Shown here piece by piece: positions 1 through 40,283 of a stretch of DNA of 40,283 bases (position 1 is its first letter; the number at the start of each line of letters is the position of its first letter). The DNA comes from Planctomycetaceae bacterium (GTDB lineage Bacteria > Planctomycetota > Planctomycetia > Pirellulales > Thermoguttaceae). The translations under genes were made by a program, and so were the position numbers. Where the stretch lies: NCBI GenBank assembly GCA_031287585.1, contig JAITST010000030.1:1-40283 (forward strand), in the 5' to 3' direction. The notes below the pieces were generated by a model. That model did not search any database and was not told the origin of the DNA. It saw only the letters and a program-made list of their open reading frames with translations.

Positions 1-1
1 A

Positions 2-706
2 ATTGCTGATGCCTACCTTAACACACTTACACATCTGGAATTTCAAAACGTGTTGGCTCGCGGCGGCGTTATCGCTGGTTCGTCTGCTGGTGCGTCGATT
101 CAAGGTTCGTTCTTGTGGCGCGGTGACACGAAAACTCCAGACATTTTAGTTGGCGACCACACACAAGGACTTGGCTTTTTGAAAAATTCCGTAATCGACC
201 AACACATATTAGCACGTAACCGTCAGTTCGACCTCATCGAGTTTGTCAAATCCGCTCCGCAACTTATCGGACTTGGCATCGACGAATCGACTGCGGTTAT
301 CGTTATCAAAGATGAGTTGGAAGTTCTCGGTAAATCCATTGTCGCGATTCATAGTTATCCAAGTACGCTTCCCAATCCAAACGATGGCAATACCAGTGCA
401 ACCGCGCCGGTTGCTGAACCGGTAAACACAAATCCTTCGGAACCCACAGCCGCTGGTGCGCCGCGAGTTCCGTTTGTTCGTTATTCTAACGGAAGTGCGG
501 ATGCGTATAAACCGTTTCTCGTACTTCGTTCCGGTCAGAAATACAACCTGAAAGAACGTAAAGTGATTCAGCCGGAACGACGTTTCCCCGAACGCGGCGG
601 TTTTACACCGAGCATAAATGAACCGAACAATAAGTTACCGGAAAATAAACCGGAAACCAATAATCCCGAAAATGTTCCGGCAACGGAAACACCGGTGTCT
701 GAATGA
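2..706 (+). CDS. cyanophycinase-like S51 family peptidase, C-terminal part (5' end lies outside the window)
   Basis: The frame is open from base 2, with no stop before the listed GTG at 50. GGVIAGSSAGASIQG resembles the nucleophile-serine loop of S51 cyanophycinase/dipeptidase E proteins. The tail is Pro/Asn/Glu-rich and low-complexity. Confidence 0.55.
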   Translation: MADAYLNTLTHLEFQNVLARGGVIAGSSAGASIQGSFLWRGDTKTPDILVGDHTQGLGFLKNSVIDQHILARNRQFDLIEFVKSAPQLIGLGIDESTAVIVIKDELEVLGKSIVAIHSYPSTLPNPNDGNTSATAPVAEPVNTNPSEPTAAGAPRVPFVRYSNGSADAYKPFLVLRSGQKYNLKERKVIQPERRFPERGGFTPSINEPNNKLPENKPETNNPENVPATETPVSE

Positions 707-796
707 CTTCATAACCTCAACAACTAACCACAACTAAATTATGAGACACAAACTTTTTTCCCACTTAACACACTCAACCAATATGAAAGGTTCATT

Positions 797-3406
797 ATGA
801 GACTTACTCAACCAAAACATTTTTTACTTCCGTTGCTGCTGTTAGCAACCACGATTACCTTCGGCACACCGGTTCAATCCGCGCCGGTGAGTTTGGATTA
901 CTACTTGCCGAAGAGTGCGGAATACGACAAAAACGTTCCGACACCGGAGTCCGTACTCGGATTTCAGGTGGGAGAATTTGGTGCGAGTTCCGAGCAAATT
1001 GTCAACTACATCAAGGCGGTGGATGCCGCGTCTGACCGTGTGAAGTTAGTTCAGTACGGCGCGTCGCACGAAAAAAGACCGCTTTACGTCGTGATAATCT
1101 CGTCACCTGAAAATCAAAAGAATCTCGACAAAGTCAAAGCGGAACATCTGAAACTCGCAGACCCAGCCGTTTCAGATTCGGTCGATACAAAGAATCTTCC
1201 GGTTTTTACGTGGCTTGGTCATTCCATTCACGGTAACGAAGCGAGCGGAGCGAATGCCGCGTTGCTCCTGATTTACCACCTTGCCGCAGCGAAAGACGAA
1301 GAAACGTTGAAGTGGCTGAACGAGTCGGTTGTCTTTGTTGACCCGTTGATTAATCCCGATGGTTATACACGTTTCATCAGTTGGATAAACTCCAACAAAA
1401 GTGTTGTCACCAACGACGACACACAGGAACGTGAACATTCAGAACCAAGACCGGGCGGTCGCGGTAATCATTATTGGGTTGACCTGAATCGTGATTGGTT
1501 GAACGTTCAACATCCAGAATCGCAAGGGCGAATCGCCGCGTTGATTGAATGGCGACCGAATGTTTATACCGACGCTCACGAACAAGGGACTAACGCGCAT
1601 TATCATTTTTCGCCCGGTATTCCGACACAGATTCACCCGTTGATTCCGCCGCAAGCACAGGAATTTATCAAGCGGCTTGCTCGCGATTTTTACGCACCGG
1701 CATTTGACGCGCGCGGAGTCCTTTATTTCTCTGGTGAAAATTTTGACGATTATTACCCCGGTCGTGGTCGTGAGTATCTTGATTTTCACGGCGGTATCGC
1801 CATCCTTTGGGAGCAGCCGAGTTCGCGTGGTTTTGCACAATCCACACCAAACGGAGTTCTCACGTTTGAATTTGCCATCCTAAACCAACTCACAGCAGGT
1901 CTCGCGACAGTGCGCGGCGGTCATGCGTTGCGTCAGGAACTTTTGGATTATCAGAGAAGTTATTTCAAACTTGCGATTAGTGAATCCGCAGACGATCCGG
2001 TCAAAGCATACGTCTTCGGTTCAACTACCGACAAATTCGCGTCGTATCGGCTCGCGGAACTTGTACGCCGGAACGGTATCGACGTTTACAAAATCAATGA
2101 AGATTTAACGGTTGACGGAAAAACATATTCTCCGAAAGGAAGTTACATCGTACCGCTCAGTCAAAAACAGCATCGGTTGATTCACGCGATTTTTGAAGTT
2201 CGCGAGAAATACGATTCGCGAAGTTCGTATGACATCACTGGCTGGACACTCCCGTTCGCGTTCAATCTGGATTACTCGATTCTCAATACGGAAACATATA
2301 AGCAATCGTTACTCGGCGAAAAATTCGAGTTAGGACAGTTCCCCAAAGGGCAACTCATCGGCGGGAAAAACGCTTACGGTTACGCTTTTGAATGGGGTGA
2401 ATACTACTCGCCGCGTGCGATTTATCGTTTGCTGGACAACGGTATCAATGTGAAAACAGTCGAAAGCCGCATTACTCACGACGGTAAAACGTTCGATAAA
2501 GGTGCGGTTGTTGTTCTAACGGGTAGTATGTATCAGAAAAAGTCCGCCGCCGAAATTGAGGCGGTCATCGAACAGATAATCAAAGAAGATGCCATTGACG
2601 TTTATTCTATCAAAACAGGATATACCGAAGGGCGGACACTTGGTGCTGGCGGCGTTCTCTCGAACGTGTCCGAAAAGCCGCGTATTGCGGTTCTGGACGG
2701 CAGCGGCGCGGGTGAGGTTTGGCATTTGTTCGACCAACATTACGGTATTCCGGTTTCCGTTCTCGCTTCCGATAGTTTCAGCCGGATAAATCTCGACAAG
2801 TATAACGTGTTGATTCTTCCCGGCGGCGGTATTGTTACCGAGACGGACATTGCGAAACTCAAAACGTGGGTTGAGTCCGGTAACACGTTGATTGGTTATG
2901 ATAGTTCATTACGAACACTCATTCAAGCGGGTTTGATTGACGCGGAAATTGGTGCGGGACGAGGTTCTTTTCTTGGCATTACGTTTCAAACGGAAGTTGA
3001 CTTAAACAGTCCATTGTTACTCGGTTACGCAAAGAAGAATTTGCCGGTATTCAAAGACGGAGGTTCGATTTTAGCAAAGCCGTCTAACAGATTGGACACG
3101 CCGATTTCATACACCAACACGCCGCTCTTGTCGGGAAACGTACAAGCACAAATGGTCGAATCGCTTGCCGGAACACCGGTCGTTGTTACTAAACGAGCAG
3201 GACGGGGACAAGTAATCGCGTTCGCGTTTGACCCGCAGTTTCGCACGGTTTGGTACGGTACGAACAAACTAACCGCCAACGCCGTTTTCTGGGGAAGTAA
3301 ACTTGGAGGCAACCGCGGCGGCTTCGGCGGCGGCAGACCACGCGGCGGTGACACGGCAATTCCTGTTCCCAATGCACCGGCTTCCGGTGCGAATGGTGAC
3401 GAATAA
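797..3406 (+). CDS. secreted M14-family zinc carboxypeptidase-like protein with large C-terminal extension
   Basis: 869 aa ORF with an N-terminal signal-like segment (LLPLLLLATTITFGTPVQSAP). HSIHGNEASGANAALLLIYHL matches the HxxE zinc-binding motif context of M14 peptidases. The C-terminal tail is Gly/Arg-rich. Confidence 0.75.
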   Translation: MRLTQPKHFLLPLLLLATTITFGTPVQSAPVSLDYYLPKSAEYDKNVPTPESVLGFQVGEFGASSEQIVNYIKAVDAASDRVKLVQYGASHEKRPLYVVIISSPENQKNLDKVKAEHLKLADPAVSDSVDTKNLPVFTWLGHSIHGNEASGANAALLLIYHLAAAKDEETLKWLNESVVFVDPLINPDGYTRFISWINSNKSVVTNDDTQEREHSEPRPGGRGNHYWVDLNRDWLNVQHPESQGRIAALIEWRPNVYTDAHEQGTNAHYHFSPGIPTQIHPLIPPQAQEFIKRLARDFYAPAFDARGVLYFSGENFDDYYPGRGREYLDFHGGIAILWEQPSSRGFAQSTPNGVLTFEFAILNQLTAGLATVRGGHALRQELLDYQRSYFKLAISESADDPVKAYVFGSTTDKFASYRLAELVRRNGIDVYKINEDLTVDGKTYSPKGSYIVPLSQKQHRLIHAIFEVREKYDSRSSYDITGWTLPFAFNLDYSILNTETYKQSLLGEKFELGQFPKGQLIGGKNAYGYAFEWGEYYSPRAIYRLLDNGINVKTVESRITHDGKTFDKGAVVVLTGSMYQKKSAAEIEAVIEQIIKEDAIDVYSIKTGYTEGRTLGAGGVLSNVSEKPRIAVLDGSGAGEVWHLFDQHYGIPVSVLASDSFSRINLDKYNVLILPGGGIVTETDIAKLKTWVESGNTLIGYDSSLRTLIQAGLIDAEIGAGRGSFLGITFQTEVDLNSPLLLGYAKKNLPVFKDGGSILAKPSNRLDTPISYTNTPLLSGNVQAQMVESLAGTPVVVTKRAGRGQVIAFAFDPQFRTVWYGTNKLTANAVFWGSKLGGNRGGFGGGRPRGGDTAIPVPNAPASGANGDE

Positions 3407-3433
3407 CCTTGACCAATTATACGACATCTCTTT

Positions 3434-3634
3434 GCCCCGTAAGGGGCTGAATCTTGATAACCCCGTGCGGTAGCACGGGGTAGGCATCCGCCAATACTGG
3501 AACCTCGTAAGAGGTTCAACCAAAACCACCGCTGATTATAACACTTTGTTCACCCCCTTACGGGGGTGGGTTTTGAAGGTGGTCTTACCCCGTGCTAGCG
3601 CACGGGGTTATCGAGATTTTACCCCTTACGGGGT
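3434..3634. repeat. cluster of six short GC-rich hairpins in the intergenic region
   Basis: Perfect stems read directly: gccccGTAAggggc (3434-3447), ccccgtgcGGTAgcacgggg (3461-3480), gaacctcGTAAgaggttc (3500-3517), cacccccTTACgggggtg (3551-3568), ccccgtgcTAGCgcacgggg (3588-3607), accccTTACggggt (3621-3634). Confidence 0.8.
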
Positions 3635-3660
3635 AGGGACTCGTAGCAACGTTTAATAAT

Positions 3661-3720
3661 CCATAACCAACATTTTGGGTTACGACTACATCACGGCACA
3701 AAAAATTTCAATCGTGACAG
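3661..3720. repeat. interspersed intergenic repeat family R3, copy A
   Basis: ccataaccaacattttgggttacgactacatcacggcacaaaaaatttcaatcgtgacag aligns at roughly 85-90 percent with 12928-12992. Its 3' part (ttcaatcgtg) recurs at 36844-36862. Confidence 0.75.
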
Positions 3721-3775
3721 GTATATTACTTTGTGCTTCTGTAAATTTGTGTAAAAAAATATTCAAAGGGCAACT

Positions 3776-4969
3776 ATGAAAAACAGCGGTAGTTTATTAA
3801 CACATTTAGAATGTGTAACGTGCGGGAAAAAATACTCCTATCAAGAACCGCGTACGGTTTGTGAAGACGAAAATTGCAAGGCGATTTTGTCGGCACAATA
3901 CAATTTTGCGGCATGCAAGTTGATGAAATCGGAATTGAAAAACCGTCCGGCAACGATGTGGCGTTACCGCGAGTTCTTGCCGGTACTGAATTTGGAAAAC
4001 ATCGTTACACTTGGCGAAGGTTTCACACCGATTCTCCCGCTCACCAATCTCGGCAAGCATACAAGCGGTCGTCAGGTCTTCTACAAAGACGAATCGCTAA
4101 ACCCGACGTGTTCGTTCAAAGCACGCGGTCTGAGTGCCGCTGTTTCAAAAGCGAAAGAACTTGGTGTTAGGGAGACGGTTATTCCAACCGCCGGAAATGC
4201 GGGCGGGGCGTTGGCTGCTTACTCCGCGAAAGCAGGGATAAAGGCACACGTTTTTATGCCGAAGTTGACACCAATCGCTTTCAAAGCGGAAGTTGAACTC
4301 TTCGGCGCGGAATTTCGTGAAATAGACGGAAACATCAGTGACTGCGGCAAACTCGCAAACGCCGAAGCGGTCAAACATAATTGGTTTGATGTTTCGACAT
4401 TGAAGGAACCGTATCGTTTGGAAGGAAAAAAAACGATGGGTTATGAAATCGCCGAGCAATTCGGTTGGGACGTTCCCGATGTAATTCTTTACCCGACAGG
4501 TGGCGGCACAGGAATCATCGGTATTTGGAAAGCATTCGACGAACTGGAAGAACTCGGCTGGATTGGCAAAAAACGTCCGCGAATGGTTGCCGTGCAGAGT
4601 GAAAATTGTAACGGGATTCATACCGCGTTTCAAAACAAAGAGTTGTCATCCGCATTCAAAGACAATGGTTTCACACTCGCAAACGGATTACGTGTTCCGA
4701 AACCTTACGCTGACAAAGTAATTCTGAAAGTGTTACGTGATAGCAACGGAAACTCTGTCAGTGTAAACGACGACGAAATTCTCGCGGCGTTACGTGAAAT
4801 CGCGTCAGGAGAAGGTTCGTTTTGGACACCGGAAGGTGCGGCGTTATGGCACGCGTTCAAGGTGTTGACACAATCTAACCGGATAACAGCCAACGAAAAA
4901 GTTTTGTTGCTAAATACCGGCAGCGGATACAAGTATCTCGAAAATTTACTACCGTACATCCGGCGGTAG
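3776..4969 (+). CDS. thrC: threonine synthase (PLP-dependent, with N-terminal Cys-rich zinc-ribbon-like segment)
   Basis: 397 aa. Has CVTCGKKY...CEDENC at the N-terminus, the PLP-lysine context NPTCSFKARG, GNAGGALAAY, YRLEGKKTMGYEI and a glycine loop PTGGGTGIIG, all typical of short-form ThrC. Confidence 0.85.
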   Translation: MKNSGSLLTHLECVTCGKKYSYQEPRTVCEDENCKAILSAQYNFAACKLMKSELKNRPATMWRYREFLPVLNLENIVTLGEGFTPILPLTNLGKHTSGRQVFYKDESLNPTCSFKARGLSAAVSKAKELGVRETVIPTAGNAGGALAAYSAKAGIKAHVFMPKLTPIAFKAEVELFGAEFREIDGNISDCGKLANAEAVKHNWFDVSTLKEPYRLEGKKTMGYEIAEQFGWDVPDVILYPTGGGTGIIGIWKAFDELEELGWIGKKRPRMVAVQSENCNGIHTAFQNKELSSAFKDNGFTLANGLRVPKPYADKVILKVLRDSNGNSVSVNDDEILAALREIASGEGSFWTPEGAALWHAFKVLTQSNRITANEKVLLLNTGSGYKYLENLLPYIRR

Positions 4970-5227
4970 TTCAGGCCACTGCATATTATCTTCGGGTTGT
5001 GCGGCTTGTTCGTTTGTTTCCGTCGGTTCTGGTTCAGGTGCTTGCAAGTCTTGTAACGTGAAAAACTGTTTCTCTTGTTCCTCGTCGGAGTCTTGCGGCG
5101 TTAAAATCGTATCAAGGAGTTCGTCACGACGCTGCAACACAAAATACACAAGCCCAGACAGCAACAGGAACACCGCCGCCAACAATACCAGAAACTTAAA
5201 AAACGCTACACTGAAAAAAAAGTACAT
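4949..5227 (-). CDS. hypothetical small membrane-anchored acidic protein
   Basis: 92 aa ORF with one N-terminal hydrophobic helix (FFFSVAFFKFLVLLAAVFLLLSGLVYFVL) and an acidic Pro/Glu tail. Its 3' end overlaps the thrC 3' end by 21 nt. No family recognised. Confidence 0.35.
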   Translation of the reverse strand: MYFFFSVAFFKFLVLLAAVFLLLSGLVYFVLQRRDELLDTILTPQDSDEEQEKQFFTLQDLQAPEPEPTETNEQAAQPEDNMQWPELPPDVR

Positions 5228-5336
5228 AGTGAACTGTTATACCGAACACGGTTAAAATTTTTAGAGACGTTATATGCCTGTAACGGTTGAAATCTACTCC
5301 CAACCGCGACAAGTATAAAAGCCAAAAACTAACTCC

Positions 5337-6353
<1,017 letters not shown>

Positions 6354-6462
6354 TTAACTAAACTTTTGCGAAAAGGATTTGGCGGAGTTTCTCACATCAT
6401 TGTCCAAAAACAATCCGCAACGAAAACATCTCGCAAACTACATCACCAGCTTTACAATGTCA

Positions 6463-6533
6463 TTTTTCACAGGTAGGTAAGGATAGAATACAGAAAACTA
6501 TGCTTTCCTACCCTTGACTATCTGTGAAAAAAA
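6463..6533. repeat. interspersed palindromic repeat family R1, copy a
   Basis: tttttcacaggtaggtaaggatagaata (28 bp) is the exact reverse complement of 21148-21175. The right arm cctacccttgactatctgtgaaaaa matches the reverse complement of 21106-21130 with one mismatch. Confidence 0.85.
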
Positions 6534-6577
6534 CGAAAAGACATATAACCTGCCCACCAATGAACTTATGGAAACTG
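6531..6577. repeat. interspersed repeat family R2, copy a
   Basis: aaacgaaaagacatataacctgcccaccaatgaacttatggaaac aligns with aaacgaaagacatacaacctgcctaccaatgcctttgtggaac at 29172-29214. Confidence 0.75.
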
Positions 6578-6598
6578 TTAATTTTGGGAAAGTGCCGG

Positions 6599-8335
6599 TT
6601 ATTGAAACACTATTTTAATTTCGTTCCAATAACCTGCTTCGCAACTCCAGCCGTTAGGTTGATTGAGTAATTCGAGTTTGACCGTTTTTCCGGCGTACTC
6701 CGAAAGATCGACGGAAACGTCTGTCCAGCCGCCGATAATTTGGCGTTTCAATAATTCCTTGCCGTCCGCTTTGACAATCAATTCCCAATCGAATTGGGCT
6801 TTGGCGGCATCGTGAGCGGCAACGACGAGTTTCAGCGTCGGCTTTTTGTCCTTCGGCAATTCAACGGTTTTCGACAAAATACACGGTTCGCCCTTTGCCT
6901 TCGGATGGGTCATCACAACGTCTTTTTTACCGTGATATTGTTTCCGATAACCGGGGTCCATATCGGGACCGCAATCGGTCAGTTTCCAACCGGGGAAGAA
7001 TTTTTCAACGGCTTCGTCGAGTGAATACTCCCGCTTTTCGATTAATTTGTACTCAGCATCGGTGAATTTAGTGTTTTGCGGCAGATCGGGCTTCCAAGCC
7101 GGTTTGTACGGTTTCGGCGAAGTTTGCACTATCGTAATTCTTGGTCGTCCAAAAATGTTACCGCGAACCGTTGCCATGTGTCCCGATGAATTTTGTCTGG
7201 GAATCCAAAAGACCTCTTCGCCATTGCGTTTGACGATTTTTCCGCCGGATTGGAGAACCGCTTGCCGCGCCAGTTTTTCGCAAACGTCAAGCAAGGCGGG
7301 AAAGTTGTATTCCGTGTAACTGAACTTCGTTTTTTCGTCGAGTTTCTCACTGAATCGCGGCGGAAGTTTCGAAAAACCAAGCGTGGTGAACAAAACACCG
7401 CCCGCATTGGACGGATTACAATCGGAATCCTGACCGCATCGGGTCGAAAGAACAATCGTTTGGTCGAGGCCGCCTTTTCCGTACAGTAAGCCGACGAGAA
7501 TGTACGCTCCGTTGATTTTAGCATCAATGTTAAACTTGCCTGTATCACAGGACACACGGCGGTAATCCAGATTTTTCTGATATTTTTCGTCGATTTTATG
7601 CCAACACGTTGTCCAGTCACTTGGGTTTTCGTCGTACCATTTCATAACATCCCGAACCATTTCGGCATACTGCGAATCCGGCGGAATACAATCCAAACCG
7701 GCGGCGATAATTTTTTTAATGTCGGTTTCAAAAAATGCTTCGGCGTACATTCCGCCGACGAATTGTCCGGCATAAATTCCGTCGCCGTAATTCATTAACC
7801 CGCCGAATTTTTCGCCGAGTTCAACAACAACCTTCGGCAAACCGGGAGCGATGAGACCGGAATAATCCGCTTCGATTTGATAATCAATATCGTCAGCGTG
7901 TTTGTTGAATGCCGGATGCCCGCTGTCGGGCGGAGCAATTCCCCGCCGAAGATTTTTGCGTCCGGCATCGTTAGCGTGCCAAAGTTGATAGCCGCTGTTG
8001 GCAAAGTCGATACCTGCTTGCCGTTGTGAAACGTCCAGACCATATTGTTCCATACTGCGCAGAAATGTCATTTCGACGTAAAGGTCGTCCTGACCGAAGG
8101 CGTGATTTATCATTTCCGGTGTCCATTTCGGCATCTTGTCTTCGGGAATGATCGTTCCGTTGAATTTGAACTCAGTTGGAGCTCCCCAACAGACACCGGC
8201 AATTTGTCCGATCCAACCAGCTTTCATTTTGTCGCGGTAATCCTTCACGGAAATCTCGCGGAATTCCTGTGCAATAATTGGAGCCGCCGAAACAATCAGC
8301 AACAGAGCTAAAGTAGTCGATACGAGTTTTTTCAT
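6599..8335 (-). CDS. secreted ADP-ribosylglycohydrolase family protein with extra C-terminal beta-rich domain
   Basis: Start chosen at MKKLVSTTLALLLIVSAAPIIAQ (signal peptide, ATG at 8335). The N-terminal AGWIGQIAGVCWGAPTEF and the late RCGQDSDCNPSNAGGVLF motifs are typical of the DraG/ARH fold. About 170 aa of C-terminal domain remain unassigned. Confidence 0.75.
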   Translation of the reverse strand: MKKLVSTTLALLLIVSAAPIIAQEFREISVKDYRDKMKAGWIGQIAGVCWGAPTEFKFNGTIIPEDKMPKWTPEMINHAFGQDDLYVEMTFLRSMEQYGLDVSQRQAGIDFANSGYQLWHANDAGRKNLRRGIAPPDSGHPAFNKHADDIDYQIEADYSGLIAPGLPKVVVELGEKFGGLMNYGDGIYAGQFVGGMYAEAFFETDIKKIIAAGLDCIPPDSQYAEMVRDVMKWYDENPSDWTTCWHKIDEKYQKNLDYRRVSCDTGKFNIDAKINGAYILVGLLYGKGGLDQTIVLSTRCGQDSDCNPSNAGGVLFTTLGFSKLPPRFSEKLDEKTKFSYTEYNFPALLDVCEKLARQAVLQSGGKIVKRNGEEVFWIPRQNSSGHMATVRGNIFGRPRITIVQTSPKPYKPAWKPDLPQNTKFTDAEYKLIEKREYSLDEAVEKFFPGWKLTDCGPDMDPGYRKQYHGKKDVVMTHPKAKGEPCILSKTVELPKDKKPTLKLVVAAHDAAKAQFDWELIVKADGKELLKRQIIGGWTDVSVDLSEYAGKTVKLELLNQPNGWSCEAGYWNEIKIVFQ

Positions 8336-8634
8336 AAGATATTCCTTTTGTGAGGGGTGAAATGTTTTGAAAACAGCAACCACACTATCACAAATCGTAA
8401 AAATAGCAATACCCTGCGGCACGTCGGAAACAAGTTCATTTCGGTAAATTGATTGCGGTGATGCGTAAACTTTTTATTTTCCGCCTACACACAAAAATTT
8501 TTCACGTTTCCCTTGCGGCATATTGTCAAATTATAATTGTGTGGTAGAATTTAGCGGTCTATTGTTATGTGACGAATGCAAGACGTGTCATTCGTTCAGG
8601 ATATGGTAACCAAAATTAGATACACAACTATTAT

Positions 8635-11600
8635 ATGGACATTTTAGAACGCGGGTTTGAGGTCGTCGGTGACGCTATGAACGGTATCACCAAGTGGGTC
8701 GAGACCCGGATTACTTCTCTTTTTGGGTCGGCTAACGCTCGTTATGTTAAGCGGTTGCAGCCGCGAATTGACGCTATTGCGGCGTTAGAACCTGCTTTGC
8801 GGAATATGACGGACGACGAACTCCGTTCGCAAACCGTTCTCTTCAAACGGCGGCTCGCGAGCGGTGAAACACTCGACGACATCCTTGTCGATGCGTTCGC
8901 TACTTGCCGTGAAGCGTCGCGGCGTATTACCGGTTTGCGTCATTACGACGTTCAGTTACTCGGCGGTATGGTGTTGCACAGCGGAGCAATCGCGGAAATG
9001 ATGACCGGTGAAGGTAAAACGCTTGTCGCTACGTTGCCCGCGTACCTGAACGCAATCGAAGGTAAAGGTGTTCACGTTGTCACCGTCAACGACTATCTCG
9101 CACGCCGCGATATGGAATGGATGGGACCGATTTATATGTCGCTCGGTCTGACTGTCGGCGCAATTCAGTCGAATATGGAAACGCTCGACCGGCAGAGAGC
9201 GTACAGGTGCGATATAACTTACGGTACGAACAACGAATTCGGTTTCGACTATCTGCGCGATAATATGCGTTACGCCGCAAAAGGCGACAACCATTACGAC
9301 CCGCACCACCAGCAGTCGCAAGGTCGTCTTCATTACGCAATAGTTGACGAGGTTGACAACATCCTCATTGACGAAGCGCGAACGCCGCTAATTATTTCAG
9401 GTCCCGCACGCGACGACGTTACACGGTATCGCGTTGCCGACAGTATCGCGCGACAGTTGGTTCGCGACACCGATTTTGAAGTCAACGAGAAAGACCATAC
9501 CGCTCATATGACCGATTCGGGAGTGCGGCGCGCGGAGCATCTCGCGGGTGTTGAAAGTTTTTATACCGCAGGAAATATGGAATGGCCTCATTTGATTGAC
9601 AACTCGCTCAAAGCACATCATCTTTACAAACGCGATGTCAATTACGTGATTATGGACGGCGAAATCGTTATCGTTGACGAGTTTACCGGTCGAACGATGC
9701 AAGGTCGTCAGTGGAGCGACGGGCTGCATCAGGCAGTCGAAGCGAAAGAGAACGTTAAGGTTAAAGAGGAAACGCAAACTTACGCAACTATTACGTTACA
9801 AAACTTTTTCAAGTTGTACGACAAAATCGCCGGTATGACCGGTACAGCGATGACGGAAGCGTCGGAGTTTTGGAAGATTTACAAACTCGACGTGATAACG
9901 ATTCCGACGAACCGACCGATCCAGCGTCTCGACAACCCCGACCAGATTTACAAAACTGAATCTGAAAAGTATTTTGCGGTTGTTGAAGAAATTGAGCGAA
10001 TGAACAAGTGGGACATTCTCGAACTAGGCGGCGACCGTGATATTCCCGGTACGATTCTCCGTGAAGAAGACGAGCGAATTGAGATTATTCCGAAGGGCAG
10101 TAAGCAGCCGGAGTGGTTCGATAAAAAGGACGTTCGCGAAATTAAACGCAAAGGCAGACCGATTCTCGTTGGTACTGTTTCGATACAAAAGAGCGAGGTA
10201 ATTTCGGGTATGCTTGACAGAAAGGGTATCAAACATCAGTTGCTCAACGCGAAACCGGAGTACATAAAACGCGAGGCGGAAATCGTTGCACAGGCGGGAC
10301 GTAAAGGTGCGGTGACGATTGCGACGAATATGGCGGGACGCGGAACGGACATCATTCTCGGCGGTAATCCCGAAGCGATGGCGTGGTCGATTTTGCAGGC
10401 AACGTACCCGACACGTCTGGAAGTTCCGCAGGAAGAGTGGACAAAGTTGGTGACCGAAATCGAACAACGTGAGAAGATGAAGGCGGACGGTGACGAAGTT
10501 CGCGGAATGGGCGGACTGCATATCATTGGTACCGAACGTCACGAAGCACGGCGTATTGACTTGCAACTTCGCGGACGTTGCGGACGGCAGGGCGATCCCG
10601 GAACTACGCGGTTTTTCCTGTCGCTCGAAGATGACCTGATGCGTATCTTCGCGGGTGATTGGATTAAAAATGTTATGAATTTTCTCCGTATCGAAGACGG
10701 AATCCCAATCGAAAGCGGAATGGTTACACGGCGTATCGAAGCGGCACAGAAGAAAGTTGAAGAGCGAAATTTCGACGTGCGAAAGAATTTGCTCGAATAT
10801 GATGAGGTGATGGATTATCAGCGAAAAAGTGTTTACGGTTATCGTCAACGGATTCTCGACGGTGCAAACTGCAAGGAACTGATTCTTGAGATGATTGACG
10901 AACAGATTGAGAAATACCTCAACGATTATCTTCATCGGGATTACGGCGCGGGGATGTTTGCGGCGTGGGTTTCGAGTAAGATGTCAACCGAATTTGACCC
11001 GAAAGAATTTCGCGGTATGGCTTACGACTCGGCGTGTGAGTTTGCGGCGGATTACGCAAACCGGATGGCGGAGTCAATGGTTCTTGATATGATTGAGGAG
11101 AATCTGCCGGAAGACGCGGAGCAGTCGGAGTGGAACTGGCAAGCGTTGTGTAAGGGTTCAAACACACGTTGGCATACGAATTACCGTGATACCGACTTGA
11201 AAAGGTTGGGACGTGAGAACATCGCGGAGGAAATGATAAGCAAAGCGCAACGTTATATTGATTCGGTTGACCTCTCTGACGGTAAGCAGTTTCTCGAACC
11301 TGATTTCGGGATACGGACAGCGATTGCGTGGATTAAGCAGAAGTTTGACATAACGATTGACGCGAAAGAGTACGCAGGCGAAATTGAGCCGTTACACTTT
11401 AAGAGTGAGTTGCGTAAACTGACACACGAAAAGTATCGTGAGAAGGAAGTGCAATTTCCGGTTCTCGCGGGGTTGCTTCACTTCACGATTCGTGACGCAC
11501 AGGGTAAACGTTACGACCGTGAAGGTCTAGCGGCGTGGGCGCGGGAACGGTTTGGAGTTGACTTTACGCAGGAAGATTTGAAGAACAAACAGCGTGCGGA

Positions 11601-12498
11601 AATCGAAGAGGCGATGTTTGCGCAGTCGAAAATCGCGTCGGAGAAAACGCCGGAAACGTATAAGGAACTGCGTGAGAAACTTGATGACGTGCTGAAGGCG
11701 GGCGGTTTTGACCCGGTTGAGATACGAACGGCAAACGAAACTGCTGGTCAAGTCAAACCCGGTCAACAGCATAGCGGTTCACGTTTTGCCGCGAGAAGTA
11801 TGGCGAAACAAACGACTCGTTACACCGGAAAATACGCAACGGGCAAATCACGTTCGGAGCGTGAAGTAGAGGAGAAGAAACAGAATCTCAATAAGAGTTT
11901 GCCGGAGTTGGAATCGTTTTGCAAGTGGGTTTCGACGGAGTTGCAAACGGATTTAACGCCGGAACAGGTTTCACAGTGGGACGTTCACGAGTTGGAAGAC
12001 CGCTTGTCGTCGCTGGCGGAAGACCGTTTCAATCCTGAGATACGAAAGATGGAACGTTCGTTGGTGCTGCAAATTCTGGACACGGTTTGGAAGGAACATT
12101 TGCAGGTTATCGACCAACTGCGTTCGAGTATCGGCTTACGCGGCTACGCACAAGTTGACCCAAAGGTAGAGTTCAAACGTGAGGGAATGAGAATCTTCAA
12201 CGATATGTGGGATTTGATTTATCAACGGGTAACGGACTTGATATTCAGAATGGAGCAGTTCGACCCGGACTTCATAAGTTCGACGTGGAACGAAACATCA
12301 GCAACGCACGCCGAAGCGGACGACGCAGTTCACGCTGTCGCTCATAACAGACAGACGGAAGATATAAACGACGGTAGCGAACCAGTAAAGGTAGAAACAA
12401 TCCACCGCGCTGGTCCCAAAATAGGTAGAAATGACCCGTGTCCGTGCGGCAGCGGGAAAAAGTATAAACATTGCTGTTTGAGAAAAAAACAGGGCTGA
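8635..12498 (+). CDS. secA: preprotein translocase ATPase SecA (unusually long, 1287 aa)
   Basis: Has Walker A MMTGEGKTLVATLP, the DEAD-like DEVDNILIDEARTPLIISG, TNMAGRGTDI, LRGYAQVDPKVEFKREG and the C-terminal zinc finger CPCGSGKKYKHCC. Confidence 0.95.
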   Translation: MDILERGFEVVGDAMNGITKWVETRITSLFGSANARYVKRLQPRIDAIAALEPALRNMTDDELRSQTVLFKRRLASGETLDDILVDAFATCREASRRITGLRHYDVQLLGGMVLHSGAIAEMMTGEGKTLVATLPAYLNAIEGKGVHVVTVNDYLARRDMEWMGPIYMSLGLTVGAIQSNMETLDRQRAYRCDITYGTNNEFGFDYLRDNMRYAAKGDNHYDPHHQQSQGRLHYAIVDEVDNILIDEARTPLIISGPARDDVTRYRVADSIARQLVRDTDFEVNEKDHTAHMTDSGVRRAEHLAGVESFYTAGNMEWPHLIDNSLKAHHLYKRDVNYVIMDGEIVIVDEFTGRTMQGRQWSDGLHQAVEAKENVKVKEETQTYATITLQNFFKLYDKIAGMTGTAMTEASEFWKIYKLDVITIPTNRPIQRLDNPDQIYKTESEKYFAVVEEIERMNKWDILELGGDRDIPGTILREEDERIEIIPKGSKQPEWFDKKDVREIKRKGRPILVGTVSIQKSEVISGMLDRKGIKHQLLNAKPEYIKREAEIVAQAGRKGAVTIATNMAGRGTDIILGGNPEAMAWSILQATYPTRLEVPQEEWTKLVTEIEQREKMKADGDEVRGMGGLHIIGTERHEARRIDLQLRGRCGRQGDPGTTRFFLSLEDDLMRIFAGDWIKNVMNFLRIEDGIPIESGMVTRRIEAAQKKVEERNFDVRKNLLEYDEVMDYQRKSVYGYRQRILDGANCKELILEMIDEQIEKYLNDYLHRDYGAGMFAAWVSSKMSTEFDPKEFRGMAYDSACEFAADYANRMAESMVLDMIEENLPEDAEQSEWNWQALCKGSNTRWHTNYRDTDLKRLGRENIAEEMISKAQRYIDSVDLSDGKQFLEPDFGIRTAIAWIKQKFDITIDAKEYAGEIEPLHFKSELRKLTHEKYREKEVQFPVLAGLLHFTIRDAQGKRYDREGLAAWARERFGVDFTQEDLKNKQRAEIEEAMFAQSKIASEKTPETYKELREKLDDVLKAGGFDPVEIRTANETAGQVKPGQQHSGSRFAARSMAKQTTRYTGKYATGKSRSEREVEEKKQNLNKSLPELESFCKWVSTELQTDLTPEQVSQWDVHELEDRLSSLAEDRFNPEIRKMERSLVLQILDTVWKEHLQVIDQLRSSIGLRGYAQVDPKVEFKREGMRIFNDMWDLIYQRVTDLIFRMEQFDPDFISSTWNETSATHAEADDAVHAVAHNRQTEDINDGSEPVKVETIHRAGPKIGRNDPCPCGSGKKYKHCCLRKKQG

Positions 12499-12927
12499 TG
12501 CATACGGCGAGTAAAGCCGCATAAAACGAAGGGACGTAAAAAACAGTAGTCCAAAACACGAGGCGAAGATATACTTATCACGTTTGGAAATTGCTTCCAA
12601 ACGCAATGTCGCCTCGAGCAAACATTATTTGGAAAAACTAAAGGCATACAATTACTATATGGTTTTAAGGAAACAAAAAACCTAATTTTTACTAGAAACA
12701 CATCAGTAGCAATGAGTCCCCCCAAATATAAGTCATCGTAAAACAATAAAACGCTCTTTACATTGCAATAGACGGCGGAGTTTTCTGCCTATCATCATAC
12801 AGGTAACGTTTGAAAATTACGTTACTTACATTGCTGCTTAATAGATGTTGACAAAGAATCCTTACCCCGTAGGGAAGGGTTTGCGTTGTTTCTTGACAAC
12901 AAGCGTCACTCGATACGTTTGATGTTC

Positions 12928-12992
12928 CATAATCAACAAACATTTTGAGTTACGATTACATCGCGGCACAAACAATTTTCAATCGTGTTCAG
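12928..12992. repeat. interspersed intergenic repeat family R3, copy B
   Basis: ccataatcaacaaacattttgagttacgattacatcgcggcacaaacaattttcaatcgtgttcag aligns with 3661-3720. It is preceded by a hairpin-like ccttaccccgtagggaaggg. Confidence 0.75.
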
Positions 12993-13264
12993 ACAGAAAA
13001 AATCTGGACAAGTCATTCTCTGATAGATATTTTGTGTCATCATTATCCTCCGTTTTTTTGGCGACAATTGCCACACTACAAGTATTTGCATTTTTCAAAA
13101 TTTGTCTACTGTTTTTTTTCCAAATCCAACCGGGCTTTCTCTTTTTGATTGTTTTTCAATTTCTCAAGAAGTTGTTGTCGCTTTTCCGGTTCATCTTTAA
13201 GCCAAAATTCAACTTAAACAGGGTAAGCAAAGCCGCCGCATCTTGTGAAATATCAGCACTGGTC

Positions 13265-14156
13265 TGCAAAATCTGGACGCGGAATGGGAAATAAGACATG
13301 TTTTTTTGATTTTACATTGACGTTAAAACTTGGGCTTACGTGATTTGCTTGACTTGTGAAGTGGCGGATGGTTTCGTTAGCATTTTTGTATTACACGTTC
13401 GCCCCTTACGCTTTTCTTCAATACACTTTTTGCGTTGTTAAGTAATTGCGATTATATAAACTCGTTCATTGCTTTGTTGTATATGACTAAAAACTTTTCC
13501 GAACATTACATCAACGACATCACTCGTTCGGCGGTTTTACTTTACCAAAATATAACTGGCTCGGCTTATTATAACTTAACGACGAATGTACACGTTCATC
13601 GTTATACCAATCAATAAAACTTTTCAATCGAAATTGTCGAGCGCGTCTTGCTAACATTCAACACAAAAATTCACGTCCATCGTGTTCGATAACCACCACG
13701 ACAAAATCGTCCGACTATACCAATCGATAATCGCGGTCAAGTACATAAACTATTGTGACAACGCAACATACGTAATGTCGGTTGACCAAATATGGTTCAG
13801 TCGCTACGGCACAACATCGTAAATAGTCATTCTCCATTGTGAGACGACCAACTTTTTGTAACAAATCCGCGATGTCAACATCGTTTGCGACGGGCGGCTT
13901 CTTGCTGCGACCATCGGCAAACAACTCGGACATTCGTTCGAGCAACTGCGACTTCGCAACATTGACCGAATGAACTTCGTAATTCGCCGCAATCTCGCTG
14001 ACTGTCAACTCCTGACGAACAGCAGCCAACGCAACTTTCGACTTAAACTCCGGCATGTAAGTGGTGCGTTTTCTACTCATAAGGGATTCCAAAAACGGGG
14101 GTTAAAAAAAGTATATTTTATATCTTATTCCCCCCATTCCGCGCCCAGTTTTTGCA
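13265..14156 (-). mobile_element. internally deleted IS3-family insertion sequence (non-autonomous)
   Basis: Imperfect terminal inverted repeats of about 33 bp begin TG and end CA: tgcaaaatctggacgcggaatgggaaataaga at 13265, and the reverse complement of 14123-14156, tgcaaaaactgggcgcggaatggggggaataaga. It is flanked by a 3-bp direct repeat GTC (13262-13264 and 14157-14159). It contains an OrfA-like HTH gene and two OrfB remnants on the minus strand, from my own translation: LTAIIDWYSRTILSWWLS (13687-13740) and IDWYNDERVHSSLSYNKP (13562-13615). At 892 bp it is too short for an intact IS3 member. Confidence 0.7.
13715..14080 (-). pseudogene. IS3-family transposase OrfA (HTH_Tnp_1-like) with degenerate C-terminus
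   Basis: MSRKRTTYMPEFKSKVALAAVRQELTVSEIAANYEVHSVNV...KVGRLTMENDYL resembles IS3/IS911 OrfA proteins (FKxxVALEAL...TVxEIAxxxxVHPNQV...ENDFL). The tail after ENDYL is out-of-family read-through. Confidence 0.65.
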
Positions 14157-14168
14157 GTCCACCGCTAA

Positions 14169-14426
14169 GTGAAAGATTGGTTAGCGAAGCATAAGAAGAT
14201 AAATCTACATTTTTTATCGGGCTACAGTCCGAATCTCAACTTGATCGAACGGCTTTGGAAATTTTTCAACGAAAAGGTTCGGAACAATCGGTATTACGCT
14301 TCTTTTAAGGAATTTACGGAGGCGTGCAAGAGTTTCTTTCGCTGCCGAAAGAAATGGACGAAAGAGCTACGCTCTCGAATCACCGAAAAATTTCACCAAT
14401 TCAATGCAAATGTTTCAAGTAATTAG
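14169..14426 (+). pseudogene. IS630-family transposase, C-terminal fragment
   Basis: VKDWLAKHKKINLHFLSGYSPNLNLIERLWKFFNEKV matches the conserved IS630/Tc1 DDE C-terminal block (WLxxHxxIxLxFLPxYSPxLNxIExxW). No N-terminal or catalytic upstream part is present, and there is an in-frame TAA just upstream. Confidence 0.6.
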
Positions 14427-14690
14427 GGGATAACGTTGGCAAATCAGTGAAAGATTCATTGAAACTGACTTGGCTGCGTCTCGGAATTGCGATAGAATAC
14501 TCTGTTGACAATCTATTGTCGGAAGTGGAGGTGAAGGTCTGTTTTTTTTGTACTTACACCGAACACCCACTTTTTTGCAAGAGCAAAATTTGGAATGTGC
14601 AGTTTACATATTCAATCAAATCTGGTATGCTACTCTGTTTGTTAATTTCCCTTAATTGTTGATATTGCATTATTCATAACACATACCTAA

Positions 14691-16712
14691 ATGGACATAC
14701 TTGAGTTAATTCTTCCGAAAATTCGGTCGCCGAAGGATTTGCGGGGGCTTTCTGGACGGCAGATTCGTTTGTTGGCGGCGGAGATTCGGGAGGAGTTGTG
14801 TCAGGTCTCTGACAAGCGTTCGGTACATTTCGCGTCGAATATGGGCGTTGTCGAGTTGACGATTGCTTTACACGCTTCGTTTGACTTTTCGCACGACCGC
14901 CTTATCTGGGATACCGGTCACCAATGTTATCCGCACAAATTGTTGACCGGACGTTTTTCCGAATTTTCCTCTATGCGGACACGCGGCGGTTTGATGGGCT
15001 TTCCGAACCCCGGAGAGAGTGAGTACGATTTGATGATGACTGGTCACGCCGGTTGCAGTGTCGGCACGGCTCTTGGTATAAAAGTTGGCGACGAATTGGT
15101 TGACAGTACTGACAAACGGTATAGTGTCGCGGTTGTCGGTGACGCGGCGTTTGCGTCAGGGTCAATCTTCGAGGCGATGGGTCACGCGGGCTGGTTACGG
15201 AAAAACATAACGATAATTCTCAACGACAACAAGATGGGAATCTGTCCGCGAACGGGCGGCATTTCCGGCACGCTCGACCGCCTGCGAATGGCGCGAACGT
15301 ATCTCGGATTCAAACATTCGCTGCGTTACATCATCCGCAACATTCCGTTTGCTAACAAGTTTGCCGAACGGTTTCTCAGCGGTTTCAAAGACGGAATCAA
15401 AGCGGCGTTCATTGGCGGTATGTTGTTTGAAGAACTTGGATTTCGGTACATCGGTCCCATTGACGGTCACGATGTCGCGAAGTTAAGGCGATACTTTCAA
15501 CTCGTTCGGAAGTACGAAGAACCGGTTTTGCTTCACGTGTTCACACAAAAAGGATGCGGTTTTGAGGCGGCGGAAGAAGACCCGACCGTCTATCACGCGC
15601 CGTCACCGACGCTTGTTCGTCAGCATCATTACGACGAGAACGGGCATTCAACAATTACGTCTGGTGGTATCACCAGCAGTCGTAAACGAATCAAGCATCT
15701 GTTTTCGGCGAGCAGCGACGACGGGAGTTTACCGGCTACGAAGAACGGTTTGGTTTCGTCGTTCACGCAGCAGATTAGCGAGGCGGTGTTGAATGTCGCG
15801 GACGAGAACGGGCGGACGGTAGTTGTGACGGCGGCGATGACGCAGGGAACGATGTTAGAACAGTTTCGCGATATGTTTCCGAAACGGTTTTTTGATGTCG
15901 GGATTTGCGAGTCGCACGCGGTAATCTTCGCGGCGGGATTGGCGAAGGCGGGTATGCGACCGATTGTCGCGATTTATAGTACGTTTTTGCAGCGTAGTTA
16001 CGACCAGATTTTTCAGGAATTGTCGTTACAACGATTACCGGTTTTGTTGTTGCTCGACAGAGCGGGTGTTGTTGGTGCGGATGGACCTACGCATCACGGC
16101 GTATTCGATATTGCGTACTTGCGGCCGTTTCCGAATTTCGTTCTGATGACACCGGGCGACGCGCTCGATGTTGAGCCGATGGTATGTTTTGCAATGACGC
16201 TGAATTGTCCGACGGCGATTCGGTATCCGAAGGCGGACTCGCCATTTGTTGAACGGGAACTGGTTGACATCGAATTAGGGCGGGCGGAACGGGTACGCGA
16301 AGGGATTGACGGCGACATACTGGTTTGCGGCGGACATTTGGAGTTAGCACTCAACGCGGCGAAGGAAGTTGGTAAAAATCTCGACGGGATGGGACGTGTT
16401 GATTTGGGAGTAATCAACGCACGATTCATCAAACCGCTGGACACGGAAATAATTTTCGAGTCATTGAACAAGGGGAAGTTTATAGTAACAATGGAGGAAG
16501 GAATGTTGGCGGGCGGATTCGGGAGCGCGGTACTGGAAGCGGCGGCAGAGGCGGGCTTCGATACAAGGTTGATAAAGAGAATCGGAATCGGTGACCATTA
16601 TGTAGAACACGCGGAACGGAGCGAGCAATTGGAGTCGTTGGGTTTTACGGAACGACATATAATAGAGATTTGCAGAGAATTGCAATACAAGATTAAACCG
16701 ACGTTGAAGTAG
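14691..16712 (+). CDS. dxs: 1-deoxy-D-xylulose-5-phosphate synthase
   Basis: 673 aa. Has the SPKDLRGLSGRQIRLLAAEIREEL N-terminus, WDTGHQCYPHKLLTGR, the GDAAFASG TPP-binding region, FDVGICESHAV and DGPTHHG. An extra low-complexity insert of about 50 aa begins at LVRQHHYDENG. Confidence 0.9.
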   Translation: MDILELILPKIRSPKDLRGLSGRQIRLLAAEIREELCQVSDKRSVHFASNMGVVELTIALHASFDFSHDRLIWDTGHQCYPHKLLTGRFSEFSSMRTRGGLMGFPNPGESEYDLMMTGHAGCSVGTALGIKVGDELVDSTDKRYSVAVVGDAAFASGSIFEAMGHAGWLRKNITIILNDNKMGICPRTGGISGTLDRLRMARTYLGFKHSLRYIIRNIPFANKFAERFLSGFKDGIKAAFIGGMLFEELGFRYIGPIDGHDVAKLRRYFQLVRKYEEPVLLHVFTQKGCGFEAAEEDPTVYHAPSPTLVRQHHYDENGHSTITSGGITSSRKRIKHLFSASSDDGSLPATKNGLVSSFTQQISEAVLNVADENGRTVVVTAAMTQGTMLEQFRDMFPKRFFDVGICESHAVIFAAGLAKAGMRPIVAIYSTFLQRSYDQIFQELSLQRLPVLLLLDRAGVVGADGPTHHGVFDIAYLRPFPNFVLMTPGDALDVEPMVCFAMTLNCPTAIRYPKADSPFVERELVDIELGRAERVREGIDGDILVCGGHLELALNAAKEVGKNLDGMGRVDLGVINARFIKPLDTEIIFESLNKGKFIVTMEEGMLAGGFGSAVLEAAAEAGFDTRLIKRIGIGDHYVEHAERSEQLESLGFTERHIIEICRELQYKIKPTLK

Positions 16713-16756
16713 AGAATAATTCGCGAGTGAGCGTGGGTGAGTAAAAAGTAATGCTC

Positions 16757-16785
16757 TTGACGTACATAAATTTTTTCAGTACAAT
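16757..16785 (+). promoter_or_regulatory. putative sigma70-type promoter upstream of fxsA
   Basis: TTGACG (16757-16762), a 17-nt spacer, then TACAAT (16780-16785), about 70 nt upstream of the fxsA ATG. Confidence 0.4.
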
Positions 16786-16855
16786 TGCCTGTTTACATAT
16801 TGTTTCGTCCGTAACACAAAAACTCTAACTGACCATTCTAAATTTTACAATCACA

Positions 16856-17302
16856 ATGTTTCCATATATCGCGTTGGCAATAGTCACGTTGCCAGTTATT
16901 GAACTTTTAAGTCTGTACCTGATGTGGTGGGGAATGGGCGTAATTGCGATGGCGTTGTGGATTATCCTGACCGGATTTTGCGGTATAATTTTCGCGAAGA
17001 GTCAAGGTATGCGGTATTGGCACAGAATTAACGCCGAACTGGACAAAGGGGAACAGCCGACAGATTCCGTACTGCACGATTTGCTAATAGTGTTCGCCGG
17101 ATTCGCGTTAGTATTACCGGGACTATTCACAGATATCATAGGATTCGCGTTGTTCCTGCCGCCAGTCCGTAATCGTGTAATCAACAGAATAAAAAAGACG
17201 TTCACAATGTACAGGAAAAAAAGCCAATCATCAGCATCAGCATCGGAAACAGTAAATTCAGCCAACGAATACAACGCACGAGAAGATGTGATAGATGCGT
17301 AA
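16856..17302 (+). CDS. fxsA: FxsA family inner-membrane protein
   Basis: 148 aa with hydrophobic helices and the characteristic LPGLFTDIIGFALFLPPVRNRV motif of the FxsA/UPF0716 family. Confidence 0.7.
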   Translation: MFPYIALAIVTLPVIELLSLYLMWWGMGVIAMALWIILTGFCGIIFAKSQGMRYWHRINAELDKGEQPTDSVLHDLLIVFAGFALVLPGLFTDIIGFALFLPPVRNRVINRIKKTFTMYRKKSQSSASASETVNSANEYNAREDVIDA

Positions 17303-17463
17303 CATAATAACTCAAACTGTAAAGAAATGAGTAATAATAAACAAATCTAGTCCTTGTCCGACGGATATTGCCGCTTGAACATAAATGGTATAGAATGTGG
17401 AATAAATAAGCGGCGTATTACGCTACTTGAATAAATTTGCTAACTAAATCCAATTAACCAATA

Positions 17464-19107
17464 ATGAACAAAACTATGCCGCACGTACTAGCCGGAAAAC
17501 CTGCTCCACGCGACTTGCTCATCAATATCGCCCAACTTGAAAAAGATTACTACACCAAAACGCCTGATACGCGAAAACCGTCGCAGCGTGTTTCGTTCGG
17601 TACGAGCGGACATCGCGGGAAACCGGCTGACGGCTCATTCAACGAGTCGCACGTACTCGCAATCGTGCAGGCAATCTGTGATTACCGAGCCGAACGCGGT
17701 TATACCGGTACGCTCTTTCTCGGCAAAGACACTCACGCCGCGTCAAATCCCGCACAGCGTACCGCCCTCGAAGTGTTAGCCGCGAACAAGGTTTCCGTAT
17801 GTTATCAAGAGGAAGACGGTTACACTCCAACACCCGTCATCTCGCACGCCATCCTAACACACAATCACAACCGCAAACATTCATACGCGGACGGTATCGT
17901 TATCACACCGTCGCACAATCCGCCGTCCGACGGCGGCATAAAATACAATCCGCCAAATGGCGGTCCCGCTGATACGGACGTTACAACGTGGATACAAGAC
18001 CGCGCGAACAAAATCTTGGGAGACGGTAACAAGTCAGTAGCGAAACTGGACTACGAAGCGGCAATCAAAACGGATTACATAATCCCAACCGACTTCGTTA
18101 CACAGTATGTCGCCGACTTACACAACATCGTTGATATGAAAATCATCTCCATCTCCAAAATCAGAATCGGAGTTGACCCGCTAGGCGGTGCGGGAACGGC
18201 GTATTGGAAACCGATCGCGAAAGCGTATGACCTTGACATAACATTAGTGAACGACAGAATCGACCCAACGTTCTCGTTCATGACTGTTGACCACGACGGC
18301 AAAATCAGAATGGATTGTTCAAGCCCGTACGCAATGCAAGGGTTGGTCGCGATGAAAGACAAATTCGATATCGCGTTTGCTAACGACCCCGATACCGACC
18401 GTCACGGTATCGTCACTCCGTCTGTCGGCTTGCTAAATCCGAACTACTACTTGGCTGTCGCAATAAACTATTTATACCGCCATCGCCCCGGTTGGAGTGA
18501 GTCGCTTGGCATCGGTAAAACGTTGGTATCAAGTGCAATCATCGACCGAGTCGCGTCGGATTTAGGACGTTCGCTGGTAGAAGTGCCTGTCGGTTTCAAG
18601 TGGTTCGTTGACGGTCTGTATGAAGGAACAATCGGATTCGGCGGCGAAGAAAGTGCTGGTGCGAGTTTCCTGCGTTCAAACGGGAAAGTATGGACAACAG
18701 ACAAAGATGGAATAATTCTGAATTTGCTAGCGGCGGAAATTCTGGCGGTAACAAACGAAGACCCAGGCAAACACTATCAGGAAATCGAATCGAAATTCGG
18801 TAAAGCATACTATACGAGAGTTGACCAACCAGCGAACGCGGTGTTGAAGGACAAACTGAAAAACCTATCCCCCGTGACAATGAAAGCAACAGAACTTGCG
18901 GGCGACAAAATCGCGAGCAAGATAACAAAAGCGTCCGGTAACAACGCGGCAATAGGCGGCTTAAAAGTAACAACCCAAAACGGCTGGTTCGCAGCCCGAC
19001 CGTCAGGCACAGAAGACATTTGCAAAGTTTACGCGGAGTCGTTTGTAAGCGAGACACACCTGAATCAAATAATAAAAGAAGCCGGTGAAATAATTGAAAA
19101 CGGATAA
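17464..19107 (+). CDS. pgm: alpha-D-glucose phosphate-specific phosphoglucomutase
   Basis: 547 aa. Has FGTSGHRG, the active-site TPSHNPPSDGGIKYN, the DPDTDRHG metal loop, GGEESAG and RPSGTEDICKVYAES. Length and motifs match the E. coli Pgm type. Confidence 0.9.
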   Translation: MNKTMPHVLAGKPAPRDLLINIAQLEKDYYTKTPDTRKPSQRVSFGTSGHRGKPADGSFNESHVLAIVQAICDYRAERGYTGTLFLGKDTHAASNPAQRTALEVLAANKVSVCYQEEDGYTPTPVISHAILTHNHNRKHSYADGIVITPSHNPPSDGGIKYNPPNGGPADTDVTTWIQDRANKILGDGNKSVAKLDYEAAIKTDYIIPTDFVTQYVADLHNIVDMKIISISKIRIGVDPLGGAGTAYWKPIAKAYDLDITLVNDRIDPTFSFMTVDHDGKIRMDCSSPYAMQGLVAMKDKFDIAFANDPDTDRHGIVTPSVGLLNPNYYLAVAINYLYRHRPGWSESLGIGKTLVSSAIIDRVASDLGRSLVEVPVGFKWFVDGLYEGTIGFGGEESAGASFLRSNGKVWTTDKDGIILNLLAAEILAVTNEDPGKHYQEIESKFGKAYYTRVDQPANAVLKDKLKNLSPVTMKATELAGDKIASKITKASGNNAAIGGLKVTTQNGWFAARPSGTEDICKVYAESFVSETHLNQIIKEAGEIIENG

Positions 19108-19156
19108 TAAATTACAACAAAGACAACATTAACGACGCGACATATAATTAAAACCA

Positions 19157-20860
19157 ATGCCCGACCTAAACGTCTCAAATCGACTTCACACAATCGCAAG
19201 CCAAATCCCTGACAATATCGCAATCGCGGAACCGTTGCGCGGCATCACTGGCACACGTACCGCGAACGACTACCGCACCATTACATTTCGTGAACTTGAC
19301 GACGACGTAAACCGAATCGCAAGGGGACTTGTCAACTTCGGTATTGAGCGTGAAATGAGAATCGTTCTAATGGTTCGTCAGGGAATCGACTTCGTTGCTC
19401 TGTTCTACTCGCTGCTGAAAGTCGGTGCGGTAGTGGTGTTAATCGACCCTGGAATGGGGTTGCGTCAACTGCTAAACTGCTTGTCGCAAGTCAACCCCGA
19501 CGGCTTCGTCGCAATCCCGATGGTTCACGCCGTCCGATGTTTTTGCTCACACAAATTTCCCAACTCAATACACAACGTCACCGCTGGTCGCCGATTGTTC
19601 TGGGGTGGAACAACTCTCACAGCGTTACGTCAAACAGAATCGTGTGAACAGTTTTCTGCGTCAACAAAACCAGACGACAATGCCGCAATCATATTCACAA
19701 GCGGCAGTACCGGCGAACCCAAAGGCGTTTTGTATTCACATCGTATCTTCGATACCCAAGTTCACGAAGTCGCAACAAGGTATGGAATTGATATGGGCGG
19801 CATCGACCTAGCGGCGTTCCCGTTCTTCGGACTATTCAACGCCGCAATGGGAACAACAGCCGTAATCCCCGAAATGAATCCGACAAAACCAGCGAAGTTG
19901 AATCCGAAAAAATTTATGGACGCAGCCGATGCGTGGCAGGTAACACAGTCGTTCGGCTCACCTGCGTTGTGGAATCGCGTAGCCAAGTACTGTGAGCAGT
20001 CGGGTAGAAAGTTCAAAACGTTGCGGCGTTGTGTCTCCGCAGGCGCACCAATAGCACCGTCGTTACTAGCAAGAATGAAAAAAATAATAGCACCGGACGG
20101 CGACATCTTCACACCGTATGGAGCGACAGAATCGTTGCCGGTAGCGTCGATAAGTGCGAGCGAAGTATTGAAAGAAACCGCCGAGAAAACGAAAACCGGA
20201 AAAGGAATCTGTGTAGGTAACAGGTTTGGCGGTATCGAATGGAATGTAATAAAGGTAACAGAAAAAGCGATACCGACATTGGACGAAGCGGAAATCTTAA
20301 CGACAAACCAAGTAGGTGAACTTATAGTGACAGGTAATCAGGTGACGAAACGGTATGTAACAGGAGCGAGCGACGCGAACGAAAAATCGAAAATAAAAGA
20401 AGGCGAAAGAACATGGCACAGAATCGGAGACGTTGGCTATATCGACGAACAAGACCGTTTCTGGATATGCGGTCGCAAATCACATCGGGTAGAAACAGAA
20501 CAAGAGACAATGTTTACAGTACCATGTGAAGCAATTTTCAATCAGCACAAATCAGTTTACCGTTCTGCTTTGGCAGGAGCGGTAATCAGCGGTAAGAAAA
20601 ACGAAGAAGGAGTACCATACCGCGAACCGTGTATCTTCATAGAACCAAAACCGGAAGAATACCCAAAAACAAAACACGCAGAAAAAACACTAATAGAAGA
20701 ACTACGAACATTGGCAAAGTCCTCACCGCTGACAGAACAAATAAAAAACATATTCATACTAAAACATTTTCCGGTAGATGTTCGTCATAACGCAAAGATA
20801 AACAGGGAGAAACTATCGGATACGGCAACGAAGAAATGTAAGCATAACCAAGTCGGCTAA
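19157..20860 (+). CDS. AMP-dependent synthetase/ligase (fatty-acid CoA ligase family)
   Basis: 567 aa. Has the AMP-binding signature IIFTSGSTGEPKGV, YGATES and WHRIGDVGYIDEQDRFWICGRK. Confidence 0.8.
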   Translation: MPDLNVSNRLHTIASQIPDNIAIAEPLRGITGTRTANDYRTITFRELDDDVNRIARGLVNFGIEREMRIVLMVRQGIDFVALFYSLLKVGAVVVLIDPGMGLRQLLNCLSQVNPDGFVAIPMVHAVRCFCSHKFPNSIHNVTAGRRLFWGGTTLTALRQTESCEQFSASTKPDDNAAIIFTSGSTGEPKGVLYSHRIFDTQVHEVATRYGIDMGGIDLAAFPFFGLFNAAMGTTAVIPEMNPTKPAKLNPKKFMDAADAWQVTQSFGSPALWNRVAKYCEQSGRKFKTLRRCVSAGAPIAPSLLARMKKIIAPDGDIFTPYGATESLPVASISASEVLKETAEKTKTGKGICVGNRFGGIEWNVIKVTEKAIPTLDEAEILTTNQVGELIVTGNQVTKRYVTGASDANEKSKIKEGERTWHRIGDVGYIDEQDRFWICGRKSHRVETEQETMFTVPCEAIFNQHKSVYRSALAGAVISGKKNEEGVPYREPCIFIEPKPEEYPKTKHAEKTLIEELRTLAKSSPLTEQIKNIFILKHFPVDVRHNAKINREKLSDTATKKCKHNQVG

Positions 20861-21105
20861 AAATTGGTGATACACTAGGACCAATGATTCTGGCAACGTG
20901 CATCCTGACAGCGGGAAATCAAAAAGGAATCCTGATAGTATTTGTAATTTCTATGACTTGTACGGTAACTGACATTTCTCAATTTTTCATCCGATTATTA
21001 TTGCAAAAACGCTCAAAATTTATACAACGGGCAGATATACCCACCGGATTAAGTTTGGATTCTTTCACACGTGTTAGTCGTGTGTTCTCTTTGCCAATCG
21101 GAATA

Positions 21106-21175
21106 ATTTTTCACAGATAGTTAAGGGTAGGTAAGGATAGTTTTTTATATTCTATCCTTACCTACCTGTGAAAAA
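21106..21175. repeat. interspersed palindromic repeat family R1, copy b (inverted relative to copy a)
   Basis: tttttcacagatagttaagggtaggtaaggatagttttttatattctatccttacctacctgtgaaaaa contains an internal 15-bp perfect stem, ggtaggtaaggatag / ctatccttacctacc. It is the reverse complement of 6463-6533 apart from a few loop changes. Confidence 0.85.
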
Positions 21176-21181
21176 ACTGAA

Positions 21182-21409
21182 CTAGAACCGCCAAACTCCG
21201 CCGACGTTTCCGCTAAAGCCCTCGCGTTGACCGAGGAATCCTTCCAGACCAGCGTGCAATTCAACACGCCGAAGCGTTGCGTTCAAGCCGATTTCACCGA
21301 TTGCTGTTCCGCCGCGCACCGACGGAGCAAGAATTGACGCGCTTCCGACATAACCGTTCGCTTCACCCGAAAACTCGTAGTCCCACACCGCACAGACATA
21401 GCCGTTCAA
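21182..21409 (-). pseudogene. C-terminal fragment of an outer-membrane beta-barrel (autotransporter-like) protein
   Basis: The 75 aa ORF ends in ...GFSGNVGGVWRF with a terminal aromatic residue and an alternating Gly/hydrophobic pattern typical of beta-barrel C-termini. It has no N-terminal or passenger part and only a non-ATG start. Confidence 0.3.
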
Positions 21410-21449
21410 CGAACGTGCCGGAACTGAACAACTTACCGCTTCGCACGGA

Positions 21450-21590
21450 TCACACGGGGCTGCGCCGCGGACTGTTGCGCTGTTCGTTGTACTGCGAATT
21501 CAGAAAGTCAATGAGCAAATCTTTGTTTGCCTCTTCGCCGAAGAGTTTTTTGAAGCCGAAGTCAGTGTAAGGATTGATATAACGGGACAT
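21450..21590 (-). pseudogene. N-terminal fragment of an Rpn-family (PD-(D/E)XK, TIGR01784-like) recombination-promoting nuclease/putative transposase
   Basis: My own translation of the minus strand gives MSRYINPYTDFGFKKLFGEEANKDLLIDFLNS, then unrelated sequence and a stop after 46 codons. The YINPxTDFGFKKxFGEExNKDLLIxFLN block is the conserved N-terminus of this family, which is normally about 300 aa. GGAG lies 8 nt upstream of the ATG. Confidence 0.55.
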
Positions 21591-21892
21591 AGTAAAGTCT
21601 CCGTAGGTTAAAACCTACGGTTAATAAAGTGTTGTCCCTGCGGGACTTTTTAGATTTTAGATTTTGTTTTGATACGCAAAATCCCAAATCTGAAATTCTT
21701 CCATTCTCCGTGTCCACTGTGCCACTGTGACTCTGTGCGCAACACCATTCATTCTCATTTCTTTTACAGTTTGTGTTGTGATGTATCTGTAACCAAACCT
21801 ACATGGATAAACAAATGATAACCACCTGCTTATCAATGAATTTGTGAAACAAAAAACATTAGTAGGTAAGTTCTGCACTTTCCAATTTAGTT

Positions 21893-23620
21893 TTATTTTT
21901 GTTGGGATAAAAAAACTTTTACTTTTTCTGGCGGTGCTTGGCGAAACCATTTATCTGCCTCACTTTTTTCACCTGCGGCATAATGAAGTATCCCAATAAC
22001 AAGTGCTGCCTCTTCATTTCCCTGTTCTGCCGCTTTACGATACCACGTAATCGCCTCGATGAGGTTTTTCTGACCACCGTAACCCTTCATTAAACTACCA
22101 GCAAGCCGTACTTGTCCCTCGACATTTCCTTGTTCCGCCGCTTTACGAAACCACTTTACCGCCTCGGCAGAATCTTGCGTGATGCCGCCGAGTCCATCAA
22201 AATAACATACACCAAGCCGCCACTGTCCATCGGCAAATCCTTGCTCTGCCGCTTTACGAAACCACTTTACCGCCTCAGTGAAATCTTGTGAAACATCTTT
22301 ACCTTCAACATAAAACAAGCCAAGTATTACTTGTGCTTTAGCGTTTCCTTGTTCAGCCAGTTCGCGTAACAGTTTCATTTCTGCGGCATCTGGAGCGTCA
22401 TCGCTATTGACCATTGTAACAAGCCGCTTCTGTGCCTCGGTATGCCCCTGTTTTGCCGCTTTACGATACCACTTTACCGCCTCTGTGGAATCTTGCGGAA
22501 CACCCTTACCTTCGGCATAACACTCGGCAAGTTTGAATTGCGCACCGACAAATCCCTGTTCCGCCGATTTGCGAAACCATTTAACCGCCTCGGTTTCATC
22601 TTTTGGAAAACTGTCATCACCTTCAAGATAAATGGTACCCAGTATCATCTGTCCGACAGCATCTCCCTGTTCAGCCAATTGGCGAAACCTCTTGATTGAC
22701 TGGTCTTTCAATTCATCTTTGGCGGCTCCTTGTTCAGCCAGTTTACGAAGCCCCTCAATAACTCCGGCGACACCGCCTAGTTGAATACTGTCGCCATTAC
22801 CTATCACTAATTCAGACAATGGTTTTTCGTTTGATCTTTGATGAATACCATTACCGTTACCGCCTTTATTATCCACATTTGTGTTGTAGTTTAGTTGCTG
22901 CGAACCATACGTGTTACTCGTCTTGAGCCGCTCGGTCATTTGATGTATAACATTCGCCCGTGAATTGGCACCGTTGAAACTATTTTGACCACTCCAAACA
23001 TTCGTTTTTGGCGGGATAGCATTAGGAAGCCCCGGACTACCCGAATAATCTTCCTTTGGAATGTTAGCGTTGAAACTATTTTGACCACCCCAAACATTCG
23101 TTTGGAGTGGGATAGCATTAGGAAGCCCCGGACTACCCGAATAATCTTCCTTTGGAGTGTTAGCGTTGAAACTATTTTGACCACCCAAAACATCCGTATT
23201 TGGTGGGATAGCATTAGGAAGCCCCTGACTACCCGAATAACCTTCCTTTGGAGTGTTAGCGTTGAAACTATTTTGACCATCCCAAACATTCGTATTAGGA
23301 GTGAGAGTGTTAAGGATCCCCGGTCCCCCCAATAATTCGCTTTTTAAGTTGTTACCGTTGGAATAATCTTGTCCACCCAAAATATTCGCCCGGGAAGTGA
23401 CACCGTTAGAATAATCTTGTCCGCCCAAGATATTCGCCCGGGAAGTGACACCGTTAGAATAATCTTGTCCGCCCAAAATATTCGCCCGGGAAGTTACACC
23501 GTTGGAATAATCTTGTCCGCCCAAAATGTTCGGGGTGGCGGTAACATTTTGGGCGGAAGCGGTTGTCGTCCAGCAAATCGCTGCAAGAACGGCAAGTGTA
23601 ATCATAACTATACGTTTCAT
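21893..23620 (-). CDS. secreted Sel1/TPR-like repeat protein with N-terminal tandem-repeat region
   Basis: Has a signal peptide MKRIVMITLAVLAAICWTTTASAQ. The C-terminal half carries about 6 Sel1-like repeats (AVKWFRKAAEQG... recurring). The N-terminal half is built from 16-aa and 32-aa tandem repeats. Confidence 0.8.
   Translation of the reverse strand: MKRIVMITLAVLAAICWTTTASAQNVTATPNILGGQDYSNGVTSRANILGGQDYSNGVTSRANILGGQDYSNGVTSRANILGGQDYSNGNNLKSELLGGPGILNTLTPNTNVWDGQNSFNANTPKEGYSGSQGLPNAIPPNTDVLGGQNSFNANTPKEDYSGSPGLPNAIPLQTNVWGGQNSFNANIPKEDYSGSPGLPNAIPPKTNVWSGQNSFNGANSRANVIHQMTERLKTSNTYGSQQLNYNTNVDNKGGNGNGIHQRSNEKPLSELVIGNGDSIQLGGVAGVIEGLRKLAEQGAAKDELKDQSIKRFRQLAEQGDAVGQMILGTIYLEGDDSFPKDETEAVKWFRKSAEQGFVGAQFKLAECYAEGKGVPQDSTEAVKWYRKAAKQGHTEAQKRLVTMVNSDDAPDAAEMKLLRELAEQGNAKAQVILGLFYVEGKDVSQDFTEAVKWFRKAAEQGFADGQWRLGVCYFDGLGGITQDSAEAVKWFRKAAEQGNVEGQVRLAGSLMKGYGGQKNLIEAITWYRKAAEQGNEEAALVIGILHYAAGEKSEADKWFRQAPPEKVKVFLSQQK
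22973..23300. repeat. 96-bp tandem repeat, about 3.4 copies, inside the Sel1 gene
   Basis: The unit gttgaaactattttgaccac.ccaaacattcgt...gggatagcattaggaagccccggactacccgaataatcttcctttgga.tgttagc is repeated head to tail. It encodes NVWxGQNSFNANxPKExYSGSxGLPNAIPxxT. Confidence 0.85.
23354..23533. repeat. 48-bp tandem repeat, about 3.7 copies, inside the Sel1 gene
   Basis: The unit accgtt.gaataatcttgtcc.cccaa.atattcgcccgggaagt.ac is repeated nearly identically. It encodes NILGGQDYSNGVTSRA four times. Confidence 0.85.
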
Positions 23621-23813
23621 TGAAACCTCATTTCTGTTAAGTATGGTTGAAAATCTATTAGCCGTAATACACGATGTAAAACGGACATTTTTCTGATCCT
23701 CTTCTTTGGGAACATATCTTAATTGGGTAATGTCAACAATAATTCAGCCGTCATACCACTTTAACTTCTGACATTGTGAATGATACGGAGACTCGCTCAT
23801 ATACTCTTAATCA

Positions 23814-24917
23814 TCACTTTTCTCTTAGCGATTCCTTGCCGCTCTTGTCAACGTAGCCCACCTTGTTACCTAACTTTACATACGCCAAACCTTCACAGAA
23901 TTCGTCCGCCCGATCATATTTTAACGGTGTGATTTCCTTACCAGTCTTGTCGATGAAGCCCCGATTGCCGCCTAACCTTACACTCGCCAAACCTTCACTG
24001 AAACCGTACGCACCATCATATTTTAACGGTATGATTTCATTACCAGTCTTGTCGATGAAGCCACACTTGCCACCTAAACTTACACACGCCAAACCTTCAC
24101 TGAAAACGTTCGCATCATTATATTTTAACGGTATGATTATCTCGCCAGTCTTGTCTATGAAGCCATACTTGCCGCCTAACTTTACAAACGCCAAACCTTC
24201 AGTAAAAAAACTCATCCAACCATCATATTTAAACGGTGTGATTTCCTTACCAGCCTTGTCGATGAAGCCCCAATTGTCACCTAACCTTACACACGCCAAA
24301 CCTTCACGGAAAAAACTCGCCCAACTATCATATTTTAACGGTATGATTTCCTTACCAGTCTTGTCGATGAAGCCAGACTTGCCGTCTAACTCTACTATCG
24401 CCAAACCTTCACGGAAACCGCCCGCATGATCATATTTTAATGGTATGATTTCCTTACCAGTCTTGTCGATGAAGCCCCACTTGACACCTAACTCCACTAT
24501 CGCCAAACCTTCACTGAATTCGCCCACTATATCATATTTAAACGGTATGACTTCCTTACCAGTCTTGTCGATGAAGCCCCACTTGCCGCTTAACTTTACA
24601 CTCGCCAAACCTTCACTGAAATCGTACGCATTGTCATATTTTAACGGTACGATTTCCTTACCAGTCTTGTCAATGAATCCACTCTTGCCGTCTAAACTTA
24701 CCCACGCCAAACCTTCACGGAAACATCTAATCTCATCATATTTACCGGCGGGAACAAGCACGGATCCATCTTTATTCAATAATCCTACCTTGCCGCCATA
24801 AGCATAGCGTTGGATTGTTTCTTCTGCAAAGATTTTGTCTGCGTTGTATTCGCAACTGAATACAACCAGAATGAATAATGTGATGAAGCACGGAAAAAAT
24901 AGGTTAGTTTTGGTCAT
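23814..24917 (-). CDS. WG-repeat (KWG-like) beta-repeat protein, possible lipoprotein
   Basis: 367 aa with about 9-10 repeats of around 35 aa of the form GKWGFIDKTGKEIIPLKYDxAxxFSEGLAxV. The N-terminal hydrophobic segment ends in VVFSC (lipobox-like). A strong AAGGAG lies 7 nt upstream of the ATG. Confidence 0.8.
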   Translation of the reverse strand: MTKTNLFFPCFITLFILVVFSCEYNADKIFAEETIQRYAYGGKVGLLNKDGSVLVPAGKYDEIRCFREGLAWVSLDGKSGFIDKTGKEIVPLKYDNAYDFSEGLASVKLSGKWGFIDKTGKEVIPFKYDIVGEFSEGLAIVELGVKWGFIDKTGKEIIPLKYDHAGGFREGLAIVELDGKSGFIDKTGKEIIPLKYDSWASFFREGLACVRLGDNWGFIDKAGKEITPFKYDGWMSFFTEGLAFVKLGGKYGFIDKTGEIIIPLKYNDANVFSEGLACVSLGGKCGFIDKTGNEIIPLKYDGAYGFSEGLASVRLGGNRGFIDKTGKEITPLKYDRADEFCEGLAYVKLGNKVGYVDKSGKESLREK

Positions 24918-24952
24918 TCAGGATTCTCCTTATGAAGTGTTAATTGAATTTG

Positions 24953-25819
24953 TTAAATATCTATATCTATCCCCAAATACTTGCTAATTGACGCTTTTGC
25001 AAAAGGCATAACGGTACCGCTGAGCGCACTGAGCCAATTCTTAATACTAGTAATAAAGTCTGTAAAGGTATTACTATCCACTCGACTGTCATTGAGAATT
25101 TCTTTCAACTCATCAATTCGATTTTGCGGAATGTCATTTTGCATTAAAGCGGCAATCAACGATTCGAGGTTGTCAGGGATAACTCCGAGATTAATTTGGT
25201 TTTGTGAAACATTCGATGTGTTTTCGTTACCAATTGATACAGCACCTGCATAATTGTCGATAATTAGATTTGGTGCATTATCTTTTTCTACTGATGAGAA
25301 CATCTGACATTCTCCTTTTAGGGTTTGTTTTTCTAGGTCAAGAGACCAACATAAAATCTTATTTCGTACTGTTTCGAGTATTCCATTCAGGTGACCCCGT
25401 GAGTATGGGCGTATAAAAGACGTTTCGCCTTTTGGTTTACTTCTTTCATTCAAAAAACGACGCAAGGAAGCAGAAACAGTAATTGCTAACTGTTCTGGCG
25501 GTAACTTGAGTCCCTCAATAATTTCATGAATTGGTAAAACGCAATTATAAAAACACATCATTTTTTCTATTACTGGGTCAAGGATTGGTACGTGAGTCCA
25601 AGTGCCATTACTATTTTGCGCTGCCAAAAATGTGGGAATCTGCCTATATTTAGGAATTGAATATCCAACAGGATAACCTTCCAACTCATATTGAAGCCAC
25701 TGAGTATTTTCACACTGATCCAGTTTTTTTGCAATGACAAAAGCATGCCGTACGACATCGGACACTGAACAGTTAGTGTCTAATGCCTTTTGTTGTAATT
25801 GTAAAACGAGTGATGTCAT
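24953..25819 (-). CDS. AbiTii-like abortive-infection domain protein
   Basis: Start chosen at MTSLVLQLQQKAL (ATG at 25819, GAAAGG upstream). LQLQQKALDTNCSVSDVVRHAFVIAKKL...WLQYELEGYP...IPKYRQIP and later LETVRNKILCWSLDLEK follow the pattern I recall for AbiTii-domain proteins (LxxAxD...LLRKxxxLAxxL...WxxxELxGY...PxYR). The C-terminal part of about 110 aa is unassigned. Confidence 0.55.
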   Translation of the reverse strand: MTSLVLQLQQKALDTNCSVSDVVRHAFVIAKKLDQCENTQWLQYELEGYPVGYSIPKYRQIPTFLAAQNSNGTWTHVPILDPVIEKMMCFYNCVLPIHEIIEGLKLPPEQLAITVSASLRRFLNERSKPKGETSFIRPYSRGHLNGILETVRNKILCWSLDLEKQTLKGECQMFSSVEKDNAPNLIIDNYAGAVSIGNENTSNVSQNQINLGVIPDNLESLIAALMQNDIPQNRIDELKEILNDSRVDSNTFTDFITSIKNWLSALSGTVMPFAKASISKYLGIDIDI

Positions 25820-26014
25820 CAAAATACCTTTCTGGAAAATTGAGAAATAAAATAAGTTAGTTAAAACACACGGAATTTGTATCGCCGCATCATTAACCTC
25901 GTATGTAATGCAAGCCACGATTGATAGTGTGTGCAGCACAGAAAGTAATACGCCTTTCGCCGAGATTGGATACCTTCTGTGTTTTACTACGAATGGTTAC
26001 GATATGATTGTATT

Positions 26015-27121
26015 CTATTCTCCAATGTTGAATAATACTTTACCTTTCCCATCTGTAACTGTTATATTACCTTTTTGGTATGGAACAGTGTCAAATATGT
26101 GCACCTCAAAATCAAAAGTATCAATTACTTGATACTTTTGATTAAAAAGATTAGTAAATTTGCAAGAAGCTTCAAGCTTGGTACAACCATAATATCGAAT
26201 TTCTATCGTTCTCCAAAAATAAGTGTTCCGTTTCGCTTCTTTCTTTTCATTTACAAAACTTTCCCCCAATGAATCCAACTCCTGTACGGACGACTTGAAT
26301 TCCGCAGCGTCACCAAGAGATGAAAATTTAATTGAAGTCGTAATCATATCAGGAACGGCTGAATTTGTAAAATAAGTGGCTTCCTTAACCGCCCCGCCCC
26401 TTGATTCTATCAACGAACTTGTATCTAGCAATCCATATTTAACATCCCCACGGGGTCTAAACATCCGATCAAATAATAAAATACCTGATGTTTTCTCCCC
26501 TAGTATCCATTTTTCGCCAGCATTTATTTTTCTAAACACATTTCTAAATATTTCTTCTTCACGTGAGTACTGTATTGAGTGCGTCCCATATACAAAGCAT
26601 GTCTCAAAGGGATCCTTGGTAACGCGAAGCAATGCATCAAGACGCGCGTATTCAGTGAAGACAATTGGTATTCTTTCTACAAATAGAGACCGAAATTTCA
26701 CAGAGGGAAAACTCATTGTTTTCCTGTCAAATTCTGGTAGAGGGAGAATAATGTCGTATGGAAATGGCATCGTTACCACAAAGTCACATTTATTATTTTG
26801 AAGAGTAGTTTCCTTCTTTGACTGTTCTTTTTTGAGCTGAATTTCGAGTTGAGGAATTTTATTTGGAGCCGCCTTTATCAACTCTTCCTTCACCTTGATT
26901 CGTTGTTTAAAGTCTGCATCCTCCTCAAATTCTCCCATTTTAAGAGGTACATCCTTTGTTTGTAATACATCACGCAGAGTGCGAATATCCTCTGTGATAG
27001 AAGCAATTTTCTTATCACTGTCAGTTAAAGATTCTAACCGTTTATTGTAAGTTTCTTTCCATTTTTTTTGGAGTTTTTCTATTAACTGATAATCAGGACC
27101 AGAATAAACATCGCACGTCAT
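26015..27121 (-). CDS. hypothetical coiled-coil plus beta-rich protein of unknown family (probably extends to 27333 through a frameshift)
   Basis: 368 aa from the first ATG. It has an N-terminal heptad-like charged region (KLQKKWKETYNKRLESL...IQLKKEQSKKE) followed by a beta-rich domain. The frame stays open for 77 codons upstream of the ATG with no start codon (see findings). Confidence 0.6.
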   Translation of the reverse strand: MTCDVYSGPDYQLIEKLQKKWKETYNKRLESLTDSDKKIASITEDIRTLRDVLQTKDVPLKMGEFEEDADFKQRIKVKEELIKAAPNKIPQLEIQLKKEQSKKETTLQNNKCDFVVTMPFPYDIILPLPEFDRKTMSFPSVKFRSLFVERIPIVFTEYARLDALLRVTKDPFETCFVYGTHSIQYSREEEIFRNVFRKINAGEKWILGEKTSGILLFDRMFRPRGDVKYGLLDTSSLIESRGGAVKEATYFTNSAVPDMITTSIKFSSLGDAAEFKSSVQELDSLGESFVNEKKEAKRNTYFWRTIEIRYYGCTKLEASCKFTNLFNQKYQVIDTFDFEVHIFDTVPYQKGNITVTDGKGKVLFNIGE

Positions 27122-27605
27122 TGGATCAATATAAAAGCGTTTAAGTTCGTACGTTTTATCTGAACCTATATCACCAAGCGGTTTTTGCTCATCAACTTCA
27201 TTTACAGATGCTTTATGAGCGTATTTTACTTCCTGCGCTGTTACAACAGCATCTTCCGGTATGCCAATTCTTGCAAAAAAATGGCTCCTAGTGAGGCTAA
27301 CCTGAACAAATTGAGTGATAGTTTGTTTGTCATAATAAATTTCCTTATAAAGTTAGGATTGTTGAAAAAAAACATTATAAAAATGGTATAGTGATATGTT
27401 TTGTTAATATCACTTACCATACACTTTTGTCAAAATGGCATTTATATTTATTATTTCTCTATGATTGGAAAAGCACTATACTTATGCGATTATAAAACAA
27501 TAACTTACATACAAAGATTTCTATTTTATATTATAGTTTCATTCGGCACGAAAAGATTATTCAGTACACGAACAAATAGTGTTCCGGCTCTTTATCAAAA
27601 TCTGA

Positions 27606-28076
27606 TTAGTCTTTCTTTTTTGAAATTTCAGATGATAATTTTCGTAGTACCAAAAAAGGATGGGACTTTATTTTTTCCGATTCTAGCCACTTGCTGTGCC
27701 AGTCTAGGTATTTTTGAAGTTCAGTGTTTTCTACAACTCGGCAAATGTAGTATTCAATTGGTAATGTATCATTCAAATTAATCTGTTTATTCTCCCAAGC
27801 AATTGCAACAACAGAAAATATACGTAAAAGAGCATCTATTTCCTGTTCTTCATTGCTACCACGAAAATTTTTGTCATCATATTGGAACTGCTTCTCTCCT
27901 GCATACTCAAATTTTTCATAATAAGTATTGTGTATCTTTTCATTAGTTGAAAAATGAAGTAAAACCGACGACACGAGGTTTAACCGAAACTGTCCATTTA
28001 TTGCACATAAAGAACATACGGCAACAACAAGCGTCAGTGTGGCGACAATAAATGTTATAATAGTTAAAAAAAGCAT
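27606..28076 (-). CDS. hypothetical N-terminally membrane-anchored small protein
   Basis: 156 aa with a single N-terminal TM helix (MLFLTIITFIVATLTLVVAVCSLCAI) and a soluble helical domain. It loosely resembles small DUF4760-type proteins, but I cannot confirm that. Confidence 0.5.
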   Translation of the reverse strand: MLFLTIITFIVATLTLVVAVCSLCAINGQFRLNLVSSVLLHFSTNEKIHNTYYEKFEYAGEKQFQYDDKNFRGSNEEQEIDALLRIFSVVAIAWENKQINLNDTLPIEYYICRVVENTELQKYLDWHSKWLESEKIKSHPFLVLRKLSSEISKKKD

Positions 28077-28299
28077 TATGTTTTTTGTCCTTTCAATAAA
28101 CTGGGGGCTATTATGTAATCAAAATTATCTACGAATAATAGTTCTCATTGCGTATATTGTTCTATCACTTCACAATGATATACTTACCATTCTGGTCGAT
28201 AAAAATTCTCTCTTTCAACGAACTGCTCGTTTCCGAACCGCCGACCATTTTAGCATACCGCGTTGCTCGCGACCGTTTCAAATTTATGAAATTCTGGTT

Positions 28300-28749
28300 T
28301 CATTTTAGCAAAAAACCCAAAATTTCTTTAGATTTTTTACTTTTCGCGGGTCGAATCTTGTATGGGAAGCGGTTCTGTTTTAGAAATTTGTTTGTTCGAT
28401 AGACCAAGATTTTAATTGTCGCCGCCGGTATGCACTCTTTTTTACTGCGTTTTTCCCACACATTCCTCTCGACAGTCTCGTAATCGGCGCGGTGTTTCGG
28501 CGATTGCCACAGAGTTTTCAACAGAAGATACGACTTTGGAGTCAGAGGCACAGAGTTGTTGAGCCAAGAAACTGTTCGTGCGGTATCGTCGAATTGCAAA
28601 ACAATTTCATCAATCGGTAATTGTTCGTTTACCGGCAAACAATCACCCATCAACCGATTTTCGATAGTACGAAGAACGGCGACACGTTGAATTGCTTCAT
28701 TTAATTGGCGGTGGATTTCGGGAAGTGTTAGATTGTTGTCCGGGTTCAT
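28300..28749 (-). CDS. standalone OmpR/PhoB-type winged-helix DNA-binding protein (no receiver domain)
   Basis: IVLQFDDTARTVSWLNNSVPLTPKSYLLLKTLWQSPKHRADYETVERNVWE...IKILVYRTNKFL follows the Trans_reg_C pattern (LTPKEFxLLxxL...VxSRExLxxxVW...VxxHIxRLRxKL). ATG at 28749 is preferred. The track ORF starts at a TTG at 28872, so the start is uncertain. Confidence 0.6.
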   Translation of the reverse strand: MNPDNNLTLPEIHRQLNEAIQRVAVLRTIENRLMGDCLPVNEQLPIDEIVLQFDDTARTVSWLNNSVPLTPKSYLLLKTLWQSPKHRADYETVERNVWEKRSKKECIPAATIKILVYRTNKFLKQNRFPYKIRPAKSKKSKEILGFLLK

Positions 28750-29123
28750 TGTTGCGCAACAAAAAAGGCGTGGAATACTTGCCGCCAATCCAGCCCTACC
28801 ACAGGCACCAACGACGACAGATACCACGCCCGATTTCTCGGACGTAGAAATTTCTGTCGCTCGTTGGTTCAAAATGTGGTAATTTGGATTGAGCGATTAT
28901 CTACTAAACTGTTAGTTTCGTAATGTGTTATGTCATAAGTGTTTGTGAGTAAAAATTGTTGTTGGAAAGGATTGCTCTCGCTATTACTTTCCACATTCAA
29001 AGCAAGCCAATCAACCTAGATGGGTTGGTAACCGTTCACGGTTAATTTTGAGTATTCTATCAGAATTTTCAAAAAACCTACTGCGGCTAAAACGGTCTCC
29101 CTTTGAAGGTGCATTTAGGTGTA

Positions 29124-29288
29124 GTCCCGATAGGGACGATATGTTGGTAGAAAACCAAACATTATTTGGAAAAACGAAAGACATACAACCTGCCTACCAA
29201 TGCCTTTGTGGAACGGGGGGTTATCATTCGTTTATCCAAATAAGGTTTGGTTACAACGTTCATCACCAACATATCGTCCCTACGGGAC
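29124..29288. repeat. MITE-like or structured element: imperfect inverted repeat arms enclosing an R2 repeat copy
   Basis: The left arm gtcccgatagggacgatatgttggt...accaaac (29124-29160) pairs with the right arm gtttggt...accaacatatcgtccctacgggac (29245-29288). The R2 copy at 29172-29214 lies between them. Further hairpins follow, including gtccctaacgggac at about 29325. Confidence 0.7.
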
Positions 29289-29491
29289 TGAATTTTTTTA
29301 CCATTCGTTTCTACCGATATTTCGTCCCTAACGGGACTATGATTAGCCGTCTTATAAAAATCACCCCGCCTACGATTGCTCTATCAATAGCGTTTTATTG
29401 TTTTACGGTGACTAACCTAAAACCCACTCAAAATCTGCAATCTAAAATCTAAAATCTAAAATAAAAAATCGCCGCGTTTTTCGTAGTGTTT

Positions 29492-30550
29492 TTATGCTGC
29501 TCTTTGTTTTGTTGTGATTTCCTGTCCTGATTCTCGTTGTTCCCGTAGCGTTGTTTCTCTTTGCAGTAGTTCGTCGCATATTTCTTTTAGTTTTGTTATT
29601 TCTGTATTGATTGTTGTACTGTTTCTTACTTGTTCGATTCGCAGTACGCGGTTTTGTGTTCCGAATGGGGTATTTTGGCTTGTTCGTTGAACGTTGTATA
29701 GTCCGATACACGGCGTATCTGCTACCGCGGCGATGTGTAGCATATCGGTGTTGTTACCGATGAATAAGGTTGACATTTTTATTAGCGATATTGTTACGCC
29801 TATTGTTGTTTCATCAAGTATTACCGCTGCTCCATCTGACATCTTTACGATACGTTCAGCCGCCTGACGTTCGGACTCGGTATTCCAGAGTATCAGCGTC
29901 ATCAAGTTCCACTGGCTATTTAGGTGATACACAATTTCAGCGTAACCACGTTCGTCCCATTGTTTTACCGCGTTTTCCGTACTTATGCTCATAGCCACAA
30001 AATCGGTACCAAGATTTAGACGGTTATGTTTTTGACGTGCGTTGTAAATGTCTGTCTCGCTTTCCGGCAAATCGAAGTCGATACTGCCGCCGACGATTCC
30101 GAACGCTTCTAGTAACTGCAATTTGCGTATCACAACGTGGTCGTCGGCTGGTACTATTCTGATATTGTTCAGCATTCTACTTGCGAAGTTTGAGCCGATA
30201 CCACCGAAACCTATTCTGTGTTTCGCACCGGAAAGCCACGCCGCGAGCGCGCTCATAAACGTACCTTGTAAGTCAACCGCGGCATCCGGCGAAAATGCCA
30301 GCAATCGCCGGCGCAAGAGATTGGTTTCGTCGAACGATGACAACCAGTTTTCCTTCGCGATTATTAACCTGTCGAGTGCGTTGTGACCGAAAAGCAGCGG
30401 CGCGATACGGTCATCAACTAACCACGCGAGTTCGCAAGTGGGGAAGCGTAAACGTAATGCGTTGAGGGCGGGCAAACTATAAACGATGCCGCTGACTGTG
30501 TTCAACTGCACGACGAGGATACGTTTTACATTGTTCAGGTAATGCTGCAT
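29492..30550 (-). CDS. glycosyltransferase family 9 (heptosyltransferase-like)
   Basis: Start chosen at MQHYLNNVKRILVVQLNTVSGIVYSLPALNALRLRFP (ATG at 30550), matching the GT9 N-terminus (kILiixxxxxGDxxxxxPalxaLrxxfP). Also has AAVDLQGTFMSALAAWLSGAKHRIGFGG. The track ORF extends to 30871, which is probably not translated. Confidence 0.75.
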   Translation of the reverse strand: MQHYLNNVKRILVVQLNTVSGIVYSLPALNALRLRFPTCELAWLVDDRIAPLLFGHNALDRLIIAKENWLSSFDETNLLRRRLLAFSPDAAVDLQGTFMSALAAWLSGAKHRIGFGGIGSNFASRMLNNIRIVPADDHVVIRKLQLLEAFGIVGGSIDFDLPESETDIYNARQKHNRLNLGTDFVAMSISTENAVKQWDERGYAEIVYHLNSQWNLMTLILWNTESERQAAERIVKMSDGAAVILDETTIGVTISLIKMSTLFIGNNTDMLHIAAVADTPCIGLYNVQRTSQNTPFGTQNRVLRIEQVRNSTTINTEITKLKEICDELLQRETTLREQRESGQEITTKQRAA

Positions 30551-30932
30551 TTTATCGAATGATATAATTGTAAAATATTCTAATTGACGTTGTAAAAATA
30601 ACGCGGTAAAAATCTCTTGAAGTATAGTAACGTCACCGATTTGTTGCAATACCAAATTCGTCGTCGTATTCGCCCGCAATCGTTTTAACTTGCCTAACAT
30701 ACCACGTCGTTTGTGTACTTTGACACTTATAACACTTAATCGTTCATTGACAAACGATTGACGCGACCAGAAACGATTAACGTAAAATTTGCGCGACGTA
30801 AATGCCGAAAAGTGGCTTGTGCGTTTGGCGGCGGTGTTGTAATCTCGCGATAAATTGCGTAGAATATACAAACAGCGTGCCTATTTTGTTGTTGTTTTGC
30901 ATACGCCTTTGTGAAGATACAGGAGTTGAGTG

Positions 30933-31892
30933 ATGACTGGACGTAAGATTGTCGTTTTATTGTTCGTTGTGGCAGTTTTGGTTTTTGCGATGTCAACTGG
31001 GGCTAACGTTGTCTATTCCCAGACAACAGACCCGATTGCGAAGGAGCATCGCGGTGAAGTTTTATACGACCAAGGTGTTCACGCGTATTTCGACCACGAT
31101 TACAAAGACGCAATATCACGGCTCGAACAGGTAGAGGAACTTGACAGTATCGACCCGCGTCCGTATTTCTTTTTGGGACTTGCGCATTTCAAAAACGACG
31201 ACAAGGAAAAGGCAGAGAAGTATCTGACAAAGGCATCTCGGCTTGAATGGACACGCCGCGGGATGAGAGATTTCGATGTTGCGGCGGCGTTGGTTCGTGT
31301 TCAGGGAAAGGAGCGGGGGCTGGTAGAAAAGTTCCGTAGTCAAGCGAAACAAGAATGGCAGCAAACGGAAGCAGAACGGCGGAAAGTTCGTTACGGCAGT
31401 ACGAAAGACAACGATAGAGCGATTTTGGAGGCGATTGTCAAGCAAGGTCCGACAGAATTTGTAGGTCAAGCACCATTCGGAGCGCGTTCAACAGACCCGT
31501 TTAGAACGGAAACAGATGACGGCGGAGAACGCCTAATAAAGTCAGACGATGCCGTGCCGTCGGTGGTAATCAAGAAAGAAATGAAAGAAGAAAAACCTGT
31601 ACTAGAAGATGTAAAGACAGACGTTACGGAAACGGATGATATGAAGTCGGACGACGAAAAGAAATCTGACGTTGAAGACCCGTTTGCGGACGATGAAAAG
31701 AAGTCTGACGAAGAAGACGAAAAACCTGCTGACGAAAAGAAGTCTGACGATGAAGACGAAAAATCCGCTGATGAAAAGAAGTCTGACGACGAAGACGAAA
31801 AATCCGCTGACGAAAAGAAGTCTGACGAAGATGACGAAAAATCCGCTGATGAAAAAAAATCTGGCGGAGAGGATGAAGACCCGTTTGGTTGA
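30933..31892 (+). CDS. secreted TPR-like protein with highly acidic tandem-repeat tail
   Basis: AGGAG lies 7 nt upstream of the ATG at 30933. Has a signal-like VVLLFVVAVLVFAMSTGANVVYSQ, TPR-like helices (YDQGVHAYFDHDYKDAISRLEQV...YFFLGLAHFKNDDKEKAEKYLTKA), and a C-terminal ADEKKSDDEDEKS repeated about 4 times. Confidence 0.65.
   Translation: MTGRKIVVLLFVVAVLVFAMSTGANVVYSQTTDPIAKEHRGEVLYDQGVHAYFDHDYKDAISRLEQVEELDSIDPRPYFFLGLAHFKNDDKEKAEKYLTKASRLEWTRRGMRDFDVAAALVRVQGKERGLVEKFRSQAKQEWQQTEAERRKVRYGSTKDNDRAILEAIVKQGPTEFVGQAPFGARSTDPFRTETDDGGERLIKSDDAVPSVVIKKEMKEEKPVLEDVKTDVTETDDMKSDDEKKSDVEDPFADDEKKSDEEDEKPADEKKSDDEDEKSADEKKSDDEDEKSADEKKSDEDDEKSADEKKSGGEDEDPFG
31692..31860. repeat. 39-bp tandem repeat, about 4 copies, encoding the acidic tail
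   Basis: The unit gatgaaaagaagtctgacga.gaagacgaaaaa.c.gct is repeated head to tail. Confidence 0.8.
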
Positions 31893-31976
31893 TACCTGTT
31901 GAAATTTGTACGAAGCCGAAAAGTTTTTTAACGTGCGAGACACAAAGCGTATGGTAAAAATTCCAAACACCGAACT

Positions 31977-32969
31977 ATGAAAAAATTTATCGCACTGCTA
32001 CTATTCGCCGCCGTTTTTGGTGTTGCTGGTTATTTTGTCTGGCAAAATATGTTTGCGACAAACGCTGGTACGGACAAAACGATGACGCTTTACGGTAATG
32101 TCGAAATTCGCCGTGTCAATCTTGGTTTCAATGTCTTTGGTCAGATTGTTGAAATGCCGTTCAAAGAAGGCGATAAGATTCTCCGCAATTCTGTTGTCGC
32201 GCGGCTTGACCGTCAACCGTATCAGGACGATGTTGAGATTGCCGCCGCGCAAGTCAAACGCGCCGAAGCAAATCTCAAAAAACTGCAAACCGGTAATCGA
32301 CCACAGGAAATCGCACAGGCACACGCAACATTGAACGAACGAATCGCAACTCTTGATGTTCTCAACGCGGAGGTACGGCGGGCGCATCTCTTGATTGACA
32401 AACAAAATATCTCGCCGCAGGAATTTGATAATGTCATCGCAAGCCAAAAAGAAGCGACCGCGCGAAAACAACTTGCGGAGGAAACGTTGAACTTGTTGAT
32501 TGAAGGGTTTCGTCAAGAGGACATTGACGCTGGTGAGGCACAATTTGCCGAAGCGAAAGCGAATCTCAAACGAACGCAAACGCTGCTCGGCTACACAGAA
32601 TTGCATTGTCCCAACGACGGAATTTTGTTGACACGTGTCGAAGAGCCGGGAGCGGTTGTGAATCAGGGGCAGACGGTTTTGGTGCTTTCGCTTCAAGACG
32701 AAGTTTGGGTTTATGTTTATCTGCCCGAACCCGATCTCGGTAAAATCGCCCCCGGTATGAAAGCAAAAATTTACACGGATTCCGCTCCCGATAAACCTTA
32801 CGGCGGGCAAGTCGGCTACATTTCACCCGAAGCGGAATTCACTCCGAAAAATGTTGAAACGCCGCGTCTGCGAACCGACCTTGTCTATCGTGTGCGGATT
32901 ATCGCGGATAATCCCGACGACGGATTACGTCAGGGAATGCCGGTTACTGTTGTGTTAGCGAAAGATTGA
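31977..32969 (+). CDS. HlyD-family periplasmic adaptor (YbhG-like)
   Basis: 330 aa with an N-terminal anchor helix, a coiled-coil hairpin (AAAQVKRAEANLKKLQTGNRPQEIAQA...), a barrel-sandwich (GMKAKIYTDS) and a C-terminal GMPVTV. It lies immediately upstream of a duplicated ABC ATPase. Confidence 0.85.
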   Translation: MKKFIALLLFAAVFGVAGYFVWQNMFATNAGTDKTMTLYGNVEIRRVNLGFNVFGQIVEMPFKEGDKILRNSVVARLDRQPYQDDVEIAAAQVKRAEANLKKLQTGNRPQEIAQAHATLNERIATLDVLNAEVRRAHLLIDKQNISPQEFDNVIASQKEATARKQLAEETLNLLIEGFRQEDIDAGEAQFAEAKANLKRTQTLLGYTELHCPNDGILLTRVEEPGAVVNQGQTVLVLSLQDEVWVYVYLPEPDLGKIAPGMKAKIYTDSAPDKPYGGQVGYISPEAEFTPKNVETPRLRTDLVYRVRIIADNPDDGLRQGMPVTVVLAKD

Positions 32970-32971
32970 AG

Positions 32972-34666
32972 ATGATACACCTCAATCAACTTACCAAACG
33001 TTTCGGCGACAGCGGGCGGGCTGCTCTTGATTCTGTTACCGCCGAAATTCTATCGGGGCATATTACCGGAATTGTCGGTCCCGATGGTGCGGGTAAAACG
33101 ACGCTTGTGCGGTTGCTTGCGGGGTTACTCAAACCGACGACCGGTACCATCGACGTTTCGGAAACGCTGAACATCGGCGACAGGTCGATGCTCGGTTATA
33201 TGCCGCAGCGTTTCGGGTTGTATGAAGATTTAACGGTGCTGGAAAATCTGAATCTTTATGCGGAACTGCGAGGTCTTGAATCGCCGGAACGCAAAGACCG
33301 TTTCGCTCAACTCCTGCAATTCACTGGTCTTGAAGCGTTCACTCAACGTTTGGCGAAACGTTTATCAGGCGGTATGAAACAAAAACTCGGCTTGGCTTGT
33401 GTTCTTATCAAGATGCCGAAGTTGTTGTTGCTTGACGAGCCGGGTGTCGGCGTTGACCCGATCAGCCGCCGCGAACTTTGGCGGATGGTTCGCGAACTTG
33501 TTACCGATGATATTGTTGTTATCTGGAATACCGCCTATCTTGACGAAGCCGAAGCGTGCGACGATGTGTTGCTGCTCAACGAAGGCAAACTGCTTTTTCA
33601 CGGTCAACCGAGTGAACTGACTGGTCGATTGACAAACCGTGTTTTTCAAGTTCGCGGACTCGCGCCAACCGAACGCCGCCGTGAACTTGTCCGGTTAATG
33701 CGCCAACCGGAAATTATTGACGGCGTGATTCAAGGTGATGCGTTACGAATTGTTGTGAGTCAAAATGGATTACGACCCGCGTTACCGTCTGTTACGCTGA
33801 CTCCACCGGCGAGTATCGTTGCGGTAACTCCGCGATTTGAGGACGGTTTTATCGACCTTTTGGGCGGTGTGCCGAAAGGCGATTCGATACTTGCGCGCCA
33901 ACCGGCGAAACAAATCAGCGACGATAAACCGGTTGTCGTTGCCGAAGGACTGACCAAGCGGTTTGGTTCGTTCACGGCGGTACATAATAATTGCTTTTCG
34001 ATTCGGCGCGGCGAGATTTACGGATTGCTGGGACCGAACGGCGCGGGGAAAAGTACAACATTCAAAATGCTTTGCGGTTTGTTGAAACCGACAGACGGGA
34101 ATTGTTTTATTGCCGGTTATAACTTGCGGACATCGCCGTCGCGGGCAAGGTCGCGGCTCGGTTATATGGCTCAAAAGTTTTCGCTGTACAACGATTTAAC
34201 GGTTCGTCAAAACCTGACGTTCTTCGCGGGCATTTACGGTTTGTGGGGGTTTGCGAAACGGCGGGTTGTCAACGAGATGCTTGAAATGTTTGACTTGGGA
34301 CAGTATGCTTCGGCGAATGCGGGTTTATTGCCGTTGGGTTTCAAACAGCGTCTTTCGCTTGCCGCCGCGCTGATGCACGAACCGGATGTGTTGTTTCTTG
34401 ACGAGCCGACTTCCGGTGTTGACCCGCTCACCCGCCGCGAATTTTGGACACATATCAACGCCCTTGTTGAACGCGGTGTTACGATTTTAGTAACGACGCA
34501 TTTTATGGACGAAGCGGAATACTGCGACCGAATCAGTTTGATTTTTCACGGTGAAACGATTGCAACCGGAACGCCCGACAAACTCAAAGAATCCGTCCGC
34601 ACCGGGCAACTTCCAGAGCCGACTTTGGAAGACGCGTTCGTTGCGCTGGTACGCGGCGAACCGTAA
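32972..34666 (+). CDS. ABC transporter ATP-binding protein with two fused ATPase domains (YbhF-like)
   Basis: Has two Walker A motifs (GPDGAGKTT, GPNGAGKST), two signature motifs (LSGGMKQKL, LPLGFKQRL) and two Walker B motifs (LLLLDEP, VLFLDEP). ATG at 32972 is preferred over the TTG at 32966. Confidence 0.9.
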   Translation: MIHLNQLTKRFGDSGRAALDSVTAEILSGHITGIVGPDGAGKTTLVRLLAGLLKPTTGTIDVSETLNIGDRSMLGYMPQRFGLYEDLTVLENLNLYAELRGLESPERKDRFAQLLQFTGLEAFTQRLAKRLSGGMKQKLGLACVLIKMPKLLLLDEPGVGVDPISRRELWRMVRELVTDDIVVIWNTAYLDEAEACDDVLLLNEGKLLFHGQPSELTGRLTNRVFQVRGLAPTERRRELVRLMRQPEIIDGVIQGDALRIVVSQNGLRPALPSVTLTPPASIVAVTPRFEDGFIDLLGGVPKGDSILARQPAKQISDDKPVVVAEGLTKRFGSFTAVHNNCFSIRRGEIYGLLGPNGAGKSTTFKMLCGLLKPTDGNCFIAGYNLRTSPSRARSRLGYMAQKFSLYNDLTVRQNLTFFAGIYGLWGFAKRRVVNEMLEMFDLGQYASANAGLLPLGFKQRLSLAAALMHEPDVLFLDEPTSGVDPLTRREFWTHINALVERGVTILVTTHFMDEAEYCDRISLIFHGETIATGTPDKLKESVRTGQLPEPTLEDAFVALVRGEP

Positions 34667-34672
34667 TCGTAA
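34662..34672. repeat. left copy of the 11-bp direct repeat CGTAATCGTAA flanking the inserted cassette
   Basis: Exact 11-mer that overlaps the ATPase stop codon. The identical 11-mer is at 37835-37845. Confidence 0.85.
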
Positions 34673-34770
34673 CGGAAGTTACAGATAAGCGGCGATTGAA
34701 TGTTGGTTTGTAGAAATTTTGTCAACTTGCCAAATTATACTTGTCCCGTTTGAAAATTGTTTGTGAGGTA

Positions 34771-34799
34771 TTGTACCCTTTCAAAAAATTTGATACAAT
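34771..34799 (+). promoter_or_regulatory. putative promoter of the R-M cassette
   Basis: TTGTAC (34771-34776), a 17-nt spacer, then TACAAT (34794-34799), immediately upstream of the tandem operator-like repeats. Confidence 0.35.
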
Positions 34800-34805
34800 G
34801 ATAAG

Positions 34806-34845
34806 ATATGACTGTGAACAGTTGTATATGACTGTGAACAGTTGT
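34806..34845 (+). promoter_or_regulatory. two exact tandem copies of a 20-bp unit, each containing the palindrome ACTGTGAACAGT (operator-like)
   Basis: atatgactgtgaacagttgt occurs at 34806-34825 and again at 34826-34845. ACTGT..ACAGT is a 5-bp inverted repeat. The site lies between the putative -10 and the methylase ATG at 34930. Confidence 0.6.
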
Positions 34846-34929
34846 ACTGTGTTGTATCTTGAGTTCTCGCAGATGCCCTAATAAACTGTTGCTATAAGAC
34901 GATGAACGGTTCTGCCATTTTTATTTTCA

Positions 34930-36039
34930 ATGAAAAACTACCGAACATTACAGTTCCATAACAGGTATTCAGAAAGCGATATTGTTGTTGGTTTTCAAGT
35001 TTTGAATACCGCGGGAATCCAGACACGGATTAACGAAGATAGTGTTGTCCTTGATTTTGATGTTGTCGATATGAAGTATATCGAAAGACAACAGAGTCAA
35101 ACGGAAGAATTGCTCTCGCACGTTCTCACCGAATTGTTAAAAATCCGTTCGTTTTCCTCTGCTAATGGTAAGATTATTTTCAAAACATTTAACAAAGAAA
35201 AACGTGTTAGCGGTAAAGCCGAAAATAAAAAAAAACGGCTTGGCTATGAATCGTTTCAAAAACATTTTTCAACAGAAAATAATGAAGTGCCGCCGGAGTT
35301 TCTCAATAAAATTATCTGCGCGGATTCTCTCAATCAGTTGGCGCAATTTCCTGATAATTGCGTTGATTTGATTTTCACTTCACCGCCGTATAATTTTGGT
35401 ATCAATTACAATAATACCGATGACGTGAACACTTGGCATGATTATTTTGATATGCTGTTTGCCATTTTCGGCGAGTGTGTCCGCGTGCTGAAAAGCGGCG
35501 GGCGAATAGTCGTGAACATTCAGCCGCTTTATTCTGATTATGTCCCGTCGCATCATCTTGTCAGTAATTTTTTCGTCCAACAGGGTTTGATTTGGAAGGG
35601 CGAAATCATCTGGGAAAAAAATAACTATAACTGCAAGTATTGTACTTGGGGCAGTTGGCAAAGCCCGTCGTCGCCATATTTGAAATATTCTTGGGAATTT
35701 GTTGAAGTATTTTGCAAGAACACGTTGAAAAAAGACGGCGAAAAAGAATACGCCGATATTACCGGCGATGAGTTCAAAAAGTGGGTTTATGGCAAGTGGT
35801 CAATCGCACCGGAGCGAAAAATGAAAGAATATAAACACGATGCAATGTTTCCAGAGGAACTTGCAAAACGTGTCCTCAAACTCTTTTCGTTTCAAAACGA
35901 TATCGTGCTTGACCCGTTCAACGGAGTCGGAACGACAACAAAAGTTGCCCGTTCATTGGGACGGCAATTTATTGGAATTGATATTGACGCAGAATACTGT
36001 AAAACAGCAAGAGGGAGACTTAAAGATGGCTTTTTCTAA
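34930..36039 (+). CDS. beta-class N4/N6 DNA methyltransferase (SPPY type, likely N4-cytosine) with N-terminal extension of about 125 aa
   Basis: Motif IV DLIFTSPPY comes before motif I VLDPFNGVGTT, which is the beta-class order. Also has the FPEELAKRVLKLFS region. The N-terminal 125 aa have no recognised domain. Confidence 0.85.
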   Translation: MKNYRTLQFHNRYSESDIVVGFQVLNTAGIQTRINEDSVVLDFDVVDMKYIERQQSQTEELLSHVLTELLKIRSFSSANGKIIFKTFNKEKRVSGKAENKKKRLGYESFQKHFSTENNEVPPEFLNKIICADSLNQLAQFPDNCVDLIFTSPPYNFGINYNNTDDVNTWHDYFDMLFAIFGECVRVLKSGGRIVVNIQPLYSDYVPSHHLVSNFFVQQGLIWKGEIIWEKNNYNCKYCTWGSWQSPSSPYLKYSWEFVEVFCKNTLKKDGEKEYADITGDEFKKWVYGKWSIAPERKMKEYKHDAMFPEELAKRVLKLFSFQNDIVLDPFNGVGTTTKVARSLGRQFIGIDIDAEYCKTARGRLKDGFF

Positions 36040-36844
36040 CAAAAAAACTTTACAAAAATTTCTGCAACCGCTCATTGAAAAACATGTTCACGCGTCAAAC
36101 ATCGCAAAAAAGTTGAGGGATACTAAACATTCGAAGTTCCTTTTTGAATGTGCAGACCACTATAAAGAATTACATGATTCTTTCCAAGTGGAAAATGTTG
36201 CCAAAATGGTCAAGAACTGGAATATCTATCTGGATTATGTCAGAGAACACAATGAGGGAAAATTCTCTGCTCAGTCAAAATTTGAGCCGACGATATTAGA
36301 AGAGAGTGTTTATCGAATGTTTTCTCACCTTGAAAACGAAATAATAAAAATAGGAACGATCAAAGCATATTCTAACCTGTATTTCTCGCCCGTTGATTTT
36401 GAAAGTTTTCAAAATCAATCAAGAGTGAAAATTAACACCAAAGATCAGGATTTTTCAATCTATAAAAAAGTATCAATACAAGTCAGCGATGCTTCTGGTG
36501 CCGTTGATACTTTTATTCCTGTTGTTGCTATGGAATGTAAAACATATTTAGACAAAACAATGCTTGAAGGAAGTATCGCAACTGCCGAAAAAATCAAACA
36601 AGGAAATCCTTATTGCCGATTTTGTATCATTACTGAATTTTATGACGTTGATAAAAAGGTTGATGTTAAACACTCGCGCATAGACCAAATTTACGTTTTT
36701 CGTAAAAACGCCAAACGCAAATCTGGTATGTCCAGCATTTGTCATGACGTTGTAAAACTACTCTATGACGACACAGTAAAACATCTTGAACAAAAATGGT
36801 CAGATGTGGAGAAAAATATAAAAAGTCGGGGTGTCGTATTATGA
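36026..36844 (+). CDS. putative type II restriction endonuclease (PD-(D/E)xK-like)
   Basis: Start chosen at MAFSNKK (ATG at 36026), which overlaps the methylase 3' end by 14 nt. Has a candidate catalytic pattern DQDF...(about 27 aa)...VVAMECK. The position next to the methylase supports the call, but no specific enzyme family is recognised. Confidence 0.55.
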   Translation: MAFSNKKTLQKFLQPLIEKHVHASNIAKKLRDTKHSKFLFECADHYKELHDSFQVENVAKMVKNWNIYLDYVREHNEGKFSAQSKFEPTILEESVYRMFSHLENEIIKIGTIKAYSNLYFSPVDFESFQNQSRVKINTKDQDFSIYKKVSIQVSDASGAVDTFIPVVAMECKTYLDKTMLEGSIATAEKIKQGNPYCRFCIITEFYDVDKKVDVKHSRIDQIYVFRKNAKRKSGMSSICHDVVKLLYDDTVKHLEQKWSDVEKNIKSRGVVL

Positions 36845-36862
36845 CAATTTTCAATCGTGTTC
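36844..36862. repeat. partial copy (19 bp exact) of repeat family R3
   Basis: acaattttcaatcgtgttc is identical to 12972-12990. It lies between the nuclease stop and the DUF3791 start and is followed by TATATA. Confidence 0.7.
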
Positions 36863-36892
36863 GGTATATAAAACAAGGAAGTCTGTACTGAT

Positions 36893-37129
36893 ATGGAAAC
36901 AAAAACATTAGACAGAGAAGCAGAAAACAGGATAAGTTTCATTACTTATCTGATAGTGGAATTTGCGGAGGCGTTCAAAATGTCTAAACCGAAAGCATAC
37001 CTGTATCTGCAACAGTACGGCGGTTTGGATTTTCTCTACAAACACTGGTGGGCGTTGCATACCGATAGTAAATACTATGCCTTGTTGGATCTGTACGAAG
37101 TTTGCCGTAAAAATGGAGGTTATCGATGA
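36893..37129 (+). CDS. DUF3791-like small protein
   Basis: 78 aa. ISFITYLIVEFAEAFKMSKPKAYLYLQQYGGLDFLYKHWWALHTDSKYYALLDLYEVCRKNGG matches my recollection of the DUF3791 pattern (...efAkxxxxsxxxAxxYLxxyxgxxfLxxxYxxxHtxs...dlxxxCxknGG). Confidence 0.65.
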   Translation: METKTLDREAENRISFITYLIVEFAEAFKMSKPKAYLYLQQYGGLDFLYKHWWALHTDSKYYALLDLYEVCRKNGGYR

Positions 37130-37839
37130 TTGTTTATCACGGCAGTTACATTGAAATCGATGTGATTGATTTGTCTCAATGCGAACCGCATAAAGATTTT
37201 GGACAAGGTTTTTATGTAACGAAATACAAGAAACACGCCGAAACGTGGGCGGCAAGAATCGGTGAAAAACACGAAACAAAAGGCGTTGTAACGGAATTTA
37301 ATTTTCACGAGAGTGCTTTTACAAATAATAAATACAAAGTGTTGCGGTTTGCAGATTATTCCGACGATTGGTTGGATTTTGTTGTCAATAACCGCAACAA
37401 TGAATCGCCTGTGCCGTCTCACGACTATGACATTGTCGAAGGTTATGTTGCCAATGACCGTATTCAAAGGCGTATTGATGATTATCTCGCGGGTATTATT
37501 GATCGCGAAAAGTTCCTCAAAGAATTAGTCTATCACGAACCAACACACCAAATTTGTTTTTGCACAGTTAAATCACTGCAAATGCTCGAAAAAGCGGCTC
37601 GGCATGAGATCAGCAACATAGAAGATATTGCCGATGCAGTGATTGTCGCCCTTGTTACAGAACAATCTAAAACAGAAGCCGAAGCCATTGATATTTTTTA
37701 CAAATCTGTAACTTTTGCGAAATTGACTGAGAAAAACTCCTCTTTGCTTTCTCTGACTTGGAGAGAAATATACAATTTATTCTTACAAGAATTAGAAAAC
37801 AGAACGTGTTGTGAGCATCCTGCTTGCAAGTCATCGTAA
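37126..37839 (+). CDS. DUF3990-like protein with H-Y-E (ADP-ribosyltransferase-like) motif pattern
   Basis: 237 aa. MIVYHGSYIEI...KDFGQGFYVTKYKKHAETWA...WLDFVVNNR...YDIVEGYVANDRI...QICFCT matches the DUF3990 pattern. Its ATGA overlaps the DUF3791 stop, and GGAGG lies 5 nt upstream. The last few codons and the stop lie inside the right 11-bp direct repeat. Confidence 0.7.
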   Translation: MIVYHGSYIEIDVIDLSQCEPHKDFGQGFYVTKYKKHAETWAARIGEKHETKGVVTEFNFHESAFTNNKYKVLRFADYSDDWLDFVVNNRNNESPVPSHDYDIVEGYVANDRIQRRIDDYLAGIIDREKFLKELVYHEPTHQICFCTVKSLQMLEKAARHEISNIEDIADAVIVALVTEQSKTEAEAIDIFYKSVTFAKLTEKNSSLLSLTWREIYNLFLQELENRTCCEHPACKSS

Positions 37840-37845
37840 TCGTAA
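37835..37845. repeat. right copy of the 11-bp direct repeat CGTAATCGTAA
   Basis: Exact match to 34662-34672, 41 nt upstream of the permease ATG. Confidence 0.85.
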
Positions 37846-37885
37846 GCAAGATGCTTGCGGCACCTTCAAACCTGCCACTTCAACA

Positions 37886-39004
37886 ATGTCCCGAATACGA
37901 CGTTTAATCGCTTTAATGGTCAAGGAAACGCTTCAGGTGAAGCGCGACCCGAGTTGTATTTTGATTGCGTTTGTACTGCCGGTGATATTGTTGTTCATTT
38001 TCGGCTACGGGATTTCGCTTGATATTCGGTATGTCAAACTGGCGGTCGTTCTTGAAGACCATTCGCCGACAGCACAAACTGTTTGGGCATCGCTGCAAGC
38101 AACCGATTACATCACGCCGATTTATTACGCTGACCGTCATTCCGCAGAAGAAGCGATTGTCAACGCCCGTGTTCGCGGATTGCTCGTCATTCCCGACGAT
38201 TTTTCGCAACGCCTTAACGCCGACGGTTTCGCAACACTTCAACTGCTGACCGACGGTGTTGAAACGAATACGGCAACGATTCTTGAAAATTACGTTCGCG
38301 GTACGATTGCGGTTTGGGCGAAACAGCAAAGCCGTGATCACGGAATTGAATATACCGCGCCAACCGACATCCAAAGCCGTGTTTATTTCAATCCCGAACT
38401 CGAAAGCCGCAACGCTTTGATTCCCGGCTCGATTGTTCTCATCATGGCGATTATCGGAACGCTGCTCACGTCGCTCGTTGTTGCGCGAGAGTGGGAACGC
38501 GGTACGATGGAGGCGATGCTGGCGACTCCGATTGCGTCAATCGATATGCTGCTCGGCAAACTTGTTCCGTACTACGTGCTTGGGATGTTGTCGAACGCGG
38601 CTTGTGTTTTGGTTGCGGTTTATCTTTTTCATTTGCCGTTTCGCGGTTCGGCGGCTTCGCTGTTTTTGGTTTCGTCAGTGTTTTTGATTGCGGCACTTGG
38701 ACTTGGCTTTTTAATTTCAACTCTTTGTAAGAATCAGTTTCTTGCATCCCAGTTGGCGCTTGTGTTGGGCTTTTTACCGAACTACATTTTGTCCGGTGCG
38801 TTGTTTGAAATCAATTCAATGCCGTTACCGATTCAATTTTTGACCTATTGTTTTTCAGGACGATACTACGTAACGTGTCTTCAAACGATTTTTATGGTCG
38901 GCGATATTTGGGCGTTGCTTCTTCCGAATATCTTTTTTATGTTTTCGTTAGCAGCGTTGTTTTTTGCAATCACGCTGCGTGTTACACCGACACGGCTCGA
39001 ATAA
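37886..39004 (+). CDS. ABC-2 type transporter permease (YbhS-like)
   Basis: Start chosen at MSRIRRLIALMVKETLQVKRDP, the typical ABC-2 N-terminus. Has a large periplasmic loop followed by 5 TM helices (EWERGTMEAMLATP motif). Confidence 0.85.
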   Translation: MSRIRRLIALMVKETLQVKRDPSCILIAFVLPVILLFIFGYGISLDIRYVKLAVVLEDHSPTAQTVWASLQATDYITPIYYADRHSAEEAIVNARVRGLLVIPDDFSQRLNADGFATLQLLTDGVETNTATILENYVRGTIAVWAKQQSRDHGIEYTAPTDIQSRVYFNPELESRNALIPGSIVLIMAIIGTLLTSLVVAREWERGTMEAMLATPIASIDMLLGKLVPYYVLGMLSNAACVLVAVYLFHLPFRGSAASLFLVSSVFLIAALGLGFLISTLCKNQFLASQLALVLGFLPNYILSGALFEINSMPLPIQFLTYCFSGRYYVTCLQTIFMVGDIWALLLPNIFFMFSLAALFFAITLRVTPTRLE

Positions 39005-39029
39005 TTTTAACCGCAGGGAATAGTTCAAA

Positions 39030-40133
39030 ATGTTGAACCGGCTTTTTCATTTGATTATCAAGGAGTTTCTCGCGCTGCTTCGCGACCCGAAGACGCGGGG
39101 TATTCTTATTGTCCCGCCGATTTTGCAGATATTCATTTTTTCGTACGCAATCACGCAGGATGTGAAAAATGTTTCGTTGGCGGTTTTGAATCACGATACC
39201 GGCGTAGAGAGCGGCACGTTAATTCAGCGTTTTCAGCAATCACCGACATTCACGCGGATTATTTCACTTTCGCATCGGGGCGAAATTGATTCGGCGATTG
39301 ATAAGCAGCAAGCGATGATCGTGCTTGTGATACCGCAGGATTTTTCGCGGAATCTTTATGGCGGTCGCGTTGCGAGTGTTCAGGTTTTGCTTGACGGACG
39401 TAAATCGAACGCGGCACCGATTGTCGGCAGTTACGCGACAAAAATTGTCAACAAGTTCGTTCAGGAACGAAGTCGAACGGCTCAAAATGTTGGTGTTGAT
39501 ATTCAGACACGGCACTGGTTTAACAGTAATCTCGAACCAAAACGGACAACGATACCGTGCTTGGTTTGTATTCTCGCGACGGTTTTAGGAATGTTGGTGT
39601 CCGGTCTTTCGATAGCGCGTGAACGGGAAATGGGGACGTTTGAGCAGATTTTAGTTTCGCCGCTCACGCCGACAGAAATCCTTCTCGGTAAGGCGATACC
39701 GGCACTCGTGCTGGCAACCGGCTCTTCGATGATACTCATTATGATTGCGGTTTTCATTATGGGCATTCCGCTTCAAGGTTCGTTCTGGCTTTTACTGGCA
39801 TCGCTTGACCTTTTTCTGTTGTCGGTGATTGGTATCGGACTTTTCATCAGTTCGTTGTCGGCAACTCAACAACAGGCGATACTGGGAGTGATACTGATTT
39901 TGCCGCCGTCGATAATGCTTTCCGGCTTTGCGACACCGGTCGAAACGATGCCGAATTGGATGCAATGGTTAACGGTCGCGAATCCGGTGCGTTGGTACTT
40001 GGTGATAGTGAAAGGCGTTTTTATGAAGGGAATGGATGCTTACGAAGTCTTTCTCAACTGTGTCCCGCTCGCCGCAATTTCGCTGATAACCCTCTGCGCG
40101 GCATCGACAATGTTTCGCCGGCGGATGGAGTGA
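39030..40133 (+). CDS. ABC-2 type transporter permease (YbhR-like)
   Basis: Has MLNRLFHLIIKEFLALLRDPKTRGIL, REREMGTFEQILVSPL and PNWMQWLTVANPVRWY. It is a paralogue of the preceding gene. Confidence 0.85.
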   Translation: MLNRLFHLIIKEFLALLRDPKTRGILIVPPILQIFIFSYAITQDVKNVSLAVLNHDTGVESGTLIQRFQQSPTFTRIISLSHRGEIDSAIDKQQAMIVLVIPQDFSRNLYGGRVASVQVLLDGRKSNAAPIVGSYATKIVNKFVQERSRTAQNVGVDIQTRHWFNSNLEPKRTTIPCLVCILATVLGMLVSGLSIAREREMGTFEQILVSPLTPTEILLGKAIPALVLATGSSMILIMIAVFIMGIPLQGSFWLLLASLDLFLLSVIGIGLFISSLSATQQQAILGVILILPPSIMLSGFATPVETMPNWMQWLTVANPVRWYLVIVKGVFMKGMDAYEVFLNCVPLAAISLITLCAASTMFRRRME

Positions 40134-40172
40134 ACGATAGATGTTTGTTCGTTCAAGAAAACAAAACACGAA

Positions 40173-40210
40173 GGGACAAGAACCATTGTTCTGTCCCATC
40201 GCATTTTTTA
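40173..40210 (+). terminator. possible intrinsic terminator after the ABC operon
   Basis: The imperfect hairpin gggacaagaac-catt-gttctgtccc is followed 6 nt later by a T run (gcatttttta). Confidence 0.35.
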
Positions 40211-40283
40211 CCTTTGCAAATTGTAATTTTACTTACTTTTCGCACGGAGTCGGAGCCGGTGGGTCACACGGTGCAGGACAGCA

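Follow-up and report, generated by a model that had tools for sequence, protein, structure and literature searches.

The ybhGFSR-like exporter operon in this stretch of Planctomycete DNA (the window, 40,283 nt) is split between its ATPase and its permeases by foreign, defence-type genes. At the level of gene order this insertion is real, and the inserted block of about 3.2 kb is composite: it holds a restriction-modification (R-M) pair and a DUF3791/DUF3990 pair, i.e., two independently distributed two-gene modules. We favor an explanation in which the two modules arrived separately, the foreign DNA ends near 37800, and an exact 11-bp direct repeat found at both edges of the block is not the joint of an insertion; taken whole, this explanation seems to us slightly better than an even bet.

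Pfam confirmed the composition of the operon as originally annotated. It begins with a HlyD/YbhG-type periplasmic adaptor (31977–32969, + strand; HlyD_D23 and HlyD_3, NCBIfam PRK03598 at E 7e-112), followed by a fused double ABC ATPase of the YbhF-like type (32972–34666, +; ABC_tran in two stretches, E 2e-59) and, beyond the insert, by two intact ABC-2 permeases, one YbhS-like (permease 1, 37886–39004, +; ABC2_membrane_3, E 1e-45) and one YbhR-like (permease 2, 39030–40133, +; ABC2_membrane_3, E 3e-43). The host DNA is chromosomal, from a Planctomycete with its closest relatives among termite-gut and other gut MAGs, and the nearest relatives of the ATPase, at 75–76% identity, belong to Planctomycetaceae/Thermoguttaceae MAGs. 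In all 75 related loci that have both genes, coming from many phyla, a gene-free spacer of 0–380 nt separates ATPase and permease 1, and not one of these loci contains any of the four inserted genes. The nearest full orthologue, locus L081, has a spacer of 81 nt and operon proteins that are 65, 75, 70 (permease 1) and 72% (permease 2) identical to those described here.

A search among 5.8 billion proteins found no ATPase closer than 76% identity, and we infer both boundaries of the insert because this relative is too distant to provide an empty site at the nucleotide level. The lack of such a site is the one point in favor of the reading that nothing was inserted at all, with the four genes being ancestral to the operon and lost by its relatives. 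We find this scarcely credible: the gene-order survey above already contradicts it, and the four genes are compositional outliers whose closest kin belong to other phyla and occupy unrelated contexts.

The four genes are those first reported, namely methylase, nuclease, DUF3791, and DUF3990 (all by Pfam), and no integrase or transposase gene lies inside the 3.2-kb block. Their description as a single cassette did not survive the comparison with other loci, where the two pairs occur apart. The methylase-nuclease pair stands on its own in three different contexts (L085, L086/L087, and L089), and DUF3791 is found immediately 5' of DUF3990 in 29 of 29 loci, with the R-M pair adjacent in none.

The first module is a type II R-M system, in which an N6/N4 methylase is paired with a single-subunit nuclease. 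The methylase is a beta-class N6/N4 DNA methyltransferase of 369 aa (34930–36039, +; Pfam N6_N4_Mtase, E 2e-43; PADLOC MTase_II, E 6e-68) with SPPY at residues 151–154 and an N-terminus extended by about 125 aa; its PDB matches are N4-cytosine methyltransferases and CcrM. The nuclease gene (36026–36844, +), whose first 14 nt are shared with the methylase gene, encodes a BbvCI/Bpu10I-family restriction endonuclease of 272 aa (Pfam RE_Bpu10I, E 3e-25; BbvCI R2, PDB 6eg7, E 4e-25), and its homologues at 63–66% identity come from Elusimicrobiota, Planctomycetales, and Bacteroidales. A CTNAG core is common to this nuclease family (PMC6326814), and the enzyme would probably cut a site with such a core. 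CTNAG is also the most depleted gapped palindrome of the contig (14 observed vs 50.8 expected); this strong depletion suggests a long residence of such a system, which fits poorly with genes that are unameliorated in composition. A tandem repeat of two 20-bp units, ATATGACTGTGAACAGTTGT (34806–34845, +), each unit with the palindrome ACTGT-GA-ACAGT, lies upstream of the methylase gene and looks like a putative operator; neither the rest of the window nor 1.5 Mb of loci contains this motif.

The second module consists of a small partner and an ART-clan toxin-like protein, corresponding to the PADLOC candidate system PDC-M13. The DUF3791 protein (78 aa; 36893–37129, +; Pfam E 1e-17; PADLOC PDC-M13A), the presumed antitoxin or immunity partner, shares 93–94% amino-acid identity with copies from Bacteroidia, and it is followed by the DUF3990 protein (237 aa, ART clan; 37126–37839, +; Pfam E 5e-47; PADLOC PDC-M13B). 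Homology at the DNA level, 79–80% identity to the termite-gut Bacteroidia loci L090–L092, is confined to 36892–37799, and Bacteroidia-like donors would be the source of this module.

The block had been called AT-rich, and this stands for its four genes (G+C 0.34–0.40 vs 0.43–0.54 for host genes) but not for its 263-nt non-coding leader, whose G+C of 0.35 is indistinguishable from that of host intergenic DNA (0.32–0.46). The left boundary shows a composition change-point at 34664–34695; a 63-nt non-coding stretch (34673–34735), which runs from the left copy of the 11-mer to an inverted repeat discussed below and may be host or foreign DNA, has flanks with no significant similarity to other repeats. 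On the right, two of three models place the end of the foreign DNA near 37804, with a flat optimum in which the scores of 37804 and of 37845–37857 are 1–3 log units apart.

The 11-bp repeat, CGTAATCGTAA, is exact at 34662–34672 and at 37835–37845 (both +), and a third exact copy is absent from both strands of the window. The left copy covers the ATPase stop TAA (34664–34666), reading CCG TAA TCG TAA in the ATPase frame, and the right copy covers the stop codon of DUF3990 (37837–37839). The match cannot be extended by a single base on either side, and the flanks of the two copies, when compared, have nothing in common beyond the 11 nt. Exact words of at least 11 nt common to zones of 270 and 82 nt, the sizes of the two junction zones, occur in 0.9–1.2% of placements in the window, so that the probability of a chance match is low, about 1% and less if the stop-codon position is counted, if not negligible.

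The first-pass annotation took this repeat as the boundary of the insert, which implies that a single 3.16-kb block (34673–37834) entered an ancestral 46-nt spacer and duplicated an 11-bp target. A transposase acting in trans could have been the means, or else a staggered break that was filled in and then captured foreign DNA; DUF3990 would have borrowed its stop codon from the duplicated target. If this were true, the ancestral order would have been ATPase stop, one CGTAATCGTAA, and GCAAGATGCTTGC. We regard such an event as unlikely, although several observations speak for it: the repeat is unique in the window, with one copy per edge of the low-GC block and little chance of a fortuitous origin; both copies read xCG TAA TCG TAA in the frame of the preceding ORF; and removal of one copy with the intervening DNA does restore a spacer, of 46 nt, that fits the range of 0–110 nt seen in most relatives. 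There is also precedent, as R-M insertions with flanking direct repeats spanning a stop codon, also into operon-like clusters, are documented (PMC2853133). Against it, the block combines two modules that were never found together elsewhere, its own ends lack terminal inverted repeats, the flanks of the repeat copies share nothing more, and a 10-mer core of the repeat recurs in a dispersed repeat of the same contig.

A further conflict comes from the right junction, which is straddled by a predicted RNA hairpin of 24 bp, five of them G.U, closed by a loop of 14 nt (37802–37867, +; −32.3 kcal/mol, z −6.35, 0/200 shuffles). It is among the four most structured places of the contig in 70-nt windows, does not precede a U-run, and is more stable as + strand RNA than in its minus-strand version (−24.9, z −3.3) or when folded as DNA (−12.1). 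Seven bases of the right 11-mer lie in its loop and four in its right arm, and this position conflicts with the 11-mer being a target duplication. A single block with an ancestor devoid of the left hairpin arm requires that a foreign left arm happened to complement the host flank, and complementarity of this level was reached by 5 of 5992 natural 35-mers and by none of 4000 shuffles (≤8e-4); still, the right-hand host sequence can fold by itself into 9 bp (−10.1 kcal/mol). The nearest orthologues have comparable hairpins where their ATPase-permease spacers are long (L081, z −8.6; L011, z −7.4; L005, z −2.4), and the structure is most likely the intercistronic hairpin of the operon itself; most relatives, however, have short spacers of 0–30 nt without a hairpin, which leaves a host origin short of proof.

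Our preferred reading, with the foreign DNA probably stopping near 37800 at the foot of this hairpin, would have DUF3990 lose its native end and read into the hairpin as far as the TAA of the loop. The conservation of DUF3990 stops near 37803 in alignments, its final 10–12 codons and stop being unconserved, and the tail is predicted to be disordered (pLDDT <50 for residues 230–237). The repeat is real at both sites and doubtful as a boundary, and it is probably not the insertion joint. This explanation leaves the 11-mer unaccounted for, although its occurrence by chance is not expected.

A 10-mer that overlaps the repeat, GTAATCGTAA, is found exactly a third time at 12950–12959 (minus strand), within a dispersed repeat, and with one mismatch at 3680–3689, in a repeat homologous to the former. 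Three exact copies in the window vs 0.08 expected, and just one in the 1.5 Mb from related loci, make it over-represented, and the insert is flanked exactly by the 11-mer; both facts would suit an att-like core, at which a recombinase encoded elsewhere integrated a circular insert through one crossover within CGTAATCGTAA, with the copies at 12950 and 3680 as unoccupied secondary sites. We judge this highly improbable. The crossover would put the two arms of the hairpin in different parental molecules, no recombinase gene was found on the contig, the surroundings of the 11-mer copies have no similarity, and homology of the dispersed repeats accounts for the third copy of the 10-mer, which would have a probability of 0.08 by chance alone.

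The statement that terminal inverted repeats are missing is correct for the ends of the 3.2-kb block but overlooks a 25-nt pair that brackets the R-M genes. The left repeat, TATACTTGTCCCGTTTGAAAATTGT (34736–34760, +), is 76% complementary to the right one (36844–36868, −; reverse complement TATACCGAACACGATTGAAAATTGT), whose start coincides with the final base of the nuclease stop codon. In AT-rich DNA, inverted pairs of 25 nt with about 75% complementarity are frequent background; what argues for terminal repeats is the dispersed family to which they belong and not the pair as such. Further copies of the motif start at 3701, 5238, 5267, 5298, and 14555, each copy of the family begins with TA|TAC, TAYACCGAACAC occurs exactly three times in the window vs 0.01 expected, and 1.5 Mb of relatives' loci contain no member of the family. 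Moreover, a 427-bp segment (12570–12996) is bracketed by the same left- and right-type variants: 12570–12596 matches the left repeat at 23/27 positions, and 12972–12990 matches the right one at 19/19. Its only ORF of note, of 61 aa, has no Pfam match, and the segment is a possible empty relative of the unit that carries the R-M genes. The contig also carries the C-terminal fragment of an IS630-family transposase (14169–14423, +; DDE_3, E 3.6e-10, 40.3 bits, cut-off 28.6), within 2.2 kb of IS debris that includes an rve_3 remnant (13523–13657). The R-M unit would then most likely be a cargo-carrying, non-autonomous element of the IS630 type, mobilized in trans.

A somewhat unlikely alternative is that the motif is a regulatory or REP-like intergenic motif of the host (for example, part of a promoter or a site bound by a protein) and that the R-M pair came by illegitimate or homologous recombination, its inverted pair being incidental or later. 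The minus-strand copies at 3701 and 36844 sit 24–50 nt upstream of + strand genes, the motif holds TTGAAA, followed 16 nt later in two copies by TGTAAT or TGTAGT, and the three copies at 5238–5318 are not arranged as simple left/right pairs. In addition to the noise level of such pairs, the contig yielded no intact IS630 transposase flanked by matching ends, and there is no clear target duplication besides the TA built into the motif. Against this alternative, the R-M unit and the 427-bp element share left- and right-type variants in the same order and orientation, three copies have no downstream gene to drive, and the common TA|TAC start coexists with an IS630-family transposase fragment.

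Read together, the adaptor-ATPase-permease-permease operon would have gained two unrelated addiction- or defence-type gene pairs in the gap between ATPase and permease 1, each arriving separately, with the R-M unit probably inserting into the leader of the DUF pair. All four inserted genes are oriented with the operon and no terminator-like site is found at the 3' junction (37800–37886), so that expression of the permeases by read-through is plausible, transcription presumably coming from the operon promoter, from promoters inside the insert, or from both. The interruption of an operon by selfish gene pairs is an event of a known kind.

The contig is chromosomal, encoding SecA, DXP synthase, malate dehydrogenase, and phosphoglucomutase, and it carries a ybhGFSR-type exporter operon whose genes all lie on the forward strand: an HlyD-type adaptor (31977-32969), a fused double ABC ATPase (32972-34666), and two ABC-2 permeases (37886-39004 and 39030-40133), an order shared by 75 related loci. 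Between the ATPase and the first permease are four further forward-strand genes, which code for an N6/N4 methyltransferase (34930-36039; PF01555, E 1.8e-43), a nuclease with an RE_Bpu10I domain (36026-36844; PF09549, E 2.9e-25), a DUF3791 protein (36893-37129), and a DUF3990 protein (37126-37839), the last two being matched by the PADLOC models PDC-M13A and PDC-M13B. Pfam searches bear out all eight of these gene calls, which a first-pass annotation had made from the sequence alone, together with the type of operon it had recognized.

That annotation regarded the four genes as an insertion, and at the level of gene order this is clear: in each of the 75 related loci having both an ATPase and a permease, the two are separated by 0-380 nt (median about 8) with no intervening gene, and all four inserted proteins are missing from every one of the 84 related operon loci retrieved. 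A methylase match in one of them, L082, belongs to a different restriction-modification (R-M) system, upstream of an orphan ATPase. The closest ATPases, 69-76% identical, come from Planctomycetaceae and Thermoguttaceae metagenome-assembled genomes, several of them from termite guts, and the nearest full orthologue of the operon (L081) has 65, 75, 70, and 72% identity over the four operon proteins and a spacer of 81 nt. Exact look-ups with the ATPase and permease of the window returned no match, and the ATPase-permease spacers of the orthologues are unalignable with that of the window. Since neither the genome scan nor a search of 5.8 billion proteins gave an ATPase above 76% identity, an empty site at the nucleotide level is beyond examination.

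Among these closest relatives (69-76%), the ATPase, with or without the adaptor, also occurs without permeases behind it in at least four arrangements (L001, L003, L004, L082, and L083/L084), and is followed by an RCC1-repeat protein, a DNA alkylation repair enzyme, or convergent genes. Either breaks seem to recur in this clade at the ATPase/permease boundary, or the ATPases in question are orphan paralogues. The R-M system of L082 (1043-4115), with a fused N6_N4/C5 methylase and a split BsuBI/PstI-type nuclease, lies 4 kb upstream of such an orphan ATPase, probably by coincidence. Just upstream of the operon in the window, the end of a TPR protein gene contains a coding tandem repeat with a 39-nt unit, acidic and rich in D, E, and K (31653-31886), and other coding tandem repeats form long Sel1 and WG-repeat arrays at 21893-24917.

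The first-pass annotation also described the inserted DNA as low in G+C. This holds for the four genes (0.34-0.40, versus 0.43-0.54 in the other genes of the contig) and not for the 263-nt non-coding leader in front of them, whose value of 0.35 is indistinguishable from host intergenic DNA (0.32-0.46). Nor does the proposal of a single cassette survive comparison with other genomes. The methylase-nuclease pair is found alone, with the same small overlap, in unrelated contexts (L085, L086/L087, and L089); the nuclease is most closely related (63-66% identity) to proteins of Elusimicrobiota, Planctomycetales, Marinilabiliaceae, Prevotellaceae, Brachyspira, and Helicobacter, and at the DNA level this part shares about 70% identity with L089, L085, and L086. 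DUF3990 has its closest relatives (78-81% identity) in termite-gut Bacteroidia, and DNA identity between positions 36892-37799 and Bacteroidia loci with this pair is 79-80%. DUF3791 stands directly 5' of DUF3990 in 29 of 29 loci, never beside an R-M pair, and in two of the Bacteroidia loci, L090 and L092, the DUF pair is surrounded by SusC/SusD genes. The two pairs are apart elsewhere and have different DNA relatives; the block is thus composite, made of two modules of two genes each that travel independently. Scanning metagenomes with DUF3990 found only relatives of at most 59% identity; the inserted DNA had no match among plasmids, and its sole match among phages was a short methylase segment in cyanophages.

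Some further observations concern the surroundings of these modules. In L092 the DUF pair (2284-3197) lies between a SusC and a SusD gene, in L090 (5768-6717) it begins 8 nt past a 3-keto-disaccharide hydrolase gene, both in termite-gut Bacteroidia, and most Bacteroidetes copies have a TAnnTTTG-type promoter just 5' of the pair. The contig itself has a second islet of low G+C (0.36-0.37), at 24953-27121 on the reverse strand and 27122-29491, with an AbiTii-family gene (24953-25939; Pfam E 6e-27, PADLOC E 9e-31), a 368-aa ORF that matches no family, and then 2.4 kb devoid of recognizable genes; it is probably another small defence insertion.

Regarding the R-M module, the nuclease also matches subunit R2 of BbvCI (6eg7, E 3.9e-25), and the adjacent methyltransferase, whose gene overlaps that of the nuclease by 14 nt, has the catalytic motif IV SPPY at residues 151-154; the pairing of the two is kept in L085, L086, and L089. 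BbvCI, Bpu10I, Bsu36I, and BlpI form a group with a common CC/GC|TNAG core (PMC6326814). The identity of the window's nuclease to the solved subunits of this family is low and, unlike the heterodimeric BbvCI and Bpu10I, the system has one nuclease gene and one methylase gene, which suggests an enzyme that presumably acts as a homodimer on a symmetric site. The likeness to the family extends to the contig itself, which is poor in the CTNAG core: 14 sites are observed versus 50.8 expected (O/E 0.28, z -5.2), the strongest depletion among the 16 gapped five-base palindromes. The sites that remain, at 2156, 4130, 7052, 8171, 12035, 14165, 15375, 22274, 23824, 25020, 25029, 25700, 36270, and 37727, are of the form CTSAG in 12 of 14 cases. 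Such a deficit fits a CTNAG-type system that has long been active on this lineage. Other gapped palindromes are also low on the contig, namely GGNCC (O/E 0.35), CCNGG (0.49), and AGNCT (0.54), and the depleted palindromes together suggest a lineage long exposed to several restriction specificities.

As to how the R-M pair may have reached this position, two 25-nt inverted repeats that are 76% complementary enclose its genes and the leader, the left one at 34736-34760 (TATACTTGTCCCGTTTGAAAATTGT) and the right one at 36844-36868 (in reverse complement, TATACCGAACACGATTGAAAATTGT). The first-pass annotation had reported no terminal inverted repeats, which is correct for the ends of the 3.2-kb block (none is present between 34673-34700 and 37800-37834) and not for the R-M genes. 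Taken alone, the inverted pair would be noise. Both ends, however, recur on the contig: the right end matches 12972-12990 at 19 of 19 positions and the left end matches 12570-12596 at 23 of 27, with BLAST E values of 4e-4 and 0.005 for the ends shared with other copies. It follows that the 427-bp segment 12570-12996, which has no Pfam-matching ORF, carries the same left- and right-type ends in the same order. Further copies of the 25-nt motif lie at 3701, 5238, 5267, 5298, and 14555, and TAYACCGAACAC is present in three exact copies in the window versus 0.01 expected; an IS630-family element matching these ends would have termini of the form TATAC(C/T)...TTGAAAATTGT. The family is absent from 1.5 Mb of the relatives' loci, and around the R-M pairs of L085, L086, and L089 the only inverted repeats are AT-rich noise. 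A 9-bp repeat, ATTTTCAAT, abutting the R-M ORFs (34923 and 36847), was set aside as a separate signal, being part of the right inverted repeat and not significant alone.

All copies of the motif start with TA|TAC and the R-M unit ends in ...GTA|TA, the TA being inseparable from the motif itself. The stretch 12499-14690 is 2.2 kb of insertion sequence (IS) debris, in which we find a C-terminal fragment of an IS630-family DDE_3 transposase (14169-14423, forward strand; Pfam E 3.6e-10), a C-terminal rve_3 remnant recognized by Pfam (13523-13657, reverse strand), and an ORF that by eye resembles an IS3-type OrfA (13718-14101, reverse strand; its HTH_Tnp_1 match has an E of only 0.19). As in IS630/Tc1-mariner-type MITEs and mobile insertion cassettes, there are short imperfect inverted repeats, a TA flanking every copy, several copies and an ORF-less relative of 427 bp on the contig, and an IS630-family transposase fragment nearby. 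In contrast to such elements, some copies of the motif are unpaired, neither an intact transposase with matching ends nor an empty TA site was seen, and no motif end adjoins the DDE_3 fragment. With the assignment of the motif to IS630 being based on the TA and on co-occurrence only, we infer as the best reading that the R-M unit, 34736-36868, may be cargo enclosed by the ends of a non-autonomous element of IS630 type, which would have been mobilized in trans. A REP-like or regulatory motif would also fit the 25-nt family, since some copies are arranged compatibly with that and not as pairs.

Two other repeats of the contig deserve mention. A palindrome of about 200 nt (3435-3633; 48-nt arms, 90% complementary), with no Rfam match, occupies the spacer after the 797-3406 gene and adjoins a copy of the 25-nt motif and a 73-nt repeat common to 12915-12987. 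A 69-nt element is present in two copies that are 93% complementary and each strongly self-folding (6463-6531 and 21107-21175), just past the 3' ends of genes 6599-8422 (reverse strand) and 19157-20860 (forward strand), and makes up a dispersed hairpin element, possibly a repeat of the terminator type.

The insertion of R-M systems into operon-like clusters, repeats spanning start or stop codons, and transposon-like units flanked by inverted repeats have already been described, and mobilization of the latter in trans has been raised as a possibility (Furuta, Abe and Kobayashi 2010, PMC2853133). The present locus resembles those cases in having a type II R-M pair inside an operon-like cluster with no linked mobility gene, a direct repeat over the stop codon of the upstream gene, and imperfect inverted repeats bracketing the R-M genes; the cargo reading would place it in their transposon-like class. 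It differs in that the direct repeat has 11 bp, where theirs have tens to hundreds, in that this repeat is not at the ends of the inverted-repeat unit, and in the presence of a second, unrelated module within the same insertion.

This second module, the DUF pair, matches the PADLOC models of PDC-M13, a listed candidate defence system, with E values of 4e-14 and 3e-49, and has the same layout of two genes, the smaller one in front, that overlap by 4 nt. DUF3990 is a member of the Pfam ADP-ribosyltransferase (ART) clan (PMC7955679) and has been found as the tip of an Rhs toxin (PMC4524185). The match of the window's protein to ART-PolyVal is weak (E 0.0018), and its residues H5, Y30, and E105 are conserved across 119 sequences. 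A first structure model built from 13 sequences was too poor for use (pLDDT 59); the model from 119 sequences reached a pLDDT of 87, and its top Foldseek matches, tankyrase PARP domains and ParT, have E values of 0.6-1.5, none significant. From family membership and gene arrangement, the pair would be a toxin and its antitoxin; the literature search found no experimental report of toxin/antitoxin or anti-phage activity for it. Similarity to the ART-fold pairs ParT/ParS and DarT/DarG lies in the clan of DUF3990 and in top fold matches that include ParT (all E above 0.5), whereas DUF3791 is unrelated to either ParS or DarG.

The first-pass annotation placed the limits of the insertion at an 11-mer, CGTAATCGTAA, which it took to bound the block as a direct repeat. 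The repeat is indeed exact at 34662-34672, where it contains the stop codon of the ATPase gene, and at 37835-37845, where it contains that of DUF3990, and it is absent elsewhere on both strands of the 40,283-nt window. Both copies are in frame (xCG TAA TCG TAA), and identity ends with the 11 nt on either side; a long target duplication of the Nobusato/Furuta type, of tens to hundreds of bp, was not found. In this window, an exact word of at least 11 nt is common to two junction-sized zones in 0.9-1.2% of placements, so the match is unlikely by chance, not overwhelmingly. A 10-mer core has a third copy at 12950-12959, in a dispersed repeat, and a copy with one mismatch at 3680-3689, in a homologous repeat. 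The junctions looked promising, by local alignment, as diverged copies of this repeat (3615-3730/12880-13000), an idea that fails once the shared 10-mer is left out: the junction flanks have no significant similarity to the dispersed repeats or to each other (all p above 0.19). Direct reading of the hairpin and junctions revealed no RYYYAAC...GTTRRRY core sites, and the contig has no integrase, which dismisses an integron gene cassette; junctions of the IS200/IS605 type (TTAC) were likewise rejected, with neither core sites nor subterminal hairpins.

What weakens the role of the 11-mer as a boundary is that its right copy is inside a structure that spans the junction. Folding of 37800-37870 yields a hairpin of 24 bp at 37802-37867, which includes five G.U pairs and closes a loop of 14 nt. 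Its left arm (37802-37827) is within the block as first delimited and its right arm (37842-37867) is in the host spacer, and the right 11-mer has seven of its bases in the loop and the other four in the first pairs of the right arm. The predicted stability is -32.3 kcal/mol (z -6.35; none of 200 shuffles as stable), weaker on the minus strand (-24.9, z -3.3) and as DNA (-12.1), and the hairpin ranks among the four most structured sites of the contig in 70-nt windows. With the right side fixed, an equally stable fold was obtained from 5 of 5992 natural 35-mers of the contig and from none of 4000 shuffles of the real arm, which argues that the hairpin is one unit. It is followed directly 3' by AAACCUGCC, with no U-run, and is not in the output of the terminator scan, and for these reasons an intrinsic terminator was discarded; Rfam and tRNA scans of the window returned nothing.

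Further observations put the limit of the foreign DNA near 37800. At the DNA level, homology with the Bacteroidia copies of the DUF pair reaches no farther than 37799, DUF3990 has a C-terminal tail of 10-12 residues that lacks conservation and is predicted to be disordered, and a composition change-point is positioned at 37804 in two of three models, with a flat likelihood profile. The nearest orthologous operons with long spacers also have strong hairpins between ATPase and permease (L081, z -8.6; L011, z -7.4; L005, z -2.4), and this, along with the end near 37800, favours a native intercistronic hairpin, into which DUF3990 would now read up to the TAA in the loop. REP hairpins in the malEFG operon of E. 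coli stabilize the upstream mRNA. The window resembles such intercistronic stem-loops and REP palindromes in having a strong hairpin without a U-run between cistrons of a transporter operon, with comparable ones in long spacers of orthologues; it differs in that the inserted ORF ends inside the loop and, as regards REP-type palindromes, in that hairpins of different genomes have no sequence similarity. More widely, long ATPase-permease spacers usually hold a very stable palindrome (z -5 to -14; L081 9722-9788, L011 1445-1855, L015, L067, and L033/L042), unrelated in sequence between genomes, as if the gap repeatedly captured REP-like elements.

The original proposal, read as one block with an 11-bp target duplication, nevertheless keeps a substantial share of our belief, because a native hairpin leaves the 11-mer unexplained, and the 11-mer arising by chance (about 1e-2 to 1e-3) and an accidental hairpin (at most 1e-3) have probabilities of similar order. 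It expects an empty site of the form stop-CGTAATCGTAA-GCAAGATGC, without the left hairpin arm. On the other hand, a duplication or crossover at the 11-mer would divide the hairpin between two parental molecules, and terminal inverted repeats were not found just inside the 11-mer copies. As for the whole arrangement, we consider it possible, and hold it only tentatively, that the R-M system is a MITE-like cargo of IS630 type, nested in the leader of a Bacteroidia-derived ART-toxin pair, inside a working operon.

The four inserted genes share the orientation of the operon and lie close together: the DUF genes overlap by 4 nt as the R-M genes do by 14, while 48 nt separate the nuclease gene from DUF3791 and 46 nt separate DUF3990 from the first permease. 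Promoter and terminator scans were at background level, the latter with no terminator-like site between DUF3990 and the permease start, and both permease genes remain intact, with 70-72% identity to those of L081. Given the lack of a terminator and the intact permeases, read-through into the permeases would be the simplest expectation. In the leader, 85 nt 5' of the methylase start, a tandem of 2 x 20 bp (34806-34845), each copy with the palindrome ACTGT-GA-ACAGT, looks like an operator. The motif has no equivalent ahead of homologous R-M or DUF pairs, which leaves it assignable to neither module.

The locus is a further example of described types of R-M insertion and of the listed candidate system PDC-M13. 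Its co-located modules, the probable IS630-type vehicle of the R-M pair, and the passage of the DUF pair from Bacteroidia to a Planctomycete are of some interest. For annotation, the lesson is that a short exact repeat flanking a low-GC block is insufficient to define an insertion joint, and that host RNA structure and repeat families also need checking. For biology, the locus offers a compact view of how addiction and defence modules that lack a recombinase accumulate: two unrelated pairs share one intercistronic gap, co-oriented, and the downstream permeases need not be silenced. The 80% DNA identity between Bacteroidia and a Planctomycete indicates that a candidate defence pair flows between phyla in a gut community. 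If the reading of the inverted repeats is true, the ends of a resident IS family would provide a concrete vehicle for R-M mobility, in a phylum whose mobile elements are little studied. On the tentative nested reading given above, resident transposases and read-through transcription could let small defence modules travel inside a gut phylum and from one to another with no recombinase of their own.

Follow-up and report, generated by a model that had tools for sequence, protein, structure and literature searches.

An inserted DUF3791-DUF3990 gene pair in a planctomycete transporter operon as a candidate three-part, toxin-antitoxin-like module

What might two small overlapping genes do when they lie, directly downstream of a type II restriction-modification system, inside a bacterial ABC-transporter operon? 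Both genes are on the plus strand of the window (the whole 40,283-nt stretch of planctomycete DNA that we analyzed), and a preliminary description had read them as a toxin-antitoxin or small defense module built around a PARP/DarT-type ADP-ribosyltransferase. The upstream gene (36893..37129) encodes a 78-aa DUF3791 protein, the first part of the module and its putative neutralizing or regulatory partner; the downstream gene (37126..37839) encodes a 237-aa protein carrying DUF3990. They share an ATGA (37126..37129) in which the ATG of DUF3990 (37126-37128) runs over the TGA of DUF3791 (37127-37129), an overlap indicating that the two would be translationally coupled. A Shine-Dalgarno-like GGAGG (37115..37119, plus strand) lies within the Asn-Gly-Gly codons of DUF3791, 6 nt upstream of the DUF3990 ATG. 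Overlap and motif were thus found where they had been described, and relatives conserve both. Across 80 related genome loci, a DUF3791 ORF stands immediately 5' of DUF3990 in every assessable case, and the genes overlap or abut at 80 of 81 junctions (4-nt overlap, 51; 1-nt overlap, 26; abutting, 3; a single 28-nt gap). GGAGG occurs in the terminal Asn-Gly-Gly codons of 74 of 85 related genes and is kept at the codon level: for the first Gly, GGA is used in 87% of cases, where the background in these genes would give 34%, and the codon of the second Gly varies freely.

To our knowledge, Bacteroidia generally do not use Shine-Dalgarno initiation, and the module keeps its canonical GGAGG coupling signal even there. 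If so, the DUF3791/DUF3990 module in these bacteria would offer a natural probe of Shine-Dalgarno-dependent re-initiation.

The N-terminal domain of the 237-aa protein (37126..37596, plus strand; residues 1-157; AF2 pLDDT 87.4) is a predicted ADP-ribosyltransferase (ART)-fold effector. It matches Pfam DUF3990 (PF13151) at 5e-47 (159.8 bits against a cut-off of 32.2; residues 1-155, profile positions 1-151 of 152), a family that belongs to the Pfam ART clan (PMC7955679). ART-PolyVal (PF18760) is matched by 65 of 68 close DUF3990 homologs over the His and Tyr motifs (best 2.6e-6) and scores 19.5 bits on the 237-aa protein itself, below the Pfam cut-off of 31.2. When the AF2 model was compared with the PDB by Foldseek, the ADP-ribosylating toxin ParT (6D0H) came first, with the PARP domain of tankyrase-2 also among the top matches; none of the PDB matches is significant (E 0.23-0.9, best 0.23; TM 0.34-0.49). 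Fold matches in BFVD comprise polyvalent ART-PolyVal proteins (E 5.6e-4 to 0.2), Arr (E 0.15), and an iridovirus PARP-like protein. Structure model and HMM matches agree, and together they point weakly to an ART fold. The placement of the larger protein in an ART-superfamily family is supported by the clan listing, the ART-PolyVal matches, and, at non-significant PDB scores, the ART folds that top the Foldseek results.

Evidence for a narrower place in the PARP, DarT, or Tpt1 families was not found. PARP (PF00644) gave no match in the 237-aa protein at E up to 0.1 and is absent from the list of the 25 families that the 68 homologs match most often. Neither protein of the pair has a Pfam match to DarT (DUF4433) or Macro, which leaves a DarT-type reading with no macrodomain partner; Pfam gave no Tpt1/KptA (PTS_2-RNA) match, and the second motif residue is Tyr, not the His of an H-H-h type active site; and Arr-ms matched neither the 237-aa protein nor its homologs. 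PDB sequence searches with the 237-aa protein and with a 68-sequence profile returned no solved ART, and we dismissed the matches to RNase Ms (0.35) and CagD (0.15) as chance-level. No NCBIfam model matches either protein, PHROGs yields only weak matches to families with no assigned function for both, and an exact-match look-up of the 237-aa protein found no record in public assemblies.

The three motifs from which the ART idea had been drawn, VYHGS (residues 3-7), GQGFYVT (26-32), and YDIVEGYV (101-108), are all present, and family-wide conservation changes how the third is read. ART motif I (H-x-[ST], strand 1) corresponds to H5-G6-S7 within predicted strand 2-7, with His in 112 of 119 family representatives (94%). 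Motif II (Tyr, strand 2) corresponds to Y30 of GQGFYVT in predicted strand 29-32 (Tyr in 118 of 119, 99%), and motif III (Asp, Glu, or Gln at the front of strand 5) to D102, just before predicted strand 103-106 (Asp in 115 of 119, 97%). E105 (37438-37440), the glutamate of YDIVEGYV, is Glu in only 58 of 119 (49%). Because D102 is conserved across the family and E105 is not, the triad reads H5-Y30-D102 (candidate codons, from conservation and model, 37138-37140, 37213-37215, and 37429-37431). The His and Tyr of the H-Y-E triad put forward earlier are near-invariant, but its glutamate is poorly conserved and the conserved acid is D102, which by alignment and model would be the structural counterpart of the catalytic Glu. 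Conservation of H, Y, and D fits motifs I-III of the H-Y-[EDQ] clade (PMC7955679). The apparent resemblance of EGYV to PARP, also remarked on earlier, hinges on Y107 (37444-37446), a substitution private to this copy; the 67 close relatives compared all have Pro there.

The small upstream protein is a clear member of its family (Pfam DUF3791, PF12668, 9.8e-18; 64.3 bits against a cut-off of 25; profile positions 2-60 of 60) and is 95% identical to its nearest relative. Its AF2 model (pLDDT 91.6) has four helices and no significant fold match in the PDB (best E 2.3), and Pfam shows no HTH or RHH match; a DNA-binding or known antitoxin fold was not recognized. Two of the generic traits of type II toxin-antitoxin systems, a small adjacent co-translated gene and a mobile, multi-copy distribution, are present, and a third, a DNA-binding antitoxin that autoregulates the operon, is absent by this fold and Pfam comparison.

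The locus proved to have three parts and not the two of the pair as first described. The C-terminal helical domain of the 237-aa protein, which we call X (37597..37812, plus strand; residues 158-229), is a third module component, fused here in cis. PADLOC small-protein models PDC-M13C/B match it at 4e-7 over residues 165-225. An HMM of X finds free-standing small ORFs beside DUF3990 in loci L130 (5.8e-11) and L132 (4.4e-8) and in viral contigs, and it matches the N-terminal half of a DUF3791 protein at L131 (2e-8). X occurs as a separate protein in Moraxella, Clostridium, and viral contigs, is joined to DUF3791 in a Phocaeicola plasmid, and is joined to DUF3990 in the window; this fusion and fission pattern would indicate which of the proteins interact. 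Mirror-tree style correlations among the three parts are similar (0.40-0.48) and do not discriminate interacting parts. In hhalign comparisons of X with DUF3791, narrow alignments gave E 0.28 and broadened ones a local E of 0.027, and a single X protein of the free-standing kind matches Pfam DUF3791 below threshold (0.0012); these profile comparisons are suggestive of a relationship in which X would be a second DUF3791. The parts differ in pace, with mean pairwise identities of 61.8% for DUF3791 (the highest), 56.3% for the enzyme domain, and 43% for X, the fastest-evolving.

This three-part layout has been catalogued. PADLOC assigns the DUF3791 protein to PDC-M13A (3.7e-14) and the DUF3990 protein to PDC-M13B (2.9e-49) and to M10A of the related PDC-M10 (6e-39), and its matches for both proteins are limited to PDC-M13, M10, and M42. 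PDC-M13 is a three-family cassette (FAM_00109, FAM_00403, FAM_00080; supplement file 8 of bioRxiv 10.1101/2024.01.29.577857), one of 145 PDC candidate systems that are predicted only, and was nominated from its embedding in type I R-M, BREX, or DISARM loci (bioRxiv 10.1101/2024.01.29.577857); we infer which FAM number belongs to which domain from the shared M10 and M13 matches. In the window all three families lie adjacent on one strand, the third as a fused domain. The embedding differs, with a type II methyltransferase and endonuclease on the 5' side and an ABC-transporter operon around them. The earlier reading of the pair as a small toxin-antitoxin or defense module agrees with this phage-defense candidate.

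Relatives of the pair are numerous and mobile. A search with the DUF3990 family returned 2535 clusters at 50% identity (E<=1e-3). Among the top 80 loci, 10 of 67 assemblies carry 2-3 copies; related loci show tandem duplications and additional DUF3791 genes; relatives are found in 85 plasmid records, among them plasmids of 7.6 kb and of 17-23 kb; and one relative occupies a prophage moron position after the tape-measure gene. Gene order is permuted in Moraxella. Neighbors are highly heterogeneous, with 161 Pfam families represented on one flank and 188 on the other. The module is mobile and multi-copy, and PDC-M13 ranks among the systems predicted most often in rumen genomes (3324 calls; PMC13356809). 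In the searchable literature we found no experimental function for either DUF, as had been supposed, and no report of toxicity, NAD+ use, or phage protection for any family member.

Could DUF3990 instead be a non-toxic NAD+-dependent enzyme, an Arr-like small-molecule ART or a Tpt1/KptA-like RNA 2'-phosphotransferase, with the helical proteins as subunits or specificity factors? A triad of the H-Y-D type would suit a small-molecule ART, and Arr does appear among the BFVD fold matches. The high conservation of DUF3791 would be expected of a functional subunit rather than of an arms-race antitoxin, and many copies lie co-directionally in metabolic operons, the upstream neighbor sharing the orientation of the pair at 48 of 68 loci. 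However, Pfam offers neither of the corresponding families, the neighbors have no pathway in common, and the family is multi-copy, tandemly duplicated, and plasmid- and prophage-borne. DUF3990 also serves as a toxin tip, filling the toxin position at the C-terminus of T6SS Rhs proteins (PMC4524185, PMC10763514). Heterogeneous neighbors, mobility, and use as an Rhs tip together fit conflict systems better than metabolism, and we consider the non-toxic enzyme unlikely.

The same Rhs connection raises the thought that the pair is an orphan toxin/immunity cassette from Rhs/T6SS-type effectors, kept for immunity to the toxins of neighbors. DUF3990 is indeed the C-terminal domain of T6SS-associated Rhs proteins, and several loci hold DUF3791 copies that have no cognate DUF3990 (88 DUF3791 against 83 DUF3990 ORFs). 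But the 237-aa protein begins at the enzyme domain itself, with neither a pre-toxin nor a trafficking region ahead of it, and Rhs and T6SS genes are missing from its surroundings; the top 150 family representatives are mostly stand-alone proteins of 150-250 aa; and the small gene is upstream and translationally coupled, whereas the immunity genes of polymorphic toxins normally lie 3' of the toxin. These features make such an origin very improbable.

How did the module come to lie in this operon? The pair was described as part of an inserted cassette, and three observations bear this out: a drop in GC, a flanking direct repeat, and an uninterrupted site in a related genome. GC content falls to 34-42% in the 3.2-kb cassette from about 50% on either side. 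The window contains just two copies of an 11-nt direct repeat, CGTAATCGTAA: the left copy (34662..34672) contains the stop codon of the ABC ATPase and marks the left insertion edge, and the right copy (37835..37845) supplies the stop codon of DUF3990 and marks the right one. An 11-mer common to the two junctions arose in only 6 of 20000 shuffles. GC drops in an AT-rich cassette leader (34673..34929, plus strand) that contains two perfect tandem 20-mers, ATATGACTGTGAACAGTTGT (34806-34845), with a degenerate third copy at 34894-34913. Immediately 5' of the insertion is the host gene for a YbhF-like ABC-transporter ATPase (32966..34666, plus strand; Pfam ABC_tran 2.4e-59), whose best named relatives come from Thermoguttaceae and Planctomycetaceae MAGs; on the other side is a host ABC-2 permease (37886..39004, plus strand; Pfam ABC2_membrane_3 1.4e-45). 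In the related genome, L081, the orthologous operon is uninterrupted and the ATPase and permease genes are 78 nt apart. Alignment with it (MSRIRRLIALMVKE against MNTRLRRLLALMKKE) puts the probable true start of the permease at the ATG at 37886. The cassette was apparently transferred horizontally from Bacteroidia-type donors into the planctomycete.

When the five closest loci were aligned around the pair, homology began at the DUF3791 ATG and stopped about 35 nt 5' of the stop codon, and we saw no conserved flanking inverted repeats or att-like ends. In the window the DUF3990 ORF runs into the insertion junction: nucleotide homology to relatives stops at about 37800, and the protein ends in the 12-residue tail RTCCEHPACKSS, which with its stop codon spans 37801..37839 (plus strand), is not conserved, and has a pLDDT below 50. 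Promoter and terminator scans counted fewer promoter-like sites than the shuffle mean, and terminator-like sites about 1.5 sd above it, within the shuffled range; an Rfam scan for an RNA antitoxin gave only a chance-level match (E 0.65). We also considered and set aside a link to an ADP-ribosylglycohydrolase gene (6599-8422), which lies 29 kb away among housekeeping genes and has no supporting evidence.

Tyr at the Pro position beside the catalytic strand, two residues past it, and the aberrant tail, a junction-derived replacement of the native C-terminus, mean that this copy could be attenuated. Should the module in the window be regarded, then, as an inactive or attenuated passenger that hitch-hikes with no current function? 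No promoter-like signal rises above chance, in keeping with such a passenger. Both ORFs are nevertheless full length, the family-invariant residues are intact except for P107, DUF3791 retains its near-identity to the nearest relative, and the coupling signals are undamaged. We had entertained accelerated decay of this DUF3990 and rejected it, since the window's copy carries only 5 private substitutions, and the four relatives nearest to it carry 4-13. A mere passenger is accordingly improbable.

The restriction-modification genes directly 5' of the pair raise a further possibility. They comprise a type II DNA methyltransferase (N6_N4_Mtase with a TSPPY motif; 34930..36039, plus strand; Pfam PF01555 1.8e-43, PADLOC MTase_II 5.6e-68), whose gene is 79% identical in nucleotides to L088, and a Bpu10I-like restriction endonuclease (about 36026..36844, plus strand; Pfam PF09549 2.9e-25), whose start is probably the ATG overlapping the methyltransferase stop and whose relatives (55-60% identity) are found in metagenome contigs. 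Pair and R-M system could form one integrated defense island, with the ART module as a dependent or co-selected second-line effector. The four genes share one strand and one insertion bounded by a single 11-nt direct repeat, no terminator-like site separates the endonuclease from DUF3791, the original nomination of PDC-M13 rested on relatives embedded in type I R-M, BREX, or DISARM operons, and a Moraxella plasmid (L130) carries the order HsdM-DUF3990-X-DUF3791-HsdS. The adjacency, however, is not conserved: DUF3791/DUF3990 occurs in 0 of 17 loci with relatives of this endonuclease, and the 258 neighbors of 79 related pairs include only single REase_II or MTase_II matches. By nucleotide homology the pair (36891-37804) and the R-M genes trace to separate loci, and no match spans the junction between them; the closest relatives of the pair sit in SusC/SusD polysaccharide loci. 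The co-localization on which the defense-island argument had leaned therefore holds in this window, where methyltransferase and endonuclease do lie directly 5' of the pair, and fails as a family trait, R-M neighbors being rare among the 79 sampled loci and most relatives lying in housekeeping operons. We regard the two enzymes as cassette neighbors outside the DUF module, and an integrated island as improbable as the passenger.

Taken together, we think it somewhat probable that the pair represents an intact copy of a three-part module of the PDC-M13 family, one that resembles toxin-antitoxin systems and moves horizontally, and that it was brought into a planctomycete operon along with a type II R-M system. 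Its function would most likely be that of a toxin-antitoxin-like or abortive-infection module. The effector would be residues 1-157 of the larger protein, a member of the H-Y-[E/D/Q] clade of the ART superfamily with its active site formed by H5 (HGS, strand 1), Y30 (GxGFYVT, strand 2), and D102 (at the leading edge of strand 103-106). This enzyme would use NAD+, and the resulting ADP-ribosylation of a target or depletion of NAD+ would arrest growth. DUF3791 may be made in fixed proportion through Shine-Dalgarno-assisted translational coupling, and DUF3791 and X would bind the enzyme and restrain it until a trigger arrives, for instance infection by a phage or the loss of the element itself; the joining of X to DUF3990 in some loci and to DUF3791 in another supports such binding indirectly. 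Several results count against this toxin-antitoxin-like reading. The PDB fold matches are not significant, ART-PolyVal scores below its cut-off, and no solved ART is matched by sequence. DUF3791 evolves more slowly than the other two parts, whereas antitoxins typically evolve fast, and it has no recognizable DNA-binding or known antitoxin fold. Gene order is permuted in Moraxella, Y107 and the aberrant tail could attenuate this copy, and the searchable literature reports no toxicity, NAD+ use, or phage protection for the family.

A different division of labor is conceivable, if rather unlikely. DUF3990 could represent an H-Y-D branch of ARTs within a three-part sensor-effector, in which X acts in cis as an autoinhibitory sensor of the trigger, DUF3791 is an obligatory adaptor, chaperone, or substrate mimic, and ADP-ribosylation of nucleic acid or the translation machinery aborts infection; fused toxin-antitoxin defense proteins provide the model for such a role of X.

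The ART idea and the defense-candidate idea are both already catalogued, in the Pfam clan and in PADLOC PDC-M13, so the novelty of the locus is below what the preliminary description assumed. The window contributes a clean example of horizontal transfer, a corrected prediction of the catalytic residue (D102, not E105), and the three-part architecture; apart from these, the locus is an ordinary member of the DUF3990 family. The corrected residue and the layout would allow better-aimed mutagenesis and toxicity work. Were the family to consist of active ART toxins or defense systems, it would be a large new branch of NAD+-dependent bacterial immunity, beside DarTG, ParST, and the RES toxins.

Among known systems the module most resembles PDC-M13 itself, all three families matching on one strand in tight coupling, with the difference that the third component is separate there and joined to the enzyme here. 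With the ParS-ParT and Xre-RES type II toxin-antitoxin systems, whose ART-fold toxins act on Prs or NAD+, it shares a small upstream gene overlapping that of an enzyme whose ART fold is, here, predicted, and a mobile multi-copy distribution, and ParT is its top, though non-significant, fold match. It differs from them in having no RES or Xre/DUF2384 Pfam match and no HTH-like partner, in a predicted triad of H-Y-D against R-E-S, and in its third component. DarTG pairs the DNA ADP-ribosyltransferase DarT with the macrodomain antitoxin DarG, and the module, with its predicted ART of the H-Y-[E/D] clade as an intracellular toxin in a defense or toxin-antitoxin setting, may work in a similar way; yet neither DarT nor a macrodomain partner is matched here, the toxin gene comes first in DarTG, and neutralization here would be by small helical proteins instead of enzymatic reversal. 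ART-PolyVal, the named ART family closest to DUF3990 in sequence, if below the Pfam cut-off, is a domain of giant multi-domain phage and conjugative-element proteins that are delivered with DNA, whereas DUF3990 here stands alone as a 160-aa domain and has small partners of its own. Rhs5 of Serratia and RhsA of Enterobacter bugandensis carry Pfam DUF3990 in the toxin position, but Rhs/T6SS effectors are exported and have a downstream immunity gene, and the protein here is cytoplasmic and stand-alone with a coupled partner upstream. CapRel-SJ46, a fused toxin-antitoxin defense protein, has an enzymatic toxin domain and, C-terminal to it, a small domain that evolves fast and that relatives encode as a gene of its own. 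The 237-aa protein has the same enzyme-then-small-domain layout; the enzyme families are unrelated, and an autoinhibitory or sensor role for X is hypothetical here.

The DUF3791 gene (36893..37129, + strand, 78 aa) and the DUF3990 gene (37126..37839, + strand, 237 aa) match their Pfam families far above the curated cut-offs (9.8e-18 for the small protein and 5e-47 over residues 1-155 of the large one), confirming the family assignments of the preliminary description. The coupled architecture it noted is also present: the second-gene ATG (37126-37128) overlaps the first-gene TGA (37127-37129), and a GGAGG (37115-37119) lies 6 nt 5' of the DUF3990 start. Searching one-genome-per-species contigs with a profile of 68 homologues, we confirmed 547 loci and analyzed the best 80, which come mainly from Bacteroidia in insect-gut-type MAGs, with some Planctomycetaceae, Flavobacteriaceae and others. 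A DUF3791 ORF lies immediately 5' of DUF3990 in every one of these loci with both ends on the contig, and the 81 junctions comprise 51 overlaps of 4 nt, 26 of 1 nt, three abutting genes and a single 28-nt gap. The DUF3791 C-terminus is an invariant Asn-Gly-Gly-x-Arg, and 74 of 85 DUF3791 genes, most of them from Bacteroidia, encode GGAGG within its Asn-Gly-Gly codons. GGA accounts for 87% of first Gly codons, against 34% of other Gly codons in the same genes; at the second, all four synonyms are in use. The 85 genes are related sequences, which inflates the binomial p-value, but the contrast of two adjacent Gly codons is a fair internal control; bias at the first codon and none at the second thus argue that GGAGG is selected at the nucleotide level, a pattern consistent with Shine-Dalgarno-assisted translational coupling. 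Shine-Dalgarno initiation is generally not used in the phylum of Bacteroidia, and the retention of GGAGG in mostly Bacteroidia genes suggests Shine-Dalgarno-dependent re-initiation inside the coupled pair.

Among PADLOC models, the 78-aa protein matches PDC-M13A (3.7e-14), the enzyme domain matches M13B (2.9e-49) and M10A (6e-39), and residues 165-225 of the 237-aa protein match models of ~75-aa proteins (M13C, 4e-7). The PADLOC authors describe PDC-M13 as a three-family cassette with two gene orders, one of 145 untested candidates nominated by embedding in type I R-M, BREX or DISARM operons (bioRxiv 10.1101/2024.01.29.577857). An HMM built from the C-terminal domain of the window subfamily (domain X, which has no Pfam family) finds free-standing small ORFs beside shorter DUF3990 genes, viral contigs included. 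On the Moraxella osloensis plasmid NZ_CP069435.1 (4454-7602), a permuted order lies within a type I R-M operon, HsdM > DUF3990 > X (83 aa, 5.8e-11) > DUF3791 > HsdS, with every junction overlapping by 4 nt; a Clostridium botulinum plasmid carries DUF3791 > DUF3990 > X (77 aa, 4.4e-8); and the 7.6-kb Phocaeicola vulgatus plasmid NZ_AP025236.1 (3555-4004) encodes a 149-aa fusion, annotated plainly as DUF3791, with X at the N-terminus (2e-8) and DUF3791 at the C-terminus (7e-7). X therefore occurs free, enzyme-fused or DUF3791-fused, a Rosetta-stone pattern in gene organization which argues that the three parts act together physically. The preliminary description proposed a two-gene module; the system has three parts, with X fused to the enzyme here. 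In one IMG/VR viral contig (L105, 5738-6784), DUF3990 sits between two small ORFs directly after a 1678-aa protein that we read, from its size and sequence, as a tape-measure protein, in which case this is a typical prophage moron position. The narrow HMMs gave no DUF3791 or X match to these small ORFs at E<=0.01; by eye they look like DUF3791 and X, and 'solo' viral DUF3990 genes are probably not solo. The DUF3791 model is a four-helix structure (pLDDT 91.6) with no significant neighbour in the PDB, and a distant relationship between X and DUF3791 is hinted at, not established.

Across the 80 pairs (3160 pairwise comparisons), DUF3791 has a mean identity of 61.8%, the enzyme domain 56.3% and X 43.0%, so constraint is strongest on DUF3791 and weakest on X. 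Antitoxins of typical type II systems diverge faster than their toxins, so the slow evolution of DUF3791 counts against a simple reading of it as an antitoxin. We propose that the enzyme domain would be an NAD+-using ADP-ribosyltransferase (ART) or NADase whose activity harms the cell, that DUF3791 and X would bind and restrain it, and that infection or loss of the element would release the enzyme; taken whole, we consider this reading, on balance, just probable. In T6SS-associated Rhs proteins, DUF3990 is also found at the C-terminus, where the toxin sits (PMC4524185, PMC10763514, PMC12165300), as might suit an orphan polymorphic-toxin and immunity cassette; this origin seems to us very unlikely.

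As to the ART-like character claimed for the large protein, DUF3990 is among the Pfam ART clan families (PMC7955679). Our literature search found no published experiment on DUF3791 or DUF3990, in line with the earlier statement that neither is experimentally defined. The window protein matches Pfam ART-PolyVal weakly, under the cut-off (E 0.0018 over residues 1-53), and the same family is a secondary match in 65/68 close homologues (best 2.6e-6). It has no Pfam PARP match, and DarT, RES, Arr and PTS_2-RNA are absent from its matches and from the families listed for homologues. A confident AlphaFold2 model of the 237-aa protein (68 sequences; mean pLDDT 87.4, pTM 0.65) has an alpha/beta region at residues 1-157 (strands 2-7, 29-32, 54-60, 72-74, 103-106 and 142-145) and a helical domain at 157-229. 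Foldseek against the PDB ranked ART-type structures on top, the ParT ADP-ribosylating toxin (6D0H/6D0I) and the tankyrase-2 PARP domain, but none significantly (E 0.23-0.9, TM 0.34-0.49). Among viral models, the best match is an unnamed protein (2.5e-12, 25% identity) that we infer to be a viral relative of DUF3990; polyvalent/ART-PolyVal proteins (5.6e-4 to 0.2), a rifampin ART and an iridovirus PARP-like protein rank next. As a family classification the ART assignment has good support, and as a structural result of our own model-based searches its support is weak; the ART-like claim survives, but not membership of PARP, DarT or Tpt1. A rifampin ART among the matches could also suit a non-toxic small-molecule or RNA-modifying enzyme, which, with Arr and PTS_2-RNA absent from the Pfam matches, we regard as unlikely.

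The triad first proposed, H-Y-E, fares differently at its three positions. Within the close subfamily, none of H5, Y30, D102 and E105 varies. Our wider alignment covered 119 representatives of 50%-identity clusters, 33-61% identical to the query (the search gave 2535 clusters at E<=1e-3). There, H5 (112/119), G6 (113/119), D24 and F25 (117/119 each), Y30 (118/119), R90 (116/119), D102 (115/119), G106 (114/119), D111 (110/119) and Q142 (111/119) are conserved, but E105 is in only 58/119; distant members from viral contigs and plasmids have C, V, G, F, Y, L, I, M or K in its column. D102 immediately precedes modelled strand 103-106, and motif III of the H-Y-[E/D/Q] clade is placed at the 'front edge of strand 5' (PMC7955679). 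This position and the wide conservation of D102 together give a family signature H-Y-D (HGS ... GxGFYVT ... [YF]D[IV][IV]xG), in which we infer D102 to be equivalent to the catalytic Glu of ARTs. The His and Tyr of the proposed triad thus hold, and E105 is probably the wrong residue. The suggested likeness of 'EGYV' to PARP 'EYxV' falls away, as it hinges on Tyr107 (37444-37446), two residues past the predicted catalytic strand, which is Pro in 67/67 close relatives and 82/119 of the wider set. Y107 may alter or reduce the activity of the window copy, which could then be an attenuated passenger; apart from this Pro, its family-invariant residues are intact, and we think this quite unlikely. 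Unusual divergence of the window DUF3990 was ruled out by its five private substitutions, against 4-13 in the four closest relatives.

GC content drops from ~50% in the flanks to 34-42% between roughly 34700 and 37850. To the left lies a double ABC ATPase gene (32966..34666), to the other side two ABC-2 permease genes, and an HlyD-like gene is upstream of the flanking ABC genes. The best named relatives of the ATPase are in Thermoguttaceae and Planctomycetaceae MAGs (66-76% identity), which makes a Planctomycete the probable host. The contig of its closest relative (L081) shows the site uninterrupted, with 78 nt between the ATPase gene and the first permease gene. The 11-mer CGTAATCGTAA has exactly two copies in the window, in direct repeat at both junctions (34662-34672 and 37835-37845); a shared 11-mer arose in 6/20000 shuffles of the junction windows. 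These features bear out the inserted cassette of the preliminary description, and the single flanking repeat pair suggests that its four genes arrived together. The ATPase gene has its stop codon in the left copy, and the right one provides that of DUF3990; the 237-aa protein ends in 12 residues, RTCCEHPACKSS, that are missing in all relatives and modelled at pLDDT <50. The first permease most likely starts at ATG 37886, rather than the mechanically listed GTG 37811.

Directly upstream of the pair are genes for an N6_N4-type DNA methyltransferase (34930..36039) and a Bpu10I-like endonuclease (about 36026..36844). The mechanical endonuclease ORF (35840-36844, + strand, 334 aa) overlaps the methyltransferase gene by 200 nt; a start at ATG 36026 (MAFSNKK...), overlapping the methyltransferase stop by 14 nt, is more likely. 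The unit has a single methyltransferase and a single Bpu10I-like subunit, and the Bpu10I system has two methyltransferases and two endonuclease subunits. In the AT-rich leader 5' of the methyltransferase, the 20-mer ATATGACTGTGAACAGTTGT occurs in two perfect tandem copies (34806-34845) and a 75% third copy (34894-34913), and could serve the R-M unit as an operator or regulatory repeat. The R-M genes are bracketed almost exactly by an imperfect 25-nt inverted repeat (34736-34760 / 36844-36868, 76% complementary), whose right arm begins at the final base of the endonuclease stop codon; this repeat may be the trace of an older R-M mobile unit or may have arisen by chance in AT-rich DNA.

Reading this adjacency as defence-island co-localisation was not supported. 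The pair is absent from 17/17 metagenome loci with relatives of the window endonuclease, nucleotide homology to the pair is limited to 36891-37804 with R-M gene homology tracing to other loci, and no R-M genes accompany the closest relatives (78-81% identity), which lie inside SusC/SusD polysaccharide-utilisation loci or beside an MNT gene; the adjacency is therefore particular to the window cassette. Joint arrival, and the type I R-M embedding on the Moraxella plasmid, would suit functional integration of the module with the R-M pair, which against these findings we judge distinctly improbable. Around 79 related pairs we also surveyed the two nearest genes in either direction, in all 258 ORFs (crude longest-non-overlapping calls). 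The neighbours match 161 and 188 different Pfam families, the commonest being Por_Secre_tail (6), AAA_14/DUF4143 (5), RlaP (3) and HepT/MNT (2), and no partner gene recurs. PADLOC matches among them are sparse: as raw counts rather than enrichment, they include PDC-S01 five times, and REase_II, MTase_II, DRT and other PDC matches are single. An upstream neighbour is on the pair's strand in 48/68 cases (median gap 81 nt), and neighbours on both sides are in 28/61. Within the best 80 loci, 10/67 assemblies have 2-3 copies, and there are also cases of tandem duplication and of additional DUF3791 genes. Relatives are found in 85 plasmid records (Bacteroides 42, Clostridium 16, Parabacteroides 8, Phocaeicola 8 and Moraxella 5 among them) and a few phage records; the distribution is mobile and multi-copy, on plasmids and prophages. 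Three Planctomycetaceae MAG loci (L002, L043 and L052) carry pairs 51-58% identical to the window pair, which suggests repeated independent acquisitions by Planctomycetaceae from Bacteroidia-type donors in the same habitats. Elsewhere in the window, 29 kb from the module, a 607-aa protein (6599-8422, - strand) has an ADP-ribosylglycohydrolase domain (Pfam PF03747, 4.3e-27) and is a potential ADP-ribosylation 'eraser' of the same genome; its gene sits among housekeeping genes (SecA, Dxs, phosphoglucomutase), and nothing ties it to the module.

The module belongs to Pfam DUF3990 + DUF3791 and to PADLOC candidate PDC-M13, and for this family an ART relationship and a candidate role in defence are already on record. 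What our comparison adds is a corrected active-site prediction, an architecture of three parts whose fusions are informative and a coupling signal conserved at the codon level, in a large, experimentally open family of which the window copy is an ordinary representative. By our membership tests it falls outside PARP and Tpt1, and outside ParST, RES-Xre and DarTG; by analogy, its mode of action may nonetheless resemble that of ParST or RES-Xre, or that of DarTG.
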